Of a DNA stretch of 64,000 bases, positions 1-64,000 are shown one piece after another. Source of the stretch: an uncultured Rickettsiales bacterium. Lineage in GTDB: Bacteria; Pseudomonadota; Alphaproteobacteria; Rickettsiales; JABDBP01. The DNA lies in contig CAYVHI010000003.1 in the NCBI GenBank assembly GCA_964450945.1, positions 2,191 to 66,190 on the forward strand, in the 5' to 3' direction. A program made the position numbers and the translations under genes. The notes under the pieces were generated by a model. It was not told the origin of the DNA, did not search any database, and saw only the letters and a program-made list of their open reading frames with translations. Numbering within the stretch: the stretch's first letter is position 1; every line of letters starts with the position of its first letter.

Positions 1-387
1 AATCCCCTGAAGAAACTGGAAGATGGCGGTAAGCATACAGTGTTTATTTCCCGCCAGAATCCTGATAAAGCAAGAAAAAGCTGGATTGCTGAAGGATTGG
101 CGGCGCGCGGGGAGATTATTGTGGATGATGGAGCGATAAAAGCACTTGGCTCAGGCAAAAGCCTGCTGCCTGCAGGAGTTGTGGAAGTTAGAGGAGAATT
201 TGACCGCGGGGATAAGATTGTTGTAAAATCCAAAGATAATAAAGAAATCGGTCGTGGGCTTTCTGCATATTCTTCCAAAGATGCAAGAAAAATTATAGGG
301 CATAAAAGCTCAGAAATTAAATCTGTACTTGGATTTGAAGGCAGGGAAGAATTGATCCATCGTGATGACTTGGTGCTGAAACAATGA
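1..387 (+). CDS. proB: Glutamate 5-kinase, C-terminal part (PUA domain); 5'-truncated by the window edge
   Basis: Frame 1 is open from base 1. The C-terminal sequence 'ARKSWIA...GEIIVDDGAIKAL..GKSLLPAGV..V.G.F.RGD' is typical of the ProB PUA domain. The stop overlaps the proA start (ATGA). Confidence 0.85.
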   Translation, partial: NPLKKLEDGGKHTVFISRQNPDKARKSWIAEGLAARGEIIVDDGAIKALGSGKSLLPAGVVEVRGEFDRGDKIVVKSKDNKEIGRGLSAYSSKDARKIIGHKSSEIKSVLGFEGREELIHRDDLVLKQ

Positions 388-1661
388 TGCTTATGAAAAA
401 AGAAAATTTTAAGGATGTTGTTGAAGAGCTTGGCCATAAAGCCAGGGCGGTCAGCCATGTGCTTGCACAAAGTTCTACAGATGCTAAAAACCGTGCACTA
501 AGGGGCGCCGCAAACGCCATACGTTCATCTAAAAAGAAGATAATGGCTGCAAACAAAAAAGATGTGGATGCAGCAAAGAAAAAAGGAATTTCAGGGGCTC
601 TATTAGACAGGCTTATTCTCAATGATTCCCGCATTGACGCAATGGCGAAAGGGCTTGATGATATTGCAAAACTCCCAGATCCTGTTGGTAGGAAATTAGC
701 TGAGTGGACAAGGCCAAACGGGCTTACGATTGTGCGTGTTTCCATACCGCTTGGAGTTATCGGAATCATTTATGAATCACGCCCTAATGTTACGGCGGAT
801 GCGGCCGGTCTTTGCATAAAATCCGGCAACGTTGCAATACTCCGCGGCGGTTCGGAAAGTTTTAATTCTTCGAAGGCAATACTTGCATGCTTGCATAAAG
901 GATTAAAGGCGGCAAAGTTGCCTGAAGATGCAGTTCTGCAAGTGCCTACGACTGACAGGGAAGCTGTGGGTGAACTTTTAAAACTCAATAAATACGTGGA
1001 TATAATAGTGCCACGCGGCGGCAAAGAGCTTATAAAACGTGTGATGGCTGAGAGCACCATTCCTGTCATCCAGCATCTTGATGGTAACTGCCATACCTAT
1101 GTGCATGAAGCAGCAGATGCAGATATGGCGGAGAAGGTTCTGGTGAATGCTAAGATGAGAAGGACGGGAATTTGTGGCGCTACCGAATCACTGCTCATTG
1201 ATAAAAAGATTGCAAAGAATATCCTGCCAAGACTTTCGGAGGCATTGATAAGGGAGAATTGTGAACTGCGTGGCGATAAGGAAGCAGTCAAGATAGATAA
1301 ACGCATAAAACCTGCAGCCGAGGATGATTATTATACCGAATATCTTGATGCGATAATCTCGGTTAAAGTTGTCTCTAACCTGGAAGAGGCGATAAAGCAT
1401 ATTGAAAAATATGGCTCCCACCACACTGATGCCATAATAACAGAAGATGCGACCGCTGCTGAGAAGTTTCTAAATCAGGTGGATAGTGCAATAGTCATGC
1501 ATAACACATCTACCCAGTTTGCCGATGGTGGTGAATTCGGCATGGGTGCGGAAATCGGCATATCTACCGGCAGGCTGCATGCAAGAGGGCCAGTTGGCGT
1601 GGAACAGCTTACCACCTATAAATATATGGTGAAAGGTAAGGGCCAAGTTAGGCCTAAGTAG
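384..1661 (+). CDS. proA: Gamma-glutamyl phosphate reductase
   Basis: 425 aa with 'IYESRPNVT.DAA.LC.KSGNA.ILRGG' and 'HT..I.T.D' ProA signatures. Lies directly after proB. Confidence 0.95.
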   Translation: MMLMKKENFKDVVEELGHKARAVSHVLAQSSTDAKNRALRGAANAIRSSKKKIMAANKKDVDAAKKKGISGALLDRLILNDSRIDAMAKGLDDIAKLPDPVGRKLAEWTRPNGLTIVRVSIPLGVIGIIYESRPNVTADAAGLCIKSGNVAILRGGSESFNSSKAILACLHKGLKAAKLPEDAVLQVPTTDREAVGELLKLNKYVDIIVPRGGKELIKRVMAESTIPVIQHLDGNCHTYVHEAADADMAEKVLVNAKMRRTGICGATESLLIDKKIAKNILPRLSEALIRENCELRGDKEAVKIDKRIKPAAEDDYYTEYLDAIISVKVVSNLEEAIKHIEKYGSHHTDAIITEDATAAEKFLNQVDSAIVMHNTSTQFADGGEFGMGAEIGISTGRLHARGPVGVEQLTTYKYMVKGKGQVRPK

Positions 1662-1668
1662 ATAGAAT

Positions 1669-2085
1669 ATGAATATTGAGTTAAGAATAAACGGTGTTTA
1701 TGCAGTGATACAGGATGCCATTGAGGTTTTAACGGAAAATAGAGAGTTAGCGCGCCTGGTGCTTGATAATATATGGTATGCATCTAAGGAAGAAGACGGT
1801 GTCGATACTAGGGAACTATTGATTGAGAATGGTGTAGTAAATGAAACAGTGCTGGATATCTCTGACCTTATCTTCAGTGCTATGCAATATTCCATTTCAG
1901 TGATTAACGGCGAGGAGCCGGGATATAACCCCAAAGAGTGTGTAACAAAACTTAATAAGTTTGATATTGGAGCGATAGATAGGGCAAAGATAGATACTCT
2001 AATGCGTACAGCAATGCTTATTGCAGACTCCAAGGAAGACCTTACACCACAGCAGGCATGGAAAAATGTAATCTCCAGGAATTAA
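1669..2085 (+). CDS. Hypothetical protein (138 aa)
   Basis: Clean ORF 8 nt after proA. No recognisable motif. Confidence 0.5.
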   Translation: MNIELRINGVYAVIQDAIEVLTENRELARLVLDNIWYASKEEDGVDTRELLIENGVVNETVLDISDLIFSAMQYSISVINGEEPGYNPKECVTKLNKFDIGAIDRAKIDTLMRTAMLIADSKEDLTPQQAWKNVISRN

Positions 2086-2105
2086 CTTTCCTACCACTCT
2101 AAAAG

Positions 2106-2945
2106 TTATTCCACTTTCCAGCCAGACGATTTTGGCTTTGTCACCCTTTCTGCTGAATCCATATATTCTGTTTTTTCTAAAGCAGCGCTTTCAGTAGCAA
2201 CTTGCTTTGCAAGTTTCTCAGCAAAATCAGGAGTTAATGTTTTAAAAGAGATGGCATCTTGTAGCATTACCAGAGACCTAGGTAGTTTTGTTAGTGCCGC
2301 AGCAAATGCATGCAGCGAATGAGGATGCTCTTCAGGCTGGTTATTCCTTGTCTGATTGATAATTACCGGCATAGAAGTATCAATCATGACTGTGTTTGGT
2401 GGTGGTTGCTGCCTATTCTGTTTTATAAGATCCATTATTTCCTTATCCCTTTTTCCAATCAGATTAACTTCATTTGTAAAACTGAAAGTATAGCTGCTTC
2501 TGCCAACAGGCACAGCTAGGTTGATAACTAAAATTCCATCATCACGCGGCACATCCAATAAATAAAAAAAGATATCCTTAAAATATACTCCTCCATAACT
2601 ATGGCATATTGAGGTAAATCTTGGTGTTTTTCCTTCCTTTAATAGTGGTTTTAGATAAGTGTCTGCAAATTCTAGCCTTACTTTCCCCTCATCATGCTCT
2701 TTGCTCATGGGTACGGGATGTGCATATGCAAGTATAAGTTCTGGGTCAAAACCTGGTTGGATGACGGACATTATCTGATGTGCGGCTCTTAAAGCAGAAC
2801 TGATACGGTTTTCCATTGGTGTTGATTGCCATGGGTCCATGCTCAGGAAATTTACAACGCTGCCTTCGGGTATTTCAGATACCTCGGTACCGATAAATTT
2901 CTGGGATGATTTTCCCCGGACGGTTTTTAAAGTATAAAGTGGCAT
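2106..2945 (-). CDS. Hypothetical protein, possible alpha/beta-hydrolase-like
   Basis: 279 aa. 'SICHSYGG' resembles a nucleophile-elbow (G/x-H-S-x-G) motif. Otherwise an orphan. Confidence 0.45.
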   Translation of the reverse strand: MPLYTLKTVRGKSSQKFIGTEVSEIPEGSVVNFLSMDPWQSTPMENRISSALRAAHQIMSVIQPGFDPELILAYAHPVPMSKEHDEGKVRLEFADTYLKPLLKEGKTPRFTSICHSYGGVYFKDIFFYLLDVPRDDGILVINLAVPVGRSSYTFSFTNEVNLIGKRDKEIMDLIKQNRQQPPPNTVMIDTSMPVIINQTRNNQPEEHPHSLHAFAAALTKLPRSLVMLQDAISFKTLTPDFAEKLAKQVATESAALEKTEYMDSAERVTKPKSSGWKVE

Positions 2946-2982
2946 AATTTCTTGATTATGCCCTTGATGTATTAAAAAAAGA

Positions 2983-4089
2983 TTAACTTCTTGTTATCCA
3001 GCCGCCGCCTAGAACGCGCGAATCCTTATACATAACGCAGGCCTGACCGGGAGTGACGGCAGATTGTGGCTCTAAAAGTGCAATTTCCACTTCGCCATTA
3101 TCATTCGCATGGATGATTGTTGCCGGTGCACCCTTATGGGTAGAGCGCAGTTTTACCCATATCTCATCACCCTTGTTGGGTTTTTCCCCATTGCCGATCC
3201 AGTTAAGCGAACGGATGGAAACTTTTTGACTTAAAAGGTCATTTACTGTGCCAACCATCACCTGATTTTTTTCTGGGATGAGTTTTACCACATAAAGCGG
3301 TTCGGTATGGGCAATACCCAAGCCGCGGCGTTGGCCGATGGTATAATTTATAATGCCATCATGGCGGCCGATGATGTTACCTTTCATATCCACTATATCA
3401 CCGGCATCAAGGGCGCCAGGTCGAAGTTTTTCAATTACTTTTGTATATCCGCCTTCCGGAACAAAGCAAATATCCTGGCTATCTGGCTTAACTGCTACCG
3501 GAAGAGCAAGCCTTTCAGCATGTTTCCTTGTTTCTTCCTTTGTCATGCCACCAAGCGGGAAATGGATGAAATCAAGCTGTTCACGCGTGGTGGCAAACAG
3601 GAAATAGCTCTGGTCTTTTGTTGGATCTACCGCGTGATGCATTTCCGCGCCATTTTCACCTTCAACACGACGGACATAATGGCCGGTGGCCAGTGCATCG
3701 GCCCCCAAATCTTTCGCTACTTTGAATAAATCACGGAATTTGACTGACTGGTTGCATTTAACACATGGAATCGGGGTTTCGCCCTTAAGGTATGAATCAG
3801 CAAAATCTTCCATCACCTCATTCTTAAAAATGCTTTCATAATCAAGGACATAGTGAGGGATGCCGATTTTTTCAGCTACCATTTTTGCGTCATAAATATC
3901 CTGCCCGGCACAACAGGCGCCTTTTTTCATCGCCCCGGCATAGTCATAGAGTTGTAAGGTGATGCCCACGACATCATAACCCTGCTCTTTTAAAAGCGCA
4001 GCGACGACGGAACTATCCACCCCGCCTGACATGGCAACCACCACCCGGGTTTTTTCCGGCGGTTTATTTACAGGTAATAAAAATTGCAT
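2983..4089 (-). CDS. mnmA: tRNA-specific 2-thiouridylase
   Basis: PP-loop '[12 protein letters not shown]', 'CC.GQD', 'D..KDQSYFL', 368 aa. Confidence 0.95.
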   Translation of the reverse strand: MQFLLPVNKPPEKTRVVVAMSGGVDSSVVAALLKEQGYDVVGITLQLYDYAGAMKKGACCAGQDIYDAKMVAEKIGIPHYVLDYESIFKNEVMEDFADSYLKGETPIPCVKCNQSVKFRDLFKVAKDLGADALATGHYVRRVEGENGAEMHHAVDPTKDQSYFLFATTREQLDFIHFPLGGMTKEETRKHAERLALPVAVKPDSQDICFVPEGGYTKVIEKLRPGALDAGDIVDMKGNIIGRHDGIINYTIGQRRGLGIAHTEPLYVVKLIPEKNQVMVGTVNDLLSQKVSIRSLNWIGNGEKPNKGDEIWVKLRSTHKGAPATIIHANDNGEVEIALLEPQSAVTPGQACVMYKDSRVLGGGWITRS

Positions 4090-4157
4090 TGGAACTGTTT
4101 CTCCCTATAAAAGGGAGGCGGAAGATACCCTAAAATTAGCGGAAATACAAGCTTTGA

Positions 4158-4535
4158 TTACTGCCAGCGGCTATATTGCGAGCGGACAGGGGCATTTGCA
4201 CCCAAAAATATCTTATTATCAGCAGGAACAGTAACCACATAGGCGGTTGCCTGAGGTTCCTTACCTTTTATTGGAAGTTTAGGCATAGTAAGATCATCAT
4301 TGGTAAGCCCGCACATTTTCATGAATTCGTTTGCGCTTCTTGAATCAGCAAATGCAACTTCAAAAAACCTGCCTAAAGGGCCAGTGGATTTTATATTATT
4401 CTCAATGCCCATAGAAAGACCTTCAGGATATTGATGTGCATCATAAAACAGCTTAACATCACGGTCTTGTAACTTAAGAGATGCTATTGCTTCAGCAATT
4501 ACTTCCTCTTTTCTTTTTGGTGTTTCATCTGGCAT
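4158..4535 (-). CDS. Hypothetical protein (125 aa)
   Basis: ORF only; same strand as mnmA; no motif recognised. Confidence 0.4.
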   Translation of the reverse strand: MPDETPKRKEEVIAEAIASLKLQDRDVKLFYDAHQYPEGLSMGIENNIKSTGPLGRFFEVAFADSRSANEFMKMCGLTNDDLTMPKLPIKGKEPQATAYVVTVPADNKIFLGANAPVRSQYSRWQ

Positions 4536-4601
4536 CTTTAATTTCTCCCCGTATTTTTTTATTTTAGTGTATATATAACTGGTTAAGGATTGGTAAAATA
4601 A

Positions 4602-6017
4602 ATGAAGAAAATATTTAAAGTATTGATATTACTTGGTTTATTAATATCAGCCACACTGGCCTTGGCAGAAAAATCAATACCAGAATCAGAAAGCCAGATA
4701 ACCCTTTCATATGCGCCGCTAGTTAAAAAAACCGCGCCGGCGGTAGTGAATATTTATACAAAAAAGAAAGTCAAAGTTCTTTCACCATTCCTTTATGATC
4801 CGTTCTTCAAACAGTTTTTTGGTGAGGAATTTAATGACAAGATTGATGATGGGGGGTGGATAAAGGAAAAGATAGAGAATTCTCTAGGCTCAGGGATAAT
4901 CGTTCGGTCTGACGGGCTGATCATCACAAACAACCATGTAATAAAAGGCAGCGATGAAATAACCGTGGTGCTGCATGATAGAAGAGAGTTTGATGCAAAG
5001 ATAGTGTTAACCGATGCAAAATCAGACATAGCGCTGTTAAAAATAAATGCCGAAGACAAATTGCAGAGTATTGAAATAGGGGATTCAGATGCACTCGAAG
5101 TTGGTGATATAGTGCTTGCTATCGGAAATCCATTCGGGGTTGGCCAAACAGTGACGCAGGGTATTGTTTCAGCGCTTGCCAGGACAACGCTTGGTATAAG
5201 TGACTTCCAGTTCTTTATTCAAACAGATGCGCCGATAAACCCCGGGAATTCAGGTGGGGCGCTGGTTGACATGAACGGAAAAATGGTAGGTATGAATTCT
5301 GCAATATATTCACGTTCAGGCGGCTCAAACGGTATTGGTTTTGCCATTCCTGCCACTATGGTAAAGACTATACTGCGCAGCTATGAAACAGGTGGAAAGG
5401 TGGTGCGACCATGGGTTGGTATATCAGTTCAGGAAGTAACGGCCGATATCGCAAAATCGCTTGGTATGGAAAGACCTGAAGGCGCAATCGTAAAACATAT
5501 ATACAAAGAAAGCCCGGCAGAAGAGGCCGGAATCAGACAGGGAGATGTTATACTTTCTGTTGATGATAAAGAGATAAATGATGACCGCTCTTTGAAATTC
5601 CGTATCGCCACCTACAGCATTGGCACGAAAGCTGAATTTGTTGTATTAAGAAACAGCAAGCATATTTCACTCACGGTTGAAATGAAAAAGCCATCAGATG
5701 ATGCGATGAAAGAAGAAACCAAAATTACCGGCGCAAACCCGCTTGCCGGAACAACGATTGCCAATATGACTCCTACGATTGCTGATGAACTTGGTGTTAG
5801 TGATGAGATAGAAGGTGTGGTAATTATTGAAGTGAAGAAAAAGACAGCAGCAGCAAATCTTGGGTTTATGAAAGGAGATATAATTGATAAGATTAACGGC
5901 AAATCCATAAAGACGGTTTCTGAAGCAAAGAATATTCTTTCTTCACGTCCACCGGTTGGCTGGACGGTTTCTGTAAAGCGCGGGAATGAAATTATAGCGG
6001 TAACAATAAGAGGATGA
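4602..6017 (+). CDS. htrA: Periplasmic serine endoprotease, DegP/HtrA family, two PDZ domains
   Basis: Signal peptide, 'TNNHV', 'DIALLK', catalytic 'GNSGGALV', and two PDZ-like repeats ('GD.I..VD...I'). Confidence 0.9.
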   Translation: MKKIFKVLILLGLLISATLALAEKSIPESESQITLSYAPLVKKTAPAVVNIYTKKKVKVLSPFLYDPFFKQFFGEEFNDKIDDGGWIKEKIENSLGSGIIVRSDGLIITNNHVIKGSDEITVVLHDRREFDAKIVLTDAKSDIALLKINAEDKLQSIEIGDSDALEVGDIVLAIGNPFGVGQTVTQGIVSALARTTLGISDFQFFIQTDAPINPGNSGGALVDMNGKMVGMNSAIYSRSGGSNGIGFAIPATMVKTILRSYETGGKVVRPWVGISVQEVTADIAKSLGMERPEGAIVKHIYKESPAEEAGIRQGDVILSVDDKEINDDRSLKFRIATYSIGTKAEFVVLRNSKHISLTVEMKKPSDDAMKEETKITGANPLAGTTIANMTPTIADELGVSDEIEGVVIIEVKKKTAAANLGFMKGDIIDKINGKSIKTVSEAKNILSSRPPVGWTVSVKRGNEIIAVTIRG

Positions 6018-6018
6018 T

Positions 6019-6387
6019 ATGGAAGTAATTATTGTTGCGCTGGGTGGGGCTATTGGTTCGGCACTAAGATATATACTTTCCCAGAAGGTTAATCTTCTAA
6101 GCAATAGTGATTTTCCATATGCCATAATGGTTGTGAATGTGGTTGGTTGCCTGATCATGGGCATAATGGCCGGGTTCTTCGGCCGCTACCCTGCCTCTCC
6201 TGACCTCAGGCTTTTGCTGACAGTTGGAGTGATGGGTGGATTTACAACCTTTTCCGCTTTTTCGCTTGATGTATTCATCCTGCTTGAAAAAGGTGATATC
6301 AAAGGCGCGGCGATTTATATTTTAGGTTCTGTCGGCCTTTCACTAATTGCATTTGCCGTCGGTATGTTTTCTGTAAGATACTCTTAA
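6019..6387 (+). CDS. crcB: Fluoride ion channel CrcB/FluC
   Basis: 122-aa four-TM protein with 'GA.GS.LRY' and 'GG.TTFS.FS'. Confidence 0.9.
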   Translation: MEVIIVALGGAIGSALRYILSQKVNLLSNSDFPYAIMVVNVVGCLIMGIMAGFFGRYPASPDLRLLLTVGVMGGFTTFSAFSLDVFILLEKGDIKGAAIYILGSVGLSLIAFAVGMFSVRYS

Positions 6388-6395
6388 CAATATTT

Positions 6396-7346
6396 ATGAC
6401 CCAGAAATTTGAAATAAATGCTGATGAGGCGGGGATAAGGCTTGACCGTTGGTTCAGGCGCAAATTTCCTGGCACGCCGCAATCGCTTCTTCAAAAATCT
6501 TTACGCAAGGGCGATATAAGGGTTGATGGGAAAAAAGCTGAAGCAAATACCCGCCTTCTTGCCGGGCAGAATGTGACTGTTTCATATTTTAATTTTAAGC
6601 CCGCAGATAAACCATATAAGCCGAAAATAGATGAAAAAAAGGCAGAGATGCTGAAATCTTCAGTAATCTATAAAGATGATGATATCATAGCGATAAATAA
6701 ACCTGCAGGGCTTGCCGCGCAAGGCGGTACAAAGGTTGGCAACAGCGTTGATTCATTGCTTGATGCTTTAATTTTTGAGGCAAATGAACGGCCAAAACTT
6801 GTGCACCGTATTGATAAGGATACCAGCGGGGTGATGATACTCGCCAGGAATACAAAAGCAGCCAGCCTGCTGACAGCAATGTTCAAGGATAAAACAATCA
6901 CCAAGAAATACTGGGCAGTGGTGGTTGGAACGCCCCATCCGCAAGAAGGCACAATCAAGAAACCGATAATCGCAAAAAAACTAGTGAAGAGAGCCGGAAG
7001 AAAAATTGAAAAAGCTGATGTTGATGAGTTCGGCCAGAGCGCAACAACCATATACCGCACGCTGGATGTGGCAGCAAAAAAAGCTGCATTGGTTGAGCTG
7101 CAGCCAATTACAGGGCGCATGCACCAGCTAAGAGTTCACATGTCTTTCATCAATCACCCGATTCTTGGCGATGGTAAATATGGAGGTAAGTTTGCATTCA
7201 TTCCAGGATTATCGGAAAGGATGCATCTGCATGCCCACGAAGTTGTTATAAATCTTAAGGGTAAGAAAATAAAAATAACCGCTCCGCTGCCTTTCCATAT
7301 GCAAGAAACTTTTGACAAGCTTGGGTTTCAAGCGTTTTCCATTTAA
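6396..7346 (+). CDS. rluC: 23S rRNA pseudouridine synthase, RluA/RluC family with S4 domain
   Basis: 'R.D.W..R' S4-like N-terminus, catalytic 'HRIDKDTSGVM', 'GR.HQLRVH'. Confidence 0.88.
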   Translation: MTQKFEINADEAGIRLDRWFRRKFPGTPQSLLQKSLRKGDIRVDGKKAEANTRLLAGQNVTVSYFNFKPADKPYKPKIDEKKAEMLKSSVIYKDDDIIAINKPAGLAAQGGTKVGNSVDSLLDALIFEANERPKLVHRIDKDTSGVMILARNTKAASLLTAMFKDKTITKKYWAVVVGTPHPQEGTIKKPIIAKKLVKRAGRKIEKADVDEFGQSATTIYRTLDVAAKKAALVELQPITGRMHQLRVHMSFINHPILGDGKYGGKFAFIPGLSERMHLHAHEVVINLKGKKIKITAPLPFHMQETFDKLGFQAFSI

Positions 7347-7443
7347 TCATCCACGTTGTCGTGCTAAAAGTCTCAAGCTCAGTCATGTAGGCTTAATCTA
7401 CACTCCTTCGCTTTCGCTTTACACTCCTAGTGGAATGATTAAA
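7342..7443 (+). repeat. Family-1 nested-hairpin intergenic repeat, copy G
   Basis: Outer arms 'tttaatcatccac' and 'gtggaatgattaaa' (one bulge). Core is 'ctcagtcatgtag-gcttaat-ctacactcc...acactcctagtg'. The left arm covers the rluC stop codon. Confidence 0.7.
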
Positions 7444-7544
7444 GCAAAACGCTTTATTATATCCCTTAACCAGTTGCAAAATAAAAATAACTGCACAATA
7501 ATAAATATTCTTTATGATTTCCCTGAAAAAGGTTAAAAGAGGCC

Positions 7545-9065
7545 ATGCCAAAACCGGTAGTATTATGTATTCTTGATGGCTGGGGCCACAGTGATGATCC
7601 CAAGGATAATGCAATTTTAAAGGCAAAAACCCCGAATTTTGAGCGTTTCCTTAAAGAAAGCCCGCATTCCCTGCTTGGAACCTCTGGCCTTGATGTTGGC
7701 CTGCCGGAAGGGCAGATGGGAAATTCCGAGGTGGGGCATATGACCATCGGCTCCGGCAGGGTGATAATGCAGGAATTGCCGAAAATCGACCAGGCGGTTA
7801 AAACCGGGACACTGGCAAAAGAAAAGGCGATAGAAAAATTCATTCAAAAACTAAAATCCACAAAGGGAGCATGCCATCTTCTAGGCCTTGTCTCTGATGG
7901 CGGTGTGCATGCGCATATAAACCACATAATCGCACTGGCAAAAATTATCGCAGGGCAGGGAGTGCCGGTAAAAATACATGCCATGACTGATGGAAGGGAT
8001 ACCGCACCGAACAGCGCACCCGATTTCTTAAGGACACTGGAAAAAGAAATCGCCGGTAACAAACTGATACAAATCGCAACAGTGATGGGCCGCTACTATG
8101 TGATGGACAGGGATAAAAGATGGGAAAGAATTGGCCTGGCATATGATGCAATTATCTCCGCCAAAGGAAAACCAGCTGGAAATGCACAGGAAGCGGTGAA
8201 GAACAGCTACAATGATAGCAAGACAGATGAATTCCTAATTCCCGCTGTGATAAAAGGATATGAAGGCGCTAAAGACGGTGATGGAATATTGATGGCAAAT
8301 TTCCGCGCTGACCGTGCGCGGCAAATAACAGAAAGCCTGCTTGATAAGGGGTTCAAGAGTTTTGCCCGTAAGGAGATAAATTTCTCCGCCGGGCTTGGCA
8401 TGGTTGAGTATTCAGAAAAACACAATGATTTCATGGATACGATTTTCCGGGTTGAAAAATTGGAAAAAATATTGCCGGAAATAATCGCTGATGCAGGGTT
8501 AAAGCAGCTTCGTATAGCCGAGACCGAGAAATATGCGCATGTTACCTTCTTTTTCAGCGGTGGCCGCGAAGCAGAGTTCAAGGGTGAAGAAAGGATACTG
8601 ATACCCTCCCCGAAAGTTGCCACCTATGATATGCAGCCGGAAATGTCGGCTAAAGAGGTGACGGCAAAATTATTAGATGCTATAACGGGCGATAAGTTTG
8701 ATTTTATTGTGGTAAATTTTGCCAATACCGATATGGTAGGCCATACAGGTATTATAGGGGCGGCAGTAAAGGCAGTGGAAGCAGTGGACGAAAGTTTAGG
8801 AAAAATTGCTGAAGCGGTAAAAAATAAAGGCGGCATCATGCTGATAACCGCTGATCATGGCAATGCAGAGCTAATGGTTGATCCTGAAACCGGTGTTGCA
8901 CATACCCAGCATACGCTTAACCCAGTGCCTTGTGTACTTGTGGGCCTTGATAAGAAAACAAAACTTAAAAACGGCAGGCTTTCTGATATAGCACCAACGC
9001 TGCTTGAAATAATGAAGCTGCCAAAACCAAAAGAAATGAACGGAAATTCCCTTATAATCAATTAG
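7545..9065 (+). CDS. gpmI: 2,3-bisphosphoglycerate-independent phosphoglycerate mutase
   Basis: 'ILDGWG', 'GQMGNSEVGH..IG.GR', 'ITADHGN', 506 aa. Confidence 0.95.
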   Translation: MPKPVVLCILDGWGHSDDPKDNAILKAKTPNFERFLKESPHSLLGTSGLDVGLPEGQMGNSEVGHMTIGSGRVIMQELPKIDQAVKTGTLAKEKAIEKFIQKLKSTKGACHLLGLVSDGGVHAHINHIIALAKIIAGQGVPVKIHAMTDGRDTAPNSAPDFLRTLEKEIAGNKLIQIATVMGRYYVMDRDKRWERIGLAYDAIISAKGKPAGNAQEAVKNSYNDSKTDEFLIPAVIKGYEGAKDGDGILMANFRADRARQITESLLDKGFKSFARKEINFSAGLGMVEYSEKHNDFMDTIFRVEKLEKILPEIIADAGLKQLRIAETEKYAHVTFFFSGGREAEFKGEERILIPSPKVATYDMQPEMSAKEVTAKLLDAITGDKFDFIVVNFANTDMVGHTGIIGAAVKAVEAVDESLGKIAEAVKNKGGIMLITADHGNAELMVDPETGVAHTQHTLNPVPCVLVGLDKKTKLKNGRLSDIAPTLLEIMKLPKPKEMNGNSLIIN

Positions 9066-9072
9066 AGGTATT

Positions 9073-10428
9073 ATGAAACTTAAAGTTCTAACAATTCTTT
9101 TTGCAATTATTTTCTCCGCCACTTCTGCCTTGGCTGCAAAAGAGAAGGAAAAGAAACAGGAAAATTCTGAAGAAACCATGAGGCTGCTCAGTCTTTTTGG
9201 CGATGTGTTCGAAAAAGTAAAGCAGGATTATGTTGAGGATGTAACGGATGATAAGCTGATAGAATCAGCAATAAACGGCATGCTGACTTCACTTGACCCA
9301 CACTCCAGCTACATGAATGAAAAACAGTTTGCTGAAATGCAGATACAGACAAAAGGAGAATTCGGTGGGCTTGGAATAGAAGTTACGATGGATAACGGTT
9401 TGGTAAAAGTGGTTTCCCCTATCGATGATACACCGGCATTTAAAGCCGGAATACAGGCGGGAGATTTTATCAGTGAGATAGACGGTACACCTGTACTTGG
9501 CATGAACCTTACCGAAGCAATAGATAAACTGCGCGGAAGAGTTGGCAGCAAAGTAAAACTCACAGTGCTGAGGAAAGGCGAGAAAGAGCCGCTTGATATA
9601 GAAATCGTTCGCGATATCATAAAAATAAAATCCATAAGATCACACAAGGAAGGGAATGATGTTGCATATATCCGCATAACTTCATTCTCTGAGCAGACTG
9701 ACCGTAATTTCAGGGCAGAATTTGATAAACTGAAAAAAGAAATGGGAGATAACCTTAAAGGACTTGTTATTGATATGCGCAATAATCCAGGCGGCTTGCT
9801 CGACCAGGCGATAGCGATTGCTGATTTCTTCCTGGAAAGTGGCGAGATTGTTTCAACCAAAGGCCGTATTGCTGACAGTACAAAGCTTTTTCATGCCAAG
9901 GAAGGTGATATTACCGGGGGCATACCTATTGTTGTTCTTATCAACAGCGGTTCTGCATCTGCATCTGAAATTGTGGCAGGTGCGTTAAAAGACCATAAAC
10001 GCGCCGTTGTTATGGGAACACAATCATTCGGAAAAGGTTCCGTGCAGACGGTTATACCACTTCCTGATGATGGTGCGATGAGGCTTACTACCTCGCGTTA
10101 CTACACACCTTCAGGCGTTGCTATCCAGGCTAAGGGAATTGAGCCTGACATAGTGGTTGAACCGGCAAAGATAGAATTCCTAAAGACCAAGGAAAATGCT
10201 GAGGCTGACCTGGTAAGGCACCTGAACAATGATCAGGATGGGGAAGATGATAAACAAAAAGACAAGGATGAAGTAAAAACAGAGGACCAGCTGCTTCGTA
10301 ACAGCAGTAGCGATAAATCACTTTATGATAAGGATTATCAGCTGGCGAGGGCGGTTGACCTGCTGCGCGCAATCAATGTGTTCAATAGCTCCATAAAGGG
10401 CAAGAAACTTACTATTTCCAAAGAATAA
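9073..10428 (+). CDS. ctpA: Carboxy-terminal processing protease (S41)
   Basis: Signal peptide, PDZ ('AGI..GD.I..IDG'), 'DLRNNPGG', 'SASASEI.AGAL.D', 'GT.SFGKGSVQ'. Confidence 0.9.
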   Translation: MKLKVLTILFAIIFSATSALAAKEKEKKQENSEETMRLLSLFGDVFEKVKQDYVEDVTDDKLIESAINGMLTSLDPHSSYMNEKQFAEMQIQTKGEFGGLGIEVTMDNGLVKVVSPIDDTPAFKAGIQAGDFISEIDGTPVLGMNLTEAIDKLRGRVGSKVKLTVLRKGEKEPLDIEIVRDIIKIKSIRSHKEGNDVAYIRITSFSEQTDRNFRAEFDKLKKEMGDNLKGLVIDMRNNPGGLLDQAIAIADFFLESGEIVSTKGRIADSTKLFHAKEGDITGGIPIVVLINSGSASASEIVAGALKDHKRAVVMGTQSFGKGSVQTVIPLPDDGAMRLTTSRYYTPSGVAIQAKGIEPDIVVEPAKIEFLKTKENAEADLVRHLNNDQDGEDDKQKDKDEVKTEDQLLRNSSSDKSLYDKDYQLARAVDLLRAINVFNSSIKGKKLTISKE

Positions 10429-10440
10429 GCAGTTGATGGT

Positions 10441-11556
10441 ATGAAAGAAGATTCTTCCAAACGTAATTTGATTATATGGAGAGTGACAACACTGGCGCTA
10501 CTGGTGTTGTGCGGCTACATGTCTTGGATAATCTATTCCACATACAGCGTTCAGGAAAAAGACCCTATAGCGAGTGGCAAGCGCTTTATTATTTCTGTTG
10601 GTACTGGTGAAATAAGAATAAAGGAAAAGCTGCCTGAACCGCCGCAAGCTGCAGAACCGGCAAAAACAGAGGAACAGGTTTCATCGCATGAGCCAGAAAA
10701 GAAACCAGAAGGAGAAGAAAAAATCTCCTTCCCGGAAGTAAAGCCGCTGCCGCCAGCCGATAATGCTAAAAACGAAGAAAAGAAAGAAGAAGGTAATAAG
10801 GAAGCCGTAACGGTAGAACAAAAAACAGAAGTCAAGCCAGAGGCAAAACAAGAACCTTCCCCAGCAGTTCCTGATAAATCAAAACCAAAAATAGCTATAA
10901 TCATGAGCGGGCTTGGCCTGAGCAGGACAAGCACAACAGAGGCTATGAGCCTTCCTTCAGTAATAACTTTCAGTTTCTCGCCATATTCAAATAATCTTGC
11001 TGAGTGGGTTTCTCAGGCAAAACAAAGTGGCCATGAAATATTACTGGATTTTCCTCTCGAGCCTAATGACTACCCGATAACTGACCCAGGGCCATACGCA
11101 CTGCTTAATTCCCTAAGCAAAGAAGAAAATTTATTAAGGTTCCGTTCTTTGCTTGCCCTTGTTGAAGGATATAGCGGCTTGCTTACCGCAAAGGATGAAA
11201 AATTCACTGCATCGGCAGTAAACCTTGCGCCAATCATAAGCGAAATAAAAGATCGTGACCTGAAACTGATATTTTCTGAGCGCAATCCAAGCAGTCCGGT
11301 TTTTGCGCTTTCGGAAAACATAAATTTCCCTTTCTGGTCAAGCGAGATGATAATTGACAGAAAAATCTCACGCGAGGATATAGAAAATAATCTTGCCGAA
11401 CTGGAAAAAATTGCTTTCTTAAAAGGTTCAGTGATTTGTACCGCAAGACCTTACCCCATTACTGCAAGGATACTTAAGCAATGGATGGAAAGCCTGCCTG
11501 GTAAGGGAATAGAGGTCGTGCCTATTTCTTCCATACCACGAGAGTCCAGACGGTGA
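10441..11556 (+). CDS. Divergent polysaccharide deacetylase (YibQ-like) with N-terminal TM and K/E/P-rich linker
   Basis: 'IAIIMSGLG', 'FSFSPY', 'GHEILLDFPLEP.DYP..DPGP'. The gpmI-ctpA-yibQ order is conserved. Confidence 0.7.
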   Translation: MKEDSSKRNLIIWRVTTLALLVLCGYMSWIIYSTYSVQEKDPIASGKRFIISVGTGEIRIKEKLPEPPQAAEPAKTEEQVSSHEPEKKPEGEEKISFPEVKPLPPADNAKNEEKKEEGNKEAVTVEQKTEVKPEAKQEPSPAVPDKSKPKIAIIMSGLGLSRTSTTEAMSLPSVITFSFSPYSNNLAEWVSQAKQSGHEILLDFPLEPNDYPITDPGPYALLNSLSKEENLLRFRSLLALVEGYSGLLTAKDEKFTASAVNLAPIISEIKDRDLKLIFSERNPSSPVFALSENINFPFWSSEMIIDRKISREDIENNLAELEKIAFLKGSVICTARPYPITARILKQWMESLPGKGIEVVPISSIPRESRR

Positions 11557-12026
11557 CAGAAGAGCCCAGAAGAACGCTTTACCGCATGGGCGTCGGCATA
11601 ATGCTGGTAAATAGAGACAGGCATGTTTTTACCGCCAGGCGTATAGATACACGTGCAGAAGCGTGGCAGATGCCACAAGGTGGTATAGATAAAAATGAAG
11701 AGCCACATGTGGCGGCAATGCGTGAACTGAAGGAAGAGATAGGGACAAACAATGCCAAGCTTATTATTGAAAGCAAAGAATGGTTTTCTTATGATTTGCC
11801 AAAATCCCTGGCAAACAAATTGTGGGGAGGAAGATATAAAGGGCAGAAACAGAAATGGTTCCTGATGGAATTCTTGGGTGAAGACAGTGATATAAACATA
11901 GCGACAAAGCGCCCGGAATTTTCACACTGGCAATGGACTGAACCGGGAAAAGTCGTGGATCTTATAGTTCCATTTAAAAAGGAATTGTACAGGCAAGTAA
12001 TAAAAGAATTTTTACCTTATTTATAG
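11553..12026 (+). CDS. rppH: RNA pyrophosphohydrolase (Nudix)
   Basis: 'YR.GVGI.L.N', 'WQMPQGGID..E....AA.REL.EE.G' Nudix box. Confidence 0.9.
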   Translation: MTEEPRRTLYRMGVGIMLVNRDRHVFTARRIDTRAEAWQMPQGGIDKNEEPHVAAMRELKEEIGTNNAKLIIESKEWFSYDLPKSLANKLWGGRYKGQKQKWFLMEFLGEDSDINIATKRPEFSHWQWTEPGKVVDLIVPFKKELYRQVIKEFLPYL

Positions 12027-12028
12027 AA

Positions 12029-14992
12029 ATGACGAAATTAAAAACAAAAATAAAACCGGAGCGGAAATGCGCAGTGTTCATACTTGGTATGCACAGGAGC
12101 GGTACTTCTGCCCTGGCGCGCGTTTGCAACCTGCTTGGTGTTGATCTTGGGAATAAATTCCTTGCTACAAATGAACATAACGAGAAAGGTTACTGGGAGC
12201 ATGAAGATGTAGTGAACATACATGACAGGATCTTTGAAGTTCTAGGTTCATCATGGGATGATACCAGGCCGCTTCCGGATAATTGGTGGGAAAGACAGGA
12301 TATAAAATCCTTGCGAGAAGAACTGGAAGGCGTGATTGCGCGTGATTTTGAATCTTCCGAACTATGGGGCTTAAAAGACCCGCGGCAAGTGCGGCTCATG
12401 CCTTTATGGCTGGAAATATTGAAGGAAAAAAATATCGAACCGGCTTTTGTAATCACGCTGCGCGATCCTTTAAGTGTTGCAAAATCCTTGGAAAAAAGAG
12501 ACTGGGCAGACCATGAGAAGGCGCTTCTTTTATGGCTCATCTATAACATGGATGCAGAACTTATGACCCGTGAATATGCACGGGTGTTCGTTAATTATGA
12601 TGATATGCTTTCTGACTGGGAAAAGCAGGTTAAGCATATAAGCAAGGAACTTGCACTTCCTCTTGCTGATAATGTGGCGCAGCAAAAAGGTAATATAGAA
12701 GAATTCCTTTCGCCGTCACTACGCCATCATCAGAAAGGAAAACTTATACTTACCACCAATACAAAACTTAAGAACTGGATAGAGGACCTGGAAAAGATCC
12801 TCTCTGGTTTTGCCGCAAATGCGCATGACAAGGATATAAAGCGCAGGATGGATAATCTGGCAGATGAAATAAATAATGAACTTAAAAATACAAGTGATCT
12901 TGCTGCCTGCTGGTTTCGTGAGGCTATAGCCAACCGCAAACGGATGGGCGAGGCTTATACGAAACTGCATGAAGCAAACCTGGCAAGGCATGAAGTAGAA
13001 AAGATATTAATTAATAAAGAGGAAGCGATAAAAAACCTGCAACGACGCATCGAAGACCATCATAAAACAATAGATGACCTGATGAATTCCACATCATGGA
13101 AAGTTACTGCACCTCTACGTGCCGCAGTAAGGGCGCTCCGACTTACAAAACATCTGATTCGTCCTGAAGTATACAGGGTAATGAGCCATATAGTGCGTAG
13201 CCAGGGCATTCGTGGATTGATGCAGCAGATAATGAGCCGTATTGCAGATAAGCATGTAACTGCAGATAAATGGTACCGTGAATATAAACCTTCACCTAAA
13301 ATGCTTGTAACTTTTATGGAGAAAAAATGGCCGGAAGAAGCGCCGTTTTTTTCCATAATAATGGGAGTGTATAACACAAGAGAAGAATGGCTGAGAGAGG
13401 CTTTGGACAGTATAATTGCCCAGACATACCGCAAATGGGAGCTTGTTTGTGTTAATGATAATTCAACATTGCCGCACATAAAACCCTTACTTGATGAATA
13501 CGCAAAAAAAGACATCCGAATAAAAGTAATTCACCAGGAAAAGAACAGGGGTGTTTCCGCATCATCAAATGTTGCAATTTCAGAATCAAAAGGTGATTAC
13601 ATCTGCTTCATGGATCATGATGATTATCTTGAACCGCAGGCATTACATCGTTTTGCAGAGGCAATTCTTGCGGATGATACAGATATTTTATATAGCGATG
13701 AGATATTGACTTCCGAAGATATAGAAGATTTGCAGAACTTTGAGCTGCGCCCTCAATTTTCCTATTATTTTTATCTTTCGCACCCTTATTTTGTCCATTT
13801 TGTTTCAATACGTGCAAGCATAATAAAAGAAGTTGGAGGGTTTGATGAAAGCTTTAAGGTTTCCCAAGATATTGACCTGATGCTGAAGGCCATCGAAAAA
13901 GCTAATAAGATAAGCCATGTGCCGGATATTCTTTATCGTTGGAGAGTGCATGAAACAAGCCTTGGTCATACATATATAGGTGATGTATGGAAGAGTTCAG
14001 CAAAGGCAAGGATTGATCACCTGAAACGGCGCGGATTCAGCCCTGAGATTAAAGAAGGCGTAGCTTCCAATTTTTATGATATTGATTTTTTCCCCGGTAA
14101 AGTTTCCAAGGTTGCAATAATAATCCCAACCAAGAATCGCGGTGATTTACTGAAGACGTGTATAGACAGCATAAAGAACACGACTGACAGAAAACTTTAT
14201 GACATATATGTGGTTAACCATGATTCAAATGATAGAGAAACACTAAGTTGCCTTGATAGCCTGAAAAAGGAACATACTGTCATTAATTATTCAGGGCCTT
14301 TTAATTTTTCCAAGCTGATTAATATTGGCGCTGCCGAAGCGGCAAAGAAAGACTACACACACTACCTTGTGCTTAATAATGATATTGAAGCGAAAGAGCC
14401 GGGCTGGCTTGAGCATATGGTAAAAATTGGAAATTATCCGGATGTTGGAGCGGTGGGTGCGATACTGCTTTACCCGGATGGTGTGATACAGCATGCAGGC
14501 GTTATTGTTGGTGTTCACGGTGCGGCAGAACACGCGCATAAATTCGATGAAATGAAAATTGAAGGAAGATATAACACAACCGATAACGGCTCTCTATACG
14601 CAAGCAGGGAATATAGTGCGGTTACAGCAGCATGTATGCTGGTGGATGCGAAAGTTTACCAGAAAGTGAAAGGTTTTGATGAAGAGCTGGCCGTTGGTTT
14701 TGGTGATACGGATATTTGTCTCAGGATTGGCGAGGCGGGGTATAAAGTTATGATGGACCCTTATGCAGTGCTTATTCACCATGAATCAGTAACCAGAGGT
14801 AAACCAAAACGATTGGTTGACCCACACCCGGCAGACAGCAGAAGATTCGTCAACCGTTATTATGATATTATCACCAGTTGTGATCCTTATTATAATCCTT
14901 TGCTTTCCAATATTTCATCCAAACCGGAACTTAGAATTGGCTGGCATTCACCTGAAAAACTGAAAGCAAGAACGGTTACCCTGAAGAGTTAG
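12029..14992 (+). CDS. 987-aa multidomain enzyme: sulfotransferase-like N-domain, coiled coil, two GT2 glycosyltransferase domains
   Basis: 'ILGMHRSGTSALA' (sulfotransferase 5'-PSB-like loop). There are two 'FSIIMGVYN/IIIPTKN...DND/NHDS...DHDD/NNDIE' GT-A style modules. Confidence 0.7.
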   Translation: MTKLKTKIKPERKCAVFILGMHRSGTSALARVCNLLGVDLGNKFLATNEHNEKGYWEHEDVVNIHDRIFEVLGSSWDDTRPLPDNWWERQDIKSLREELEGVIARDFESSELWGLKDPRQVRLMPLWLEILKEKNIEPAFVITLRDPLSVAKSLEKRDWADHEKALLLWLIYNMDAELMTREYARVFVNYDDMLSDWEKQVKHISKELALPLADNVAQQKGNIEEFLSPSLRHHQKGKLILTTNTKLKNWIEDLEKILSGFAANAHDKDIKRRMDNLADEINNELKNTSDLAACWFREAIANRKRMGEAYTKLHEANLARHEVEKILINKEEAIKNLQRRIEDHHKTIDDLMNSTSWKVTAPLRAAVRALRLTKHLIRPEVYRVMSHIVRSQGIRGLMQQIMSRIADKHVTADKWYREYKPSPKMLVTFMEKKWPEEAPFFSIIMGVYNTREEWLREALDSIIAQTYRKWELVCVNDNSTLPHIKPLLDEYAKKDIRIKVIHQEKNRGVSASSNVAISESKGDYICFMDHDDYLEPQALHRFAEAILADDTDILYSDEILTSEDIEDLQNFELRPQFSYYFYLSHPYFVHFVSIRASIIKEVGGFDESFKVSQDIDLMLKAIEKANKISHVPDILYRWRVHETSLGHTYIGDVWKSSAKARIDHLKRRGFSPEIKEGVASNFYDIDFFPGKVSKVAIIIPTKNRGDLLKTCIDSIKNTTDRKLYDIYVVNHDSNDRETLSCLDSLKKEHTVINYSGPFNFSKLINIGAAEAAKKDYTHYLVLNNDIEAKEPGWLEHMVKIGNYPDVGAVGAILLYPDGVIQHAGVIVGVHGAAEHAHKFDEMKIEGRYNTTDNGSLYASREYSAVTAACMLVDAKVYQKVKGFDEELAVGFGDTDICLRIGEAGYKVMMDPYAVLIHHESVTRGKPKRLVDPHPADSRRFVNRYYDIITSCDPYYNPLLSNISSKPELRIGWHSPEKLKARTVTLKS

Positions 14993-15002
14993 TTTTTTTC
15001 CG

Positions 15003-15042
15003 CCTCGCTTCGCTGGCTCAAGGCTGACTTGGTTTATTAACC
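15003..15042 (+). repeat. Family-2 repeat, partial copy (3' half)
   Basis: 'gcttcgctggctcaaggctga..ggtttattaacc' matches 30218-30251 of the full copy. Confidence 0.5.
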
Positions 15043-15061
15043 TCACATAACGGAAATAAGA

Positions 15062-15973
15062 CTAATCGTGGTAAATCATGGTGCCGGTGCCATGCTCGGT
15101 GAAGATTTCGAGCAGCAGAACATGCGGCAGGCGGCCATCTAAGATATGAGCCGCTTCGGTGTTATGTTTTACCGCATCTATGCAGGTTTCCACCTTCGGT
15201 ATCATGCCGCCGCTGATGGTTTTATCCTTCATCAGTTCATTGGCTTCGGAAACGCTTAAATCAGAAATCACATTCTTTTCCTTATCAAGCACGCCGGGAA
15301 CATCGGTAAGCATCAAAAGTTTCCGTGCAGCAAGGGCGGAGGCGATTGCGCCGGCAGCAGTATCTGCATTAATGTTATAGGTTTCACCGTTTTCACCGAC
15401 CCCAATTGGTGCAATGACCGGAATGATGTTCGATTCTTCAAAGAGCACCAAGATATCAGGATTTATCATACTCGGTTCACCGACAAAGCCGAGATCAAGA
15501 ATCTTCTCTATATTTGAATCTGGGTCTCTTTCAGTGCGGCGAAGTTTACGCGCTTCTATCAAATTACTATCCTTGCCGGAAATACCGACGGCCATACCGC
15601 CGGCTGCATTAATCTCTGTCACGATTTGTTTGTTAATGGTGCCAACCAGAACCATCTCCACAATCTCAACGGCGGATTTATCGGTAACGCGGAGGCCATC
15701 TACAAATGAACTTTTTATCTTTAAGCGGTCAAGCATCTTGCCGATCTGCGGACCACCACCATGAACTATCACAGGGTTTATACCAACCTGCTTCAATAGA
15801 ACAACATCATGAGCGAACTGTTTGGCAAGCTCTGGATCACCCATTGCCGCGCCGCCATATTTTATGACAAATGTATCACCAGAGAACTGGCGCATGTAAG
15901 GCAAGGCTTCCGCAAGTATGCGTGCCTTATCAAACAGCTGTTCCTTATCTAAATTCTTTTTCTTTCCTGCCAT
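15062..15973 (-). CDS. argB: Acetylglutamate kinase
   Basis: 'FVIKYGG.AM', 'VHGGGPQI', 'NINAD.AAGA.A', 303 aa. Confidence 0.95.
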
Positions 15974-15985
15974 AATTTATATATT

Positions 15986-16612
15986 TTATAACATTGCGGC
16001 TATTTCTGCACGTAAAACATCTATACCTTCGTTTTCCCTGGAGCTGGTTACCAGAACTTCCGGGTGGAGCGCAGTATGCTCGCCTGCTATTTTATTTATA
16101 GATTCAAAAATATCATCAATATTTTTCTTCTTAACCTTATCTGATTTAGTCAGCACTATCTGATATGACATTGCCGCATCATCCAGCACATTCATTACAT
16201 CATTATCACTATCTTTGAGGCCATGACGTGAGTCTACCAGCATGAAAACGCGACTTAAACCCGGACGGCCACGCAGATAATCGTATATAAGATAGTTCCA
16301 GCCTGCAACTTCCTTCTTCGCGGCCTTTGCATATCCATAACCGGGAAGGTCCACGACTATCAGTTCTTTTCTGACCATGAAGAAGTTAAGCTGGCGGGTA
16401 TGGCCAGGGGTTGCTGAAGTGCGAGCAATCTTTTGCCCAAGCACAGCATTCACTAGGCTTGATTTGCCCACATTTGAGCGTCCGGCAAAGGCAATCTCCG
16501 GCATATTATATGTGGGAAGGTCATCAACTTTTACCGCGCCAAGCAGGAATTTGCACTCGCCGGCAAACAGTTTTCTGCCACGCTCAAGCGAATCCTTATC
16601 ATGAATGGTCAT
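15986..16612 (-). CDS. engB: Ribosome biogenesis GTP-binding protein YsxC/EngB
   Basis: 'AFAGRSNVGKSSL.N', 'DLPGYGYA', 'LTKSDK'. Confidence 0.9.
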   Translation of the reverse strand: MTIHDKDSLERGRKLFAGECKFLLGAVKVDDLPTYNMPEIAFAGRSNVGKSSLVNAVLGQKIARTSATPGHTRQLNFFMVRKELIVVDLPGYGYAKAAKKEVAGWNYLIYDYLRGRPGLSRVFMLVDSRHGLKDSDNDVMNVLDDAAMSYQIVLTKSDKVKKKNIDDIFESINKIAGEHTALHPEVLVTSSRENEGIDVLRAEIAAML

Positions 16613-18312
16613 TTTTTTCTGCCCTTCAGTTTAATTCCGCGGGAAATTATATATTGCTGGCCTATGGAGAGCAGGTTGCTCCATGACCAGTAGATTACAA
16701 GGCCGGCAGGGAAAGAAGCAAACACAAACAATAATACGAAAGGCATTAGACGCATCATCTGTGCTTGTACGGGATCATTGGGGGCCGGGTTCATCTTTTG
16801 CTGGAAGATCATGGTAATCATCATTATAAGCGGCCATAGACCTATCATCATGAAAGCTGGTGGATGCCACGGTATCAACCCGAAAAGGTTGAAGATTGTG
16901 GTAGGATCCTGCGCGGAAAGGTCTTTTATCCAGCCAAAGAACGGCGCGTGGCGCATTTCTATGGTTATAAAAATCACTTTATATAAAGAGAAAAACACCG
17001 GTATCTGGATGAAAAGCGGCAGGCATCCGGAAAGCGGGTTAATCTTCTCGCGCTTATAAAGTTCCATTACTTCCTGATTGAGTTTTGTGCGGTCATCTTT
17101 GTAGCGATCCCGCAGTTTCATCATCTCTGGATGCAGGAGCTTCATTTTACTCATTGAATGGTATGATTTGTTGGCAATCGGGAACATAACCAGCTTAACC
17201 AATACGGTCAGGATCATAATGGCTATACCGAAATTTCCGACATGTTCATAAAAATATTTGAGCAGCTTTGTCATCGGTTTTGTAAGGAAATAATACCAGC
17301 CGAAATCTATTGCACGGTCAAACAGCCGGATATTATAGAGTTTTGCGTAATCCTCTATTAGATCAAGCTTCTTTGCTCCGGCAAAGAACAGTGTTTTTAT
17401 CTCTTTACTTTCCCTGGAAGGTATTACGATTTTTTCACCACGATAATCAGCCTGAAAACGATCTGTGCCATCTTTTTGGCTGTATGAATATTTTACATCA
17501 AATTTATCTGTCTGAGGTATGAAAGCGGTGAGCCAGTATTTATCAGTAATTCCCATCCAGCCGCCTTTAATGGTTTTTAATTCCTTATTTTTTTCTTCCT
17601 TCAGTGTTGCATAGGTTATTTCTTCCAGTGTTCCGCTTAAGACACCTAAAACCCCTTCATGCAGCACATAATATGCTGTGGCATCATGGTGGATGCGGTT
17701 AATGAGCCCGTAAGGGTGTAGAGATATCTCTATGCCTGAATTATTTTCAACGCGCTGTTTAAGCGTGAACATATAGTGATCATCAATCTCTATAGTTATT
17801 GAGAAGCGAATTTTCTGCCTATTTTCCCATGAAAGGGTTATCGGCTGTTTAGGGGTAAGAGTGCTGCTGCTAGCTTTCCATATAGTATTTGGGCCTGGCA
17901 AATCAATATTATCGCCCAGCCAGCCTGTCTCGGCAAAATAAAGGTCTTTGGCACCAGACGGTGAAAGAAGCACGACCTGGGGGCTATCTTTTTCCAGCCC
18001 CTGCCTGAATTCCACCAAAGTCAAATCATCTATCCTTGCGCCTTTGAGTGATATGGAGCCTTGTAGCCTATCTGCATTTATGCGAACCCGCCCGCCCTCA
18101 GCAATTATGCTTTTTCTATCCTGAAGCGATTCGGCAGTGCTCTGCTGGGCAGGCATAACCAAAGGTTTTTGCGCCACTGCGGCTTCCTTCTTCTTCAGTT
18201 CTTCCTGTCGGATTAATTCCCTCTGCTTTGGCCAGGTGTAAAAAACCTGCCAGCCGAGCAGTATAACTATCGATATTACAGTAGCTGTTAATAATCCTTT
18301 AGTATCCTTCAT
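16609..18312 (-). CDS. yidC: Membrane protein insertase YidC
   Basis: 567 aa with a large periplasmic domain, plus 'N.GIAI...T...K....P.......SM.KM..L.P....L...YKDD' and 'GC.P...Q.PVFF.LY'. Confidence 0.95.
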   Translation of the reverse strand: MKDTKGLLTATVISIVILLGWQVFYTWPKQRELIRQEELKKKEAAVAQKPLVMPAQQSTAESLQDRKSIIAEGGRVRINADRLQGSISLKGARIDDLTLVEFRQGLEKDSPQVVLLSPSGAKDLYFAETGWLGDNIDLPGPNTIWKASSSTLTPKQPITLSWENRQKIRFSITIEIDDHYMFTLKQRVENNSGIEISLHPYGLINRIHHDATAYYVLHEGVLGVLSGTLEEITYATLKEEKNKELKTIKGGWMGITDKYWLTAFIPQTDKFDVKYSYSQKDGTDRFQADYRGEKIVIPSRESKEIKTLFFAGAKKLDLIEDYAKLYNIRLFDRAIDFGWYYFLTKPMTKLLKYFYEHVGNFGIAIMILTVLVKLVMFPIANKSYHSMSKMKLLHPEMMKLRDRYKDDRTKLNQEVMELYKREKINPLSGCLPLFIQIPVFFSLYKVIFITIEMRHAPFFGWIKDLSAQDPTTIFNLFGLIPWHPPAFMMIGLWPLIMMITMIFQQKMNPAPNDPVQAQMMRLMPFVLLFVFASFPAGLVIYWSWSNLLSIGQQYIISRGIKLKGRKK

Positions 18313-18320
18313 ATATAATT

Positions 18321-18542
18321 TTAATCCTTTTTGCTCGGCACCGGATCATACCCGGACTGGCCGAAGGGGTGACACCTTAGAAGCCTTCTGATGGCCAGCC
18401 TTAGGCCAAATACTCCATGTTTCTCAATAGCTTCTGCTGCAAATTCCGAACATGAAGGAGTGAACCTGCATGATGGCAGCAGCATGGGAGAAATGCATAA
18501 TTGATATGTTTTTATAAGTAATAGGGTAAATTTTTTAAACAT
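18321..18542 (-). CDS. yidD: Membrane protein insertion efficiency factor YidD
   Basis: '[12 protein letters not shown]....G', 'R..RCHP...GYDPVP'. Confidence 0.9.
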
Positions 18543-18571
18543 TTGGGCGTTATATATAAGAAGTTAGGCTT

Positions 18572-18910
18572 TTATATCAAGCGAATTAATTTTTCCATAT
18601 CCTTTATCAGGTTCTGGAATGGGATGGTGAGGGCGCTCTTACGGCCTATAAGCACATAATCACAATCTGATTTTGCATGTTTCCTGAAAACTCCCGCTGC
18701 TGCATGACGTAGACGGCGTTTTACCCGGTTTCTTTCTGCCGCGTTGCCTATCTTCCTGCTTACCGTGAAACCAAGGCGGGGAAAAGTAATAGTTTCATCA
18801 TCTCTTTTTAGTGATTGCATAATAAAACCGGGCGCAACCATTGATGTGCCTTTTTTACTTATCTTCAAGAAATCCGCCCGATTTTTCAGGGTCAATATCT
18901 TATTATTCAA
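18572..18910 (-). CDS. rnpA: Ribonuclease P protein component
   Basis: Basic 112-aa protein with 'RLGFTVS.K.G.AV.RNR.KR.LR'. Sits between rpmH and yidD. Confidence 0.85.
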   Translation of the reverse strand: MNNKILTLKNRADFLKISKKGTSMVAPGFIMQSLKRDDETITFPRLGFTVSRKIGNAAERNRVKRRLRHAAAGVFRKHAKSDCDYVLIGRKSALTIPFQNLIKDMEKLIRLI

Positions 18911-18939
18911 CGAAGAAACCTGTAAGGTTACAGCTTTAT

Positions 18940-19074
18940 TTAAGCAGAAAGACGCTTGCGGCCCTTGCTTCTGCGACTTGCAACTACTTTACGGCCACCA
19001 GCGGTTGCCATGCGGTTCCTGAAACCATGCCTGCGCTTCCTGACAAGCTTGCTGCCTTGATATGTACGCTTCAC
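18940..19074 (-). CDS. rpmH: 50S ribosomal protein L34 (absent from the supplied ORF track, which lists nothing shorter than 60 aa; this is 44 aa)
   Basis: Hand translation of the minus strand gives (GTG)[49 protein letters not shown] lies 7 nt upstream of the GTG. Confidence 0.9.
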
Positions 19075-19241
19075 AAAATTACTCCAATGCTAAATGGAAG
19101 AGGGGGATATATATAGATTTCTTAACAAAAGGTCAACAATACATCTCTTAAATTATACAAATACTTTAAAAAATGTTATTGTATATCGTCTAATATGCTA
19201 TATTTTAACAGTTTTCATGGTTTATCGGCAGAAACAGGATA

Positions 19242-20717
19242 ATGTTCTCCTATTTAAGATACTTCTCAACCATTAGTTTTATATTGGTAATAATTGCTGC
19301 AATTATTGCCGGTATGTATTACCGCTCCGTGGTTGCAGAAGATATTATTAAGGTACTGGCAGAACGGAATAATATATCTTACGCACGGAATTATGTTAAC
19401 CTAGTATGGAAGAAACATTTCCAGAACTACCCTGCCCAGCAGATGAACAGCTATCCGGGAATTGCCGAATTCAGAGGCGATTCCGAAAGGTATCTTTCCG
19501 GAGTCCCGCTTACTGCATTTATGGTATATTCGCCCAAAGGGGAAAGTCTTATAGCCCTTGGTGAAAATAAACTGCAGAGTGTCGATACGGAAAGACAGTC
19601 AGATTTTGCCGTTGCCCAGCAAGGAAATGCTATCAGCAGGACTATTGGCGATAAATGGTCCAATGATTTTAAAAGCAGTGATACGAACAAGATAGTAGTA
19701 AGGAGCCTTGTTCCGGTTTTCATGGATGATTCCTCTACGCCTCTTCTTGCTGCGGTTGTTGAGCTTGTCTATGATGTCACGCCGTTATGGAAAGAGCCTA
19801 TACGCCTGCAGATTATTGGCACGGCAGTTATTATATTCATATTCTCGATACTTTATATTTCCCTGCTTTATACCATTTCGCGTGCGGAAAAGATTATCAC
19901 AAAACAACATGAATCAAACCTTGAACTTAGCGAAGCAAAGATCAGGGCGGAAGCGGAAAGCCAGGAAAAATCGAAATTCCTTGCCAATATCAGCCATGAA
20001 CTGCGCACCCCTCTAAATGCCATCATAGGTTTTTCTGAAATATTGAAAGATGAAGTGATGGGTCCGATAAACAATGACCAATATAAGGATTATATTAACG
20101 ATATACATGCCTCCGGCGTACACCTTTTAAGCCTTATAAATGACATCCTTGATTATTCAAAGGCCGAAGCAGGAAAGTTAGAAGTTGAAATGGTTGATGT
20201 GGATGTTACCAAGGTAATGCAATCGTGCCTGCGCCTGGTATCTCCGCGCGCAGAAGCGGCAAGTGTTATCCTGGTGGATGAAATTCCAAAAGACCATTAT
20301 GTGGTGAAGACCGACCCTAAACGCCTTAAGCAGATTCTGCTTAACCTACTTTCAAATTCAGTGAAATTTACCCCTGCACAAGGGAAAGTATCGCTTTCCA
20401 GCTGGTATAATGTAGTAGAGGGAACGCTGCATATAGAAGTGAAAGATACCGGCATAGGCATCGCCCCGAAAGATATTTCAAAGGTTATGTCTACCTTCGG
20501 GCAGGTGCAGAATGAATATAACCGGAAATATGAAGGAACCGGGCTCGGTCTGCCGCTTTCCAAAAAACTTATTGAACTTATGGGCGGCAGGTTCATTATT
20601 GAAAGCCAGGTTGGTACCGGTACAAAAATCACCATAGTACTGCCAAAAGATAAGATACAGAATGCCCCAGGACAACAACAGCAACAACAACCAGCCACGC
20701 AACCGCCTGTCGGTTAA
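19242..20717 (+). CDS. Membrane sensor histidine kinase (orphan), poly-Q C-terminal tail
   Basis: H-box 'SHELRTPLNAI', N-box 'LLNLLSNSVKFT', 'DTGIGI', 'GTGLGL'. The C-terminus is 'GQQQQQQPATQPPVG'. Confidence 0.85.
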   Translation: MFSYLRYFSTISFILVIIAAIIAGMYYRSVVAEDIIKVLAERNNISYARNYVNLVWKKHFQNYPAQQMNSYPGIAEFRGDSERYLSGVPLTAFMVYSPKGESLIALGENKLQSVDTERQSDFAVAQQGNAISRTIGDKWSNDFKSSDTNKIVVRSLVPVFMDDSSTPLLAAVVELVYDVTPLWKEPIRLQIIGTAVIIFIFSILYISLLYTISRAEKIITKQHESNLELSEAKIRAEAESQEKSKFLANISHELRTPLNAIIGFSEILKDEVMGPINNDQYKDYINDIHASGVHLLSLINDILDYSKAEAGKLEVEMVDVDVTKVMQSCLRLVSPRAEAASVILVDEIPKDHYVVKTDPKRLKQILLNLLSNSVKFTPAQGKVSLSSWYNVVEGTLHIEVKDTGIGIAPKDISKVMSTFGQVQNEYNRKYEGTGLGLPLSKKLIELMGGRFIIESQVGTGTKITIVLPKDKIQNAPGQQQQQQPATQPPVG

Positions 20718-21489
20718 AGACATAAAGGTGCACAAAGGCAAAACGCCACTTGTCTGCCTTACCTGCTACAGCACGCCTTTTGCAAAAATATTAGATAAGC
20801 ATGTGGATATATTGCTGGTTGGCGACTCACTCGGCATGGTGCTTTACGGCATGAAAAATACCCGGGGAGTGACTCTTGATATGATGATAAACCACGGCAA
20901 AGCGGTAGTTAATGCTTCGCGAAAAGCCTTTGTAGTGGTGGATATGCCGTTCGGTTCATACCAGAAATCAAAGCAACAGGCATTGGAGAATTGTAGAAGG
21001 GTTATAAAAGAAACTGGCTGTGATGCAGTGAAGATGGAAGGGGGAACAGAACTTGCAAGTACAGTGAAATTCTTGCGCGAAAAAAATATTGAGGTGATGG
21101 GGCATGTTGGGCTGATGCCCCAATATGTAAAGACTGCTAAGGATTATAAATATAAAGGCCGCACGCCTGAAGAGGCAAAAAAAATAATGGCTGATGCAAT
21201 TGCCATAGAAAAATCAGGGGCATTTTCCATAGTGCTTGAAGCAATAGATGAAAAACTGGCGCGGAATATAACAAAGAAACTTTCTATACCAACTATCGGT
21301 ATCGGCGCATCACTGGCATGTGACGGACAGGTGCTGGTTGCAGAAGACATGCTTGGGCTTGACCCAACATTCAAACCAAGATTTGTAAAAAATTATACAA
21401 AACTTAATGAGGCGGTGGAAAAGGCTGTTAAGGAATATACGAAAGAAGTACGGAGCAGAAAATTTCCAAGTAAAGAACATTTGTTTTAA
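20662..21489 (+). CDS. panB: 3-methyl-2-oxobutanoate hydroxymethyltransferase
   Basis: 'L.CLTCYS..FA...D......LVGDSLGMV..G', 'VV.DMPFGSY', 'KMEGG'. This is the only ATG upstream of the conserved N-terminus, and it overlaps the kinase tail by 56 nt. Confidence 0.88.
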   Translation: MPQDNNSNNNQPRNRLSVKDIKVHKGKTPLVCLTCYSTPFAKILDKHVDILLVGDSLGMVLYGMKNTRGVTLDMMINHGKAVVNASRKAFVVVDMPFGSYQKSKQQALENCRRVIKETGCDAVKMEGGTELASTVKFLREKNIEVMGHVGLMPQYVKTAKDYKYKGRTPEEAKKIMADAIAIEKSGAFSIVLEAIDEKLARNITKKLSIPTIGIGASLACDGQVLVAEDMLGLDPTFKPRFVKNYTKLNEAVEKAVKEYTKEVRSRKFPSKEHLF

Positions 21490-22574
21490 GAAGCTTTTTT
21501 CTTTTTACCGCCATTCTGGCGGAATTCGGTAGCGGATTTCCCGGTATATTCCTTGAAAACGCGGTTGAATGAAGTGATGCTGGTAAAGCCTGTATCAACG
21601 GCAATGGTTGTTATGGATTTTTTTGTCTCCCTTAACATTTCCTTGGCTTCTTTCATGCGCAATTCGTTAGTAAGTTCACGGAAACTTTTTTTAAATTTCC
21701 AGTTCATAACTTTTGATAGGGTGTGTTCATTAACTTTTAATTTTTGTGCCAATTGCTTGCGTGAAAAACCGACCTGGCGGTAAATATTTTCCTTCATCAG
21801 CATATTTTCTATTTTTGCAGCAAGGTTTTTTTCCTTATCAGTGGGTATCCATATGCGCTGAAGTGATTCAAGCTGGAAGCTTTTCGAAAACACCCTGAAT
21901 ATGGAAGAAAGGACAAGATAGATAAAAACAATTCCTATCATGGTGCGTATAAATAGAGCATCTGGTTTTGGCACTTTTAATAAAATTTCGGCAAGATAGG
22001 TTGAGATGGTGATAAGATTAAACATCACCAGTGCGATTATCAGCCAATATTTTGATTTCTTATTTATATCTGCGCTGTCAATGGCGTGTGATTTACGTGA
22101 TATGGTTACCATGAGTAAAAGGAAAACCAGTGCTGTGCCGAACACATGATATAAGTTCATGAGATAAGAAGTATAGAAACAACTGTAGTTCGGAATGCAA
22201 ACTTCCTTGTAGTTAAGAAATAGATAGGTAAAAGAACCGGCGCCAATTATAGGCAAAGTGAGGATAAGGAAATATGGCCATGGTGGCACACGCCCGAGCA
22301 GGCATTGCATGATAAGCAGAAAACTTGCTTCAGGGAGCATGTTTTCTGTCATCACGAAGAAAGACCTTAATACAAATTTAAATGAAATCTGTGCTTCCGC
22401 CAGCGGCAGAAGGTGGACGGCAAAACTGCTGCCAAGGCAGATGAAATAAAAGAAAGGCAGAATAATGCTGAAAAAATTCTTAAATGAAGAGAGCAGATAT
22501 ATAAGCATGAACATGCAGGGAAGCAGCGCTGCAAGCTGTAATCCTTGGGTTATATTTAATGTAAGATTATACAT
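21486..22574 (-). CDS. Membrane-integrated AraC/XylS-family transcriptional regulator
   Basis: About 230 aa of predicted TM helices are followed by an AraC HTH: 'LAQKLKVNEHTLSKV', 'ITTIAVDTGFTSITSFNRVFKEYTGKSATEFR'. Confidence 0.75.
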   Translation of the reverse strand: MYNLTLNITQGLQLAALLPCMFMLIYLLSSFKNFFSIILPFFYFICLGSSFAVHLLPLAEAQISFKFVLRSFFVMTENMLPEASFLLIMQCLLGRVPPWPYFLILTLPIIGAGSFTYLFLNYKEVCIPNYSCFYTSYLMNLYHVFGTALVFLLLMVTISRKSHAIDSADINKKSKYWLIIALVMFNLITISTYLAEILLKVPKPDALFIRTMIGIVFIYLVLSSIFRVFSKSFQLESLQRIWIPTDKEKNLAAKIENMLMKENIYRQVGFSRKQLAQKLKVNEHTLSKVMNWKFKKSFRELTNELRMKEAKEMLRETKKSITTIAVDTGFTSITSFNRVFKEYTGKSATEFRQNGGKKKKAS

Positions 22575-22580
22575 GATTTC

Positions 22581-23300
22581 CTATTCATTTTTATTTTCTG
22601 CCGGCGCAATTTCTTTTAATCTTTCCTTCAGGAAATAATTCATGAAATTCTTTTCCTGCTCAGAAATATTATCGTAATTCTCAAGTATATCCTTAACTAT
22701 ATTTGCAGCCTGCTCTTTCTCGCCCATATCGGCGAGCAGGAATGCCGGCATCTGCCGCGCCCAGAATGGAATATTCTCTATGTTTTTAAGTTTCTGAGCT
22801 ATTACTAATGCAAGATTCTCATCTTCCAGTTTATATTTTGCTATTATTACTGCCTGAACCAGCCACCACCATTTCTTTTCAGGATCGCGCATGGAATGCT
22901 CTTCCAGATAATCGATTACATAGCGGGTATCAGGTTTATACTGTGTGTTGCTATAATAGTAAGCTGCCATGGATGGTATGTAGTTGGACTGGCTATCAAG
23001 ACTATCCAGCAGGCGGAACCACTTGCTGAGTTTACTGTAATCATAAAGGCGGAGCGCAGTGAATCTTCCAAAACTATCGCCAGCGTTCTGGATATTAAAC
23101 CCGAGCCAGCGGAAATAAAATTGTTCATCGCCGAAAGATAAAGCCTTTACGGTGGTTTCTCCTGGAACTTCGGGGACTATCGCAATATCAGGTTTTATGG
23201 TTTTTGTGTGTGACCACAGGAGAAGCTGCAACAGGAAAAATAATAAAATCAGATAATTTCTTTTATAAAAATCTAAGGTGATAGGGTAATTGATTTTCAT
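22581..23300 (-). CDS. Hypothetical membrane-anchored protein (239 aa)
   Basis: N-terminal TM 'LILLFFLLQLLLW' and a helical, Trp-rich body. Start is adjacent to the stop of the upstream gene. Confidence 0.45.
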   Translation of the reverse strand: MKINYPITLDFYKRNYLILLFFLLQLLLWSHTKTIKPDIAIVPEVPGETTVKALSFGDEQFYFRWLGFNIQNAGDSFGRFTALRLYDYSKLSKWFRLLDSLDSQSNYIPSMAAYYYSNTQYKPDTRYVIDYLEEHSMRDPEKKWWWLVQAVIIAKYKLEDENLALVIAQKLKNIENIPFWARQMPAFLLADMGEKEQAANIVKDILENYDNISEQEKNFMNYFLKERLKEIAPAENKNE

Positions 23301-24062
23301 TTAAAATTGTTTGCGTTTAAAATCTGAAATTGCCATCAATAATAGAAATGGTATGTAGATCGCCGCCTGAAATACAAAAACCCATAAATGATCATCTGCC
23401 CCAGGGCCGTATATAAGCCATTTGCTCTTGCCGAACAGATCAAGCCGTGGAAGCACAGTGGAAACCACTAGCATTAGTTTACTCATGAACCAGCTGGCAC
23501 TGAAGACTTCAAATAAGTAGTTATGTATAAGCATGAGGAAGAATCCCATGATGCGTGCGATGAAATAAAAACCAAAACTTGCCAGAACAGAGCTGACTGC
23601 GCTTTTCAAGATCAAAGAAATGAAAAGTGAGAAAGCCACTACTATAAATGCTTCAAACAAAAGACTGATACTCCAGAATATAAGGCCGCCGAAATCAGGA
23701 GATGAAAAAACCGGTACCGCAAGGGTGACTGGTATAACTAAAAAACAGGACAGCACAGCAAACCCAAGCCAGTAGGAAAATACAAATGTTGGCCTGGAGA
23801 TGGGGCGTGAAAGTATAAGTTCAACCTCCCGGTTATCAAATGCCCGGCGTACATGGAAACATACGAATACCATAAGCCCGACCAAAAGTATCATGCGTGA
23901 GGAGCTGGTTATGTATGAAAGTATCATCTGCCCTTCTTCGGTTACCGCTGTTCCACCTAGCAAGGATGATATTGAAATGGCAAAAATTATGGCAATGAAT
24001 AAGGCTATAAACAGCCAATCCCTAACCGCAGTGAGCAATATATAACGCGTTGTAGTAAACAT
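23301..24062 (-). CDS. Polytopic membrane protein, ABC-2-type permease-like
   Basis: Six or so TM segments. 'EVELILSRPISR' resembles the conserved E-x-L-x-x-P-x-x-R of ABC-2 permeases. No ATPase lies adjacent. Confidence 0.5.
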   Translation of the reverse strand: MFTTTRYILLTAVRDWLFIALFIAIIFAISISSLLGGTAVTEEGQMILSYITSSSRMILLVGLMVFVCFHVRRAFDNREVELILSRPISRPTFVFSYWLGFAVLSCFLVIPVTLAVPVFSSPDFGGLIFWSISLLFEAFIVVAFSLFISLILKSAVSSVLASFGFYFIARIMGFFLMLIHNYLFEVFSASWFMSKLMLVVSTVLPRLDLFGKSKWLIYGPGADDHLWVFVFQAAIYIPFLLLMAISDFKRKQF

Positions 24063-24074
24063 AAATCCTTTGTC

Positions 24075-24193
24075 ATAAGTTATAAATTTATTTTCTACGT
24101 TGCGTACTACGATTCACTATGCTCACGTACGTTTTATAGTACGCTCTGCTAGCTCGTCTTGTACTCCTAGTATTAAATAAATTTATAACTTAT
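24075..24193 (+). repeat. Family-1 nested-hairpin intergenic repeat, copy A
   Basis: Perfect 18-bp outer arms 'ataagttataaatttatt' (24075-24092) and 'aataaatttataacttat' (24176-24193). Core is 'gctcacgtac-gttttata-gtacgctc...cttgtactcctagta'. Confidence 0.8.
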
Positions 24194-24215
24194 TAGACTA
24201 ACTACAGTGAAATTA

Positions 24216-26027
24216 TTAGAATTTCAAGGGGCGAGGATCGTTTGAAAATTTATTATAAAGTTCCTTGTCGGTTTTTTCAACATTACTTGCTGAGCCAGGA
24301 ATGAGAGTGGCTTTGATGAATATTACGGTTTCTATGGTTTCAGTAAAATCATCCCTGCTATTGAAAAGCCGCCCGGCAATAGGTAGCTGATTAAGTCCCG
24401 GAACGCCGCTTTCATTGTTTTTCGTACGGTTTTCCATCAATCCACCGATAACCATCACCTGACCACTTCTTATTTTTAAGATTGAATCCAGTTCTCTTAC
24501 TTCAATAACCGGGACTTCATTTTTGATACTAGTAGAACCAAGTTTTTGGGCAATGATGGCGGCACCAGGATCAACAACTGTTCCGGTAATGCGTGATAGC
24601 GTAGGGCGGATATTCATGGTAATTTCATTAGTCTGCAAGTTGATAGAAGGTTGCAGAGTTAATATTACGCCGATAGGAACGGTGTTGAGAGTACTTGTTA
24701 TTTTACTTCTGTCTTGCTGGGTGCCGCCTGCGCTTGTATCAGTTCGTTCTTCAAGTTCTATTGTGAAGTAAACAGAGTTTTTGGCAAAAGTAAGCACGGC
24801 CTGCTGATTGTTAATTGCGTTAATACGCGGGCTGGAAAGAGTGCGGGTTGTACCAAATTGCTCCGTAAACGTTGCTACTGCATCTAAACTTATATTATCT
24901 AAACCAAACAATTCATTTTTTACGACATTTACAGTTAGTAAATCTGTTAAACTATCGGTAGGTGTAGAAAAATCTCCCGGTGAATCAAATTCAAAACTTT
25001 TTGAACTAATGGTATTCCATTTAATGCCATTTTTATAGGCATCACTTAATGAGACTTCCAGAATCTTTGCTTCAATCAAGACCTGAGCGGACTGGGCAAC
25101 TTTTATGCTATCGAGATATTTTTTAACTTCACGGTGTTTACGCTCAGTTGCCATGACAGTGACAACACCGGCCTGACGGTTTATATTCACAAAGCTGCCC
25201 GGCGCTTGTTTTGATGGGTCTGGCACGCCGCCTGCGGCAAGCAAGGCTGGGTCTATAGGTGAAGATTTGATAAGTAAACCGGTGCTTGTGCCGGTATAGC
25301 TTGTCAGTATTGTAGCAACCCCGGTTTCTATGGATTTCCATATATCACTGTCATAGTTGGATTTCAGGAGATTTTTTGAACCGGTGGAGAAACTATCTCC
25401 ACCACCACCACTTCCAGTAGCTGCACCGCTGGCTGCACCTGAACTTGCCCCACCACTTGCCTTGGCAGAAAGTACTTTAGTGCTGATATTGACTTCACCC
25501 GAATTGGAACGGATGATATTTAAGAAATCGACGGGATAATTTACGATATATGGCGAATCAATGCTTATCTTCAATATACCGTTCTTCATGGAATATTTAA
25601 GGCCGGCCAGCTCGGATACCCTTTCTATTACTTCAGAAAATGGCCTGTCTTTTGCCCTGAAAATTATGCCGCCCTGGATTCCCGGATCAATTTCTATATC
25701 AATATCGGCCTTCCTTGATAACTCCATGAAAACTTCTTTAATAGGAATTTCTTCGGTAACGGAAATTGTTATTAGTTTATCTTCCGGAAGTTCCGGTGGC
25801 GGCATTATTATATCTGAAATGTCTGGTACAGGAGGGATCGTTGGTGTTTCTGATGAAGAACTTTCAGCAGGTTCTTTATTTTTTCCTATACTCTTATAGT
25901 CTTCTCTTGTTAAGGAAAGTTCATTATCAATGATAGAAGGGTTTGATATTTCCCGGTAATCCCTACACGACGAGGAAAGGAGAAAGCACGAGGCTGCAAC
26001 TAAACTATAAATTATCTTTCTCATCAC
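24216..26027 (-). CDS. Type IV pilus secretin, lipoprotein type (PilQ/MshL-like)
   Basis: Lipobox 'LLSSSC'. Secretin C-domain: 'VLIEAKILEVSLSD', 'PVIEVRELDSILKIRSGQVMVIGGLM', 'VPGLNQLPIAGRLF', 'ETVIFIKATLI'. Confidence 0.85.
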   Translation of the reverse strand: MMRKIIYSLVAASCFLLSSSCRDYREISNPSIIDNELSLTREDYKSIGKNKEPAESSSSETPTIPPVPDISDIIMPPPELPEDKLITISVTEEIPIKEVFMELSRKADIDIEIDPGIQGGIIFRAKDRPFSEVIERVSELAGLKYSMKNGILKISIDSPYIVNYPVDFLNIIRSNSGEVNISTKVLSAKASGGASSGAASGAATGSGGGGDSFSTGSKNLLKSNYDSDIWKSIETGVATILTSYTGTSTGLLIKSSPIDPALLAAGGVPDPSKQAPGSFVNINRQAGVVTVMATERKHREVKKYLDSIKVAQSAQVLIEAKILEVSLSDAYKNGIKWNTISSKSFEFDSPGDFSTPTDSLTDLLTVNVVKNELFGLDNISLDAVATFTEQFGTTRTLSSPRINAINNQQAVLTFAKNSVYFTIELEERTDTSAGGTQQDRSKITSTLNTVPIGVILTLQPSINLQTNEITMNIRPTLSRITGTVVDPGAAIIAQKLGSTSIKNEVPVIEVRELDSILKIRSGQVMVIGGLMENRTKNNESGVPGLNQLPIAGRLFNSRDDFTETIETVIFIKATLIPGSASNVEKTDKELYNKFSNDPRPLKF

Positions 26028-26111
26028 TAAAAATAAATTCCTGCGTTTATAGATATAACCTAAACCATTAACATACTAAAAAATTAAGAAAAATTAAATA
26101 CCAAAATTGAT

Positions 26112-26867
26112 TCAGGTAAGATAAAAAAGATTCTTCATTTCAGGGATAAGCAGGCATAAAAGCAGAGCAACCGCCAATGCCGGGCCGAAAGGAAACTCAG
26201 ATTCTTTTTTTATCTTTTGCCAAAAGAATCCAAGCATTGTGCCTAATATGCCACTAATCAGCATGAATGGAACGAACATCCATACACCTAAAAACAATCC
26301 TGCAATGGTAAAAAATTTTACATCACCAAGACCAAGCGATTCACGCTTCTTCCATTTAAAGAAAACCCAGCGCAGGGAAAACGAAATTACAAAACCCAAC
26401 ACCATTCCTGCAAATGAATCAATAAAATCACGTCCGGAAAAGAACGCATAAATTATAGCAAGTACAGAAAGAACTATTTGCAATGAATCAGGGATTATTT
26501 TGTGTTCTAAATCTATGTTAACAATAATTAACAACAACAGGGCGGTTGGTATGATTATAAAAGTTTCTACGCTTATTCCAAATTTTAGATAAATTGTAAC
26601 AAATAAAAATGCAGAAATTATTTCAAGGATAAGATAGCTGGAACTTATGTTTTTTTTGCAGTATCTGCACTTTCCTGAAGTTAAAAGCCATGATATCAGG
26701 GGTATAAGATCATAGTACTTAAGGGGATTCTTGCACTTAGGGCAGTATGACCTTCCAAGCCAGATCTGCTCACCTTTTGGGATGCGGAAAATAGCAACGG
26801 AGGCAAAACTGCCGCAGGCCAGTCCTGTAATGAATATTAGGGATATTAATATGAGTTCGTGGACCAT
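26112..26867 (-). CDS. pilD: Prepilin peptidase / N-methyltransferase (A24 family)
   Basis: 'CPKCKNPL...CRYCKK' zinc-like motif, with catalytic Asp motifs 'DLEHKIIPD' and 'GLGDVKF'. Confidence 0.9.
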   Translation of the reverse strand: MVHELILISLIFITGLACGSFASVAIFRIPKGEQIWLGRSYCPKCKNPLKYYDLIPLISWLLTSGKCRYCKKNISSSYLILEIISAFLFVTIYLKFGISVETFIIIPTALLLLIIVNIDLEHKIIPDSLQIVLSVLAIIYAFFSGRDFIDSFAGMVLGFVISFSLRWVFFKWKKRESLGLGDVKFFTIAGLFLGVWMFVPFMLISGILGTMLGFFWQKIKKESEFPFGPALAVALLLCLLIPEMKNLFYLT

Positions 26868-26956
26868 ATACTGATAGAATAATTACTGTACTTTAGGTAT
26901 AATATAACTTAAAACTTGCACTTGGATATTAGTATATTAATGGTGTAAATAAAGAA

Positions 26957-28402
26957 ATGAAAAAACGCCTTAAAAATTCAATGCGTGGTTTTACATTAAT
27001 ACAGCTTGCTGTAATACTTACCATAGTTTCAGTTGTTTTGACCGGCTTTCTCAATATAGGCTCCTACCAGACAAAAAGACACGAAACTGCAAAAACAGAA
27101 AGAAAAATCGGTAAAGTCATAGAGGCAGTAAAAGAAAGCATATCTGGCCAGGTGAATTTGGGAGCGGGCGGGGCAGGCGGAACCGGGATAGGAATCCCAT
27201 GCCCGGCAGAACCGCTGCCAAAGAACCATGCTAATTTTGGAATATCAAACTGTAATTTTGATCCTTACTCAGTAAGGGATACTTATGGAATATTAACTGG
27301 TGCAGTTCCGGTAAACACCCTGAAGATACCTTATGATATGGCTTATGATGAAAACGGCAACCTTCTTGAATATGTTATGACATATGCATTAAGGACAAAT
27401 ACCGGGCTTGGTGGTGTGGGAGAAGGGAACATAACAGTTATGTTCCCTGGTAGTGATATTCCGGCAGAAGATAAGGCTGCACTTGTTGTTTTCGCTCACG
27501 GTGAAAATGGTACAGGGGCGATGGTTGAGGGCGGTGATGGTGAAAGGCACCCCGGTATAATAAACGATGAAGCAGCTATAGAAAATTTCAACTGTTCGGG
27601 AGGAATAAGTTCTAACAATATTGGCGGAATGCTATGTGGTGGCGGGTATAATAATATTTTCATCAAGCAGGCCCCTAATAAGTATCTAACGAAAAGCACG
27701 AAATTTGACCAGTTATTGGAATATCAGACAGTTTGCCATCTGCTTACCGGAAGGGATTGGGAAGGTTGTTTTGTAGGTTATGCTGATGCTGGCGGCTCTG
27801 ATGGTGGAGGCGCCGGTGGCGCTGCCGGCGGTGCTTCCGGATGCCCTGCAGGTGAAGGTTACTGGGGAGATCCATGTATGGGTAATGGCACACCAACTGG
27901 TGAAGGATATCCTGACCCGCCTGGGGCGCCGCCAGGATATACATGTTGCCAGGCAAGCTTCTACTGCGCCGACCCTAATACCACAAGCCCTACTACGCCG
28001 CCCGATAAATGTGTTGCTGACGTTGGCATACCGGGAGAATGTACATACTTTGATGATGTTGATACGAGTTGCCTTACCGGCGGTGCACCAGGCGGTGGTG
28101 CTGGTGGAGGTGGTTGTGTAACTCATGATGATTGTACTGGCGAACCGGGAAATGTTTGTTGTTTCTCCGGTACATGCATGACATGTTATGGCGGTCCATG
28201 TCAAATGGATAAAGATTGTTACAAAAGCAAAAACAACTTGGTATGCTGTGCAGGTACATGTGCTTATCAATCATGTACCTGTACACCTACTTGTACTGAT
28301 GGAACGCAATGCGGAAGCAGTACAGAGTGTGTTAACAACTGCTGCGACAGTTTTACAGGAACCTGCGTTACACCACCCCCAACAGGGATGTGCTTACCTT
28401 AA
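26957..28402 (+). CDS. Giant pilin-like protein (481 aa) with class-III signal and Gln at mature position +5; Gly- and Cys-rich C-terminal half
   Basis: 'MKKRLKNSMRG|FTLIQLAVILTIVSVV' prepilin motif. 'YDENGNLLEYV' echoes the pseudopilin DPWGN-x-Y motif. 34 Cys by my count, 20 of them in the last ~95 aa. Confidence 0.75.
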   Translation: MKKRLKNSMRGFTLIQLAVILTIVSVVLTGFLNIGSYQTKRHETAKTERKIGKVIEAVKESISGQVNLGAGGAGGTGIGIPCPAEPLPKNHANFGISNCNFDPYSVRDTYGILTGAVPVNTLKIPYDMAYDENGNLLEYVMTYALRTNTGLGGVGEGNITVMFPGSDIPAEDKAALVVFAHGENGTGAMVEGGDGERHPGIINDEAAIENFNCSGGISSNNIGGMLCGGGYNNIFIKQAPNKYLTKSTKFDQLLEYQTVCHLLTGRDWEGCFVGYADAGGSDGGGAGGAAGGASGCPAGEGYWGDPCMGNGTPTGEGYPDPPGAPPGYTCCQASFYCADPNTTSPTTPPDKCVADVGIPGECTYFDDVDTSCLTGGAPGGGAGGGGCVTHDDCTGEPGNVCCFSGTCMTCYGGPCQMDKDCYKSKNNLVCCAGTCAYQSCTCTPTCTDGTQCGSSTECVNNCCDSFTGTCVTPPPTGMCLP

Positions 28403-28407
28403 GGTAG

Positions 28408-29601
28408 TTGATTATGAACAAATATAATAAAGCATTTACGATGGTGGAACTTTCTATTGTGCTGGGCATCATAGCGCTTTTGATTGGAACATCGGTATCG
28501 CTTGGCTCAGCGCGGATAAATGTTGAGAAAGCGCGCCAGACCCAGCAGAAGATGGAAGTGATAATAGAGAATCTTAAACGCTATATTTCAACCGGAGGTA
28601 ATTATATTGTAAACGGTGTTCCATGTCCGGCACGTGCCGACCTGCCTGATACAAACGCTGCTTTCGGGGTTGAAGATTGTGTATCAGGATCTGGCGCTTT
28701 TGCAAATGGTATATATATAGATGGTGGCCAGGCGACTTTCAGGGTTGGCCAGGTTCCTAACCGAACCATACTTCTGCCTGATGAATATGTGTATGATGGC
28801 TGGGGAAATAAATTTGACTGGGTTATGGATACACGCTACCGGCTGGGGTCAGATTTGCAGGGTGGTGCCGGCACAGAAACAAACCTTATTGAAATAAGGC
28901 CAACACAAGCTGGTGCAGCCATTACCCAAAGCGCAATATTCATGATCATGAGTCACGGCCCTTCCGGTCACGGGGCGTGGAAAAAGAACGGCAGCAGCCG
29001 TATTGACAAAAACGGCCTTATTGCTGATGTAGATAAAATAGAAAATACTTTATGCAATGCCGGTGTTGCAGTTGAGTGTGACGGTGCCGCCCAGAGGGTT
29101 TTTGTAATAAAAGCTGTAAACAGCACGTTTGATGATATTGCTATATATAAAATGCGCTGGCAGCTTATTCCTGCAGTTACCGGCGGTGGCATAATACGCC
29201 ACCCGATAGCGGCATGCAACCGCCCTAACCCTTCTGCTGCCGGTACTGACCAGACTTATGCCTGCCCTACTGACCCACGCAACTGCGTGCCAGCAGCAAT
29301 GGGCAATCAAATGGGTGCATATGCCAGCAGGTTTGTTAATAATGGTGTTAATGGCTGTACTAATGCAACTGGTTGCTGGGAACAATATGAAGCCAGGAAT
29401 GAAACGAATACTGCTATTGGTTCAGATACATATAGATATATGTGTATAGCCCCAGATGGCAGCCCTGTGTTATGCAAGGCAACAGTTAGCGCACTTGCGG
29501 ATGGTGTTGCAATGGCACCTGAAACATGGCTGGAAAGGAATGCTACAGTTACTCCTAACAGAGATAATACTGTAGGTGATTGTATCTGGTGGCAGTATTA
29601 A
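28408..29601 (+). CDS. Large pilin-like protein (397 aa), paralog of the preceding gene
   Basis: 'NKA|FTMVELSIVLGIIALLIG' has Ala at -1 and Glu at +5. Blocks shared with the 481-aa protein: 'G(I/V)PCPA...NA.FG(I/V).(N/D)C', 'YDGWGNKFDWVM', '(A/S)HG..G.GA'. 12 Cys. Confidence 0.75.
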   Translation: MIMNKYNKAFTMVELSIVLGIIALLIGTSVSLGSARINVEKARQTQQKMEVIIENLKRYISTGGNYIVNGVPCPARADLPDTNAAFGVEDCVSGSGAFANGIYIDGGQATFRVGQVPNRTILLPDEYVYDGWGNKFDWVMDTRYRLGSDLQGGAGTETNLIEIRPTQAGAAITQSAIFMIMSHGPSGHGAWKKNGSSRIDKNGLIADVDKIENTLCNAGVAVECDGAAQRVFVIKAVNSTFDDIAIYKMRWQLIPAVTGGGIIRHPIAACNRPNPSAAGTDQTYACPTDPRNCVPAAMGNQMGAYASRFVNNGVNGCTNATGCWEQYEARNETNTAIGSDTYRYMCIAPDGSPVLCKATVSALADGVAMAPETWLERNATVTPNRDNTVGDCIWWQY

Positions 29602-29723
29602 ACTAATTATTATTGCCAATTTTTGCGTCACTTTGTTTTTTTATAATCCTCATGTACTTTTTTGTACACTCCGGTTATAAAAAAACTTCAGCTCCTAAAA
29701 CTTGTCTAATAATAATTAGTTTA
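29599..29723 (+). repeat. Family-1 nested-hairpin intergenic repeat, copy D
   Basis: Perfect 16-bp arms 'taaactaattattatt' and 'aataataattagttta'. Core is 'aatcctcatgtac-tttttt-gtacactccggtt...gctcctaaaact'. The left arm begins with the pilin-like gene's TAA. Confidence 0.8.
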
Positions 29724-29733
29724 TTTTACCTAT

Positions 29734-30159
29734 ATGAAAATTGCCATTGGTTCAGACCACGCCGGAGTGGAACTAAAAAATAAAATAAAAGAGAAGCTAA
29801 AGAAGTTTGGTGAAGTGATTGATTGTGGCACCAACTCTTCCGATTCTGTTGATTATCCTGATTATGCAAGTAAGGTAGCGCAGGAAATAATTTCCGGCAA
29901 AGCGGTAAAAGGCGTTCTTATCTGCGGTTCGGGAATTGGTATGTGTATTGCTGCCAACCGCCATAAGGGAATACGTGCGGCGCTTTGCCATAATTCTGAA
30001 ACGGCAAAACTCTCCCGCCAGCATAATGATGCAAACATACTTGTACTTGGCGCCAGGACTGTTGATGAAAGCAATAACCTGCAGGCTGTGGAAGCCTTCT
30101 TTACTACGGACTTTGAAGGCGGAAGGCACCAACGCCGCGTGGAAAAAATGAGTAAATAA
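29734..30159 (+). CDS. rpiB: Ribose-5-phosphate isomerase B
   Basis: 'KIAIGSDHAG..LK', 'G.LICG.G.G..I.ANR..GIRAA', 'AR.HNDAN.L.LGAR'. Confidence 0.9.
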   Translation: MKIAIGSDHAGVELKNKIKEKLKKFGEVIDCGTNSSDSVDYPDYASKVAQEIISGKAVKGVLICGSGIGMCIAANRHKGIRAALCHNSETAKLSRQHNDANILVLGARTVDESNNLQAVEAFFTTDFEGGRHQRRVEKMSK

Positions 30160-30160
30160 T

Positions 30161-30255
30161 TTTTACCCATGCGGTATTGTTTCCGTGAAGGTTTACTAAC
30201 TTTCACATGGAACGATGCTTCGCTGGCTCAGGGCTGGCGGGTTTACTAACCCGCC
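30161..30255 (+). repeat. Family-2 double-hairpin intergenic repeat, full copy
   Basis: Hairpin 1 is 30185-30206 ('gtgaaggtt-tact-aactttcac'). Spacer is 'atggaacgatgcttcgctggctcagggct'. Hairpin 2 is 30236-30255 ('ggcgggtt-tact-aacccgcc'). Confidence 0.7.
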
Positions 30256-30377
30256 TTAAAAAACCTCCCTCTTGCAAAACGCTTTAAAACCCTCTAAAAC
30301 AGGCTCCCAATAACAATTTATTGGAGTTTATGATGTTTTTTTCAGCAGCAAAAAAGAAAATCGAAGGAAGCGAAAAT

Positions 30378-31679
30378 ATGTTTTTTGAAACCGGACTTGC
30401 ACAGGCGGACCCTGAACTGAATAAGGCAATAGAAGGCGAGCTTAAACGCCAGCAGAACCAGATTGAGCTTATTGCTTCTGAGAATATTGTGAGCAAAGCG
30501 GTGCTTGAAGCACAAGGTTCCGTGCTTACCAATAAATATGCAGAAGGTTACCCAGGTAAAAGATATTACGGCGGCTGCCACGAAGTTGATAAAGCGGAAA
30601 CGCTTGCCATAGAGCGCTCAAAAGAATTATTCAGCTGTAAGTACGCAAACGTGCAGCCAAATTCAGGATCACAGGCAAACCAGGGCGTGTTCAATGCGCT
30701 CATCCAACCGGGCGATACTATTCTTGGCCAATCACTTGCTGCCGGTGGACATTTAACCCACGGCGCAGCACCTAACCAATCAGGCAAATGGTTCAAGGCT
30801 ATCCAATATGGTGTAAGAAAAAATGATTCACTGCTTGATTATGAAGAAATGGAAAAGCTTGCGCGCGAAAATAAACCAAAATTAATTGTTGCCGGATTTT
30901 CTGCCTACCCAAGAATCGTAGACTGGAAAAGATTCAGGAAGATCGCAGATGAAGTTGGTGCTTACCTGATGGTTGATATGGCTCACGTTGCAGGGCTTGT
31001 GGCTGCCGGTGCTTACCCATCACCGATCCCATATGCACATGTTGTAACCACCACTACGCATAAGACACTGCGTGGACCAAGGGGTGGATTGATACTTTCC
31101 AACTATCCTGAACTAGTGGTGCGTAAAACCCCTACCGGAAAAGATGTTACGCTTGAGCAGGCAATTAATTCAGCCATATTCCCTGGTATACAGGGCGGCC
31201 CGCTAATGCATGTTATCGCCGCAAAAGCGGTTTCATTCGGTGAGGCGCTGAAACCTGATTTCAAAACCTATGCAAAGCAGGTTGTTGAAAATGCACAGGC
31301 GCTGGCAGAAACTCTGAAGAAACGTGGCCTTGATATTGTTACCGGCGGTACTGATAACCATATAGTGCTGGTAGATCTGCGCCCGAAGAAACTGACCGGC
31401 AAAGATACCGAGGAAAGCCTGGAAAGAGCAGGGCTTACATGTAATAAGAACGCCATACCTTTTGACCCGCTGCCACCAGTGAAAACTTCAGGCGTCAGAC
31501 TTGGCACGCCAGCAGGAACCACAAGAGGTTTCAAGGAAAATGAATTCAAAAAAATTGGTGAACTTATAGGTGATGTGCTGGATGGTTTGGCAGCAAACCC
31601 GGCAGATAATTCTGCAGCAGAGAAAAAAGCTTTAGTGCAAGTTGCTGAATTATGTGCTAAATTCCCTATCTATGGGTAA
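30378..31679 (+). CDS. glyA: Serine hydroxymethyltransferase
   Basis: Start moved to the ATG preceded by 'aggaag'+7 nt. '[31 protein letters not shown]', '[14 protein letters not shown]'. Confidence 0.95.
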
Positions 31680-31803
31680 AAATCATTCTAATTAGTGATT
31701 TTGGCGTTGCATTAATTTTTTTTAATTCTCACGTACGTTTCTAGGTACGCTCGAATTAAAAAAAACTCTGCTCCTAAAACTCCCTTAATTATAATGATTT
31801 TTA
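31677..31803 (+). repeat. Family-1 nested-hairpin intergenic repeat, copy F
   Basis: The left arm 'taaaaatcattctaattag' starts at the glyA TAA (31677-31679). The right arm 'cttaattataatgattttta' ends at 31803 (one mismatch, one bulge). Core is 'ttctcacgtac-gtttctag-gtacgctcgaa...gctcctaaaact'. Confidence 0.75.
31777..31803 (+). other. Coordinate overlap zone of the two outer arms of family-1 copy F (see the repeat feature 31677-31803)
   Basis: Placeholder giving the span shared by arm coordinates: left arm 31777-31795, right arm 31784-31803 as read from the sequence lines. The left-arm numbers are inconsistent with a left arm that abuts the glyA stop at 31677-31679. Treat the full element span in the next entry as authoritative and re-derive the left-arm coordinates from the sequence. 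Confidence 0.2.
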
Positions 31804-31827
31804 GAAATCATTAGAAAGAGGCTACTT

Positions 31828-32292
31828 ATGAAATGTCCGTTCTGCGGTTTTGAAGATACACAAGTGAAGGATTCCAGGCCTTCAGAAGATGGCATGTCTA
31901 TCAGACGCAGAAGGTTCTGCCCAAAATGTGAATCACGCTTCACCACATTCGAGCGGGTGCAGATACGTGAGCTGGTCGTTATAAAAAAGAATGGCGAAAG
32001 GAAGCCTTTTGACCGAGAAAAACTTGTGCGCTCTATAGAACTGGCGGTAAGGAAACGCCCTGTTACAACTGAACAGGTTGATATGGCGGTAAATAATATT
32101 GTGCGCGATTTGGAAAGTATGGGAGAGAGCGAAATAAACTCTACGGTTATAGGCGAAGCGGTGATGAAAGCGCTTTCAAAACTTGATTCTGTTGCTTATG
32201 TCAGGTTTGCTTCCGTTTATAAAGATTTCCGTGAAGCAAAAGACTTTGAAGATTTCGTAGAACGCCTAGGCTCAAAAAAATCCAACGCTTAA
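31828..32292 (+). CDS. nrdR: Transcriptional repressor NrdR
   Basis: 'MKCPFCG..DT.V.DSR....G..IRRRR.C..C..RFTT.E' zinc ribbon plus ATP-cone. Confidence 0.95.
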
Positions 32293-32294
32293 AA

Positions 32295-33395
32295 ATGAAT
32301 TCTCCTGATGAAAAATTCATGCACCAGGCACTCTCGATTGCCCGGCGCGGCGTTGGCAACACCTGGCCCAATCCTTCTGTTGGCTGTGTAATTGTAAAAG
32401 GTGCAACCATAATAGGGCGTGGCTGGACAGCGCAAGGTGGCAGGCCACATGCCGAGGCTATAGCGCTTGACAGGGCAGGCAAGGAAGCAAAAGGCGCGAT
32501 AGCCTATGTAACGCTTGAACCCTGCTGCCACCACGGTAAAACCCCACCATGCACAGATGCATTGATACGCGCCGGAATAGTGCGCGTAGTGATCGGCGCG
32601 ATTGACCCAGACAAGCGCGTTGCCGGAAAAGGTGTGGAAGCTTTAAAGAAAGCAGGCATTGAAGTTGTAACAGGTGTGCTTGAGCAGGAAGCGGAGGAAT
32701 TAAATGCAGGGTTCTTTAAAAGAATAAAAGAGGGCCGGCCATATATAACGCTAAAAATGGCAACCACACTTGATGGAAAGATAGCTCTCTCAAACAAGGA
32801 AAGCCGGTGGATAACCGGTGAGGATGCGAGGAGTTTTGCCCATGCTTTGCGTTCACGGAATAACGCCATAATGGTTGGCAGCGGCACAGTGGCAGCAGAT
32901 GACCCTGAGCTTTCCTGCCGCCTTCCTGGCCTTGAAGACCGCTCACCCGTGCGGGTTATTGTTGATAGCAACCTGAAAATTCCGCTCTCCAGCAAACTTG
33001 TGAAAACCGCGCAGAATATCCCGCTCTGGATCATCACGCTGGCAAAAAACAAGAAGGAGAAGAATTGGAATTTATTAGCTGAAAAAGGCATCAAACTGAT
33101 AGAGGTATCTGACCGGAAGGGTCGTCCGAAACTAACAGATGCCATGGAAGAACTTGGAAAACTTGGTATCAACCGCCTGCTGGTTGAAGGTGGAAGTTCA
33201 CTTGCCACATCGCTCCTGAAAGAAAACTTGGTTGATGAAATTATAATGATCCAGGCGCCGAAAATTATAGGTAATGATGGGGTGGCGGCAATAGGGGATA
33301 TGGGCTTTTCTTCGCTTGAAAAAATTACCAGATTTAAAATTGTCTCCACCCAGCTGATAGGCGAAGATACTGTTAAGATAATGAAAAAGGTTTAG
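32295..33395 (+). CDS. ribD: Riboflavin biosynthesis bifunctional deaminase/reductase
   Basis: 'NP.VGCVIV', 'HAE..AL', 'YVTLEPC.H.GKTPPC', and a C-terminal reductase domain 'TLDGKIA'. Confidence 0.95.
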   Translation: MNSPDEKFMHQALSIARRGVGNTWPNPSVGCVIVKGATIIGRGWTAQGGRPHAEAIALDRAGKEAKGAIAYVTLEPCCHHGKTPPCTDALIRAGIVRVVIGAIDPDKRVAGKGVEALKKAGIEVVTGVLEQEAEELNAGFFKRIKEGRPYITLKMATTLDGKIALSNKESRWITGEDARSFAHALRSRNNAIMVGSGTVAADDPELSCRLPGLEDRSPVRVIVDSNLKIPLSSKLVKTAQNIPLWIITLAKNKKEKNWNLLAEKGIKLIEVSDRKGRPKLTDAMEELGKLGINRLLVEGGSSLATSLLKENLVDEIIMIQAPKIIGNDGVAAIGDMGFSSLEKITRFKIVSTQLIGEDTVKIMKKV

Positions 33396-33451
33396 TTCTT
33401 TATCCAGGTCGCTCTGAGCTTGTAGCTCAACCGCTCCCGCGTAATAATCTC

Positions 33452-33754
33452 CTAGAACTTATAGAAATAGGTGTAGAGGATATTTCTTAAGAGATAGAGC
33501 AGCGCGAATAATATAATCGGGGAAAGATCGATACCGCCAAGGTCGCCTAAAATACGGCGGGTTACCTTCCTTATTGGCCTGATAACCGGCTCCACCAGGC
33601 GGTAAAGTATTTCATTCACCTTGCGGATAAACGGATTATAATCATTCACTATTTTAAAATAGCTGAGCCAGCCCATGATTATCCAGATAATGATAACCCA
33701 GATGTAAAAGCTGATGAAAAAAGAAATAAAATCTATAAATGGGTTGATGTTCAT
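33452..33754 (-). CDS. YggT family membrane protein
   Basis: 100-aa protein with 'P.I..V..IT.P.L.P.R....LGG.D.SP....ALL'-like sequence. Confidence 0.75.
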   Translation of the reverse strand: MNINPFIDFISFFISFYIWVIIIWIIMGWLSYFKIVNDYNPFIRKVNEILYRLVEPVIRPIRKVTRRILGDLGGIDLSPIILFALLYLLRNILYTYFYKF

Positions 33755-33798
33755 GAGATGTTTTATATTCTATTTAATGTAAATTGGGAAGGTACTAA

Positions 33799-34221
33799 AT
33801 GTTTACATGCACCATAAGAGTTGAATGCGATGTCGCAAAAAGGCTTGCAGAATTTATTGGCCCGTGCAGTAACCTGCATGGTTACCATATTGCCATAGAG
33901 GCAACTTTCACCAGTAAGAAGCGTGGAAAATCAGGTGAAGTTATAGATTATTATAAGCTGAAGGAGCTGCTGGGGAACTGGATAAATAAAAACTGGGACC
34001 ACAACACGCTCTTAAATAAAAAAGATAAAAAACTCGGTGATGCAATTTCCAACATAACCGGCCAGAAAGTTTTTTACTTTGATGGTGACCCATCTGCCGA
34101 AAATATAGGTGAATATGTCTTAAAGGAAGTTTGCCCAAGGCTGTTTTCAAAACTTGGTGTTACATGTATAAATGTGAGGGTTTATGATAACCCAGGCGCC
34201 TTTGTAGAAGCTATGGGGTAG
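33799..34221 (+). CDS. queD: 6-carboxytetrahydropterin / 6-pyruvoyl-tetrahydropterin synthase family (QueD-like)
   Basis: 'C.NLHGYH' catalytic Cys-His motif, 'DHN.L', 'SAENI', 140 aa. Confidence 0.75.
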   Translation: MFTCTIRVECDVAKRLAEFIGPCSNLHGYHIAIEATFTSKKRGKSGEVIDYYKLKELLGNWINKNWDHNTLLNKKDKKLGDAISNITGQKVFYFDGDPSAENIGEYVLKEVCPRLFSKLGVTCINVRVYDNPGAFVEAMG

Positions 34222-34223
34222 GC

Positions 34224-34320
34224 TTTTTATACCCATTCGGTATGTTCCCTGCAAAGTTTTCTAACTTTGCAATGGAACGGTGCTTCGCACACTCATGGCT
34301 GGCAGGTTTTCCTAACCTGC
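34224..34320 (+). repeat. Family-2 double-hairpin intergenic repeat, full copy
   Basis: Hairpin 1 is 34250-34271 ('tgcaaagtt-ttct-aactttgca'). Spacer is 'atggaacggtgcttcgcacactcatggctg'. Hairpin 2 is 34302-34320 ('gcaggtt-ttcct-aacctgc') and abuts the pdxH stop. Confidence 0.7.
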
Positions 34321-34919
34321 TATGGATATAACATAATTATTTGCCACTTACCTTTCTCATCCTTGCTGTAAAGATGGCGCTGGTGAAGGCGGCTTTCGCC
34401 TTCCTGCCAGAATTCTATTTTTTCTGGCACCAAACGGAAACCTGACCAGTGCTTTGGCCGTGGAATATCATCACCAAGTTCCGCTTCCATAATATCAACC
34501 TGTTCTATGAACGCCCGGTAATCCTTTAAAACCTCAGACTGGCGGGAAGCAATCGCCCCAAGCCGGCTTCTTGGATGGCGGGAATTAAAATAAGCATCAG
34601 CCTCTTTTTCGGTAACCATTATTACCTCTCCCTCAATACGTATCTGCCTGCCTAAAGCCTGCCAGTAAAAACATAGTGAAGCATATGGGTTATTAAGAAG
34701 TTCCTTGCTTTTGCGGCTGCCAAGGTTGGTGAAGAAACAAAAACCCCTCTCATTATATTTTTTGAGGAGAACCATGCGGGCTGAAGGTTTTCCATCTTTG
34801 GTGGATGTGGCAAGGCACATGGTGGAGGCATGTTCTTCGCCCAATTCTTTTGCTGCGTTAGAATACCATTTTGAAAAAAGCTGGAATGGATTTTTACTTC
34901 CTTGTGATTTCATCCCCAC
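34320..34919 (-). CDS. pdxH: Pyridoxamine 5'-phosphate oxidase
   Basis: 'A..LAT....G.PS.R.VLLK......F.F.TN..S.K', 'IE.WQ....RLH.R..Y'. Confidence 0.9.
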   Translation of the reverse strand: MGMKSQGSKNPFQLFSKWYSNAAKELGEEHASTMCLATSTKDGKPSARMVLLKKYNERGFCFFTNLGSRKSKELLNNPYASLCFYWQALGRQIRIEGEVIMVTEKEADAYFNSRHPRSRLGAIASRQSEVLKDYRAFIEQVDIMEAELGDDIPRPKHWSGFRLVPEKIEFWQEGESRLHQRHLYSKDEKGKWQIIMLYP

Positions 34920-35304
34920 TTACACCTTTCTCACTTTTTTCGTCTTTTTCTATAAGATTTATCGTACGCCAGTTTATTCTGAAGCCAAAACCTTCCAGCC
35001 TTCCTGAACAGGAGATGGCATCATCTTTGCGCGGAAATTCTGCTATCACAACCTCCTGATTATCGATTCTTGTGTGAATAAAATTTGCATGCCCGGGAAA
35101 TCTGGATAACCCCTGATTGATAAGTGAAACAAATTCCTTTACAGACATTCCATCATTAAATTCCCTGCCGCTTAAAGGCATCCTTACACACCAGGTTTCT
35201 CCTCTGCCATCATCTGATAATAGCGTTGGAGTAAAAAAGGTTGCACGCATGCCGCTTACGACCTTAGCATAATCTTCGATTGTTCTTGGAGTTGTTTTAC
35301 TCAT
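34894..35304 (-). CDS. Hypothetical protein (136 aa)
   Basis: ORF only. Its 3' end overlaps the pdxH start by 26 nt. Confidence 0.4.
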   Translation of the reverse strand: MSKTTPRTIEDYAKVVSGMRATFFTPTLLSDDGRGETWCVRMPLSGREFNDGMSVKEFVSLINQGLSRFPGHANFIHTRIDNQEVVIAEFPRKDDAISCSGRLEGFGFRINWRTINLIEKDEKSEKGVSGDEITRK

Positions 35305-35374
35305 TTTCTTTAACCTTATTTTAATGAATATAAATATTTTATAAAGTATGTTCCATAATTAAAATTAATAAAAT

Positions 35375-37378
35375 ATGAATAGACGAAATAAACCACAAAA
35401 ACTCAGAATTACCTCAGATTTCCAGCCGGCTGGCGACCAGCCGACCGCTATTGCTGCGCTTGTTGGGGGGCTAAAGAAGAAAGAGAAGGACCAGGTTTTA
35501 CTGGGGGTTACAGGTTCAGGGAAGACCTTCACCATGGCGCATATAATAGAAAAAACCCAGCGTCCGGCGCTTATTTTAGCACCAAATAAAACGCTTGCCG
35601 CCCAGCTTTATGGGGAGATGAAAAGCTTCTTCCCGGAGAATGCGGTGGAATATTTTGTTTCATATTATGATTATTACCAGCCGGAAGCCTATATCCCCAA
35701 AAGCGATACATATATCGAGAAAGATTCTTCAATAAATGAGCAGATAGATTTGCTCCGCCACTCTGCAACGCGTGCGCTGCTTGAAAGAAGAGATGTGATT
35801 GTGGTGGCCTCCGTTTCATGTATCTATGGCCTAGGGAGTCCGGAACTTTATTTGCAGATGGTGGTGCCACTAAAGAAAGGTGACAGGATTTCTATTTCAT
35901 CACTGGTTAAAAAACTGGTGGAGATACAATATGAGAGGAATGATATAGATTTTCACCGCGGCACATTCCGTCTGCGCGGTGATAGCCTAGATATTTTTCC
36001 ATCACACTATCAGGACAGGGCGTGGAGACTTTCTTTCTTCGGAGATGATGTTGAAAACATATATGAGTTTGACCCGCTGACTGGAGAAAAAACTGATGAG
36101 ATGGAAGAGATTACAGTGTTTGCCAACAGCCACTATGTAACACCACGCCCAACAATGCTGCAAGCGATAGAGCTTATAAAAGAAGAACTGAAAGACCGGC
36201 TGAAATTTTTTGAGAAGAGTGGAAAACTGTTGGAAGCACAAAGACTGGAACAGCGCACCCAGTTTGATCTGGAGATGATTGTTGAGACAGGTGTTTGCAA
36301 AGGGATTGAAAACTATTCACGCTATCTCTCCGGCAGGAATGCCGGTGAACCACCGCCAACATTATTTGAATATCTGCCGAAAGATGCGTTGCTATTCATA
36401 GATGAAAGTCACGTGGGCGTGCCGCAGATTAACGGCATGTATAACGGCGACAGGGCAAGAAAGACAACACTGGTTGAACATGGTTTCCGCCTGCCTTCAG
36501 CGCTTGATAACCGGCCCTTAAAATTTGAAGAGTGGGAAAAGATGCGCCCACAAACTATTTATGTTTCTGCAACACCTGGCCCATGGGAACTGAAACAGAC
36601 TAGCGGAGAAATCGTTGAGCAATTAATAAGGCCTACCGGGCTTATCGATCCACCATGCGTAGTAAAACCTGCTGAAACGCAAGTGGATGATTTGCTTGCT
36701 GAATGTAATGAGGTGGTGAAGAAAGGTGGGCGCGTGCTGGTTACCACACTTACAAAACGCATGGCTGAAGATTTAACCCAGTATATGCAGGAAGCCGGGC
36801 TAAAGGTTGCCTATATGCACTCTGACATTGAAACATTGGAGCGCATAGAAATAATTCAAAATTTAAGGAAGGGTGAGTTTGATATACTGGTTGGGATAAA
36901 CCTGCTCCGTGAAGGGCTGGATATTCCTGAATGTATGCTGATGGCGATTTTAGATGCTGACAAAGAAGGTTTCTTACGCTCTGAAACTTCACTTATCCAA
37001 ACTATAGGAAGAGCTGCAAGGAACGTGGACAGTAAAGTGATACTCTATGCAGATAAAATCACCGGTTCAATGCAGCGTGCGATGGCAGAAACCGACCGAA
37101 GGAGAAAATTGCAGCAGGAATATAATGAAAAGTACGGCATTACGCCTGAGAGTATAAAAAAGAAAATTTCCGAAGTTCTTGATAGTGTTTATGAACAAGA
37201 CCATGTGACTGTGAAAGTTGATGATGAGATAAAACATCTTGATGAAAAGGCTTTAAAGAAACATCTGGATAAGCTGCATAAAGAAATGCTGAAATTTGCT
37301 GCTGACCTTGAATTCGAAAAAGCTGCAAAACTGCGTGATGAAATAAAGAAACTAGAACAGATGAAGCTGGCTGTCTAA
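35375..37378 (+). CDS. uvrB: Excinuclease ABC subunit B
   Basis: 'GDQP.AI..L', '[10 protein letters not shown]', '[10 protein letters not shown]', 'DESH', and a C-terminal UVR motif 'LEFE.AA.LRD.I'. Confidence 0.97.
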
Positions 37379-38274
37379 CGGTGGAATGTATTTTTACCGC
37401 CGCCTGGGCCACCGCCACCAGGATTGCCACCACCTGGGTTGCCAGTGTTTCTGCCATCATAGATAGTGGCAAAATCATCCCCAACTTGGGCAAATTCAGG
37501 AATAAGCCTTGCCCTTATGGCATGATCAAAATTTGAAAAGCTGGTAAAATATTTCATAGGATTCTTAAGTTCTTCTACAACCATTGAAGTGAGTGCGGCA
37601 CGAAGTGCAGGAGAAAGAGAGTTTATATCTGCTTCTAAAACACTTGGATCAACGCGGTCCATCATATATTTTTTAAGAACGGCGCCTAAAAGATTCTGCC
37701 CTATGGAAATTTCACCTACCGCTTTTTCAGACCTATCAAGGTAAGCATCCACACCAACAGTATCTATGCAGGTTTTATGAGTGGAGAGGAATGGTATTGT
37801 CTCGCCAATCATGATTCTCCTCATCATTACAGGGAGTTTATCGCTTTGCCCTGCCGCCCGGCTTCTTTCAGCTATCTCACTATCAACAACAATGGAATAT
37901 GCGGCTCTTTTAGTGCTTGAATCAAGATCAACTAAATTAAGGCCAAAACTGTATCTGTGGGTTCCAGCAGGTAGACCAAGATACCTTGGGTCATCAGGAA
38001 TTCCGTTCTCAAAAAGTTTTGGCTGGATATAGAGCAGCAGGGGGTCGCGGTCATGGTATATTTCTTTCAGCAGGGCTCCTGTTGCTGCCATACCTGAGGG
38101 TGATGGAGGGAATAATGCTATCAGCGCATTAAAAACTCCATCGATAAATTGAACTGCCTCAGCAGAAGTCCTGGCTTTAGGGGCATTAAGATATTCCGGC
38201 CTTTTCAATACACTGAAAATACCATTCATTATCCCTGCTATAATCTGTTTTTCTATATGTGCATCATGTGGCAT
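37375..38274 (-). CDS. Orphan protein, paralog A (299 aa), Gly-rich C-terminus
   Basis: Shares 'APK/V...A...DG/N.F' and '[12 protein letters not shown]' blocks with the next gene. The C-terminus is '[16 protein letters not shown]'. Confidence 0.6.
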
Positions 38275-38296
38275 AGTTTAAATATACGCCTATAAG

Positions 38297-38318
38297 GTTA
38301 AAAAACGGTAAATAAACT
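38297..38318 (-). promoter_or_regulatory. Shared 22-nt upstream motif, copy 1 (plus-strand 'gttaaaaaacggtaaataaact')
   Basis: Exact 22-nt repeat with 39209-39230. It lies 23-44 nt upstream of the paralog A start codon. Confidence 0.5.
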
Positions 38319-38329
38319 GGCAGTTTAGA

Positions 38330-39184
38330 TTAATCGCGCATTATATCATCAATGGCTGGGCCGGGCTTGTTAATATAGCTTTTAGCAAAATCCTTTGTGA
38401 GATTCCTAAAATCATTAGTAAGATGTGCTCCATCTTCGCCGCGGTGCATTAGGTTTGCTGCCATCTGCATTGGAAGCAGCTTTAATAGTAAAAGAACCTT
38501 TGGCAGTTCTTTTCCTAACTGTCCCTTAAGTTCTTTTGCTTCCTGCTGGATAATTTCTGTTGGAACGAGATCAATTAAAACCTTATCTGTAATTGCTGCT
38601 ATCATTTCATGGCCGGCCATTATCTCACCTACCGCTTTCTCGGATCTGTTTTCCATATAATCCATGGGTATAGATTGCATGCAAGTTGCCTTTAACCCGG
38701 CATGGATAAGGATTTCGTGAAAACTGATCAGCCTTAGGATTACCGGTGTAAGATCACTCTTTGAACCATCATGATCTTCCAAACCTTTGGAAATTTCAGT
38801 ATCAATTACCATCCCCATGTTGCTGGCTGGTGGAAATGTAGAATTACTTCCATAGTAAAAAAATGCCGTAGAGCCTTTTGATGAACCAAACTTACTGCCA
38901 AGCGCCATCACTCTTGGTGATGTTACGCCTGATTCATAAAGGCCTGCCTCATATAGGGTATGTTTGCGGTCAAAATAAAGTTGGTGGAGGAATTTTTTTA
39001 CATCAGGAGGGTAAAAGCCGCTCATATGAGTGAAAAGATTATCAAGCATACCTGCCGCCTGAACAGAAGATACTGGCGCCTTTATATACTCACTTGCATC
39101 CCCAAGCCTTTTTACAAAAAACTTTATAGCCTCGCCAACTATAAGTTTTTCCTGATAACCATCATTTTTTCTTTCAATTGTCAT
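38330..39184 (-). CDS. Orphan protein, paralog B (284 aa from the internal ATG)
   Basis: Start set at 'MTIERKNDGYQEK', which aligns with the paralog A N-terminus. Shared block '[15 protein letters not shown]'. Confidence 0.6.
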   Translation of the reverse strand: MTIERKNDGYQEKLIVGEAIKFFVKRLGDASEYIKAPVSSVQAAGMLDNLFTHMSGFYPPDVKKFLHQLYFDRKHTLYEAGLYESGVTSPRVMALGSKFGSSKGSTAFFYYGSNSTFPPASNMGMVIDTEISKGLEDHDGSKSDLTPVILRLISFHEILIHAGLKATCMQSIPMDYMENRSEKAVGEIMAGHEMIAAITDKVLIDLVPTEIIQQEAKELKGQLGKELPKVLLLLKLLPMQMAANLMHRGEDGAHLTNDFRNLTKDFAKSYINKPGPAIDDIMRD

Positions 39185-39208
39185 ATTAGGTAATAATAAA
39201 ATATTTAA

Positions 39209-39230
39209 GTTAAAAAACGGTAAATAAACT
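39209..39230 (-). promoter_or_regulatory. Shared 22-nt upstream motif, copy 2
   Basis: Identical to 38297-38318. It lies 25-46 nt upstream of the paralog B ATG and 9 nt upstream of the divergent 39239 ATG. Confidence 0.5.
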
Positions 39231-39238
39231 ACACTGGC

Positions 39239-39703
39239 ATGAAAATTGCTTCTTATTCCAGCATGATAGGAAGCGTTCAAAATAACCTGTATGCACTGGC
39301 ATCGAAAAGCGGTGTTCAGTTTGCTAACAAAGAATATGAAGATGGCAGCAATTTCTTCGGAAAAGACGGTCTTACAATTGGCGATGCCATAGATGCAATA
39401 AACCCGCTTAACAACCTGCCGGTTGTTTCAAGTTTTTTCGGTAATGATGAATCCCCCGCTTCTAAAATTGCCGGCAGTGCTCTTTATGGTGGACCGCTTG
39501 GCGTTGTTGCCTCGTTATTTAATTCATTTGTTGAAGGTGAAACAGGAAAAACTTTTGCAGATCATATAATTGCACTATTTGACAACAAGCCTGATGCTGA
39601 AGAAGCGGCCAGCAAATATGCCAAAGTGCAAAATTTCAATGAAGAAGTGAGCCAGGTTAAGGCAGAAGTACCAAAGTTTAATGTATTAGGTATTTCAGTA
39701 TAA
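39239..39703 (+). CDS. Hypothetical protein (154 aa)
   Basis: ORF only. Divergent from paralog B. No signal peptide or motif recognised. Confidence 0.4.
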   Translation: MKIASYSSMIGSVQNNLYALASKSGVQFANKEYEDGSNFFGKDGLTIGDAIDAINPLNNLPVVSSFFGNDESPASKIAGSALYGGPLGVVASLFNSFVEGETGKTFADHIIALFDNKPDAEEAASKYAKVQNFNEEVSQVKAEVPKFNVLGISV

Positions 39704-40315
39704 TTATTGAGGCCCCATCATGCATGGAAGAGGAGGGCCTTTCCCATCACCTTTCTTCCACTTACCATCACATTTCTTGCCTTCGAGATATTTATTGAAG
39801 ACTTTTACTGCACGTTCAGCATCCTGAGGATCCTGCAGGGCAGGGTTGGTGATTTGTGATTGTTCGCTGGCATGCTGAACTATATTAGCAGCAACAGAGC
39901 AGCCAAAGGTTTTGTGATTAAGGTTATATGGGTTAAAATGATTATCAACGTAGCGGCTGTCACAATCACGCGCAACTACACGCTCATAAACCAGAACAAC
40001 GTTGTTAGCACCAATCTTAGAAACCATTTTAAATGGAACGCCAAATTGGTTGAGGACTGATTTTACTTCATTGCAGGTATAGCTGTTATCAGTGCAGGTA
40101 AGTTCCGCCCTTGTTGGCTGATCACGGTTTATCCAGCCAGAAACATCACCAATAACAGAAGCGTTGCCGAGACCGAAAGATACGCGCTCAGCTGAAGCAT
40201 CAATAAGGTTGTTAGGATTGCCACGGGTAACATAAGCTTCTTTCTTAAGACGCTCACCACATGCGGAAACTAAAAGAGCAATAACAAGTGCAGATATGAT
40301 TGTAAGTTTTTTCAT
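39704..40315 (-). CDS. cpaD: CpaD-like pilus assembly lipoprotein
   Basis: Start set at 'MKKLTIISALVIALLVSAC' (lipobox), 1 nt after the secretin stop. 'GCSVAANIV......I.NPA.L..P.DA.RA..V...Y..G' resembles CpaD. Confidence 0.6.
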   Translation of the reverse strand: MKKLTIISALVIALLVSACGERLKKEAYVTRGNPNNLIDASAERVSFGLGNASVIGDVSGWINRDQPTRAELTCTDNSYTCNEVKSVLNQFGVPFKMVSKIGANNVVLVYERVVARDCDSRYVDNHFNPYNLNHKTFGCSVAANIVQHASEQSQITNPALQDPQDAERAVKVFNKYLEGKKCDGKWKKGDGKGPPLPCMMGPQ

Positions 40316-40316
40316 G

Positions 40317-41642
40317 TTAATCCACCATATATCCAAAGGTTCCTTCAATTGCAGATTCGCCACCAGGAAGCTGGGACTGTATGCCCCTTCTTCCAGACAT
40401 AGCACCCAGTGAGCCGAGGAAAATATTTTCCAGGTTGCTAGGTGTGCGGTATTCATCAGTAGGCATCTTGATATCCTGCGATTTAACAGGATCAACAAGG
40501 TAAGGAGTTACAGAAATAACCAGCTCTGTCTCATCACGCTCAATGCTTGAGCCACGGAGAATCGAGCCAAGAATAGGGATATTGGAAAGCGGGGTTGCAC
40601 CGCCGGATTCAACATTTATGTTATCTTTCATGAGTCCTGCAATCATGAAGCTTTCGCCTGGTGCAAGCTCAACCGTTGTTTTTGCCTTGCGCGATGAAAT
40701 GCCCGGAACAGAAAAACCAGCAGTTACAACAGCGCCTTTTTCAGAAAGCTGAGAAACTTCAGATTCAACAGTTAGGCGGATGCGGTTCTTGGAAAGAACA
40801 ATTGGAGTGAACTCTAGGCCAACACCATAATTCTTATAATTAACCGCAAGACCTTCACGTGATTGCATAGGAACAGGAATCTGGCCGCCGGAAAGGAAAT
40901 TTGCGGTTTCACCGGAGATAGCTGTCAAATTTGGTTCGGCAAGAACTTTGAACAGGCCATCTTTTTCAAGGGAAGCAAGACCAACAGCGCCATATTTTTT
41001 CAGTGCAGTGCGCTGAACTTCGCCAACACGGACACGCAGCATTACCTGCTGTGAATTCCTTATCTGCATCATGTTTAGGATTTCTTCACGGCTGCCGTGG
41101 CCACGCACATGTTGTTCGACAATATGCATTATACGGCCAGCAATTTCAGCATCAGAAACCATGCCGCTTACAGCAAGGCTTTTGTTTCCGGTTCTTTTTA
41201 TCCCGACAGTTTCGTTAGGGAAATATGTTTTTATTGTATTTTCTATATCAGAATATTCACCACGGTAACCGGTTTGTGTAACAATTTTCTTTTTCTTTTG
41301 TTTAGGTTTTTTCTTAACAGGTGCTTTTGGTGGTTCAGGGGCAAAAGCAGGTTCAGGAGGTGCTACAGCGATTGCAACTGGGGCAGGCGGAGGTGAGGGG
41401 GGAGCTTCAGCCGCCATTGGCATAACCGGGGCAACAACAGGAGCAGGAGGCATTTCTGAGCCAATAGGAGCAACAGGCATTGCCATCATTGGTGTGGGTG
41501 GAGCAGCAGGTGCTGCCATAGGCGCCACCTCATTATTTGTGTTAACACCTAAATTATCAGAGGTTTCCTGAGCGCGGATATTCGCAACTGAAAAAATGAA
41601 AAAGGCCGCACTTATTAAAATGTATTTTCCAACAACCTTCAT
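40317..41642 (-). CDS. cpaC: Tad/Flp-type secretin (CpaC/RcpA family) with ~100-aa Met/Pro/Ala-rich N-terminal insert
   Basis: Signal peptide and a BON-like segment. 'LAEPNLTAISGETANFLSGGQIPVP', 'YKNYGVGLEFTP', 'VPGISSRKAKTTVELAPGESFMIAGL', 'IPILG.ILR', 'ELVISVTPYLV'. Confidence 0.85.
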   Translation of the reverse strand: MKVVGKYILISAAFFIFSVANIRAQETSDNLGVNTNNEVAPMAAPAAPPTPMMAMPVAPIGSEMPPAPVVAPVMPMAAEAPPSPPPAPVAIAVAPPEPAFAPEPPKAPVKKKPKQKKKKIVTQTGYRGEYSDIENTIKTYFPNETVGIKRTGNKSLAVSGMVSDAEIAGRIMHIVEQHVRGHGSREEILNMMQIRNSQQVMLRVRVGEVQRTALKKYGAVGLASLEKDGLFKVLAEPNLTAISGETANFLSGGQIPVPMQSREGLAVNYKNYGVGLEFTPIVLSKNRIRLTVESEVSQLSEKGAVVTAGFSVPGISSRKAKTTVELAPGESFMIAGLMKDNINVESGGATPLSNIPILGSILRGSSIERDETELVISVTPYLVDPVKSQDIKMPTDEYRTPSNLENIFLGSLGAMSGRRGIQSQLPGGESAIEGTFGYMVD

Positions 41643-41890
41643 GGCACCAAACCCTTAAAAAATAGATTAATTTTTAAAAACAAATCACTGCTGCACTTAA
41701 TAAGCAGACCCTAATCGTATATTGCTGCGGCGACAAATAGTCAAGCGATATTCCCAGCCCGCTATTCATAATCATGCTTATTATACAGATAGTTGCACAA
41801 CCAACAAAAGCCCCCGTCTTTTTGGGGTAATATATTGAGATATAGGTATTTTATCTTTAATAAAAGGTTCACAAAAAATGCTGGTGGTTT

Positions 41891-41899
41891 TGCTATAAT
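41891..41899 (+). promoter_or_regulatory. Candidate extended -10 promoter element 'TGcTATAAT'
   Basis: Perfect TGnTATAAT about 118 nt upstream of the 42017 GTG. No good -35 at 17-bp spacing, which extended -10 promoters tolerate. Confidence 0.35.
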
Positions 41900-42016
41900 T
41901 TACGCTTCAAGGTATTCCAGACGCGGACAAACAACTATAACTTTCCGTGTCGGGAGTTATGGTTCCGCTGAAAAGGGACCTTGGAATCCTCGAGCCGTTA
42001 GAAAGGACGGTGGCAG

Positions 42017-42310
42017 GTGGCGAAGCTTTCGGATTTTGTCTCAATCGAGACGCAGCCGGATGGGAGCGTGAAACTCGTGCTCACCAAGAAGGCGGTGGAA
42101 GGCGACTACCAAGTGTACGGCGGGGGGGACATCACCCTCGAGCCGTGGGAACTTGACGCGAAGTCTCCTGAAATCAAGCTGGAGGCCCAAGAGTTCGAGA
42201 TCGATGTCGTGAACGACATCGGCACCTTGGTTGCCGAGGGTAAGATCAAGCTTACCCACAAGCTCGAGATCACGGAAGATCCCGAGTTCGAAGACGACGA
42301 AGACGAATAA
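42017..42310 (+). CDS. 97-aa hyper-acidic protein of unknown family, encoded with foreign (GC3-rich) codon usage
   Basis: GTG start with 'AAAGGA' ending 9 nt upstream. 26 D/E versus 9 K, no R or C. The tail is 'EDPEFEDDEDE'. All 7 Ile are ATC and 8/9 Lys are AAG. Confidence 0.6.
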   Translation: MAKLSDFVSIETQPDGSVKLVLTKKAVEGDYQVYGGGDITLEPWELDAKSPEIKLEAQEFEIDVVNDIGTLVAEGKIKLTHKLEITEDPEFEDDEDE

Positions 42311-42365
42311 GAGAATTAAAAAAAACCAAATTTATTGAAACTATTTATTTAAATTATCCGGTTTT

Positions 42366-42394
42366 CCCCCTCATGATGAGGGGGTTTTTGTTTT
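42366..42394 (+). terminator. Rho-independent terminator
   Basis: 'ccccctca-tga-tgaggggg' is an 8-bp GC-rich stem (42366-42384), followed by 'tttttgtttt'. Confidence 0.75.
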
Positions 42395-42447
42395 AAAGAC
42401 CTATAATACTAGTTGCGAAAAAAGCTGATTTTGCTTATTTTGCCCGC

Positions 42448-44004
42448 ATGACTTTTGTTGATGAAAAGATACTTATCCTCGATTTTGGTTCCCAGCTTAC
42501 CCAGCTTATCGCCCGAAGGGTGCGTGAAAATGGCGTATATTCAGAAATTAGGCCCTATAATATAAGTGATAAAGAAATAAAGGCGTTTGGCGCGAAAGCT
42601 ATAATACTTTCCGGCGGTCCAGCCAGCGTTTCCGGCCACAAAGCACCAACAGTTAATAAAAAAATATTTGAAATGGGTGTTCCCATACTTGGCATATGCT
42701 ACGGGCAACAATTGATGTGTGATCTGCTCGGCGGTAAAGTGGAAAAAGCCAAGAAAAGGGAATTCGGCCGGGCATTCGTTGATGTGAATTCTGAATCTGA
42801 ATTATTTAAAGGTGTTTGGAAAAAAGGTGAGAAGCACCAGGTGTGGATGAGCCATGGTGATAGTGTTGTGACGTTGCCAAAAGGTTTTAAAGCGGTGGCG
42901 GGAACTGAAGGTGCACCATTTGCAGTGGTTGCTGATGAAAACAGGAGATTCTATGGAATACAGTTCCATCCTGAAGTTGTTCATACACTTGAAGGAAAAG
43001 AACTCTTAAAGAATTTTACCCACCGGATTGCTGGCTGCAAAGGCAACTGGAACATGGCAGCATTCCTTAAAGAAGAAATTAAAAAGATAAAGCAGCAAGT
43101 GGGAAATAAAAAAGTTATCTGCGCGGTTTCCGGTGGGGTGGATTCATCTGTGGTGGCAGCACTTATACATAAAGCCATTGGCAACCAACTTCACTGCGTT
43201 TTTGTTGATACCGGCCTGCTGCGCCTTGATGAAGCAAAACGCGTGAAAAAGATGTTCGCTGAGAACTTTCATATAAAAATAAAACAAATAGATGCTAGTA
43301 AATTATTCCTCGGCCGCCTAAAAGGGGTGACTGACCCGGAGAAGAAGCGAAAAATTATCGGCAAAACGTTCATTGATGTTTTTGAGAAAGAAGCAAAGGC
43401 CATAAAAGGAGTGGAATTTTTAGCGCAAGGCACGCTTTACCCTGATGTTATTGAATCAGTTTCATCATTCGGCGGCCCATCTGTTACCATAAAATCGCAC
43501 CACAATGTTGGCGGCCTGCCAGCCCGCATGAAACTTAAACTTATTGAGCCGGTGCGTGAATTATTCAAAGATGAAGTGAGAAGGCTGGGATTAGAACTTG
43601 GTATGCATTTAGATATGGTGAAACGCCATCCATTCCCGGGGCCGGGGCTTGCCATCCGCATGCCGGGTGAAATAACAAAGGAAAAACTGGAAATCCTGCG
43701 CCAGGCAGATGCAATTTTCATCGAAGAGTTGCATAAAGAGGGGCTTTATGACCAGATATGGCAGGCATATGCAGCGTTATTACCGGTAAAAACCGTTGGT
43801 GTTATGGGTGACAGCCGCTCTTATGAATATATATGCATGCTCCGCGCCGTTACCTCAACCGATGGCATGACTGCAGATTTCTTTGATTTTCAACATAGTT
43901 TCCTAAGCCGCGTTAGTAACCGGATAGTCGGTGAAGTTAGAGGAATAAACAGGGTGGTTTATGATGTAACATCAAAACCGCCAGCAACAATCGAGCTGGA
44001 ATAA
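42448..44004 (+). CDS. guaA: GMP synthase (glutamine-hydrolysing)
   Basis: 'ILDFGSQ.TQLIARR.RE', 'GICYG.Q', 'SGGVDSSV', and C-terminal 'KPP.TIE.E'. Confidence 0.97.
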
Positions 44005-44126
44005 AACAAATCTAGCTGGCATCTTGCTTGAAGAAAAATGTGCGAATCCTCATGTACCTTCTTTGTACACTCCGGTTCTGCGCGCATTTTCTTCCGCGTA
44101 TCTGCTTAGCTAGATTTGTTTTATTC
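43999..44126 (+). repeat. Family-1 nested-hairpin intergenic repeat, copy E
   Basis: Perfect 19-bp arms 'gaataaaacaaatctagct' and 'agctagatttgttttattc'. The left arm includes the last codon and TAA of guaA. Core is 'aatcctcatgtac-cttcttt-gtacactccggtt'. Confidence 0.85.
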
Positions 44127-44311
44127 ATATTGATTATAAGCCAAAATCCTTAAGTTTCAGTTTGTTAATCATTTGTTAATCATTTTGTGAAAAAATGACG
44201 TTTAAATAGACACATAACGTCTTTCTTTATTTTTATTCATAATACTTTATGGTATCTTTAAAGAAGGGTGTATAGAAATGTCTATGCAACTCAAGAGGTT
44301 AGATTAGAAGA

Positions 44312-46273
44312 GTGAATTTGACGGGTGACAACAAGGTAAAGCCAGGCGCGGAAGGTACAACGCCTGTTCAACCCGGTATGGTGAAGCCAGCTGGTGCTCC
44401 TGCCGCTGCGGCACCTGTTTCTCCGCCATCTGCTGCTGCAACTAAACCAGCAACTACTGCGCCAAAAGCTACACCTGGAATGCCTGCTTCTCCACAAGCG
44501 GCCGTTCCGCCAAAAGCACCAACTACAACAGCTCCTGCACCAGTGCAGAACCGGCCGCCGCAGGCGCCAGCAGATCCGACTAAAAAAATAACCAGCCATA
44601 TAGGCGAAGTTATGGTGGAGAAAGGTCTTATCTCAAAAGACCAGCTGGAAATTGCACTTAAGGAGCAAAAAGAGCAGGAAGGCACCAAACGCATGATGCT
44701 TGGAAGCATACTTGTAGAAATGGGTTTCATTACGGAAAGTGCGCTTGGCGAAGTTCTGGCTGAATCTACCGGTATTGAAAAATTCGATATGAAATCTGCT
44801 GTGCTTGATCCGAAGCTGGTCAAGCAAATCCCAAAGCATGTGGCAGAAAGATATAAGATGATACCTATAACGATTATCGGGGAAAGCATACAGATTGCCA
44901 TATCAGACGTTTATAACGTGCTGGCGATTGATCAGGCGCACAAGTATTTCCCAAAAAACTTCAAGATCGTTCCCGTTTATGCCGCTGAAGCGGAAATCTC
45001 GGAACTGATAGACCATTACTATGATTATGAAATGTCGGTTGACGGCATCTTAAAAGAAATCGAAACCGGAATAGCGGAAAAGAAAGAACTAAGCGGTGAA
45101 GCAGAAGGATATATCAACCCGACTGTACGCCTTGTGGATGCTCTTCTGGTTGATGCGATAAAACAAGGAGCTTCCGATATCCACCTTGAGCCGGAAGGAG
45201 CTTTCCTGCGCTTACGCTACCGTATTGACGGGCAGATGATGCAGATAAGAAGTTTTCATAATGATTACTGGCCGGCGATAGCCGTTCGTATAAAAATCAT
45301 GTCAGGCATGAACATCGCCGAGGTAAGGAACCCGCAGGATGGACGCATTGCCTATAATGTGCTTGGCAAAGAAGTGGATTTCCGTGTTTCCACCCAGCCG
45401 ACAGTTTACGGCGAAAATATCGTTATGCGTATCCTGGATAAGAAGAAATCACTGGTGACGCTTGATAAGCTTGGGTTCTCTGAACATAACGAAAAAGTAC
45501 TAAAGAAACTTCTGAAAAGACCAGAAGGAATTATAATAGTGACTGGTCCTACCGGTAGCGGTAAGACTACAACGCTTTATTCAATCCTCAGCTATATAAA
45601 TTCGGTTGATGTTAATATCATGACACTGGAAGATCCGGTGGAATACCAGTTGCCGATGATACGCCAATCAAGCGTGCGTGAAGGCGGGATGAATTTTTCT
45701 ACAGGTATGCGCTCACTTATGAGGCAGGACCCTGATATCATATTCGTGGGTGAGGTGCGTGATGAAGACACGGCAAATATGGCACTCCGAGCTGCCATGA
45801 CCGGCCACCAGGTGTTTACTACACTGCACACCAACGATGCGATAGGCGCTATACCACGCCTGGTGGATATTGGTGTGCAGCCGAGCCTTCTTGCCGGCTC
45901 ACTCATCTGCTGCATGGCGCAAAGGCTTGCAAGAAAATTATGCTTAAGTTGCAGGAAAGAAAAAATTGCAACACCTGAAGAATGTAAAATTCTAGGTGTT
46001 GACCCTAAATCTCCACCGAAGATATATGAGCGTGTAGGATGTGATAAATGTAATGGCGGGTATAAGGGCCGAGTCGCAGTTGCAGAGATACTGCCGGTTG
46101 ACAGGGAAATGGATGAATTAATAGCCAATCGCGCAACCCGCAAGGTTATACTTAACCATGCAATTTCAAACGGGTTTGTTACTATGGTGCAAGATGGCAT
46201 CAATAAAGTTTTATTAGGGCAGACTGACCTGGAAGAACTTATCAATACCGTTGATATGACCGAACGCCTATAG
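44312..46273 (+). CDS. pilB: Type IV pilus assembly ATPase (PilB/MshE-like) with ~95-aa Pro/Ala-rich N-terminal extension
   Basis: Walker A 'GPTGSGKTTTLYS', 'EDPVE', 'GEVRD', 'TGH.VF.TLHTND', and a tetra-Cys 'CLSC...CDKC'. The GTG start is uncertain; in-frame ATG alternatives lie downstream. Confidence 0.9.
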   Translation: MNLTGDNKVKPGAEGTTPVQPGMVKPAGAPAAAAPVSPPSAAATKPATTAPKATPGMPASPQAAVPPKAPTTTAPAPVQNRPPQAPADPTKKITSHIGEVMVEKGLISKDQLEIALKEQKEQEGTKRMMLGSILVEMGFITESALGEVLAESTGIEKFDMKSAVLDPKLVKQIPKHVAERYKMIPITIIGESIQIAISDVYNVLAIDQAHKYFPKNFKIVPVYAAEAEISELIDHYYDYEMSVDGILKEIETGIAEKKELSGEAEGYINPTVRLVDALLVDAIKQGASDIHLEPEGAFLRLRYRIDGQMMQIRSFHNDYWPAIAVRIKIMSGMNIAEVRNPQDGRIAYNVLGKEVDFRVSTQPTVYGENIVMRILDKKKSLVTLDKLGFSEHNEKVLKKLLKRPEGIIIVTGPTGSGKTTTLYSILSYINSVDVNIMTLEDPVEYQLPMIRQSSVREGGMNFSTGMRSLMRQDPDIIFVGEVRDEDTANMALRAAMTGHQVFTTLHTNDAIGAIPRLVDIGVQPSLLAGSLICCMAQRLARKLCLSCRKEKIATPEECKILGVDPKSPPKIYERVGCDKCNGGYKGRVAVAEILPVDREMDELIANRATRKVILNHAISNGFVTMVQDGINKVLLGQTDLEELINTVDMTERL

Positions 46274-46283
46274 TTATAATACC

Positions 46284-46400
46284 AACAGATTTTTTGCTTA
46301 TTACTTTGCCTTAGCTACGGGCTCGGTTTGCTCATGTACTATTAAAGTACATTCCGCCACCTCGCCTTGCACTTCCTAGTACTAAACAAAAAAATCTGTT
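46284..46400 (+). repeat. Family-1 nested-hairpin intergenic repeat, copy B (between pilB and pilC)
   Basis: Arms 'aacagatttttt' and 'aaaaaatctgtt', extendable with a bulge. Core is 'gctcatgtac-tattaaa-gtacattcc...cttgcacttcctagta'. Confidence 0.75.
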
Positions 46401-46427
46401 TTAGATAATGAATTAAAAATGTTTTAA

Positions 46428-47633
46428 ATGATCAATTATAAATATTCAGCAGTAAATGATCTTGGCAGAACCATCAAAGGAACAATGGCTGCCGCAAATT
46501 CTGATGATCTTGAAGCGCGCTTAAAAGAAATAGGCCTTGATATTATTGACTACAGGGAAATAGAGGACAAGAAGACCTCTTTCTTTGCCAAGAATATTAC
46601 GGCGCGCGATTTAATAATGTTCTGTATCCACATGGAACAGCTTGATAAAGCCGGGGTTCCGCTTATGGATGCGCTGGCTGACCTTCGCGATACTTCTGAT
46701 TCTCCCAGACTGAAAGAACTGATGGCGCAGATTTATGAATCAGTAAAGGGCGGAAAAATGCTTTCAGCCGCCCTGGCAGAACACCCGCGCATATTTGGCG
46801 AGGTGTTTACAGGTCTGGTTGCTGCTGGTGAGAAAACAGGTCATATGTCTGATTCATTTGGACACCTTTCTCATCACATAAAGTGGAATGAAGATATAAG
46901 ACGTAAAGTGAAAAAATCGATACGTTATCCGATAATACTTCTGGTGATGATGGTTGCCGTTATAAGTATAATGATGCTTTTCGTTGTGCCGCAGCTTTCC
47001 AGCTTCATGCTTTCGCAAGGATTTGACCTGCCACTGCATACACGCGCGCTTATATGGACATCTGACACATTTGTGAAATACTGGTATGCCATACTTGGCA
47101 TACCGACAGTAGCTGTTGTTGTTATAATAATGATGTACAGGAGTTCCGAAGATTTTGCCTATCAGGTGGATAAGATTGCGCTCAAAACACCATTTGTCGG
47201 AAAAAATATATCCAAGATTGATCTGGCGCGGTTCTCCCAGTTCTTTTCGGTGACTTTCATGAGCGGCATAGATATCCTTGAGTGTTTGAGGACAGCCCAG
47301 AATGTGGTGGGTAACCGCATCATAAAAGAAGCAATCCAATATGTGCGCCGCAGCGTTTCTGAAGGAAACTCGCTTACTTCATCCCTTAAAGTTTCCAACC
47401 AGTTTCCAAGCCTGGTAATAAGAATGTTTAAAATCGGGGAAGAAAGCGGCGAGATGGGAAAAGCCCTAGATAACATAAACTTTTTTTATGAACGTGAGGT
47501 CAATGATTCTGTTGAATCAACAGTAGAGTTGATACAACCGGCACTAACGATTATACTGGGTGGAGTTTTATTCTGGATTACGGCGGCGGTATTTGGCCCG
47601 CTTTATGATAGTTTCACTAAGATGTCATTTTAA
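46428..47633 (+). CDS. pilC: Type IV pilus platform protein (PilC/GspF family)
   Basis: 401 aa with two GspF repeats ('F...L..L..AG.P....L', 'GE.SG.....L') and three TM segments. Confidence 0.9.
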   Translation: MINYKYSAVNDLGRTIKGTMAAANSDDLEARLKEIGLDIIDYREIEDKKTSFFAKNITARDLIMFCIHMEQLDKAGVPLMDALADLRDTSDSPRLKELMAQIYESVKGGKMLSAALAEHPRIFGEVFTGLVAAGEKTGHMSDSFGHLSHHIKWNEDIRRKVKKSIRYPIILLVMMVAVISIMMLFVVPQLSSFMLSQGFDLPLHTRALIWTSDTFVKYWYAILGIPTVAVVVIIMMYRSSEDFAYQVDKIALKTPFVGKNISKIDLARFSQFFSVTFMSGIDILECLRTAQNVVGNRIIKEAIQYVRRSVSEGNSLTSSLKVSNQFPSLVIRMFKIGEESGEMGKALDNINFFYEREVNDSVESTVELIQPALTIILGGVLFWITAAVFGPLYDSFTKMSF

Positions 47634-47645
47634 CAACAGTGTCTA

Positions 47646-49232
47646 ATGTTTGGTAGCAGAAGTAAAAAATTTGTTCTTACAATAGGTGATGACGGAGTCA
47701 TCCTTACCTTTCTTGATGGCGCAAAACTTAAGGAGCGCTTGTTTTGCCAAGCACCTTCATCTGAAGACGCTGAAAAATTAAAAAAACTTCTGGAAAGGAA
47801 CCGTTCGGTCCCTATCTATATTTACATAGATCTGCTTGACCAGTCATTTTCCCAGCAGACGATTCCGCCGATAAGCGCCCTAAGAGTCAATGCACTTGTA
47901 AAAAGGAAGTTGCAAAGAGATTTCAACCCCAATGATATAAAAGCTGCCTTGAAACTTGACCGGTTAAAGACCGGTAGAAAGGACTGGATATATCTGTTTC
48001 TTTCAATCCCTTTTATTCCTCCGCTTTCAGAGTGGATTGAGATGATGCTCGAGATGCCCAATAAATTCGCGGGCATATATTCACTTCCCTTAGAAGTTGA
48101 GGCGCTGGTTAGAGATATAGACAAACTGCGCAAAGGTTCGGTGCCTGCCCAGTGGAAGATGCTGATAGCCCATAATAAGGTAGGGGGGATAAGGCAGGTT
48201 GTTTACCGTAACAATACTTTTATAATAAGCCGCCTTAACCAACCAGTTGGTGCTGCAGAAGCTGGGGTTATAGCGGGCAATATCGAGCAGGAGGCGGCAA
48301 ACACAATAGAGTTTATACGCCGTGTGGGATATGAAGAGAAGGATGGCCTGGATCTTTATGTTATTTGTGAGAAAGATATAAAATCACAACTTCAGTCATC
48401 ACGTATTACTGCTGTAAAAGATATAACTGTATTCACTCCGCATGAACTTGCAACCAAGCTTGGTATGAAAAATGTTACCAAGGAAGAAGATAAATACTCT
48501 GATATTCTTCTTGCCGCCCATTTCGGGAGTAAAAAAAGGAAGCATCTTCGTATTTCTACAAAAAATACCGAACAGCTTGATAAGCTGGATTTACTTGATA
48601 ATGCAGCAGTAGCTGGTGGTAGCGTTCTGGTTTTACTGATGCTTTTGCTGGGTGGGTATTATGTTGTTTCTCTCTACTCCATAATAAATGAGTTTAATCA
48701 GGCCAAGAAGTTAAGGGGCGAGAATGAAATTAAACTGGAAGAGATAAATAAGGAAAAACAGAAATTCTCTGTTGATATAAACGCGGTTATTGATACCGTC
48801 TATTATTATAATGTTTTCAGTAAAAATGAAGCATATCCGCTTAACATGCTGAGCCAGTTTTCTGAAGTTAAAGGCAAGGGAAATTCAGTAAAGACCGTGC
48901 GTGTAAAAATGGATGAGATGGAGAAATCTACTCCTCCGAATGCCTTTGGCAAAGATTTGGGTGTGATGCAGCCACGCGGTATAAACATAAACTACAGCAT
49001 GGAGCTGAAAACAAGTTCCAATACTATTGAACAACTGCTTGAATACACGGAAAACTTCACCAAAAAGATCCAGGAATCTTTCAAGGGCTATGATATAAAA
49101 TTTTCTAATTTGCCAAGCCGTGAAATTATTAACACAAATATAGGTGGAGGCGCATTACCAAATGGACCTGATCTTAGGAATGTAACCATACAGGTTATTA
49201 TAGAGACCGCCAAAAGTAAGGAGAAACAGTAA
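47646..49232 (+). CDS. Bitopic assembly protein, possibly PilM-PilN fusion / GspL-like
   Basis: About 330-aa cytoplasmic domain beginning 'FVLTIGDDGVILT', a single TM 'VAGGSVLVLLMLLLGGYYVV', then ~170 aa periplasmic. Sits right after pilC. Homology not verified. Confidence 0.45.
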   Translation: MFGSRSKKFVLTIGDDGVILTFLDGAKLKERLFCQAPSSEDAEKLKKLLERNRSVPIYIYIDLLDQSFSQQTIPPISALRVNALVKRKLQRDFNPNDIKAALKLDRLKTGRKDWIYLFLSIPFIPPLSEWIEMMLEMPNKFAGIYSLPLEVEALVRDIDKLRKGSVPAQWKMLIAHNKVGGIRQVVYRNNTFIISRLNQPVGAAEAGVIAGNIEQEAANTIEFIRRVGYEEKDGLDLYVICEKDIKSQLQSSRITAVKDITVFTPHELATKLGMKNVTKEEDKYSDILLAAHFGSKKRKHLRISTKNTEQLDKLDLLDNAAVAGGSVLVLLMLLLGGYYVVSLYSIINEFNQAKKLRGENEIKLEEINKEKQKFSVDINAVIDTVYYYNVFSKNEAYPLNMLSQFSEVKGKGNSVKTVRVKMDEMEKSTPPNAFGKDLGVMQPRGININYSMELKTSSNTIEQLLEYTENFTKKIQESFKGYDIKFSNLPSREIINTNIGGGALPNGPDLRNVTIQVIIETAKSKEKQ

Positions 49233-49903
49233 TGCAAGCGGTAAAACTGAAAAGGAAGCTTACTGCGGATTTTGTTTTTTTTGCCATTCTGGTTGGGGTG
49301 GGAATATTGATTAATATAATATTGTTTATCCAGACACGGAGCTACAAAAGCGATCTAGATAAAATAAAATCAGAAATAATAGCTCAGGAAGGCAAATATA
49401 ATAAAACCAGGGAAGGGTTGGGAGCAGCAACGTTATTGCTTGATGTGTATAAGGATATTCGTAAAGACAGGCATATCCAGACAGAATTTGTTGATGACAT
49501 AACATCGCGCATAAAAGAGGCAAGGGAGCCCCTGCAATTTTTGAAAGACAAGTACAGGCTCTCACAGCTTGATATTACAATCACCCCGCCTACCGCTATG
49601 AAAGAGGCTTTTCTAAAACGTGAAAATTATATTGCAAACGCAAGCAAGGTGACATTGCGTTTTTCTGGGCTTACTGATGAACTGGTTCTATCTTTCGTAC
49701 ATGAATTGTTTGATGAGTTTCCGGGTTATGTTTCGATAACATCACTCGACCTTGAAAAGGTTGGTGATATAAATGAGCAGACTGTGGCAACAATAAAAAC
49801 CGGTGTTTTCCCTATACTGGTAAAAGGTATATTAGTTTTTGAGTGGATAAAAGTTGGTAGTCCGAAGACTGCTGAAACAAAAGATACTAATAAGGCTCCA
49901 TAA
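49232..49903 (+). CDS. Bitopic protein, PilO/GspM-like by topology
   Basis: N-terminal TM 'FVFFAILVGVGILINIILFI', a coiled-coil segment, then a ~130-aa domain. Start overlaps the upstream stop (TAATG). Confidence 0.4.
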   Translation: MQAVKLKRKLTADFVFFAILVGVGILINIILFIQTRSYKSDLDKIKSEIIAQEGKYNKTREGLGAATLLLDVYKDIRKDRHIQTEFVDDITSRIKEAREPLQFLKDKYRLSQLDITITPPTAMKEAFLKRENYIANASKVTLRFSGLTDELVLSFVHELFDEFPGYVSITSLDLEKVGDINEQTVATIKTGVFPILVKGILVFEWIKVGSPKTAETKDTNKAP

Positions 49904-49904
49904 T

Positions 49905-50792
49905 ATGTCAAAACTTACAAAAATGAATATTTGGAAATGTCTGTATCTGGTGATTTGCTTTTTATTTCTAATGCCGGCCTATGCACAGGAAAAACAACCT
50001 CTAAAACCAGAAGAAGAAATAAGCTCTGATGAATATAGCCTGCGTTCGCTTTACAGCAAAGGAAAGGTTTCAAAAGCTTTCTCCCTGAAAGAAGAAAGTG
50101 ACGATAAAGAGAAAGCAAAAGATTCAAAAGAAAAGCAGCAGGAAGAAGATAAAAAGCAGCAGGAAGTAAAAAATAAGGATATTCCTGATGCTGATGAAAA
50201 AAGAAGCAAGGCCGTTGATTATGCCAACCTTCCTTATAAGGGCAGCCTTATGTATGATGAAAGATCGCTCAACGCCCTTTATTCTTTCCTACAGGGCAAT
50301 GTTGCCGAATTCAGTAATGATGAGAGCCTTTTATCAAGCTTTGATGAGCTGCCTTCCATAGCACCCGCTTTTTTCCTGAATTCAGTTATATTCATTTCTC
50401 CTTCAGAATGGTCTGTATGGGTGGATAATAGTAAGTTCAGGCCTAATATTGGAGGCGAGCAGATAACTGCAGAAAAAGTGGATAAGGAATTTGCAGTATT
50501 CAAATGGAAGCCAAAAAAACTGGATTACATTTCCCCTAACTGGCAGGCTAATCTTGTGGCAGCAGATATTGCAAAAAACAAACTTGTAAAAGACAGGCAA
50601 GGGCTGATCTCCAAAGATGGAAATATTTTTGTTGATGCGATAAACAACGAAGTATATTTTCGCCTGGCGCCGAATCAGACCTTTGTTTCGCGCACCATGG
50701 AGATTGCAGAAGGTTATAAGGATGATTTTACCATTCCTACCCAAAGCAATCTTGGGTTCACTGAACAGCTTGATATAAAACAGGGCCAATAG
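49905..50792 (+). CDS. Secreted protein with K/E-rich linker (pilus-operon member, unknown family)
   Basis: Start set at 'MSKLTKMNIWKCLYLVICFLFLMPAYA|QE' (signal peptide), 1 nt after the upstream stop. Confidence 0.45.
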   Translation: MSKLTKMNIWKCLYLVICFLFLMPAYAQEKQPLKPEEEISSDEYSLRSLYSKGKVSKAFSLKEESDDKEKAKDSKEKQQEEDKKQQEVKNKDIPDADEKRSKAVDYANLPYKGSLMYDERSLNALYSFLQGNVAEFSNDESLLSSFDELPSIAPAFFLNSVIFISPSEWSVWVDNSKFRPNIGGEQITAEKVDKEFAVFKWKPKKLDYISPNWQANLVAADIAKNKLVKDRQGLISKDGNIFVDAINNEVYFRLAPNQTFVSRTMEIAEGYKDDFTIPTQSNLGFTEQLDIKQGQ

Positions 50793-50796
50793 AACA

Positions 50797-51567
50797 ATGA
50801 ATTATCCACTGGAAATTAACAATCTGAATAAAAGTTTTGGTGATAAGAAAGTTTTGAATAATATTTCCCTGAAAGTAAAACTGGGAGAAATTTTTGGTCT
50901 TGTGGGCCTGAACGGTGCTGGCAAGACAACGCTGATAAAAATAATTCTTGGATTCCTAAACCAGGATTCTGGCACTGCTGATATTTTCGGTATGAGTGCA
51001 AAACAGACAAATGCACGTAAAAATCTTTCATATCTGCCGGAAAAATTCAACCCTTCGCAGTTCTTAAAAGGAAAGGAATTTCTCTCTTTCTCACTTTCCT
51101 ATTTCGGGAAAAGTTTCGATCTTGACCTTGCTGGTGAAAAGGCTGATGAACTTGGCCTGAACCCTGATGTTCTTGAGCACAGAGTTGGTAGGTATTCAAA
51201 AGGTATGGGCCAGAAACTCGGCCTTGTTTCGGCACTTCTGACCGAGGCGCCGCTCCTGCTGCTTGATGAGCCAATGAGTGGCCTTGACCCAAGCGCAAGG
51301 ATATTGCTTAAGGATAACCTGCTAAAATACAAAAAAGAGGGAAAGACGGTCTTTTTCAGCTCCCATATTCTGGCTGATATTGAAGAGATATGCGACCGCA
51401 TAGGCATACTGCATAATAATGAAATGGTTTTTGTTGGCACTGCCGCTGAATTTAAAAAGAAATATCCCGCTGATAGCCTTGAACGCTCTTTCCTGAGAGC
51501 AATTAATTTTAAGTCAACTATCGAAAAAAAACCGGCAAAAAAGAAATCTAGAGCATATTCTAGCTAA
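50797..51567 (+). CDS. ABC transporter ATP-binding protein
   Basis: Walker A 'GLNGAGKTT', signature 'YSKGMGQKLGL', Walker B 'LLLLDEP', H-loop 'SSHIL'. Confidence 0.9.
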   Translation: MNYPLEINNLNKSFGDKKVLNNISLKVKLGEIFGLVGLNGAGKTTLIKIILGFLNQDSGTADIFGMSAKQTNARKNLSYLPEKFNPSQFLKGKEFLSFSLSYFGKSFDLDLAGEKADELGLNPDVLEHRVGRYSKGMGQKLGLVSALLTEAPLLLLDEPMSGLDPSARILLKDNLLKYKKEGKTVFFSSHILADIEEICDRIGILHNNEMVFVGTAAEFKKKYPADSLERSFLRAINFKSTIEKKPAKKKSRAYSS

Positions 51568-51650
51568 GCATATATATTTGTTGCGAAATGAAATCTGATT
51601 TTTTGCGTATAAGAAATTTTTTAGCAATAGCGGTTACTATGCTCTAAAAA

Positions 51651-52793
51651 TTAAAAATCTTCGTTCTTTGGTTTTTGCGGGGTTGTCTGAGCGGGTATGT
51701 AATTGGACTTGCTGAGTGAGGGGTTACCAGATTTTTCCTGGCTTATCTTGAGGCGTAGGTTACCAGGATTATCAGATTCGTTGAGTGCTGTTTCTTCAGT
51801 TATTTTACCTTTCAAGAAAAGATCCAGCAGATATTGATCAAAACTTATCATTCCCTGGTCTTTATTTTTTTCCATCATTTCCTTAATTTCTTTAATCTTA
51901 CCTTCTTCAATAAGTTTTTTGACCAAACCCTGATTAAGCATTATCTCTATAGCCAAACACCGCATGCCGGAAATGCTTGGAACCAAGCGCTGGGATATGA
52001 CAGCCTTAAGGTTTTGTGAAAGGGTGAGTAATGTCTGTTTTGACATTTCTTCAGGGAAGAGATTGATGATTCGCTCTACAGCCTGGTTTGAGTTATTGGC
52101 ATGCAGGGTTGCCACGCATAAATGCCCAGTCTCACAAAACTGGATGGCACTTTCCATTGTCTCACGATCACGTATTTCACCTATGACTATGACATCAGGA
52201 GTCTGCCGCAATGCATTCTTAAGAGCGGTGCCATAAGAATATGTATCTATACCGATCTCACGCTGGGTGAAGATGCAGTTTTTATGCTCGTGGATGAATT
52301 CAATGGGGTCTTCAACAGTAATTATATGGCCGGAGCCATACTGGTTCCTATAGCCTAACATCGCCGCAAGGGAAGTTGATTTACCAGCTCCGCTGGCACC
52401 GACCATAAGGACAAGGCCTCGCTTTTCCATGATGAGTTTACCGTAAATCTCAGGCAGTCCAAGTGATTCGAAAGTAGGTATTTCCACGCGTATTCGGCGT
52501 ATTACAATTCCGCGGTTATGCTGCTGGTGAAAGAAATTAGCGCGGAAACGCTTGCCGTGATAGGAATGGATGGCGACATTCAATTCCAGTGTGGATTCAA
52601 ACTCGCTCCTCTGGCTTTCATTCAGCATTTCAGCTATGAATGAATTTATATCTTCATTGGTAAGTTTTGCATTGCCGGCATGAACGATTTTATTTTCTAT
52701 CCGCAAGCTCGGAGGATAACCTACTGTCAGGTAAATATCGGAAGCCTCCTTATTTACCATTTCCAGTAAAAGATCTGCAATTTTTACTGTCAA
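51651..52793 (-). CDS. pilU: PilT-family retraction ATPase, PilU-like
   Basis: 'ASDIYLTVGYPP', Walker A 'GASGAGKSTSLAAM', 'EDPIEF', 'GEIRD.ET', 'TGHL..ATLHAN'. Confidence 0.85.
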   Translation of the reverse strand: MTVKIADLLLEMVNKEASDIYLTVGYPPSLRIENKIVHAGNAKLTNEDINSFIAEMLNESQRSEFESTLELNVAIHSYHGKRFRANFFHQQHNRGIVIRRIRVEIPTFESLGLPEIYGKLIMEKRGLVLMVGASGAGKSTSLAAMLGYRNQYGSGHIITVEDPIEFIHEHKNCIFTQREIGIDTYSYGTALKNALRQTPDVIVIGEIRDRETMESAIQFCETGHLCVATLHANNSNQAVERIINLFPEEMSKQTLLTLSQNLKAVISQRLVPSISGMRCLAIEIMLNQGLVKKLIEEGKIKEIKEMMEKNKDQGMISFDQYLLDLFLKGKITEETALNESDNPGNLRLKISQEKSGNPSLSKSNYIPAQTTPQKPKNEDF

Positions 52794-53903
52794 TTAAAAC
52801 TCCATTTTTTTGCTTTGTATCATGTGGGGATTTTGTTGTGCTGGTGCTGTGCCGCCTGGCTTTGATTCATCTTCACCAGAATCAAGATTTAACACCGATC
52901 TTGCAGCCTGCGCGGTGATTACGCCCTGCTGCATAAGATTGTTTACACAATCTTTCATGGTTTGCATGCCAACCTTTGAGCCAACCTGCATAAGTGAATA
53001 TATTTGCGGAACCTTACCTTCGCGTATCATGTTACGTATTGCCGGAGTACCAAGCAGGATTTCATGTGCCGCCACGCGGCCGCTGTTATCTGCCTTCTTG
53101 ATAAGCGTTTGTGCAATTACAGCTTCCAGAGTACTACCTAACATGGACATGATGAGGGCTTTACTCTGTGCTGGGAAAGCATCGATAATCCTGTCTACAG
53201 TTTTTGCAGCAGAGTTGGTGTGTAGTGTTCCCATAACCAAGTGCCCGGTTTCTGCGGCAGTCAGCGCCAACTGTATGGTTTCAAGGTCGCGCATTTCGCC
53301 CACCAGAATTACATCCGGATCTTCACGCAGTGCGCTTTTAAGGGCCCTGGCAAAAGACATCGTGTTACTGCCAAGCTCACGCTGGTTTATCAGAGCTTTA
53401 TTGGATTTATGGACAAACTCTACCGGATCTTCGACTGTGAGGATATGTTTTGGAAAATTTTTATTTATGTGGTCAATAATAGCTGCAAGAGTTGTTGATT
53501 TACCGCTTCCCGTAGGGCCGGTAACCAGAACAAGACCCTTGTGTAAAGAAGCAATTTTCTGGAGGATTGGCGGGGTATTAAGCTCCTGCAATGTCAGTAT
53601 GCGGTCCGGAATGGCACGAAAAGCAGCCGATGGACCATTAAGTGTGGTAAAAGCATTTACCCGGAAACGCAGTTCGCTGAACTGGATGGCAAAATCTAAC
53701 TCAAGATCCCTTTCATAATCGGCGCGCTGATTCTCTGTCATTATCGAATAAAGAAGTGATTTCACCGCATCTGCCGTAAGGACATCAAGTTTAAGGTGAA
53801 CGATTTCGCCGTTTATGCGCATAATCGGCGGCTGGCCGGAAGAAAGATGTAGATCAGAAGCCTTATTTTTCTTGGTCAACTGTAGTAATTCAAGTACTTC
53901 CAT
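52794..53903 (-). CDS. pilT: Twitching motility ATPase PilT
   Basis: 'ASDLHLSSG.PP..R..G', Walker A 'GPTGSGKSTTLAA', 'EDPVEF', 'GEMRDLETI', 'TGHLV.GTLHT', 'AHEIL'. Confidence 0.92.
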   Translation of the reverse strand: MEVLELLQLTKKNKASDLHLSSGQPPIMRINGEIVHLKLDVLTADAVKSLLYSIMTENQRADYERDLELDFAIQFSELRFRVNAFTTLNGPSAAFRAIPDRILTLQELNTPPILQKIASLHKGLVLVTGPTGSGKSTTLAAIIDHINKNFPKHILTVEDPVEFVHKSNKALINQRELGSNTMSFARALKSALREDPDVILVGEMRDLETIQLALTAAETGHLVMGTLHTNSAAKTVDRIIDAFPAQSKALIMSMLGSTLEAVIAQTLIKKADNSGRVAAHEILLGTPAIRNMIREGKVPQIYSLMQVGSKVGMQTMKDCVNNLMQQGVITAQAARSVLNLDSGEDESKPGGTAPAQQNPHMIQSKKMEF

Positions 53904-53912
53904 AATATGCCC

Positions 53913-55223
53913 CTATCTGACTGCGCTTTTATTTAATAGAAAAGTCACTCTGCTCTGAATCTTATCAACTGAATCAGGCAAATCATAACCGCTTCTGGCC
54001 GCCTCTATAACCTGGTTATAGAAATTGGCTGCTTCTTTAAAATTTCCAAGTCTGTCATAAGCTATGGCAAGGTGGTATTTATATATGGCATTATCAGGAG
54101 AGAGCATTATAGCCCTAATGAGGAATTTTGTTGCCTCCGGATAATTGCCGTTCTTTAAGTGGATAATACCCATCTGCGCCGGAAGGATGCTGAACTCAGA
54201 ATTTTCCTTATATAATTTTTCGAACTCCCCTATTGCCTCATTTGGAAATTGCTGGCTTAGAAGCACCAGGTAATTATTAACTGCAACCTTGTTTCTTGGT
54301 TCGGCCTTCAATACTTCTCTATAAAACTGGCGCGCCTGTTCATATTGCTGATTCTGCTGGTAAGCAACTGCAAGACCAAGCATTGTACGCCTGTTTTTTA
54401 TATCAAGCTCAAGCGCTTCCTTAAAGAATTCTATGGCAATCTCATTCTGGCCTGCAAGCAGGGCATCCTGTGCATCCTGCAGGATTTTTGCCAGATATTC
54501 ATAATCTTCGTTGACCTCGATTTCGAGCATATTTACGCCCTGTTCATATAGGTTTTCCTGCGATTCAGGACTTTGTTCAGTTCCTGGAGCATTTGCTGAT
54601 GCAGTACCTTCACCAGGAATCTCCTCTTCATTTTCAGGAGGTATGGCTCCTGGAGCATTTTCGGTAGGTTGTGCAAATGGAGATACAAAATTACCGTGCT
54701 CTATAGTGAAAGACTCAAACTCTTTCTTCTCATTAACTTTTTTCAGACTTGAACCAAGAGCTTCATAGTCATTCTTTTCTTTTGCATTTTCTTCCTTGGT
54801 GGTTATTTTCTGTTTTTTATCCTTATTATTCTTTACATCAGATTTGCTTTTTTGTTTCTCTGGCTCTTTTGCTTCCGGGCTTTTTTCTGACTGCTGCTTG
54901 CGTTTTTCTTCATATGGCTTGGTATTTGTGTTTACTTCCTTTTCAATTTCGGCAAGAAATTCATCAATATCATCCTCATCTTCATAATTAATCAGAAGAA
55001 GTGGAGTCTTAACATCTGATACCTCAAGATTATCGGCTGGTTTCTGTGGTTCAGGTTTGCTGGCTTGTAAATCACTGTTTCCTGTGTAGAGGAAAATAAT
55101 GATTGAAATAAGAGCGGTCAGTTTCCAAAACATGCCTTCCGGCACTTTTGAAAAAAAGAAGCGCACCAGAAGGAAACGTCTGTAAAACCTGAGTTTGCGG
55201 TAAAGAATATTGCTTTCCATCAC
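53913..55223 (-). CDS. TPR-repeat protein with N-terminal membrane anchor and K/E-rich region (PilF/MshN-like position)
   Basis: C-terminal half has multiple TPR-like repeats ('A...F.EAL..D..N', 'YHLAIAYD.LG....A...Y'). The start may be the internal 'MFWKLTALISIIIF' (55133). Confidence 0.7.
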   Translation of the reverse strand: MMESNILYRKLRFYRRFLLVRFFFSKVPEGMFWKLTALISIIIFLYTGNSDLQASKPEPQKPADNLEVSDVKTPLLLINYEDEDDIDEFLAEIEKEVNTNTKPYEEKRKQQSEKSPEAKEPEKQKSKSDVKNNKDKKQKITTKEENAKEKNDYEALGSSLKKVNEKKEFESFTIEHGNFVSPFAQPTENAPGAIPPENEEEIPGEGTASANAPGTEQSPESQENLYEQGVNMLEIEVNEDYEYLAKILQDAQDALLAGQNEIAIEFFKEALELDIKNRRTMLGLAVAYQQNQQYEQARQFYREVLKAEPRNKVAVNNYLVLLSQQFPNEAIGEFEKLYKENSEFSILPAQMGIIHLKNGNYPEATKFLIRAIMLSPDNAIYKYHLAIAYDRLGNFKEAANFYNQVIEAARSGYDLPDSVDKIQSRVTFLLNKSAVR

Positions 55224-55328
55224 ATCTATATGTTGTGGTTACAGATGAATTTTAACCCTATAATTATTATTATTCAAGGATATACTCTCTCCTTTAATTG
55301 TTTTAAAAAATATGGAATCATAACGAGT

Positions 55329-56411
55329 ATGAATTTCTATCAGTTTATAAGGCCAATTATATTTACTCTTCCTGAAGAGGCGGCCCACCACCTTGCCTTA
55401 AGTGTTTTACAAAAAGGGTTGCTGCCAACCCCGCGTGAAAAGCAGTATCTTGGAACGCTGCGCATGGATCTTTGGGGGTTGAGTTTTAAAAATCCGGTCG
55501 GGCTTGCTGCTGGATTCGATAAAAACGCTGTTGCCATAAAACCACTGCTAGACCAGGGATTTGGGTTTATCGAAACCGGAACCGTTACTCCATTGCCACA
55601 GATAGGAAATGAAAAACCAAGATTATTCCGGCTAAAAGAAGACAAAGCAATAATCAACAGAATGGGCATGCCTGGTGATGGAAGTGATTTATATGTGAAA
55701 AGGCTTGAAGCATGGCAGAAATATAAATCAACATTCGGGTATAAGGGGATTGTTGGCGCCAATATCGGGAAGAATAAAGAAGGTGATGCAAAGGAAGATT
55801 ATATAACAATGCTTAAGAAAGTTTACGGGCTTTCAGATTATATATCGCTAAATATTTCTTCGCCAAATACAGCTGGCCTTAGGGATTTACAGGCAAAAGA
55901 CGAACTTGAAAAACTTCTTTCCGCACTGAAGAGAGAGAAGAAAATGCTGATGGAAGAAAAGGATAAGGATATACCGATATTACTGAAGATTGCTCCGGAC
56001 CTAGGTGAAGATGAACAGAAAGATATAGCCGAAGTGATGATGAAACAGAAAATCGACGGGCTAATAGTAAGCAACACCACAACCGCCAGGGAAAACCTAA
56101 AAAGCAAGAATGCCGGTGAGACAGGCGGACTTTCCGGCAAGCCACTTCTTGAACCTTCAACTAAAGTATTAAAAAATATGTATAAATACACGGAAGGCAA
56201 GGTTCCTATCGTGGGGCTTGGAGGAGTTTTTACCGCCGAAGATGCTTACGCAAAAATAAAAGCCGGCGCCAGCCTTATACAAATATATACATCATTGATA
56301 TATAAGGGGTTTTATGTAATAGACGAGATAAACACGGGCCTTGAAAAATTGCTGTTCAAGGATGGATATTCACATCTTAGCGAAGCAGTAGGGAAGGACG
56401 CCGGTTCGTGA
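55329..56411 (+). CDS. pyrD: Dihydroorotate dehydrogenase (quinone), class 2
   Basis: Start set at 'MNFYQFIRP..F.L..E.AH'. 'GLAAGFDKN', 'GFGF.E.GTVTP..Q.GN.KPR.FRL', 'N.SSPNT.GLR'. Confidence 0.93.
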   Translation: MNFYQFIRPIIFTLPEEAAHHLALSVLQKGLLPTPREKQYLGTLRMDLWGLSFKNPVGLAAGFDKNAVAIKPLLDQGFGFIETGTVTPLPQIGNEKPRLFRLKEDKAIINRMGMPGDGSDLYVKRLEAWQKYKSTFGYKGIVGANIGKNKEGDAKEDYITMLKKVYGLSDYISLNISSPNTAGLRDLQAKDELEKLLSALKREKKMLMEEKDKDIPILLKIAPDLGEDEQKDIAEVMMKQKIDGLIVSNTTTARENLKSKNAGETGGLSGKPLLEPSTKVLKNMYKYTEGKVPIVGLGGVFTAEDAYAKIKAGASLIQIYTSLIYKGFYVIDEINTGLEKLLFKDGYSHLSEAVGKDAGS

Positions 56412-56475
56412 TTTCTCTTGACCGCACAAGAGTTTCAGGGTAAAAAGCCACTCCTTTAAAAAAACAGGTAAGCCC

Positions 56476-56757
56476 ATGACAAACATTTGCGAAATTACAG
56501 GTAAGAAATACCAACGCGGAAACCAGGTTTCCCACTCTAACCGTAAAATGATAAAGCAGTTCGAGCCGAACATGCAGGCCGTTTCTTTCTACAGCGAAAA
56601 ACTGGGCAAACTGGTAAGGCTTATTGTTGCCGCTTCAACAATCCGCACCATCGATAAAAAGGGCGGGCTTGATGCATTCCTTACTGCTACACCAAACAGC
56701 AAACTTACAGATAAAGCAAAGAAGCTGAAAAAGCAGATTACCAAGCAAGCTGCTTAA
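56476..56757 (+). CDS. rpmB: 50S ribosomal protein L28
   Basis: 'CE.TGK....GN.VSHSN.K..R.F.PN.Q'. Confidence 0.93.
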   Translation: MTNICEITGKKYQRGNQVSHSNRKMIKQFEPNMQAVSFYSEKLGKLVRLIVAASTIRTIDKKGGLDAFLTATPNSKLTDKAKKLKKQITKQAA

Positions 56758-56878
56758 AACTCAATTCTAGTGATTGATTGCTGTGTCAGCTTGAAGCTGC
56801 GGTGCTCATGTATTTTTTTATACACTGTGCTCTTCGCTTATTCGCTTCCTAGCACTCAAAACACTATAATTGAGTTTT
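56756..56878 (+). repeat. Family-1 nested-hairpin intergenic repeat, copy C
   Basis: Arms 'aaaactcaattctagtg' and 'cactataattgagtttt' (one mismatch). Core is 'gtgctcatgta-ttttttta-tacactgtgc...ttcgcttcctagca'. Lies between convergent rpmB and parE. Confidence 0.75.
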
Positions 56879-56883
56879 TTATT

Positions 56884-58869
56884 TTAGACGTCTAAGTTTT
56901 CGGCGAGGTTTTCGCGCATGATCTGGCTTTGTTCGGTGATGAACTTAAAGCGCAGTTCCGGCTTTTTACCCATCAGATGTTCAACTTGCGTTTTTGAGGC
57001 TTCACGCTCCGATTCGCTGATTTTTACCTGCAGCAAGGTGCGGTTCTTCGGGTTCATGGTGGTTTCTTTCAGCTGCTGGGCTGTCATTTCCCCTAGACCT
57101 TTAAACCGGCCGATTTCAAGATTGCCGCGCTGCTTACCCAGTTCTTTTACTAATTTATCTTTTTCCTTATCATCCTTCGCATAATAATTCTTACCGAGCT
57201 GGGTGATACGGTAAAGTGGTGGCTGGGCCAGATATAAATGGCCGTTATCAATCAGCTGAGGCATTTCCTGATAGAAATATGTCATCAGCAGCGATGCTAT
57301 GTGAGCACCATCCACATCCGCATCTGTCATGATTATGACTTTATCATAACGGAGGGCTTCTTCCGAATAAAGAGTGCCGCTGCCGCAACCAAGCGCAGTT
57401 ACTATATCTGCCAGCTCTTGATTATTTTTCTGTTTCTCAGATGTTGCACTGGCAACGTTCAATATCTTGCCGCGAAGCGGAAGTATCGCCTGGGTTTCAC
57501 GCGCACGCGCCTGTTTGGCGGAGCCGCCGGCGCTATCGCCCTCTACTATGAATATCTCGGTTCCTTCTTTTGTATCGCGCGAGCAATCTGCAAGTTTACC
57601 GGGAAGACGAAGTTTCTGGGTGGCAGTTTTGCGGCCGACATCCTTCTTCATCTTGCGGTTTATACGCTCTTCAGCAATCTCGATAAGGTAGTTTAAGAGC
57701 TTATCTGCGGATTCCTTATTACCGGAAAGCCAGTGATCGAAATGGTCTTTCACTGCGCTTTCAACAAGACGGGAAGCGTGACCACTCACCAGTTTTTCCT
57801 TTGTCTGCCCCTGGAACTGAGGATCCGGCAGGAAGAGAGAGAGGATTATGCAGGCGCTGCCGCCGACATCTTCACTGATAATGCTTTCGGCTTTTTTATT
57901 CCCCGTCATCTCGCTGAAATCACGTATACCTTTTATAAGGGCGTTACGGAAACCGTTTTCATGCGTGCCGCCCAAAGGAGTTGCAATGGTATTGCAATAT
58001 GAATGAGAAAATGGATCAATCTCACGCGACCAGCTAACCGCCCATTCAACACTGCCCTGTTTCTCAGGAAGTTTAACTTCACCGGTGAAAGGTTCAGGAG
58101 TTATAGTTGCAATGTTTTCAAGCTCTGCTGCTAGGAAATCTTTTAAGCCATTTGGGAAATGGATAACGTCTTTTTCAGGGGTTTTATCTTTTTCAGTAAT
58201 AAGTGAGGCATCACACAACCAGCGTATCTCAACACCTTTAAAAAGATATGCTTTTGATTTTGCCAGCTGATAAAGCCTTGCTGGTTTGAACTTAGCTTTG
58301 GCGCCGAAAATTTCCGGATCAGGAGAAAATGTAATCGTTGTCCCGCGGCGGTTAGGTGCGGTGCCAACTTTCAAGAGTTTTGTTTTTGGGTGGCCCTGCT
58401 CATATTCCTGTTTCCATAAAACTTTATCCCGCGCAACTTCAACCACCAGATGTTTGGAAAGCGCATTCACCACTGATAAACCCACACCGTGCAAACCACC
58501 GGAAGTTTCATATACCTTGCCGCTGAATTTACCGCCGGAGTGCAGCATGGTCATGATGACTTCGAGCGCAGATTTTTTCGGGAATTTTGGGTGCGGATCA
58601 ACCGGAATACCGCGGCCGTTATCCGTTACAACTATCCTGCCATCCGCCTTCATGGTTATCTCGATGGTGCTGGCATGGCCCGCTACGGCTTCATCCATCG
58701 CGTTATCAAAAACCTCTGCAACCAGGTGATGCATAGCGGTCTCGTCAGTACCGCCAATGTACATGCCCGGACGGCGCCTTACCGGCTCCAACCCCTCCAA
58801 CACCTCTATATCATGGGCGCTGTATGAATCTTTCTGTTTCTTTTTGGGACTATCGAAAAGATCGGCCAT
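56884..58869 (-). CDS. parE: DNA topoisomerase IV subunit B
   Basis: 'LEGLE.VR.RPGMYIG', 'GLHGVG', 'EGDSAGGSAKQ', 'PLRGKILNV', 'IMTDADVDGAHI'. At 661 aa it fits ParE rather than GyrB. Confidence 0.88.
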   Translation of the reverse strand: MADLFDSPKKKQKDSYSAHDIEVLEGLEPVRRRPGMYIGGTDETAMHHLVAEVFDNAMDEAVAGHASTIEITMKADGRIVVTDNGRGIPVDPHPKFPKKSALEVIMTMLHSGGKFSGKVYETSGGLHGVGLSVVNALSKHLVVEVARDKVLWKQEYEQGHPKTKLLKVGTAPNRRGTTITFSPDPEIFGAKAKFKPARLYQLAKSKAYLFKGVEIRWLCDASLITEKDKTPEKDVIHFPNGLKDFLAAELENIATITPEPFTGEVKLPEKQGSVEWAVSWSREIDPFSHSYCNTIATPLGGTHENGFRNALIKGIRDFSEMTGNKKAESIISEDVGGSACIILSLFLPDPQFQGQTKEKLVSGHASRLVESAVKDHFDHWLSGNKESADKLLNYLIEIAEERINRKMKKDVGRKTATQKLRLPGKLADCSRDTKEGTEIFIVEGDSAGGSAKQARARETQAILPLRGKILNVASATSEKQKNNQELADIVTALGCGSGTLYSEEALRYDKVIIMTDADVDGAHIASLLMTYFYQEMPQLIDNGHLYLAQPPLYRITQLGKNYYAKDDKEKDKLVKELGKQRGNLEIGRFKGLGEMTAQQLKETTMNPKNRTLLQVKISESEREASKTQVEHLMGKKPELRFKFITEQSQIMRENLAENLDV

Positions 58870-58958
58870 TTATTTTGTGCTTTGTGCTTAAATACTAAAA
58901 AATATTATGATAACCTGAAAATCTTAGAAAGGAAGTTATAAACCAAGAACAAGCTAAA

Positions 58959-60488
58959 ATGCAAGGAAAACCCGAATATTCCAAAAAAAATCCTCTGGAA
59001 GTGCTGAGTAATGCTGAAATGCAGGCTGCCGACAAGAAAGCTATTTCTTCAGGCATAGCTGGGGAGAAACTCATGGAAACGGCAGGAAAAGCTGTTACAG
59101 ATGAGATAGTTAGACGGTTTAAGAAAACAAACATCCTTATTGCCTGTGGCCCTGGAAATAATGGTGGAGACGGATTCGTTATCGCCAGATTGCTTAAAAG
59201 CAAAGGCTGGACCGTAAAGGTGGGATTACTTGGAGAAGCCAGTGACCTCAAGGGCGATGCGCTTTTTATGCACAAGAAACTTGCCAAGGCAAAAATAAAA
59301 TGTGCGGCACTATCTCCCGCGCTTATAAGTGGTTGTTCCCTGGCTGTTGATGCCATCTTCGGAACGGGGCTTAAGAAAGAGATAAAAGGTGAGGCAAAAA
59401 AATTCATCGATGCACTTAATAAATCTGGTATCGGGGTTATAGCCGTTGATATCCCGAGCGGCATCAATGGCGATAATGGTGAAGTTATGGAAGTGGCGGT
59501 GAAAGCAGACATAACTGTTACATTCGCCAAGAAAAAATATGGCCACCTGATGCTGCCGGGTAAGGCATATGCAGGTGAGGTGGTGGTTACTGATATTGGT
59601 ATCACTGAAAAGCATATCGGCAAAATAAATGCATGGGAAAATAATCCTGACCTTTGGTTTTATGCATTTCCGTTTCCAAGAATCTCCATGCATAAATATA
59701 GCCGCGGGCATGCGGTGATTGTTGGTGGCGGTACAAAAAAATGCGGGGCCAGCAAACTGGCTTCCCTTGCTGCGCTTAGAATTGGCGCCGGGCTTGTTAC
59801 CATTGCTTGCCCGGAAGATGCGTTGCCGGTTTATGCTGTCTCTGCATTCTCGGTGATGACAGAGCCGGTGAATGATGCACAGGATTTTGCAAAATTTATT
59901 GAAGATACACGCAAAAATGCACTGCTGATTGGGCCAGGTGCAGGCATAAATGCATTAACAAAGGAATATGTGATGATAGCGTTAGAACAAAGGAAAGCCT
60001 TTGTCATGGATGCTGATGCGCTCTCTGTTTTCTCCGACCCCTTCACCAATGATGCCGAAACACTTTTTGCAACAATCAAGAAAACCAAGACTCCCGTAGT
60101 GCTGACGCCGCATGAAGGTGAGTTTTCGAAGTTGTTCAGAAAACACATAGATCACGATATGCCAAAAATAGAACGGGCAAAAGTGGCGGCAGAGATAAGC
60201 GGTGCAGTGGTTCTCTTAAAAGGTGCCGATACCGTTATTGCAGCACCTGATGGCAGAGTGGTGATTAACAGCAATGCCCCGGCCTATCTTGCAACCGCCG
60301 GAAGTGGGGATGTTCTTGCTGGCATGATTACCGGCCTGCTTGCTCAAGGGATGGATGCTTTTACTGCCGCAGCGGCAGCCTGCTGGATCCACGGCGAAGC
60401 GGCGGGTTATTTCGGCATCGGCCTCATCTCAAGCGACTTGCCGGATATAATCCCGGAAGTGCTTGCCTATCTTGAAGTTTCAAGATAA
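58959..60488 (+). CDS. nnr: Bifunctional NAD(P)H-hydrate repair enzyme (epimerase/dehydratase)
   Basis: 'CGPGNNGGDG', 'D.IFGTGL', 'KY.RGH..I.GG', 'TPH.GE', 'GSGDVLAG'. Confidence 0.9.
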   Translation: MQGKPEYSKKNPLEVLSNAEMQAADKKAISSGIAGEKLMETAGKAVTDEIVRRFKKTNILIACGPGNNGGDGFVIARLLKSKGWTVKVGLLGEASDLKGDALFMHKKLAKAKIKCAALSPALISGCSLAVDAIFGTGLKKEIKGEAKKFIDALNKSGIGVIAVDIPSGINGDNGEVMEVAVKADITVTFAKKKYGHLMLPGKAYAGEVVVTDIGITEKHIGKINAWENNPDLWFYAFPFPRISMHKYSRGHAVIVGGGTKKCGASKLASLAALRIGAGLVTIACPEDALPVYAVSAFSVMTEPVNDAQDFAKFIEDTRKNALLIGPGAGINALTKEYVMIALEQRKAFVMDADALSVFSDPFTNDAETLFATIKKTKTPVVLTPHEGEFSKLFRKHIDHDMPKIERAKVAAEISGAVVLLKGADTVIAAPDGRVVINSNAPAYLATAGSGDVLAGMITGLLAQGMDAFTAAAAACWIHGEAAGYFGIGLISSDLPDIIPEVLAYLEVSR

Positions 60489-60501
60489 CCTTACATACCT
60501 T

Positions 60502-60903
60502 ATGGCGTACTGGCTGATAAAAAGTGATCCCGAAACCTATGGCTGGGAAGAGATGAAAAGAGACGAATCCACCCACTGGAACGGCGTGCGCAATTTTCAG
60601 GCGCGCAATAATATGGCCGCCATGAAGAAAGGTGATAAATGTTTTTTCTATCACTCTGGCGAAGATAAGGCGATAGTTGGGATTGTTGAGGTTATAAAAG
60701 AAGCATACAAAGACCCGGAAGACAAAGAAGGAAAATTCCTTATGGTGGATGTGAAAGTCGCCCAGCCATTGAAAAACAAGGTAACCCTTGCTATGATAAA
60801 GCAGCATAAAGCCCTTAAAGACTTTGCACTTGTAAAACAATCCCGCCTTTCGGTGATGCCAGTTGCAAATGAAGAATGGAAAATTATTCAGCAAATGGCC
60901 TAG
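60502..60903 (+). CDS. EVE domain protein
   Basis: 'YWL.KS.P....W..........W.GVRN.QARN.M..MK.GD..FFYHS'. Confidence 0.8.
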   Translation: MAYWLIKSDPETYGWEEMKRDESTHWNGVRNFQARNNMAAMKKGDKCFFYHSGEDKAIVGIVEVIKEAYKDPEDKEGKFLMVDVKVAQPLKNKVTLAMIKQHKALKDFALVKQSRLSVMPVANEEWKIIQQMA

Positions 60904-60922
60904 GCCGCTTGGACTTATATTC

Positions 60923-61438
60923 ATGAAAAAATATTTATATATCCTTTTTATTGTTATTGGCACCCTGGCTGCCTATCCGGCGCTGGCGGGAAAAGACCAT
61001 GAGGATCCAGGTGCACCTAAAAAAGAGGGGGAAGAGGAAGAAGATGAGAAATTTACAGAAAAAGAAAAAATTGAAGGCGGGCTTGAAATAAAACTGGTGC
61101 GCTCACACACACTGAAAAGGACGCTGGAAGCAAGGAACTATAAGATATATGTCATTGATCTTAGGGGGCCGGAGAAATACCGTGAAGGGCATATAAAGGG
61201 AGCATATAACCTTAAACTTGAATTTATTAATGCGCGTAACATGAAGCGCATAGTACAAAATAAAGATGATTACATAGTTTTTTATGCTGATGAGAGAGAA
61301 TCAACAGAGCCGACTGCAGCGGCCATAAAGGCATTTGGCCTCGGCTATACAAAAATATATAAATATTATGACGGATATCGGCACTGGGAGCTTCGTAAAT
61401 ATCCAAGGGAAAAAGGTTTATCAAGAGAATCAGAGTAG
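60923..61438 (+). CDS. Secreted rhodanese-like domain protein
   Basis: Start set at the signal peptide 'MKKYLYILFIVIGTLAAYPALA'. 'IDLR....Y..GHI.GA.N'. No active-site Cys is obvious. Confidence 0.65.
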   Translation: MKKYLYILFIVIGTLAAYPALAGKDHEDPGAPKKEGEEEEDEKFTEKEKIEGGLEIKLVRSHTLKRTLEARNYKIYVIDLRGPEKYREGHIKGAYNLKLEFINARNMKRIVQNKDDYIVFYADERESTEPTAAAIKAFGLGYTKIYKYYDGYRHWELRKYPREKGLSRESE

Positions 61439-61440
61439 TT

Positions 61441-62127
61441 ATGAAAAAATCTAAGGAAAAAATTATTTTCGCGGTTCCGAAAGGAAGGATACTTGAAGAA
61501 ATACGCCCTCTCCTAAAACAGATTAATATAAAACCAGAGGAGAGCTTTTTTGATGAGAGCGCAAGGGCGCTCCGCTTTACTTCCAACATAGACTGGCTGG
61601 ATTTTATAAGGATAAGGAGCTTTGATGTTGCAACCTTCGTGGCGTTTGGTGCGGCCCATATTGGCATTGCCGGCAATGATGTTCTTGAAGAATTCGATTA
61701 CCCGGATATCTATGTCCCGGTTGATCTTAACCTCGGCGTATGCCGCATGTCGCTTGCTGCACCAAAGGATATGAAAAAAAATGGCGGCTATAAAAACGAG
61801 AGCCACCTTAGCATTGCAACGAAGTATCCAAATACGACAAAGAGATATTTTGCCAAGAAGGGTATTCAGGCGGAGTGCATAAAACTGAACGGAGCAATAG
61901 AACTGGCGCCAAAGCTTGGGCTTAGCCAGTATATTGTTGATCTGGTAAGTACAGGGAAAACTTTGGCTGAAAACGGGCTTTCAGAGGTTGAAAAAATTGC
62001 TGATGTTTCATCGCGCCTTATAGTTAACCGTACCGCATTCAAGATAAAAAGTGCAAAACTTGGGCCACTTATTGCTGATGTTGAAAAAACACTGAAAAAA
62101 ATGAAAAAGAGAAAGAAAAATGCCTAA
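61441..62127 (+). CDS. hisG: ATP phosphoribosyltransferase (short form)
   Basis: 'IFAVPKGR', 'R..DV.T.V..GAA..GI.G.DVL.E', 'D.V.TG.TL..NGL'. Confidence 0.9.
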   Translation: MKKSKEKIIFAVPKGRILEEIRPLLKQINIKPEESFFDESARALRFTSNIDWLDFIRIRSFDVATFVAFGAAHIGIAGNDVLEEFDYPDIYVPVDLNLGVCRMSLAAPKDMKKNGGYKNESHLSIATKYPNTTKRYFAKKGIQAECIKLNGAIELAPKLGLSQYIVDLVSTGKTLAENGLSEVEKIADVSSRLIVNRTAFKIKSAKLGPLIADVEKTLKKMKKRKKNA

Positions 62128-63415
62128 CATTATATCTTCCACAGATAAGGATTTTTTAGGTACGCTGCAAAAGATAATGGAATTGCAGGAAGAAAACGAT
62201 AGCCATGTGGAGAAACGGGTTGAGGAGATAATAAGAAACATAAGAAAAAAAGGTGATTCTGCACTCAATGAATATACAAGAAAATGGGATAATCCAGCGC
62301 ATAAGGCTGGCGATTTTTCGATTCCCGTTTCGGCACTGAAGAAAGCTTCTGAAAGCATTTCTGCAAAAACAAGAAAAGGATTGCAGGAAGCAATAGAAAG
62401 GGTGGAAAGCTACCATAAAAAACAGTTACCCAAAGATATATATTACACAGACGGCAAAGGCGTAAAACTTGGCTGGAAGTGGTGTGCGCTGGATTCGGCA
62501 GGGATTTATGTTCCGGGCGGAACCGCATCTTACCCGAGTTCGGTAATCATGAATGCCATACCTGCAAAAGTCGCAGGAGTAAAAAGGATTGTGATGGTAG
62601 TGCCTGCACCAAAAGGAAAAATAAACCCGGTGGTGTTTGCCGCTGCATATCTTTGTGGCGTAAAGGAAGTTTATAAAATCGGTGGAGCACAAGCCATTGC
62701 TGCACTTGCTTACGGTACAGAAAGCATAAAACCGGTAGATAAAATCGTTGGCCCCGGCAACGCATATGTTGCCACAGCAAAACGCAGGGTGTTCGGCAAG
62801 GTGGGGATCGATATGATTGCCGGCCCTTCGGAAATCGCAGTAATCGCTGATGATAAAAATAACCCGGACTGGATAGCTGCAGACCTGCTTTCCCAAGCCG
62901 AACATGATAAGGATGCAAAAGTTTTTCTAATCAGCAACAGTGAAAGTTTTATCAAAGCTGTGCAGAAATCTATTGGAAAAATCCTGCCAAAACTTGCACG
63001 CAAAGAAATTGCTGGCGCAGCAATAAAAAATAACAGCACATTCATAAAAGTAAAAAACCTTGATGAAGCCTGCAAGGTTGCTGACATCATTGCACCAGAA
63101 CACTTGGAACTGGCGATTGAGAAGCCGGAAACCCTGGCTAAAAAAATAAAACACGCAGGCGCTATATTCATGGGAAGATACACGCCGGAAGCGATAGGAG
63201 ATTATATCGCAGGCCCAAGCCATGTGCTGCCGACTTCCGGCACCGCACGCTTTTCTTCCGGGCTTTCGGTTTATGATTTTATAAAACGTACGTCACTTAT
63301 TGGCTGTGATGAAAAATCTTTTAAAAAACTGGCGGAGCAGACGGAGAATCTTGCCAAGGAAGAAGGTTTGACGGCGCACGCACTTTCCATCTCGATCAGA
63401 AATGACAGGAAATAA
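62120..63415 (+). CDS. hisD: Histidinol dehydrogenase
   Basis: 'G.YVPGG.A.YPSSV.M', 'GGAQA.AA.AYGT', 'GPGN.YV..AK', 'SQAEHD', 'APEHLE'. Confidence 0.95.
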   Translation: MPNIISSTDKDFLGTLQKIMELQEENDSHVEKRVEEIIRNIRKKGDSALNEYTRKWDNPAHKAGDFSIPVSALKKASESISAKTRKGLQEAIERVESYHKKQLPKDIYYTDGKGVKLGWKWCALDSAGIYVPGGTASYPSSVIMNAIPAKVAGVKRIVMVVPAPKGKINPVVFAAAYLCGVKEVYKIGGAQAIAALAYGTESIKPVDKIVGPGNAYVATAKRRVFGKVGIDMIAGPSEIAVIADDKNNPDWIAADLLSQAEHDKDAKVFLISNSESFIKAVQKSIGKILPKLARKEIAGAAIKNNSTFIKVKNLDEACKVADIIAPEHLELAIEKPETLAKKIKHAGAIFMGRYTPEAIGDYIAGPSHVLPTSGTARFSSGLSVYDFIKRTSLIGCDEKSFKKLAEQTENLAKEEGLTAHALSISIRNDRK

Positions 63416-63869
63416 AATTACCAACGTAGTTCTCCATGAAAGCGCGGTTATAAGCAAACTGCCGGAAGTGGCTAATGAAAGGAACATCGCCATTGCCGAC
63501 CTGCTGGAAAAAAATGAATTCTCACTGGTTGATGATTTCGCCGGGCCTTATGAACTTACACTCAGTGTTAAAGAAGGCAGGCTGGTGATTTCCGTTGCCA
63601 GTGAGAAAGATAAAACCGAAAAAAAGATCAATGTTTCACTTAAGCCTTTCAATAAAATCATCAAAGATTATTTCCTGGTTTGCGAAAGTTATTTTGAAGC
63701 GGTGAAATCTGCCAATACCCAAAGCGTTGAAGCAATTGACATGGGAAGAAGGGGCATTCATAATGAAGCTTCCGAGCTGTTGATTGATAGCCTGGAAGAA
63801 AAAATAAAAATGGATTTCAATACAGCGCGCAGGTTGTTTACGCTTATGTGCGTTTTGCATTTCAGGTAG
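63402..63869 (+). CDS. UPF0262-family protein
   Basis: 155 aa, overlaps the hisD stop. 'E..IAI.DLLE.N.F.......GPY.L.L....GRL', in the position typical of alphaproteobacterial hisD neighbours. Confidence 0.65.
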   Translation: MTGNKITNVVLHESAVISKLPEVANERNIAIADLLEKNEFSLVDDFAGPYELTLSVKEGRLVISVASEKDKTEKKINVSLKPFNKIIKDYFLVCESYFEAVKSANTQSVEAIDMGRRGIHNEASELLIDSLEEKIKMDFNTARRLFTLMCVLHFR

Positions 63870-63874
63870 GAATT

Positions 63875-64000
63875 ATGGCAGATAAAGCAGATTTAATTAA
63901 AGTAAAAGAATTTTTTGAAAAAATTGATGGCGGTGAGGCCGGAAAAGCACTTTATTTTTTAAAGAATTTGTTAATAGGATGTGAAAATCTCCAAGTGCGG
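63875..64000 (+). CDS. Hypothetical protein, 3'-truncated by the window edge
   Basis: ATG at 63875, 6 nt after the upstream stop. Open to the window end. Unknown family. Confidence 0.3.
   Translation, partial: MADKADLIKVKEFFEKIDGGEAGKALYFLKNLLIGCENLQVR

What the first reader, a model, noticed from the sequence alone, without database searches (positions are those of the whole stretch)
28115..28399. Triplicated 'C-x3-(D/T)(D/Q)C ... (V/N)CC..(F)(S/A/T)GTC' disulfide-knot-like modules at the C-terminus of the 481-aa pilin-like protein
The last ~95 residues hold 20 Cys in three similar units: 'CVTHDDCTGEPGNVCCFSGTC', 'CQMDKDCYKSKNNLVCCAGTC' and 'CTDGTQCGSSTECVNNCCDSFTGTC'. They are preceded by Gly-runs (GGSDGGGAGGAAGG, GGAPGGGAGGGG) and Pro-rich linkers. 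The spacing recalls small eukaryotic-type cystine-rich modules (knottin, Dickkopf or colipase style) rather than anything normally attached to a pilin. On a surface filament of a probably host-associated alphaproteobacterium, this would make a plausible host-binding or toxin-like tip domain.
Basis: partly seen in the sequence, partly recalled or inferred. Interest (0 to 1): 0.62.

Follow-up and report, generated by a model that had tools for sequence, protein, structure and literature searches.

The report
Pilin with orphan cysteine-rich tail
A bacterial pilus subunit carries, on flexible glycine linkers, a unique cysteine-packed tail (20 cysteines in 95 residues). The tail has no detectable relative anywhere and is most likely a disulfide-stapled binding module shown at the pilus tip.

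Summary
ORF 26957..28402 (+) encodes a 481-aa protein, and its last 95 residues (window 28115..28399) contain 20 Cys. A C-x5-C...CC-x(1-4)-GTC framework occurs three times, preceded by two Gly runs and Pro/Thr-rich stretches. The N-terminal ~270 residues form a type IV pilin. It has a class III signal and belongs to an unannotated 'PCPA..DGWGN..SHGxNGxGA..FDD' pilin family. It sits beside a prepilin peptidase, a secretin and a paralogous 397-aa pilin, and PilB, PilC and PilT genes lie in the same window. The Cys-rich tail is an orphan: Pfam, NCBIfam, PDB, an exhaustive phmmer search of 1.84 billion representatives, and plasmid, phage, genome and metagenome scans all found nothing. AlphaFold2 gave only low-confidence models of it. 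No other family member (about 50 inspected, including a syntenic locus) has such a tail. This protein is also the only one with Gln instead of Glu at mature position 5, the mark of a tip-capping subunit. Best reading: a modular tip pilin displaying a disulfide-rich binding array. Knottin or Dickkopf kinship and host association are not shown. It is a new variant of a known kind (modular pilins), of moderate interest.

The parts
26957..26989 (+). Leader peptide MKKRLKNSMRG of the class III (prepilin) signal, ending in Gly(-1)
   Evidence: Read from the sequence. It aligns with the leaders of 12 homologous pilins. A promoter-like site lies at 26909-26938, at chance level.
26990..27052 (+). Hydrophobic alpha1-N segment FTLIQLAVILTIVSVVLTGFL, with Gln (CAG) at mature position 5 instead of Glu
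   Evidence: Glu5 is present in 12/12 aligned relatives, in the 3 paralogs of the syntenic L082 locus and in all metagenome relatives. AlphaFold2 predicts a helix for residues 14-68. A family profile hits type IV pilins in PDB at E down to 5e-7.
27053..27790 (+). Globular pilin head (to about aa 278) of the 'PCPA..D(G/E)(W/N)GN..(S/A)HGxNGxGA..FD(D/Q)' family, with 6 Cys
   Evidence: 27% identical to the neighbouring paralog over aa 10-263, E 7e-24. A profile finds P0003-P0014. AlphaFold2 pLDDT is mostly 70-94. No Pfam or NCBIfam model covers it.
27791..27841 (+). Gly-rich linker 1: GGSDGGGAGGAAGGASG (aa 279-295)
   Evidence: Low-complexity 12-15 nt DNA periodicity. pLDDT below 50.
27842..28072 (+). 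Acidic Pro/Thr/Gly-rich segment with 8 Cys (aa 296-372), including one CC doublet; possibly a degenerate fourth module
   Evidence: Cys positions; pI 4.05. No family or PDB match.
28079..28114 (+). Gly-rich linker 2: GGAPGGGAGGGG (aa 375-386)
28115..28186 (+). Cys module 1: CVTHDDCTGEPGNVCCFSGTCMTC (aa 387-410, 6 Cys, spacing 5-7-0-4-2)
   Evidence: A low-confidence AlphaFold2 beta-hairpin covers CC..GTC.
28199..28282 (+). Cys module 2: CQMDKDCYKSKNNLVCCAGTCAYQSCTC (aa 415-442, 7 Cys, spacing 5-8-0-3-4-1)
28292..28393 (+). Cys module 3: CTDGTQCGSSTECVNNCCDSFTGTCVTPPPTGMC (aa 446-479, 7 Cys, spacing 5-5-3-0-6-8). The stop codon is at 28400-28402.
   Evidence: This is the best-modelled part of the C-terminal AlphaFold2 model, yet pLDDT is only 59-74.
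28408..29601 (+). Paralogous 397-aa pilin (Glu5 present) with its own, unrelated 8-Cys C-terminal extension; probably co-transcribed
   Evidence: It starts 5 nt after the stop codon of the 481-aa gene.
26112..26867 (-). Prepilin peptidase / N-methyltransferase (A24 family), transcribed divergently
   Evidence: PF06750 at 4.6e-30 and PF01478 at 3.1e-15.
24216..26027 (-). Secretin, MshL-like
   Evidence: PF00263 at 1.1e-29; TIGR02519 at 5.3e-59, below its cut-off.
44312..47633 (+). Pilus assembly ATPase (PilB/GspE-like, with an MshE N-terminal domain and c-di-GMP motif) and platform protein (PilC/GspF-like)
51651..53903 (-). Two PilT/PilU-family retraction ATPases
   Evidence: TIGR01420 at 413 and 467 bits, above its cut-off of 319; PF00437.

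Best explanation
ORF 26957..28402 encodes a modular type IV pilin.

Shown:
- It has a prepilin (class III) signal and a pilin head that belongs to an unannotated pilin family.
- Two flexible Gly-rich linkers follow the head. They bracket an 8-Cys acidic Pro/Thr-rich segment and lead to a 95-residue terminal array of three ~25-34-residue cysteine frameworks (20 Cys).
- The tail is lineage-specific and has no detectable homologue.

Inferred:
- After export and cleavage by the adjacent prepilin peptidase, the even-numbered cysteines (6 + 8 + 20) are oxidised in the periplasm to disulfides. This would give small, rigid, protease- and force-resistant beta-hairpin modules.
- This subunit alone has Gln instead of Glu at mature position 5. 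It is therefore probably the capping subunit that starts the filament and ends up at its distal tip.
- The type IVa-like machine encoded in the window (secretin, PilB, PilC, two PilT) would then present the cysteine-rich array on a flexible tether as the contact or binding (adhesin) module of a retractile pilus.
- The ligand (surface, polysaccharide, another cell) is unknown.
For: - ORF and composition.
- Pilin identity: leader plus FTLIQ and a 21-residue hydrophobic helix. Paralog similarity is E 7e-24. Twelve distant homologues all match PF07963. A family profile hits solved type IV pilins at 5e-7. AlphaFold2 gives a long alpha1 helix plus a beta-sheet head at pLDDT 70-94.
- Machinery: the peptidase and secretin are adjacent, and PilB, PilC and two PilT genes are in the window.
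- The tail is an add-on. The family normally ends near aa 265 and is 220-320 aa long with 2-6 Cys. The syntenic locus L082 has three pilins of 242-261 aa followed by rpiB, as here, with no tail.
- Gln5 is unique among about 50 family members and neighbouring pilins. The cap subunit of tip complexes lacks Glu5 (PMC10191384).
- Grafting of effector modules onto pilins through linkers is established and widespread, and such pilins are thought to be tip-exposed (PMC8179133).
- Cys counts are even in each segment.
- The sequence is identical in four independent assemblies.
- GC3 of the tail (0.32-0.37) matches that of the pilin head (0.34), so the tail is not a recent foreign graft.
Against: - No structure was obtained. 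AlphaFold2 gives pLDDT below 50 for aa 269-481, and a mean of 51 for the tail modelled alone.
- With no homologue there is no conservation evidence that the tail is under selection, and no polymorphism is available for dN/dS.
- The similarity of the three units is not significant by unbiased tests.
- Tip location rests on one residue (Gln5) and on analogy.
- No major pilin and no I/J-type minor pilins were found in the window, so the composition of the filament is unknown.
- Codon statistics in the Cys region do not discriminate between frames.
- Expression, oxidation state and binding activity are all untested.
Confidence: 0.5

Rival explanations
1. The protein is a shaft-decorating or structural subunit rather than a tip adhesin. 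It would be a major or abundant pilin whose tethered cystine-rich tails coat the filament, giving stability, aggregation or biofilm matrix contacts. Alternatively the tail is a tolerated lineage-specific extension with no specific ligand.
For: - No small major pilin was found in the window; only these two large pilins sit next to the peptidase.
- Family members occur in tandem sets of near-equal size.
- A modular pilin in the filament body is not excluded if the linker is flexible (PMC8179133), and here the linkers are long Gly runs.
- The tail has no homologues, so there is no evidence of purifying selection.
Against: - Gln5 instead of Glu5 argues against efficient incorporation along the shaft.
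- A 200-residue tail on every subunit would have to pass the secretin.
- A regular cysteine framework with even Cys counts suggests a folded module rather than junk sequence.
Confidence: 0.22
2. The three modules are true cystine-knot (knottin-like) or Dickkopf/colipase-like mini-proteins. They would act as a toxin or inhibitor (channel, protease or receptor ligand) delivered by the pilus to a eukaryotic host or to prey.
For: - Modules 1 and 2 have the C-C-CC-C-C order and loop lengths (5-7-0-4-2 and 5-8-0-3-4) that resemble the six-Cys inhibitor cystine knot framework (the comparison is from my own knowledge).
- Knottin sequences have been predicted in bacteria, though without experimental structures as of 2017 (PMC5753296).
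- The low-confidence AlphaFold2 model shows beta-hairpins at CC..GTC.
Against: - No Pfam, NCBIfam or PDB sequence match at E<=10. The best single hit is a chance-level E 2.5 match to a scorpion toxin of a different fold class.
- Foldseek found nothing.
- The last loop of module 1 has only 2 residues, shorter than I recall for knottin hairpins (from memory, not checked here).
- Modules 2 and 3 have 7 Cys each.
- The modules are acidic (pI 4.2).
- There is no evidence of host association.
Confidence: 0.1
3. The cysteines are ligands rather than disulfides. The tail would be a metallothionein-like metal-binding or redox-active domain on a pilus, used for metal sequestration, sensing or electron transfer.
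For: The tail is 21% Cys with CC, CxC and CxxC motifs (CMTC, CTC, three CC doublets) in an acidic, Thr/Ser/Gly-rich context.
Against: - The protein is exported to the oxidising periplasm or exterior, where Cys pairs normally form disulfides (general knowledge).
- Cys counts are even.
- It has 5 aromatic residues and a regular framework, unlike metallothioneins.
- No metallothionein family matched.
Confidence: 0.06
4. Artefact: the tail is not translated as read, because of a frameshift, a wrong frame, a pseudogene remnant or a chimeric assembly.
For: - The +1 frame is also nearly open over 27780..28427.
- Codon log-likelihood in 28115-28399 is no better in frame 0 (-0.39) than in +1 (-0.09).
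- One automatic gene call used the +1 frame on a truncated contig.
Against: - Frame 0 runs without interruption from a conserved pilin domain to a stop 5 nt before the next pilin gene.
- Four independent assemblies are identical.
- The low codon score is explained by Cys codons being rare in the reference genes.
- A periodic Cys framework with even counts is a protein-level feature present only in frame 0.
Confidence: 0.03

Closest known systems
Modular type IV minor pilins (Streptococcus sanguinis PilB with a vWA module, PilC with a lectin module; Raynaud et al. 2021, PMC8179133)
   Same: An N-terminal pilin module carries an extra module grafted C-terminally through a linker. These pilins are proposed to be tip-exposed and to mediate adhesion. 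The strategy is widespread: more than 1,200 proteins and 264 architectures.
   Different: Here the grafted part is not a recognisable domain. It is an orphan array of tiny Cys-rich frameworks. The linkers are long Gly runs rather than a short loop. The pilin module is large (~270 aa) and from a diderm alphaproteobacterium. No binding has been shown.
CofB / TcpB, the large minor pilins of type IVb pili (ETEC, Vibrio cholerae)
   Same: A ~500-residue minor pilin in which a pilin domain is joined by a flexible linker to extra C-terminal domains lacking database signatures. They are tip-located and initiate the filament.
   Different: The CofB extras are a beta-repeat domain and a beta-sandwich domain, not Cys-rich. 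No sequence similarity was found. The machinery here looks type IVa/MSHA-like with PilT.
Glu5-less cap subunits of tip complexes (GspK / PilK family)
   Same: This subunit lacks the conserved Glu5 and is the largest pilin of its set.
   Different: There is no match to GspK/T2SSK or any minor-pilin model. [quoted passage not shown] No I/J partners were identified in the window.
Inhibitor cystine knot mini-proteins (knottins; conotoxin framework VI/VII, spider toxins)
   Same: A C-C-CC-C-C cysteine order with short loops in modules 1 and 2, a size of about 25-30 residues, and an expected beta-hairpin core (the framework comparison is from my own knowledge).
   Different: No sequence or fold match was found. 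Modules 2 and 3 have an odd Cys count. The last loop of module 1 has only 2 residues. The modules are acidic, arranged in tandem and covalently attached to a pilin. Disulfide topology is unknown.
Dickkopf / colipase / prokineticin 10-Cys domains
   Same: A 'C-x3-D-x-C ... CC-x-x-G-x-C' flavour at the start of each unit (from my own knowledge of those families).
   Different: Those domains have 10 Cys over ~60-80 residues. No Pfam hit appeared even at E<=10.

Membership tests
Type IV pilin (class III signal peptide proteins) | Short basic leader ending in Gly(-1), Phe(+1), then about 20 hydrophobic residues forming alpha1-N | tested here: met
   MKKRLKNSMRG|FTLIQLAVILTIVSVVLTGFL. It aligns column by column with 12 homologues. 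AlphaFold2 predicts a helix for residues 14-68.
Type IV pilin (class III signal peptide proteins) | Glu at mature position 5 | tested here: not met
   Gln (CAG) at +5. Glu is present in all relatives examined. Absence of Glu5 is known for tip-capping subunits (PMC10191384), so this does not exclude pilin status.
Type IV pilin (class III signal peptide proteins) | Match to the N-terminal methylation motif models (PF07963 / TIGR02532) | tested here: inconclusive
   The protein's own score is 12.5-13.5 bits (E 0.055-0.12), below the cut-off of 21.2. All 13 members of the family alignment match at E<=1, best 1.8e-7. The family profile hits solved pilins at 5e-7.
Type IV pilin (class III signal peptide proteins) | Genomic association with a prepilin peptidase and a filament assembly machine | tested here: met
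   An A24 peptidase lies 89 bp upstream, transcribed divergently, with a secretin next to it. PilB, PilC and PilT genes are in the window.
Modular pilin (sensu Raynaud et al. 2021) | A pilin module followed by an additional C-terminal module joined by a linker | tested here: met
   The family head ends near aa 265. Two Gly linkers and about 190 extra residues follow. Relatives lack them.
Modular pilin (sensu Raynaud et al. 2021) | [quoted passage not shown] | tested here: not met
   No Pfam, NCBIfam or PDB signature was found. The authors note that CofB-like cases without signatures are probably modular pilins too.
GspK/PilK-type tip cap | Sequence homology to the GspK (T2SSK) / PilK / PilX families | tested here: not met
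   No such family appeared in the Pfam or NCBIfam scans.
GspK/PilK-type tip cap | Forms a complex with I/J-type minor pilins at the filament tip | not testable with these tools
   Only two pilin genes were found in the window. This needs the whole genome and experiments.
Knottin / inhibitor cystine knot | Six Cys in the order C-C-CC-C-C with short loops | tested here: inconclusive
   Module 1 has 5-7-0-4-2 (6 Cys). Module 2 has 5-8-0-3-4 plus a seventh Cys. Module 3 has 7 Cys in a different pattern.
Knottin / inhibitor cystine knot | Knotted disulfide topology I-IV, II-V, III-VI | not testable with these tools
   AlphaFold2 models have pLDDT of 51 or lower over the tail. No coordinates or disulfide map are available.
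Knottin / inhibitor cystine knot | Detectable sequence or fold similarity to known knottins | tested here: not met
   PDB phmmer with the whole tail and with each module gave nothing except one E 2.5 chance hit. Foldseek against PDB gave nothing below E 6. Pfam gave nothing.
Dickkopf / colipase / prokineticin | 10-Cys domain matching PF04706, PF01114 or related models | tested here: not met
   No Pfam hit at E<=10 on aa 296-386 or aa 387-481.
Metallothionein-like metal-binding domain | Cys clusters serving as metal ligands, few aromatic residues, match to metallothionein models | tested here: not met
   No family match. The 95 residues include 5 aromatic residues. Metal binding itself was not testable.

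The most novel reading that the evidence does not exclude
The tail is a tandem array of genuine cystine-knot-type mini-proteins that arose independently in a deep-branching alphaproteobacterium. It is displayed at the tip of a retractile type IV pilus as a ligand or toxin for another cell. This would be the first knottin-like array fused to a pilin, and a case of a eukaryote-style disulfide-rich effector scaffold invented de novo in bacteria.
Probability: 0.1. Interest if true: 0.75.

Novelty: new variant of a known kind. Interest (0 to 1): 0.42.

Why it matters
Modular pilins are how simple pili acquire new binding functions, and most of their grafted modules are still unannotated. This one would add a new kind of cargo: an array of tiny disulfide-stapled modules on Gly tethers. 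It has no relative among about 15 billion predicted proteins, so it may be a recently invented fold.

If the modules fold as stable knots, they would be of interest as bacterial, periplasm-foldable mini-protein scaffolds. They would also serve as a test case for how a tip subunit lacking Glu5 presents an adhesin.

If the tail is only a lineage-specific extension, the finding is a curiosity restricted to one uncultured alphaproteobacterium.

Tried and rejected
- **Homology of the tail.**
  - Pfam and NCBIfam on the full protein and on fragments, up to E<=10: nothing.
  - Word-index search of 5.8 billion clusters with the full protein: only the protein itself.
  - Exhaustive phmmer of aa 296-481 against 1.84 billion representatives: only the protein itself.
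  - Word-index search with the 95-aa region: no candidates, not even the protein itself, so this result is uninformative.
  - PDB phmmer with the tail and with each module separately: nothing, or E 2.5.
  - tblastn against plasmids and phages at E<=10: nothing.
  - Genome and metagenome scans with the protein: nothing.
- **Recent tandem duplication.** Rejected: there is no DNA repeat under the modules.
- **Significance of the repeat by unbiased statistics.** Not reached.
- **Antifreeze-type Thr/Cys beta-helix (TCT motifs), hevein/chitin-binding, Stig1, granulin.** I considered these from memory. No Pfam or PDB match supports any of them.
- **C-terminal sorting signal (PEP-CTERM-like).** Rejected: no terminal hydrophobic helix.
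- **Taxonomy and lifestyle.**
  - SHMT scan: at most 69% identity to diverse Alphaproteobacteria.
  - The run accessions were not found in the literature.
  - The neighbourhoods of those SHMT loci hold no homologue of the pilin.
- **Polymorphism for dN/dS.** All four assemblies are identical.
- **Antisense ORF 27713..28270 and the +1-frame ORFs.** Treated as shadows of the Cys/Gly-rich coding frame.
Full report
**Observation.**
The window contains an uninterrupted ORF at 26957..28402 (+) of 481 codons. Residues 387-481 correspond exactly and in frame to the reported 28115..28399. They contain 20 of the protein's 34 cysteines, which is 21%. In 16 Pfam-supported genes of the same window Cys makes up 0.7% of codons. 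The quoted strings are present:
- CVTHDDCTGEPGNVCCFSGTC at aa 387
- CQMDKDCYKSKNNLVCCAGTC at aa 415
- CTDGTQCGSSTECVNNCCDSFTGTC at aa 446
- the Gly runs at aa 279-295 and aa 375-386
- Pro/Thr-rich stretches such as TTSPTTPPDK and VTPPPTG

The Cys-to-Cys spacing over the tail is 5-7-0-4-2 | 4 | 5-8-0-3-4-1 | 3 | 5-5-3-0-6-8. Cys counts are even in each segment: 6 in the pilin head, 8 in aa 296-372 and 20 in aa 387-481.

**Is the threefold unit more than chance?**
- The motif C-x5-C-x3-8-CC-x1-4-GTC occurs three times. None of 50,000 composition-preserving shuffles had three occurrences, and only 0.06% had two. 'GTC' three times has p of about 0.003.
- That motif was read off this very sequence, so the test is post hoc.
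- Measures that do not use the motif are not significant. The best local self-alignment scored 48 against 39 +/- 6.6 in shuffles, reached in 101 of 1000. The best ungapped Cys autocorrelation was 7 coincidences at shift 28 (p 0.21), and all-residue identity gave p 0.12.
- At the DNA level there is no repeat under the modules. Only the Gly linkers show 12-15-nt periodicity.
- The cysteine density and the recurring CC..GTC framework are therefore real, but a triplication event is not demonstrated. If the units share ancestry, the duplication is old.

**Is it a real coding sequence?**
- Frame 0 continues from a conserved pilin domain to a stop codon 5 nt before the next pilin gene.
- Four independent run assemblies (SRR12808458, SRR12816582, SRR12816583, SRR9903539) are 100% identical to the window over the parts they cover (from 24688, 28134, 27539 and 27401 respectively), so all four include at least 28134..28402.
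- A codon-usage log-likelihood does not favour frame 0 in 28115-28399 (-0.39 against -0.09 for +1). This is expected, because Cys codons are rare in the reference genes.
- The +1 frame is also nearly open, so the 'long open frame' argument is weak by itself. The protein-level regularity and the continuity with the pilin domain carry the case.
- GC3 of the tail (0.32-0.37) equals that of the pilin head (0.34). Nothing suggests a recent foreign insertion.

**What the protein is.**
- The N-terminus reads MKKRLKNSMRG|FTLIQLAVILTIVSVVLTGFL, a class III (prepilin) signal.
- Residues 10-263 are 27% identical (E 7e-24) to the protein encoded immediately downstream at 28408..29601 (397 aa).
- A profile of the two paralogs retrieved 12 further proteins. 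They share GFTLIE, PCPA, DGWGN, SHGxNGxGA and FDD(I/L)V motifs.
- All 13 sequences match the N-terminal methylation motif PF07963. The 481-aa protein itself does so only weakly (12.5 bits, cut-off 21.2).
- The family profile hits the alpha1 helices of solved type IV pilins, with E from 5e-7 to 1e-3.
- AlphaFold2 with this alignment gives a 55-residue N-terminal helix packed on a beta-sheet head, with pLDDT mostly 70-94 up to about residue 265.
- No Pfam or NCBIfam model covers the head domain.

**Genomic setting.**
- A prepilin peptidase (26112..26867, minus strand) is transcribed divergently 89 bp upstream. An MshL-like secretin (24216..26027, minus strand) lies next to it.
- The window also holds a PilB/GspE-type ATPase with an MshE-type c-di-GMP-binding N-domain, a PilC/GspF platform protein, two PilT-family ATPases that score above the family cut-off, and a separate Tad-like secretin/CpaD pair.
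- No small major pilin or Flp pilin was found by motif search.

**The tail is an add-on, and an orphan.**
- Family members are typically 220-320 residues long with 2-6 Cys, and they end shortly after the FDD motif, near aa 265 of this protein.
- A syntenic locus from another organism (L082) has three tandem pilins of 243, 242 and 261 aa followed by rpiB, as here. None has an extension.
- A few members (the 397-aa paralog, P0005/L085, L089, P0008) carry C-terminal extensions. These are unrelated to each other and to this tail, and none has CC doublets or comparable Cys density.
- The tail itself matched nothing in any search:
  - Pfam and NCBIfam, up to E<=10
  - the word-indexed search of 5.8 billion clusters with the full protein
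  - an exhaustive phmmer search of aa 296-481 against 1.84 billion representatives
  - PDB sequences, with the whole tail and with each module; the single hit was E 2.5 to a scorpion toxin
  - plasmids and phages by tblastn
  - genome and metagenome scans
- AlphaFold2 gave pLDDT below 50 over aa 269-481. The tail modelled alone reached a mean of 51, with short beta-hairpins over the CC..GTC stretches. Foldseek matches were at noise level.

**A clue to position in the filament.**
Mature position 5 is Gln (CAG) in this protein. It is Glu in all 12 aligned relatives, in the three L082 paralogs, in the neighbouring paralog and in every pilin in the 29 metagenome loci. Glu5 forms a salt bridge with the N-terminal amine of the subunit above. 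[quoted passage not shown] The largest pilin of the set, the only one without Glu5, carrying a tethered extra module, fits a tip-cap role. This rests on one residue plus analogy and is an inference.

**Mechanism proposed (inferred unless marked as shown).**
1. The prepilin is inserted in the inner membrane and cleaved after Gly11 by the adjacent peptidase.
2. The 34 periplasm-exposed cysteines form 17 disulfides. These rigidify three (possibly four) ~25-34-residue beta-hairpin modules, which are separated from the pilin head by two flexible Gly linkers (the linkers are shown by the sequence).
3. As the Glu5-less subunit, it primes assembly and is pushed out through the secretin by the PilB-driven machine.
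4. The cystine-rich array ends up as the most distal, tethered part of a retractile pilus. Small cross-linked modules there would withstand proteases and pulling force while binding a target.
5. Nothing identifies the target.

I put this reading at about 0.5. The rivals are shaft decoration or no specific function (0.22), a true knottin-like toxin or inhibitor (0.10), a metal or redox domain (0.06) and artefact (0.03).

**Comparison with known systems.**
- By function and architecture the closest are modular pilins. Examples are S. sanguinis PilB (vWA module) and PilC (lectin module), and the signature-less CofB/TcpB. In these an effector module is grafted onto a pilin, and they are thought to be tip-exposed. 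More than 1,200 such proteins with 264 architectures are known, and the authors expect many more without database signatures (PMC8179133).
- The architecture criterion for that class is met here. The 'recognisable functional domain' criterion is not.
- The knottin resemblance lies only in cysteine order and loop lengths of modules 1 and 2. Similarity to known knottins was tested and not met, and topology is untestable with these tools.
- Membership of the Dickkopf/colipase and metallothionein families was tested by family models and not met.
- Bacterial knottins exist only as sequence predictions in the KNOTTIN database (PMC5753296). I found no paper linking knottins or disulfide-rich modules to pilins.

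**Source organism.**
SHMT (30321..31679) is at most 69% identical to that of diverse Alphaproteobacteria (Hyphomicrobiales, Rhodobacterales, Parvibaculum, Micavibrio). The class assignment is therefore reasonable, but there is no close sequenced relative. The window encodes His, Pro, pantothenate, riboflavin, pyrimidine and GMP biosynthesis enzymes. This gives no support for a reduced, obligately host-associated lifestyle. The sample metadata could not be retrieved.

**Verdict.**
The feature is a new variant of a known kind: a modular, probably tip-located type IV pilin whose cargo is an orphan, cysteine-dense array on Gly tethers. Interest is moderate (0.42). It is unusual and experimentally tractable, but it is confined to one lineage, has no confident structure, and falls within a class where architectural diversity is already expected.

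Noticed in passing
window 28408..29601 (+): The paralogous 397-aa pilin (Glu5 present, Ala at -1 of the cleavage site) has its own 8-Cys C-terminal extension (aa ~262-397), unrelated in sequence to the 481-aa tail. The public gene call (P0002, 386 aa) starts at Met12 and so removes the class III signal.
   Followed up: partly
window 27053..27790; loci L082, L085, L089-L117: A pilin head family with the motifs PCPA, DGWGN, SHGxNGxGA and FDD(I/L)V has no Pfam or NCBIfam model. It occurs in tandem sets, and several members carry mutually unrelated C-terminal extensions. The L089 extension contains a second GspG-like 'DPWGN...SFGPNG' motif.
   Followed up: partly
window 39704..41642 (-) and 44312..55223: The 64-kb window holds two filament systems. 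One is a Tad-like secretin plus a CpaD lipoprotein. The other is a type IVa/MSHA-like set: PilB with an MshE N-domain, PilC, two PilT genes and a TPR protein. Three consecutive ORFs (47646..50792) have no family match and may be divergent alignment-complex proteins.
   Followed up: partly
window 27780..28427, frame +1; L086 55..294: The +1 frame is almost open across the Gly/Cys-rich region (ORFs 27780..28121 and 28188..28427). It was picked by an automatic gene caller on a contig that truncates the true ORF, which makes it a likely source of spurious protein entries.
   Followed up: yes
window 12029..14992 (+): A 987-aa protein combines a sulfotransferase-like N-terminal region with two GT2 glycosyltransferase domains. 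It could modify surface polysaccharides or proteins. No link to the Thr/Pro-rich pilin linkers was tested.
   Followed up: no
window 21486..24062 (-): An AraC-family regulator with a long membrane-like N-terminal part sits just downstream of the secretin, together with two unannotated ORFs. One of these is a polytopic membrane protein with a weak ABC-2 permease hit. They are possible regulators or accessories of the pilus locus.
   Followed up: no
(tool behaviour): The word-index homology search with the 95-aa Cys-rich query returned no candidate at all, not even the identical protein P0001. Biased-composition words seem to be excluded, so that negative result carries no weight.
   Followed up: no

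Follow-up and report, generated by a model that had tools for sequence, protein, structure and literature searches.

In the window, that is the whole 64,000-nt stretch of DNA that was analysed, a CpaC-like secretin gene on the reverse strand (40317..41642; PF00263 Secretin on an identical Logan contig) and the GMP synthase gene guaA on the forward strand (42448..44004; identified from Pfam domains and homologs) flank an open reading frame (ORF) of 97 codons. This ORF runs on the forward strand from a GTG to a TAA codon (42017..42310) and stands out by its GC periodicity and outlying codon usage. A CpaD-like lipoprotein gene (39704-40306; PF09476) lies downstream of the secretin gene, and the genes neighbouring the ORF code for UvrB, PNPOx, PTPS, CpaD, the secretin, GuaA and T2SSE/F. 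The sequence of the locus is identical in six out of six assemblies: five independent Logan assemblies obtained from different runs and the NCBI record span the secretin gene, the ORF and guaA, including both junctions, at 100% identity. The sharp compositional boundaries of the locus would also be expected of an assembly chimera or a contamination, in which foreign GC-rich reads are joined to the contig, but the agreement of these assemblies effectively refutes this explanation.

The ORF is distinguished from the rest of the window by its codon usage. Its GC3 is 0.763 vs 0.30-0.49 across all 55 long ORFs in the window, with 0.35 for the secretin gene and 0.41 for guaA. In 173 native chunks of 97 codons, GC3 averages 0.408 (sd 0.061, maximum 0.598) and the synonymous-codon log-likelihood per codon has a minimum of -1.272, beneath which the ORF falls (-1.311). 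The original prediction had claimed an alien composition from codon and base counts made by hand. Both sets of counts were reproduced: all seven Ile codons are ATC and eight of the nine Lys codons are AAG (native shares 0.21 and 0.32, respectively), and G+C amounts to 35/60 in 42061-42120, 12/60 in 42301-42360 and 22/60 in 42541-42600. The claim itself is borne out by GC3 and synonymous likelihood, for which the ORF lies beyond all 173 native chunks and not within the normal spread of the genome. GC at codon positions 1, 2 and 3 of the ORF is 0.65, 0.28 and 0.76 (chi-square p=1e-11), with p=1e-11 given for both of its halves. The favoured codons are G-ending (AAG, GAG, GTG, GCG, ACG) as well as C-ending, which points to the mutation bias of a donor rather than to translational selection. 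The anomaly resides in GC3 and codon choice and not in bulk GC, since the 300 nt at the ORF (0.577) are only the third highest in the window and two genic regions reach 0.583.

The GC content of the donor was estimated with the codon-position GC regressions of Muto and Osawa and of Lawrence and Ochman, which reportedly relate codon-position GC to genome GC. The estimates are 41-43% for the native genes (real value 42.7%) and 62-64% for the ORF. The GC-rich part is restricted to a core of ~400 bp (~41915-42310) that reaches ~100 nt upstream of the start codon and ends in a sharp fall of GC at the stop codon, from 0.50 to 0.17. Because the promoter region (GC 0.34) and the 3'UTR (GC 0.18) are AT-rich and host-like, the cassette was not delivered unaltered from one GC-rich donor. 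Its mosaic nature likewise speaks against a one-step transfer from such a donor.

Expression signals surround the ORF, as had been proposed in the description of a self-contained unit. An extended -10 element, TGcTATAAT (TGCTATAAT; 41891-41899, forward strand), is located 118 nt before the GTG codon. A two-hexamer promoter scan did not call it, no well-spaced -35 element was found for it (TTCACA lies 20 nt upstream), and the motif TGNTATAAT alone is non-significant, with 8 occurrences in the window vs 3.9±2.0 expected. We infer from its sequence that the element functions as a promoter, with transcription probably starting near 41906. The resulting 5' leader of ~111 nt (41906..42016, forward strand; GC 0.50) is predicted to fold into a long-range helix and a hairpin that carries the Shine-Dalgarno (SD) sequence in its loop (MFE -40.1 kcal/mol, z=-2.28), a stability equalled by 7 of 200 shuffles. 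The SD sequence, AAAGGA (42002-42007, forward strand), is placed 9 nt before the GTG start. The leader matches no Rfam family and holds no significant remnant coding signal. It was also considered as the frameshifted remnant of an upstream repeat of the ORF (ILEPLE vs TLEPWE) and this idea was rejected: the identity is limited to 11 nt, is matched by 15 of 1000 shuffles and is non-significant at the protein level as well. Downstream of the stop codon, the AT-rich 3'UTR (42311..42365, forward strand, delimited on the GC profile) opens with a run of eight A. An intrinsic terminator follows 55 nt 3' of the stop codon, with the structure CCCCCTCA-TGA-TGAGGGGG followed by TTTTTGTTTT (42366..42394, forward strand) and an 8-bp stem (42366-42384) containing 6 GC pairs. 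The -10 element, the SD sequence and the hairpin with its T-run are thus present with the spacings originally reported, and together with the leader and the ORF they make up a complete promoter-like to terminator unit. Among the perfect-stem hairpins with a T tail in the 64 kb, the terminator ranks first in strength at -13.9 kcal/mol, followed by one of -11.3.

The rank of the terminator is new here, and so is the presence in the mRNA of structure beyond that of synonymous permutations. Compared to synonymous-codon permutations, the ORF mRNA is more structured than expected (z=-3.05), while 26 native genes give -0.35±0.88; codon-order shuffles also yield an excess (z=-2.62). An artefact of complementary codons (GAN vs NTC) was considered and discarded, the excess persisting at z=-2.62 and -3.05 in these two controls and the 26 native genes being normal. 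Fold z-scores are -3.5 for the whole transcript (~490 nt), -3.18 for the coding sequence (CDS) and -2.78 for the antisense strand, so that the signal is not strand-specific, the antisense strand being nearly as stable. Two perfect hairpins lie inside the CDS on the forward strand. The one at 42202..42221 (CGATGTCGTGAACGACATCG, encoding IDVVNDIG) has 8-9 bp and matched synonymous choices, GAT with ATC and GTC with GAC. In the 7-bp hairpin at 42238..42257 (GGGTAAG-ATCAAG-CTTACCC), the ORF's sole GGT codon for Gly is base-paired to ACC, and AAG to CTT. Out of 3000 synonymous permutations, 87 contained at least two such hairpins, and so did 26 out of 3000 codon shuffles, which makes the excess moderately significant only (p about 0.01-0.03). 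Searches for known RNAs returned no Rfam match at gathering score over the whole window, nothing credible locally at E<=1, and no tRNA or tmRNA with ARAGORN.

The gene order lipoprotein-secretin on the reverse strand and guaA on the forward strand is kept in the relatives L006/L007 and L008. There, the start codons of the divergent secretin/guaA pair are ~98-100 bp apart, compared to 805 bp in the window. In L009, L011 and L021 the spacer upstream of guaA is short as well (80-300 bp). Even the nearest relatives are distant, with GuaA 72-75% identical and the secretin of the window 56% identical to its L008 ortholog over 320 aa. The insertion point is anchored by a conserved 17-nt spacer motif, AATAGTCAAGCGATATT (41736..41752, forward strand), of which 16 out of 17 positions are found in L006, L007 and L008 (7964-7980), with 0.03 matches expected by chance per window. 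Between the end of this motif and the ATG of guaA there are 20 nt in L006/L007/L008 vs 695 nt in the window (41753..42447, forward strand), hence ~675 bp net of lineage-specific DNA, consisting of an AT-rich left part, the GC-rich core, the AT-rich 3'UTR and the terminator. The insertion site is thereby mapped to within ~20 nt, and both flanking genes are intact. Neither the loci of the relatives nor the rest of the window gave a blastn or tblastn trace of the extra DNA or of the ORF, and scanning species genomes with the secretin did not turn up a relative. The comparison of this spacer between related genomes, suggested together with the original prediction, thus opposes spacers of ~100 bp lacking the ORF to the 805 bp observed here, and no relative carries the ORF in synteny as an old core gene would be. 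Composition argues for a gain in the lineage of the window rather than a loss in the relatives, these being distant and the phylogeny not dense.

Marks of a mobile element were looked for at the locus. There is no target-site duplication, and no integrase, transposase or phage gene nearby. A 13-nt inverted repeat, AACAAAAGCCCCC, brackets the cassette, its left arm (41803..41815) being complementary to 42380-42392 at 12 of 13 positions; no direct repeat flanks it, and it may only reflect two G5/T-run hairpins. The left arm belongs to a weak CCCC/GGGG hairpin. A TATAAT hexamer is located 40 nt upstream of guaA (42402..42407, forward strand) and is proposed as a candidate replacement promoter for this gene, as the insert parts guaA from the ancestral shared spacer.

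The product of the ORF is a protein of 97 aa and 10.8 kDa with a net charge of -17. As described initially, it contains 26 D/E against 9 K, no Arg and no Cys, and ends with EDPEFEDDEDE. Its D+E fraction is 0.268, against 0.122 on average and 0.174 at most for native proteins, and an equally acidic composition occurs in only 29 out of 14066 native 97-aa windows. The absence of Arg together with nine Lys and seven Ile is unusual for a protein of a GC-rich genome, an observation that goes against a GC-rich donor. No signal peptide and no significant internal repeat were found. A charge-hydropathy plot assigns the core to its folded side and the tail to its disordered side. Two single-sequence AF2 runs gave consistent all-beta models of low confidence (pLDDT 59.6 and 63.8); fold searches with them returned no PDB or viral hit at E<0.1, and their matches are generic beta-sandwiches. 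The family had not been recognised initially, and homology searches have now revealed no credible homolog among ~15 billion proteins, the product matching only itself in 5.8 billion clusters. No credible match was obtained in Pfam, PHROGs, NCBIfam, PADLOC or PDB, nor any credible homolog in phage, plasmid, viral and metagenome searches at protein and DNA level. The sole phage match is a low-complexity one of 41 nt between the acidic-tail codons and Vibrio phages (E=5e-3). The product is best explained as a cytoplasmic protein outside known families, with ~86 residues predicted to form a beta-rich core, followed by a poly-acidic tail predicted to be disordered.

A resemblance to WD40 repeats nevertheless calls for comment. 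An exhaustive search with the product returned 20 matches, nearly all of them WD40 proteins, with E down to 1e-10. The WD40 repeat (PF00400) has the pattern D-x-T-L-x-x-W-[DE]-L ... L-E-G-H, which residues ~26-60 of the product resemble in register: EGDYQVYGGGDITLEPWEL aligns with DGRYVVSGSSDRTLRIWDL, then LEAQ with LEGH. The ORF could accordingly stem from a few blades of a WD40 propeller gene that belonged to a GC-rich bacterium or to a eukaryotic host, its product being a secreted eukaryote-like effector or a self-assembling mini-propeller, and the score of 57 bits was reached by none of 1000 shuffled queries. However, each repeat by itself scores 7-17 bits, at independent E-values between 3e2 and 1e6, and the totals are inflated because tandem repeats are summed. 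One shuffled query attained 48 bits against only 20 targets, so that 57 bits are not safely beyond chance over millions of WD40 proteins. The Pfam WD40 model does not match even at E<=10, and the product differs from WD40 proteins by having no tandem repeats of ~40 aa, no signal peptide and no propeller-like AF2 model, the models being of low confidence. WD40 homology was rejected on these grounds as an inflation by repeat summing; the resemblance is a lead, not membership, and a WD40-derived effector is highly improbable.

The composition, coding periodicity, anatomy, insertion and orphan status of the ORF are matters of observation, and an acquired, autonomously expressed orphan protein gene probably lies behind them. 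A GC-rich core gene of ~400 bp would have arisen in a genome with a GC content of roughly 60-64% before entering a 43% GC alphaproteobacterium by horizontal transfer, producing a lineage-specific insertion of ~0.67 kb in an otherwise ~100-bp divergent secretin/guaA spacer. The core gene would now be an autonomous transcription unit set in AT-rich host-like DNA, with a -10 element, an SD-exposing leader, a GTG start and a terminator, from which the ORF may be transcribed and translated. Its GC-rich, hairpin-dense mRNA could form an unusually stable message in an AT-rich host, and the product might, like DNA or RNA mimics, act in stoichiometric amounts as an electrostatic decoy that engages a basic nucleic-acid-binding protein. 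This mimic or decoy mechanism, suggested by composition alone, is a tentative possibility.

The same features have to be weighed against other readings. The ORF could be an inert relic, i.e. a foreign GC-rich fragment, perhaps left from the 3' end of a longer gene, whose frame is still open, whose promoter-like, SD-like and terminator signals arose by chance or are those of neighbouring genes, and which makes no functional product. GC-rich codon-biased DNA is open by default, the antisense and shifted frames being open here over 55-72 codons, and the GC-rich zone extending upstream of the start codon, the non-significance of the -10 motif alone, the low AF2 confidence and the lack of homologs and of evidence for selection all agree with a relic. 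However, a natural gene end is retained since GC falls exactly at the stop codon, and an SD and start in proper spacing are accompanied by the strongest terminator of the window and by an extended -10 element lying a plausible distance away. The leader contains neither a significant remnant coding signal nor a repeat of the ORF. A neutral relic would also be expected to have drifted towards the host GC3 of 41%. This explanation is unlikely. Less probable than a relic is the founding by the cassette of a protein family without relatives in which the nucleic-acid properties are functional, either as a new kind of DNA/RNA mimic or anti-defence decoy, produced in large amounts from a stabilised, GC-rich and hairpin-dense mRNA in an AT-rich host, or as a dual-function element in which structured RNA and acidic protein are both active.

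Still less probable is a native gene under unusual selection, an old resident, lost by the sampled relatives, whose hairpins and G/C-ending codons would be maintained by selection on mRNA stability, on structure or on very high expression. The amino acids are those of an AT-rich genome (GC2 0.28, with many Ile, and Lys in the absence of Arg), the regulatory DNA on either side is AT-rich like that of the host, and the mRNA structure beyond synonymous permutations would imply selection on synonymous sites. Against this stand the short spacers at the site in five relatives, the absence of homologs in relatives or elsewhere, and the rest of the 64 kb, in which no other gene comes near the ORF (maximum GC3 0.49). 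Translational selection in an AT-rich bacterium is not known to yield a preference for AAG, GAG and other G-ending codons, and such a preference is what the ORF displays. The RNA itself could be the product, a structured or dual-function RNA of ~490 nt, GC-rich and hairpin-dense, with a secondary ORF. A GC-rich island with its own promoter and terminator in an AT-rich genome is typical of stable RNA genes, and the fold scores of the transcript and CDS, their excess over synonymous permutations and the two perfect hairpins with matched codons fit such a gene, but 3-base periodicity in one frame (p=1e-11) is a coding mark foreign to structured RNAs. With Rfam and ARAGORN empty, the antisense strand nearly as stable and the hairpin excess only moderate, a structured RNA gene was rejected as a candidate, codon periodicity favouring coding, and an RNA product is very unlikely.

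Read as an acquired and autonomously expressed protein gene, the locus is an unusually clean, well-bounded single-gene horizontal acquisition with complete expression signals, found in a deep-branching, uncultured lineage of alphaproteobacteria for which hardly any relatives have been sequenced. Through its excess of mRNA structure and the synonymous codons matched across hairpins, the locus lends itself to a small, tractable test of an influence of RNA stability on codon usage in foreign genes of AT-rich hosts. If the product proves to be a nucleic-acid mimic or electrostatic decoy, a family unrecognisable by sequence would be added to a class of few members, and moron-like cargo could be said to lodge in core chromosomal spacers outside any phage context. 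If the ORF is unexpressed, it is one more orphan ORF.

Several known systems can be compared to the cassette. Phage morons are single coding regions with their own promoter and terminator, of differing composition, that are found in phages between genes adjacent in relatives (PMC4378225). Like them, the cassette is a single coding region with its own promoter-like element and a factor-independent terminator, sits between genes adjacent in relatives, differs in composition from its neighbours and entered without recognisable recombination scars. Own signals, insertion and composition, three of the four traits of this definition, are thus found at the sequence level, and the fourth, residence in a phage or prophage, is not: the cassette lies in a bacterial chromosome amid housekeeping and pilus genes, without phage genes within ±8 kb. 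It is moreover foreign in its core only, with a host-like promoter and 3'UTR, and has no meaningful phage, viral or plasmid similarity. For the 'moron'-style cargo envisaged by the original prediction, the alien composition, self-containment and absence from relatives are supported, no phage or mobile-element context was found, and only the core is GC-rich. In the absence of such a context, 'moron-like' refers to architecture and not to membership.

DNA mimics (Ocr, ArdA, HI1450, DMP12/19, SAUGI, Ugi) are small proteins of about 80-170 aa, as is the product, and many of them show an orphan-like sequence divergence; sequence is acknowledged not to suffice for recognising the family (PMC3902945). 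In Ocr, 34 of 116 residues are acidic and 6 are basic, giving 29% D/E (PMC3439906), to which the 27% D/E of the product (26 acidic and 9 basic in 97) is comparable. Contrary to the mimics, the product is predicted, in low-confidence models, to have a sandwich-like core made up of beta-strands only and a disordered tail, and no restriction, defence or mobile-element genes adjoin the ORF. It matches none of the known mimic or anti-defence families (Ocr, ArdA, Ugi, etc.) in Pfam, PHROGs, NCBIfam, PADLOC or PDB sequences. Since the structure models are of low confidence and match nothing, it is composition that suggests mimicry, whether in the DNA-mimic, anti-restriction or SSB-tail form put forward in the original prediction. 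Atypical composition, absence from relatives and lack of homologs outside the lineage are found here as in acquired ORFans and single-gene islets, with which the cassette shares a restricted taxonomic distribution, a short length and an intergenic location that leaves the flanking genes undisrupted. ORFans are, however, usually AT-richer than their host and weakly expressed, in contrast with this far GC-richer ORF, its strong expression signals and its unusually structured mRNA.

The order of a CpaD-like lipoprotein gene (minus strand), a CpaC-like secretin gene (40317-41642, minus strand) and guaA (42448-44004, plus strand) is shared by the window and by L006/L007 and L008, the loci of the two nearest relatives with long contigs. 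The secretins are orthologous (56% identity over 320 aa), and their start codons lie 98-100 bp from that of guaA in L006/L007/L008 and 805 bp in the window. In the relatives, a 17-nt motif, AATAGTCAAGAGATATT, ends 20 nt upstream of the guaA ATG. The same motif with one mismatch is found at 41736-41752, 695 nt upstream of guaA, where 0.03 matches per window are expected by chance. The window therefore carries approximately 675 bp of extra DNA. Spacers upstream of guaA are also short in three more distant relatives (L009, 300 bp; L011, 170 bp; L021, 80 bp). No match in any relative locus or in the rest of the window was obtained with the cassette (blastn) or with the protein of its 97-aa ORF (42017-42310, plus strand; tblastn).

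The conserved spacer motif, AATAGTCAAG(A/C)GATATT, is located at 7964-7980 in L006/L007/L008, and some 30 nt upstream of it (7933-7950) these relatives have another copy like it, AATTTGTCAGGTAATATT. The motif may bind a regulator or serve the secretin gene and guaA as a common core promoter element. The insertion has parted it from guaA which, being cut off from the ancestral shared spacer, is now probably transcribed from the TATAAT at 42402-42407 or by read-through. A Tad-pilus gene (rcpC or cpaC-like secretin) divergent from an adjoining guaA is also present in L009 (6739-9545), L011 (1828-4551) and L006 (6430-9554), and this adjacency appears to be an unexpectedly conserved gene order across several distantly related alphaproteobacterial MAGs.

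The source lineage itself is very isolated. A search of 5.8 billion protein clusters with GuaA gave best non-self matches of 72-75% identity. Of named genomes, an unclassified 'Proteobacteria bacterium' MAG (72%) and an 'uncultured Rickettsiales' MAG (66%) come nearest, and when species-representative genomes were scanned with the secretin, no relative turned up. At 0.427, the GC content of the window is below the 0.46-0.53 of its nearest relatives' loci, a hint that this lineage has drifted toward AT.

The genes neighboring the cassette encode PTPS, PNPOx, UvrB, three proteins without Pfam match, CpaD, the secretin, GuaA, T2SSE and T2SSF; no integrase, transposase or phage gene is among them. 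Four sizeable ORFs lack a Pfam match (37375-38271 and 38330-39277, minus strand; 39239-39700 and 47646-49229, plus strand). A homolog of the 154-aa ORF at 39239-39700 lies immediately upstream of guaA in L021 (786-1316), so that this ORF is part of a conserved neighborhood.

The original prediction held that the ORF differs sharply from its surroundings in base composition and codon usage, and this was borne out. G+C counts of 35/60 in 42061-42120, 12/60 in 42301-42360 and 22/60 in 42541-42600 were obtained again from the sequence, as were the promoter motif and Shine-Dalgarno positions. Ile is encoded by ATC in all seven cases (0.21 in native genes) and Lys by AAG in eight of nine (0.32). The ORF has GC1/2/3 of 0.65/0.28/0.76 in a window of 42.7% GC, where GC3 of the 55 long ORFs ranges from 0.30 to 0.49. 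Compared with 173 native in-frame chunks of ORF length (GC3 mean 0.408, sd 0.061, maximum 0.598), it lies 5.8 sd away, and its synonymous-codon log-likelihood under native usage (-1.311 per codon) is below the native minimum (-1.272). The bulk GC of the region over 300 nt is 0.577 and two genic regions reach 0.583; the anomaly is therefore one of codon choice. Other local GC spikes (0.53-0.58) at 41300-41600 and 44312-44640 are not foreign DNA but encode Pro/Ala-rich low-complexity stretches that extend the N-termini of the secretin and of the PilB/GspE-like T2SSE ATPase, respectively; the Pro-rich N-terminus is similar in the L008 secretin. The ~400-bp GC-rich block holds two AAGCTT sites and, at 41989, 42137 and 42263, three of the window's five CTCGAG (XhoI) palindromes. 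CTC-GAG and AAG-CTT codon pairs are the probable origin of these sites, which add to the self-complementarity of the block.

The elements predicted for a self-contained unit can all be read in the sequence. An extended -10 motif, TGCTATAAT (41891-41899), lies 118 nt upstream of the GTG at 42017, and a Shine-Dalgarno AAAGGA (42002-42007) 9 nt upstream of the start. As TGNTATAAT occurs eight times in the window (3.9±2.0 expected), the promoter motif alone is no evidence. The fold of the leader (-40.1 kcal/mol, z=-2.3) consists of a long-range helix and a hairpin whose loop presents the Shine-Dalgarno. Downstream, a stem of 8 bp with six GC pairs (42366-42384) followed by TTTTTGTTTT is the strongest of all perfect-stem hairpins with a T-run in the 64 kb (-13.9 vs -11.3 and -8.4 kcal/mol). 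The extra DNA is a mosaic in GC content: 0.34 on the left, promoter region included (41758-41889), 0.50 in the leader (41900-42016), 0.56 in the ORF (42017-42307) and 0.18 in the 3'UTR (42311-42365), which starts with an A8 run and leads to the terminator. GC drops from 0.50 to 0.17 precisely where the stop codon lies. A 13-nt inverted repeat, AACAAAAGCCCCC (41803-41815) and GGGGGTTTTTGTT (42380-42392), 12/13 complementary, lies on either side of the cassette; no direct repeat flanks it, and no target-site duplication was found. It may represent element ends or merely two outward-facing G5/T-run hairpins.

The coding sequence also has a moderately significant excess of mRNA structure. Its fold (-111.8 kcal/mol) is more stable than dinucleotide shuffles (z -3.18, 0/200 as stable or more), codon-order shuffles (z -2.62, 5/300) and synonymous permutations with the protein fixed (z -3.05, 2/300), the last test giving a mean of -0.35 (sd 0.88, minimum -1.89) for 26 native genes. 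An artefact of reverse-complement codons in an acidic/hydrophobic alternation (GAT/ATC, GAC/GTC, GAG/CTC, AAG/CTT) was considered, but the codon-level nulls leave the excess. Two perfect hairpins (42202-42221 and 42238-42257) are built from synonymous codons that match each other, e.g. the sole GGT Gly codon pairs with ACC; at least two such hairpins arose in 87/3000 synonymous permutations and 26/3000 codon shuffles. The antisense strand folds nearly equally (z=-2.78), so the signal is not clearly strand-specific. Message stabilization is proposed provisionally.

The encoded protein contains 26 D/E, 9 K, no Arg and no Cys (net charge -17) and ends with EDPEFEDDEDE. It had been described as of no recognized family, and the searches agree. 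A word-indexed search of 5.8 billion clusters returned itself only, in a cluster of one member; Pfam, PHROGs, NCBIfam, PADLOC and PDB sequences gave no match, nor did phages and plasmids (tblastn) or viral and metagenome contigs (back-translated scans). The sole DNA match of the whole cassette, between acidic-tail codons (42284-42324, GAAGACGACGAAGACGAA...) and hypothetical genes of three ~247-kb Vibrio phages (41 nt, 85%, E=5e-3), is low-complexity and was discounted. AF2 without alignment gave a pLDDT of 59.6 at full length and 63.8 for residues 1-87, with about seven beta strands in both models, for which Foldseek (PDB, BFVD) retrieved generic beta-sandwiches only (E>=0.15). By the charge-hydropathy calculation, residues 1-86 class as folded and the tail as disordered.

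Altogether, the cassette is probably an orphan gene that was acquired by horizontal transfer, is predicted to be expressed autonomously and encodes a hyper-acidic, beta-rich protein. An inert relic is unlikely. It is distinctly unlikely that a native gene has come under odd selection: G-ending codons (AAG, GAG, GTG, GCG, ACG) are favored as well as C-ending ones, which indicates donor mutation bias and not translational selection. Another candidate for a GC-rich island that has a promoter and a terminator and lies in an AT-rich genome is a stable RNA gene. This reading is very unlikely here, as three-base GC periodicity (p=1e-11 overall, highly significant in each half) argues that this frame is coding rather than part of a GC-rich structured RNA; Rfam has no credible local match at E<=1, and no Rfam family at gathering threshold, tRNA or tmRNA (ARAGORN) was found in the 64 kb.

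A WD40-derived effector is highly improbable, although HMMER, run exhaustively against 1.84 billion representatives, yielded 20 matches at E<1e-3. Among the nine scanned, eight are WD40 repeat proteins, the ninth (P0021) having only a weak DUF1153 match, and the WD40 alignments pass strikingly through EGDYQVYGGGDITLEPWEL of the ORF protein against DGRYVVSGSSDRTLRIWDL. However, single-repeat scores are 7-17 bits (independent E-values 3e2 to 1e6), one of 1000 shuffled queries scored 48 bits against those 20 targets only, the Pfam WD40 model gives no match and the protein has no significant internal repeat. The sequence resemblance is a lead only. An assembly chimera is virtually impossible, since five independent Logan assemblies from different runs cover secretin, ORF and guaA at 100% identity to the window.

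The source of the acquired gene was estimated with published regressions of GC by codon position (Muto and Osawa; Lawrence and Ochman), which assign native genes to 41-43% GC (real value 42.7%) and the ORF to a source of 62-64% GC. A simple one-step transfer is disfavored by the AT-rich flanks, the Lys-rich Arg-free protein and the lack of a mobility trace. The gene may have come via an AT-rich vehicle that supplied promoter and terminator, or the ~400-bp core alone may have entered a previously expanded spacer.

Orphan genes of the acquired-ORFan kind are common, and this well-defined cassette with its curious RNA-structure feature falls among acquired ORFan or moron-like islets. Morons are defined as single coding regions that carry a promoter and a terminator of their own, are inserted between genes adjacent in relatives and deviate in composition (PMC4378225). 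By its sequence, the cassette shares all three architectural traits, and the proposal of a 'moron'-style cargo gene holds for an acquired self-contained unit. It does not hold for a strict phage moron, in contrast to which no phage genes lie nearby; the cassette may be said to work like a moron without being classed as one. The protein, with 27% D/E, is comparable in composition to the DNA mimic Ocr, whose 116 residues include 34 acidic and 6 basic ones. The DNA-mimic class is admittedly not recognizable from sequence (PMC3902945). Its decisive features are charge geometry and target binding; on composition, the one trait in support, membership is a possibility, and the product might, doubtfully, act as a decoy or mimic.

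Follow-up and report, generated by a model that had tools for sequence, protein, structure and literature searches.

Directly 3' of guaA, on the + strand at 43999-44126, lies a 128-nt nested hairpin (copy E), one of seven such elements in the window, the whole 64-kb stretch of Rickettsiales DNA that was analysed. The copies are lettered by start, as in the sequence-only reading that first described them: A (7342), B (24075), C (29599), D (31677), E (43999), F (46284) and G (56756). Copy A (7327-7460) lies between a gene of the rluA family and gpmI and carries the core variant GTCATGTAG...CTACACTCC. Its palindrome spans 7330-7454, overlapping the last codons of the upstream coding sequence, so that the limits of 7342-7443 first given to it were too narrow. 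Copy B (24072-24199) is flanked by two minus-strand genes and is the only one in the window to lie antisense to local transcription. Copy C (29598-29727) separates a pilin-cluster gene from rpiB, and its first paired triplet is the upstream TAA stop (29599-29601); copy D (31677-31806) occupies the spacer between glyA and nrdR, with the glyA TAA stop (31677-31679) within its outer arm. Copy F (46283-46404) separates an MshE-like ATPase gene from a T2SSF platform gene, and copy G (56755-56882) lies between the convergent rpmB (L28) and a gyrB/parE-like gene, with the rpmB TAA stop at 56755-56757. These intervals all refer to the + strand.

Detection of the seven copies

The presence of seven nested-hairpin copies at these positions, with the core on the + strand in 7/7, was borne out. 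The core pattern CTCAYGTA-N-TACRYTC has five exact matches in the window, against 0.00 expected from shuffles, and compensated variants of the core occur in copy A (GTAG/CTAC, 7342) and copy G (GTAT/ATAC, 56756), confirming the compensatory change that had been reported for the central hairpin. Every copy is one long nested hairpin with a fold z of -4.0 to -9.9, and 0/200 shuffles fold equally well. The copies are 102-128 nt in length and align over their full length to a 128-position family model. A covariance model built from 23 members, all from other organisms and including no window sequences (R1), was run on the 64-kb window with filters off and returned exactly the seven copies, with E values of 3e-12 to 1.2e-3; the next match had an E value of 1.6. 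A family model trained without ERIC (R2) scored the seven at 34.6-68.3 bits (E 3e-19 to 6e-8), with the next match at E 2. Copy A, which was also outside the R2 training set, scored E 1.2e-3 with R1 and 34.6 bits (E 5.8e-8) with R2.

There are no near-identical, recent copies among the seven in the window. Shared strings pair copy C (29599) with copy E (43999) and copy B (24075) with copy D (31677); the exact strings had earlier been assigned to D/E and A/F, which are the wrong pairs. The outer arms had also been called unrelated between copies. Identity in the outer helices is indeed low, but copies C (29599) and D (31677) align end to end, arms included, and the arms of copy A match those of an element in another alphaproteobacterial MAG (L103).

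Architecture of copy E and covariation in the family

Copy E folds with a minimum free energy of -52.8 kcal/mol (z -9.25) and scores 45.9 bits with R1 (E 7.5e-11) and 55.5 bits with R2. Its 5' outer arm (43999-44017) contains the last guaA codon and the stop (GAA TAA, 43999-44004) and is complementary to the 3' outer arm (44108-44126) at 19/19 positions; the last six bases of the latter, TTATTC, complement the host GAATAA. Within the arms, model alignment places the left internal-loop box AUCUUGCUU at 44021-44029, a local form of the family box GCUGCGUU, and the right internal-loop box CGCGUAUC lies at 44095-44102, a position taken by CUCCUAGU in other window copies and by CGCCUUGC in the family. 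The middle helix, P2, is formed in the fold by a copy-specific 5' arm (44030-44044) and a 3' arm at 44081-44094. Inside it lies the conserved core (44047-44075; pattern match 44049-44072), which coincides with invariant columns of the seed alignment. The core begins with a bulged U at 44047, followed by closing pairs CC/GG, a 5' loop UCA (44050-44052) and a 3' loop CUCC (44070-44073). The apical stem pairs UGUAC (44053-44057) with GUACA (44065-44069) around a variable apical loop (44058-44064).

In general terms, the unit of ~128 nt consists of an outer helix, a two-box internal loop, a middle helix and the conserved core. Beside its bulged U, the core has a closing C-G pair, and its UCA/CUCC internal loop leads to a 5-bp YGUAC/GUACR stem with a variable loop at the end. 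The sequence modules that recur in the family are the core CTCAYGTAC-loop-GTACRCTC(CG) with its bulged U and, paired with each other, the boxes GCUGCGUU and CGCCUUGC. Identity between window copies is 0.29 in the middle helix P2, 0.37-0.44 in the outer helices and 0.68 in the closing pairs and apical stem. In the family alignment, 83.0% of cells are paired, against 52.2% when shuffled, with 0/500 shuffles reaching the observed value, and pairing falls from 83.0% in register to 34-45% when the alignment is slid. All of the model pairs (40/40) change on both sides, and pairs 73-83 of alignment A4 are 96-100% paired, with Y/R and N/N' covariation. Thus the helices covary, and the loops and core stay fixed. 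The sequence-only reading was right to see a true family here, in which the core is conserved and the strongly paired helices vary, and the third of its three explanations, a structure maintained by covariation, fits these data. Alignment of 106 members with MAFFT and RNAalifold recovered the apical stem alone because the arms cannot be aligned by sequence. A naive Nussinov consensus was mispaired, and relaxed RNAalifold on the 23-member seed gave the working consensus. A K-turn or loop-E identity for the core loop was rejected from sequence, by inference alone.

Gene ends, empty sites and orientation

Empty sites in relatives, which had been proposed as a point to look for, were found. The comparison drew on syntenic relatives with only 74-82% protein identity to the window organism. 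In one of these, L205, whose NrdR is 80% identical, the site of copy C is an 11-nt spacer with no element. At the copy D site, the glyA-nrdR spacers of L207 and L210 measure 6 and 29 nt and hold no element, and in L296-L298 there is no element behind guaA, the site of copy E. Overall, the empty sites are 3-29-nt spacers without a hairpin, and a covariance model run on 104 kb of these relatives gave no significant match (best E 0.29). Because relatives lack elements at the same spacers, the window copies were gained in this lineage. A further 80 metagenome loci collected by NrdR (≤73% identity) were too distant for orthologous-site analysis and served as a negative control.

At the 3' ends of genes, the copies begin their pairing with the host stop without altering the proteins encoded there, and the flanking proteins are intact. 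In relatives without the element, GuaA ends ...TIELE* with GAATAA. The outermost 3-6 bp of the hairpin pair with the host TAA, as TAA...TTA in copies C, D and E and in the element of L021, and as GAATAA...TTATTC in copy E. The guaA synteny is common to the window and L021; together with the names of the NrdR relatives, it places the window organism among Rickettsiales and other alphaproteobacterial MAGs. Across family loci, a stop codon falls within -20 to +22 nt of the 5' end of the element in 41/55 cases.

Between co-directional genes, 36 family copies are same-sense and 15 antisense, and 8 copies lie in divergent spacers; orientation is thus biased (~70:30), and promoter-side, divergent spacers are avoided. 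In the window, all seven copies lie the same way round, on a replichore whose GC skew is uniform. An orientation strictly tied to replication was rejected because antisense family copies also have a reversed GC skew (12/15).

Distribution of the family and kinship to ERIC

A scan of genome contigs with the core pattern found at least 120 matching stretches; among the matches listed, 118/135 pattern sites fold as long hairpins. Covariance-model searches gave at least 116 matches in at least 100 sources, both isolates and MAGs of many phyla. The isolates with family members include Chlorobium, Bacillus, Listeria, Paenibacillus, Oceanirhabdus, Klebsiella, Pseudomonas and Mesorhizobium. The family unit is found in dozens of phyla, proviral contigs included, and a specificity control gave one match in 462 kb of unrelated loci. 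Since the core and boxes recur in >100 loci of many phyla, the elements are not a private oddity of this genome. Tandem arrays of family elements are present in some other genomes.

Although no ERIC sequence went into R2, the model recognises E. coli ERIC over its full length (33.1 bits, E 1.9e-7). The ERIC sequence itself shows the core and the boxes GCUGCGUU and CGCCUU; its centre was matched in 5424/5426 E. coli genomes. The window copies, E. coli ERIC and >100 elements of many phyla thus form one profile-defined family. The window copies are divergent members of this widespread family of ~128-nt hairpin repeats, whose best-known member is ERIC. The sequence-only reading had named a match to an already described repeat family as grounds for refuting it, and such a match exists, as the family already contains ERIC/IRU, likewise with a highly conserved centre. 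This kind of element is already known; what is little recognised is how many phyla it reaches and that its constraints are strand-specific. Searches of the literature found no described ERIC superfamily, and those with core strings returned primers alone.

Like ERIC/IRU, which is ~127 bp in length, the window copies form as a whole unit one long imperfect palindrome. Both have the centre as the most conserved part and less conserved arms (window core 0.68 vs helices 0.29-0.44), both are intergenic or at gene 3' ends, and both share the left box GCUGCGUU, a core of the form xUCAC-UAC-loop-GUA-GCUCC and the right box CGCCUU. The seven copies belong to an ERIC-like superfamily, defined here by profile, through their full-length match to the model that captures ERIC. 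To our knowledge, ERIC has no cognate transposase. The two differ, however, in detail. The apical stem is CUUAC/GUAAG in ERIC and GUAC/GUAC in the window copies; the 3' loop is CUC and CUCC, respectively; and the ERIC consensus centre GAGCTTACATAAGTAAGTGAC is not matched by the window cores, which read CTCAYGTAC...GTACRCTC. There is no BLAST-level similarity between them, and copies within the window genome have almost unrelated arms. Reviews confine ERIC to the Enterobacteriaceae and Vibrionaceae (PMC10969869), and the window host, a Rickettsiales alphaproteobacterial MAG, lies outside both.

Comparison with other named elements

An unannotated repeat between pyrH and frr in E. coli (NC_000913.3, ~192640-192765) has the exact core CCTCACGTAC-N4-GTACGCTCCGG and the same length and fold as the window copies, and scores 70 bits with R2. 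It differs in its box sequences, is 56% identical to ERIC and has copies that are 80-90% conserved, at ~5 per genome. We found no published name for it in the literature. Relatives of the pyrH-frr repeat are present in Klebsiella, Citrobacter and a Yersinia phage.

Two Rfam families also resemble members of the family. The Xanthomonas sRNA sX9 (RF02228) aligns the AUGUAC of the core through to the 3' end with a Rhodanobacteraceae member (36.9 bits, E 2.4e-5), and the Vibrio antisense RNA V_AS5 (RF02818) aligns over the whole of E. coli ERIC (46.4 bits, E 1.3e-8), both below the Rfam gathering score. sX9 is a 75-nt RNA confirmed by Northern blot (PMC3300014). If these alignments reflect kinship, sX9 and V_AS5 show that family members yield stable RNAs. 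Both differ from the window copies in being filed by Rfam as sRNA genes and not as repeats, and sX9 corresponds to the 3' half alone. At gathering thresholds, the window gave 0 matches to all 4227 Rfam families, and nothing was found at the elements of 15 family loci. Neither sX9 nor V_AS5 matched around copies E and F, even at E values up to 1.

With the REP/BIME-RAYT system, the copies share the character of high-copy extragenic palindromes at gene 3' ends that form imperfect, bulged hairpins, an implied strand-specific single-strand form and, in some genomes, tandem arrangement. REPs are, however, 20-40 bp in length and carry a GTAG or CGTC tag (PMC3733652), whereas the window copies are ~128 nt, nested and untagged, and no RAYT is present in the window. 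Rickettsia palindromic elements (RPEs) are likewise repeats of 100-150 bp in Rickettsiales, and family members occur in a Rickettsia endosymbiont (L098) and a Rickettsiaceae genome (L080); the window copies differ in being intergenic and not in-frame, and the ATGAC motif of RPE-4/6/7 is not enriched in them. Integron attC sites are also imperfect palindromes of 57-141 bp that fold as single strands, with strand-specific function and a replication-related orientation bias. In attC, conservation lies at the base of the hairpin (R''/R' boxes) and variation at the apex, the reverse of the window elements, and the window contains neither an integrase nor a cassette array. As in MITEs, the window copies show insertion polymorphism, that is, presence or absence at orthologous sites, but the seven junctions show no consistent direct repeat that would mark a target-site duplication, and no Pfam transposase domain that would point to a cognate IS is present in the 60 window ORFs, in agreement with the sequence-only reading. 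Delihas RU-3 was set aside as a BIME-like sequence that is not this hairpin family.

Origin and spread of the elements

We consider it likely that each of the seven elements is a copy of an ERIC-type hairpin repeat that is not autonomous, keeps its ability to fold as a single strand, and is co-transcribed and processed. Such a unit would spread, or would once have spread, by means of a factor acting in trans, which would recognise the conserved loops and the core once the single strand has folded. Old copies would stay foldable through compensatory change, and template-switch 'perfecting' of quasi-palindromes may help to keep them so. Co-transcription with the upstream gene would produce an RNA hairpin whose processing could alter the fate of the mRNA, by analogy with the effect on mRNA of Yersinia ERIC and RNase E described in reviews (PMC3184786, PMC10969869) and with the half-element RNA sX9 of Xanthomonas. 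Against this explanation stand the lack of a transposase or other partner among the 60 window ORFs and among the genes between neighbouring copies elsewhere, the lack of a consistent target-site duplication, the lack of near-identical copies in the window, and the mismatch skew described below.

A host-serving cis-regulatory RNA, recruited and kept by selection rather than selfish, and acting as an intercistronic or 3'-UTR hairpin in mRNA stability, as a processing site or in linking the end of translation to downstream events, would also suit the precise position behind stop codons, the stop inside the outer helix, the strong covariation, the avoidance of divergent promoter regions and the processed RNA species known for relatives, and is partly compatible with the ERIC-type repeat explanation. 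We nevertheless regard it as unlikely, given that the elements are missing from the same spacers in syntenic relatives, that the flanking genes are mutually unrelated (rluA, pilus genes, glyA, guaA, rpmB), that the hairpin unit occurs across so many phyla and on proviral contigs, and that the orientation bias is only ~70:30. The strand on which the elements fold best also weighs against it. By their transition-type mismatches, the elements fold better on the strand opposite the usual mRNA-sense one: isolated mismatches comprise 44 A.C vs 4 G.T, a skew that the CM-fitted alignment does not reproduce overall, and in 83/118 elements it is the complementary strand that has the more stable outer arms. 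Skewed toward the strand that is usually antisense to mRNA, the mismatches are therefore a poor fit to a simple 'functional mRNA hairpin'. This strand-specific constraint, together with the conserved bulged U and asymmetric loop beside a sequence-conserved stem, the single orientation of the seven window copies on their uniform-GC-skew replichore, and tandem arrays elsewhere, as in BIMEs, would instead suit relics or substrates of single-stranded DNA transposition of the IS200/IS605 or REP-RAYT kind, with a Y1/HUH enzyme encoded elsewhere in the genome reading the bulged core hairpin. That origin seems to us improbable, for the window has no Y1 transposase, the ends of its copies lack the GTAG or CGTC tag (PMC3733652), no motif for a cleavage site came to light, the elements exceed REPs 3-4-fold in length, and GC skew is not strictly followed in the antisense copies. 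An autonomous element between neighbouring copies elsewhere was also sought and rejected, the genes there being ordinary (ABC ATPase, permease, GroEL and the like).

The sequence-only reading had further proposed that the core alone is mobile, landing in the loops of pre-existing hairpins or copying its target in inverse, which would make the arms host-derived. In copies C, D and E and in the L021 element, a host stop that was there beforehand does find its complement in the outermost 3-6 bp of the right arm, and many loci have a palindrome that runs on beyond the end of the model after a mismatch. Neither version holds as a general explanation, however. The elements have three conserved modules, the boxes and the core being split by a variable helix, which a single hairpin insertion cannot yield. 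The arms of copy A recur in L103 beside unrelated genes, and the arms therefore belong to the element; moreover, the alignment of copy C with copy D takes in the arms, Mesorhizobium and Nitrospira have arms that are conserved between species, and the empty sites hold short spacers and no hairpin. The host-derived-arm reading is thus largely refuted, and we give it very little credence; a target-derived contribution has room only in the outermost 3-6 bp that pair with the host TAA stop. A TA target-duplication model was rejected separately, as TA opens only 9/97 extended palindromes and the junctions in the window are at odds with it.

Implications for ERIC-type repeats

Returning to the ERIC-type repeat explanation, one profile joins repeats and 'sRNAs' that are named differently in different phyla, and the seven puzzling hairpins of this window become ordinary but old ERIC-type repeats. 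A broader conjecture, which we put forward tentatively and hold to be possible rather than probable, is that ERIC, the pyrH-frr repeat, sX9, V_AS5, the rhizobial and Nitrospira repeats and the window copies make up a single ancient family that crosses phyla. The module that does not vary in it (bulged U, UCA/CUCC loop, GUAC stem and paired boxes) would serve as the dock for one widespread machinery. This machinery would act on a single folded strand, the one with purine loops, which is complementary to most mRNAs, and would set each copy precisely at a stop codon, together with a short inverted target copy. If true, phylogenetic profiling of thousands of genomes could answer the 35-year-old question of what mobilises ERIC. 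Handles on a spreading or processing factor are offered by the conserved module, by the mismatch pattern with its strand specificity and by the placement at stop codons.

In annotation, such elements should be masked and not named terminators or sRNA genes. An intrinsic terminator was rejected as the identity of the window copies: of the four copies within 27001-47000, not one was flagged by a terminator scan of that range, which did flag a canonical site at 42366-42384.

Seven window hairpins belong to a cross-phylum repeat family

All seven hairpins that a sequence-only reading had placed at 7342, 24075, 29599, 31677, 43999, 46284 and 56756 (copies A to G) were recovered, with the core on the + strand in every copy. 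Copy A had been drawn slightly too short, its palindrome spanning 7330-7454, and the assignment of common strings to particular pairs of copies proved wrong. The pattern CTCAYGTA-N(3-10)-TACRYTC matched the window five times against 0.00 expected; the two copies outside the core pattern are compensated stem variants, with GTAG/CTAC at 7387 and GTAT/ATAC at 56756. Each copy forms one long nested hairpin (z -4.0 to -9.9) that zero shuffles matched in folding, and the copies' long inverted repeats came out on top when the window was scanned without bias for inverted repeats. A covariance model trained on 23 members, all from other organisms (R1), was run with filters off over the whole window and returned exactly seven matches (E 3e-12 to 1.2e-3), with nothing else below E 1.6.

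An exact scan for CTCAYGTAC-N(4-9)-GTACRCTC, with one genome per species, found at least 120 stretches elsewhere, so the window core is not private to its source genome. Among the matches listed, 118 of 135 pattern sites had the same long-range architecture, and the hosts included isolates of Chlorobium ferrooxidans, Listeria cornellensis, several Bacillus and Paenibacillus, Oceanirhabdus, Klebsiella, Citrobacter, Pseudomonas, Mesorhizobium, Agrobacterium, Brucella and Nitrospira, as well as MAGs of Bacteroidales, Spirochaetaceae, Ca. Scalindua, Deferribacteraceae and Desulfobacterales. From the outside inwards, family members have an outer helix and then the left box GCUGCGUU opposite the right box CGCCUUGC. 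A middle helix leads on to a bulged U, which is conserved, one covarying pair and one C-G pair; next comes the UCA/CUCC internal loop, and innermost a YGUAC/GUACR stem topped by the variable apical loop. A later model of 116 members (R2) matched once in 462 kb of unrelated alphaproteobacteria-like loci and scored copy A, which had no role in its training, at 34.6 bits.

Several loci carry head-to-tail arrays of two or three elements (L034:962-1387, L043:3387-3672, L054:7689-7974 and L009:6154-6562, in Christensenellales, Bacillus caseinilyticus, Oceanirhabdus and Pelotomaculum), which resemble BIME clusters. In many loci, including L056, L083, L100, L088, L006 and L053, the inverted repeat goes on beyond the 128-nt model for 5-8 bases after a 1-2-nt mismatch; the true units may be longer than 128 nt, or the palindromes may grow outwards. 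The 80 viral and proviral loci from IMG/VR (L212-L291) held 65 model matches, and in Yersinia phage vB_YenM_42.18 the annotation places a 'hypothetical protein' over one copy, at 18096-18222; phages might move the repeats from host to host.

Covariation and the origin of the arms

The sequence-only reading had offered three explanations for arms that are near-perfect within copies and unrelated between them: a structured RNA maintained by covariation, insertion of the core into pre-existing hairpins, or inverted duplication of the target. The first fits. Across 116 members, standard pairs filled 83.0% of cells against 52.2% after shuffling (0 of 500 shuffles reached the observed value), figures that lean towards structure as the alignment was fitted to the model; a slid-partner control on the same, equally fitted alignment paired 34-45% of cells. 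Double-sided changes occurred at 40 of 40 model pairs. The unit folds as a single strand, and this fold is conserved and covaries. Both insertion models treat the arms as host sequence. The copy A arms TTTTCCATTTAATC and AAAACGCT, though, recur in an element that sits between unrelated genes in another alphaproteobacterial MAG; copies C and D can be aligned from one end to the other; and arms are kept across species in Mesorhizobium and Nitrospira. Judged by these alignments, the arms are part of the element. The helix between boxes and core is itself variable (between-copy identity in the window: 0.29 for the middle helix, 0.68 for the core). Conserved arms together with this variable helix therefore rule out both insertion models as general explanations.

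Gain in this lineage and placement behind stop codons

The window comes from an uncultured alphaproteobacterium that lies close to Rickettsiales MAGs. The closest available relatives keep the gene order and lack the elements, providing the empty sites that the sequence-only reading had proposed to look for. L205 retains the order secretin, peptidase A24, pilins, rpiB, glyA, nrdR, with an 11-nt spacer at the copy C site; the glyA-nrdR spacers of L207 and L210 are 6 and 29 nt; and L296-L298 have a secretin followed by guaA, with nothing of the element behind guaA. Covariance searches of these relatives' 104 kb gave no significant match (best E 0.29), against seven in the 64-kb window. The unit was thus gained in this lineage.

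Read directly from the DNA, filled and empty sites encode the same protein C-termini and the same TAA stop: ...TIELE* in GuaA, ...KFPIY(G/S)* in GlyA and ...W(W/M)QY* in the pilin-like protein. The unit is therefore placed exactly behind the stop codon. The host TAA opens the outer helix as its first paired triplet and is matched by TTA at the end of the right arm, as in copy C (29599-29601 with 29721-29723) and copy D (31677-31679 with 31801-31803); in copy E, GAATAA at 43999-44004 pairs with TTATTC at 44121-44126. Directly behind guaA in L021, a Rickettsiales MAG at a greater distance, there is an element too, with TAA...TTA (TAA at 5338-5340), which may reflect either orthology or a hotspot. 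The bases that match the stop may have arisen as a short inverted target copy, or may stem from later outward growth of the palindrome.

Across the family, among the matches listed, 41 of 55 cases have the upstream stop codon within -20 to +22 nt of the 5′ end of the element. Orientation is biased: among the same matches, the CTCAYGUAC strand is mRNA-sense in 36 copies between co-directional genes and antisense in 15, with 14 copies in convergent spacers and 8 in divergent ones. Six of the window copies are sense; copy B alone is antisense. Because antisense copies also have reversed GC skew, orientation cannot separate transcription from replication.

Which strand is constrained

Left arms were aligned to the reverse complement of right arms, a strand-symmetric method. 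On the CTCAYGTAC strand, isolated transition mismatches comprised 44 A.C against 4 G.T (binomial p 1.5e-9; window copies and loci L004-L123, the family loci being the matches listed), so that these mismatches become G.U wobbles only on the complementary strand. They are scattered along the arms. Known mutation biases predict the opposite skew. Among the matches listed, the skew holds (15 against 3) in copies whose mRNA-sense strand is the opposite one, and outer arms fold better on the complementary strand in 83 of 118 elements, with no difference in the middle helix. The skew was not seen overall in the model-fitted alignment, in which the modelled strand is biased towards G.U. Purines dominate both conserved loops of the complementary strand (GGAG/UGA and AAGGC/AACGCA); in ERIC, the enterobacterial repetitive intergenic consensus, this is the conventional strand, and also the one matched by the Rfam family V_AS5. 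We regard the skew as real; it would be consistent with a single-stranded form of purine-loop polarity, either propagating or selected, and with survival mainly where the purine-loop strand is not mRNA. Paradoxically, the CTCAYGTAC strand is mRNA-sense in ~70% of copies between co-directional genes among the matches listed.

Relation to ERIC and annotated sRNAs

Of 5426 complete E. coli genomes, 5424 carry the ERIC centre, taken here from the ERIC1R and ERIC2 primers, at 100% identity. The E. coli ERIC copy has the same modules, GCUGCGUU, aGUCACUUAC-UUAU-GUAAGCUCC and CGCCUUCC, and R2, whose 116 training members left ERIC out, matched it over its full length (33.1 bits, E 1.9e-7). A closer counterpart of the core lies between pyrH and frr on the minus strand of E. 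coli K-12 (NC_000913.3, ~192640-192765; L295:241-366): an unannotated 126-nt hairpin repeat with the exact core CCTCACGTAC-TTTT-GTACGCTCCGG, scoring 70 bits with R2 and found by BLAST in all 5426 complete E. coli genomes, at a median of 5 places. Its identity to classical ERIC is only 56%.

The window copies fall outside ERIC in the strict sense on core sequence and host range, and inside an ERIC-like family defined by profile; a 2024 review limits ERIC to two families (PMC10969869). They are not REPs, being 3-4 times longer and without the tag, nor attC-like, their conservation pattern being reversed. The ATGAC hallmark of the Rickettsia palindromic elements RPE-4/6/7 is not enriched in them, a comparison limited to this motif. 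In the literature searched we found no paper uniting these repeats across phyla, an absence that is not proof of novelty.

At gathering thresholds, Rfam held no family for the elements in the window and family loci searched. In Rfam E-value mode, RF02818 (V_AS5) matched the whole E. coli ERIC (L124:259-382, +) at 46 bits, and RF02228 (sX9) matched a Rhodanobacteraceae member (L079:1394-1472, +) from core AUGUAC to the 3′ end at 37 bits. By these matches, both 'sRNA' families look like members, or parts of members, of the hairpin repeat family. Of the Rfam sRNAs, sX9 is listed as one of the most prevalent in bacteria (PMC9029176), which would be expected of a repeat. In Xanthomonas the 3′ half of a family member builds up as a 75-nt RNA (PMC3300014), and Yersinia ERICs alter mRNA levels via an RNase E site (reviewed in PMC3184786 and PMC10969869). 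In Pseudomonas rubra, the integron-associated sRNA-Xcc1 (L040:4410-4492), which at 70 bits exceeds the Rfam gathering score, and a family member are 1.7 kb apart, and no link between the two was established.

Proposed working and window surroundings

We infer a non-autonomous repeat that would be mobilised in trans by a putative factor reading the core and boxes. Old copies would be kept foldable by compensatory change, perhaps with quasi-palindrome template switching, and the element would be co-transcribed and then cut close to the UCA loop. The window ORFs include no partner gene, and genes between neighbouring copies at other loci are ordinary.

The repeats were also considered as intrinsic terminators. 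A scan of 27001-47000 flagged none of the four copies there and did flag a textbook terminator at 42366-42384 (CCCCCTCATGATGAGGGGG then TTTTTGTTTT) upstream of guaA; the organism thus uses ordinary terminators, which do not resemble the repeats at all.

The density of pilus and secretion genes (24216-29601, 39704-41642, 44312-47633 and 51651-53903) is unusual for a Rickettsiales-like genome, and five of the seven window repeats flank these clusters. The genes encode, among others, two secretins, an A24 prepilin peptidase, an MshE-like ATPase with a c-di-GMP-binding motif, a T2SSF platform protein, a CpaD-like protein and two more T2SSE ATPases. The 3′ flank of copy D (31786-31815, GAAATCATT) repeats left-arm sequence AAATCATT. 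The right arm of copy D could pair locally with this flank just upstream of the nrdR Shine-Dalgarno, which could be an alternative structure or chance.
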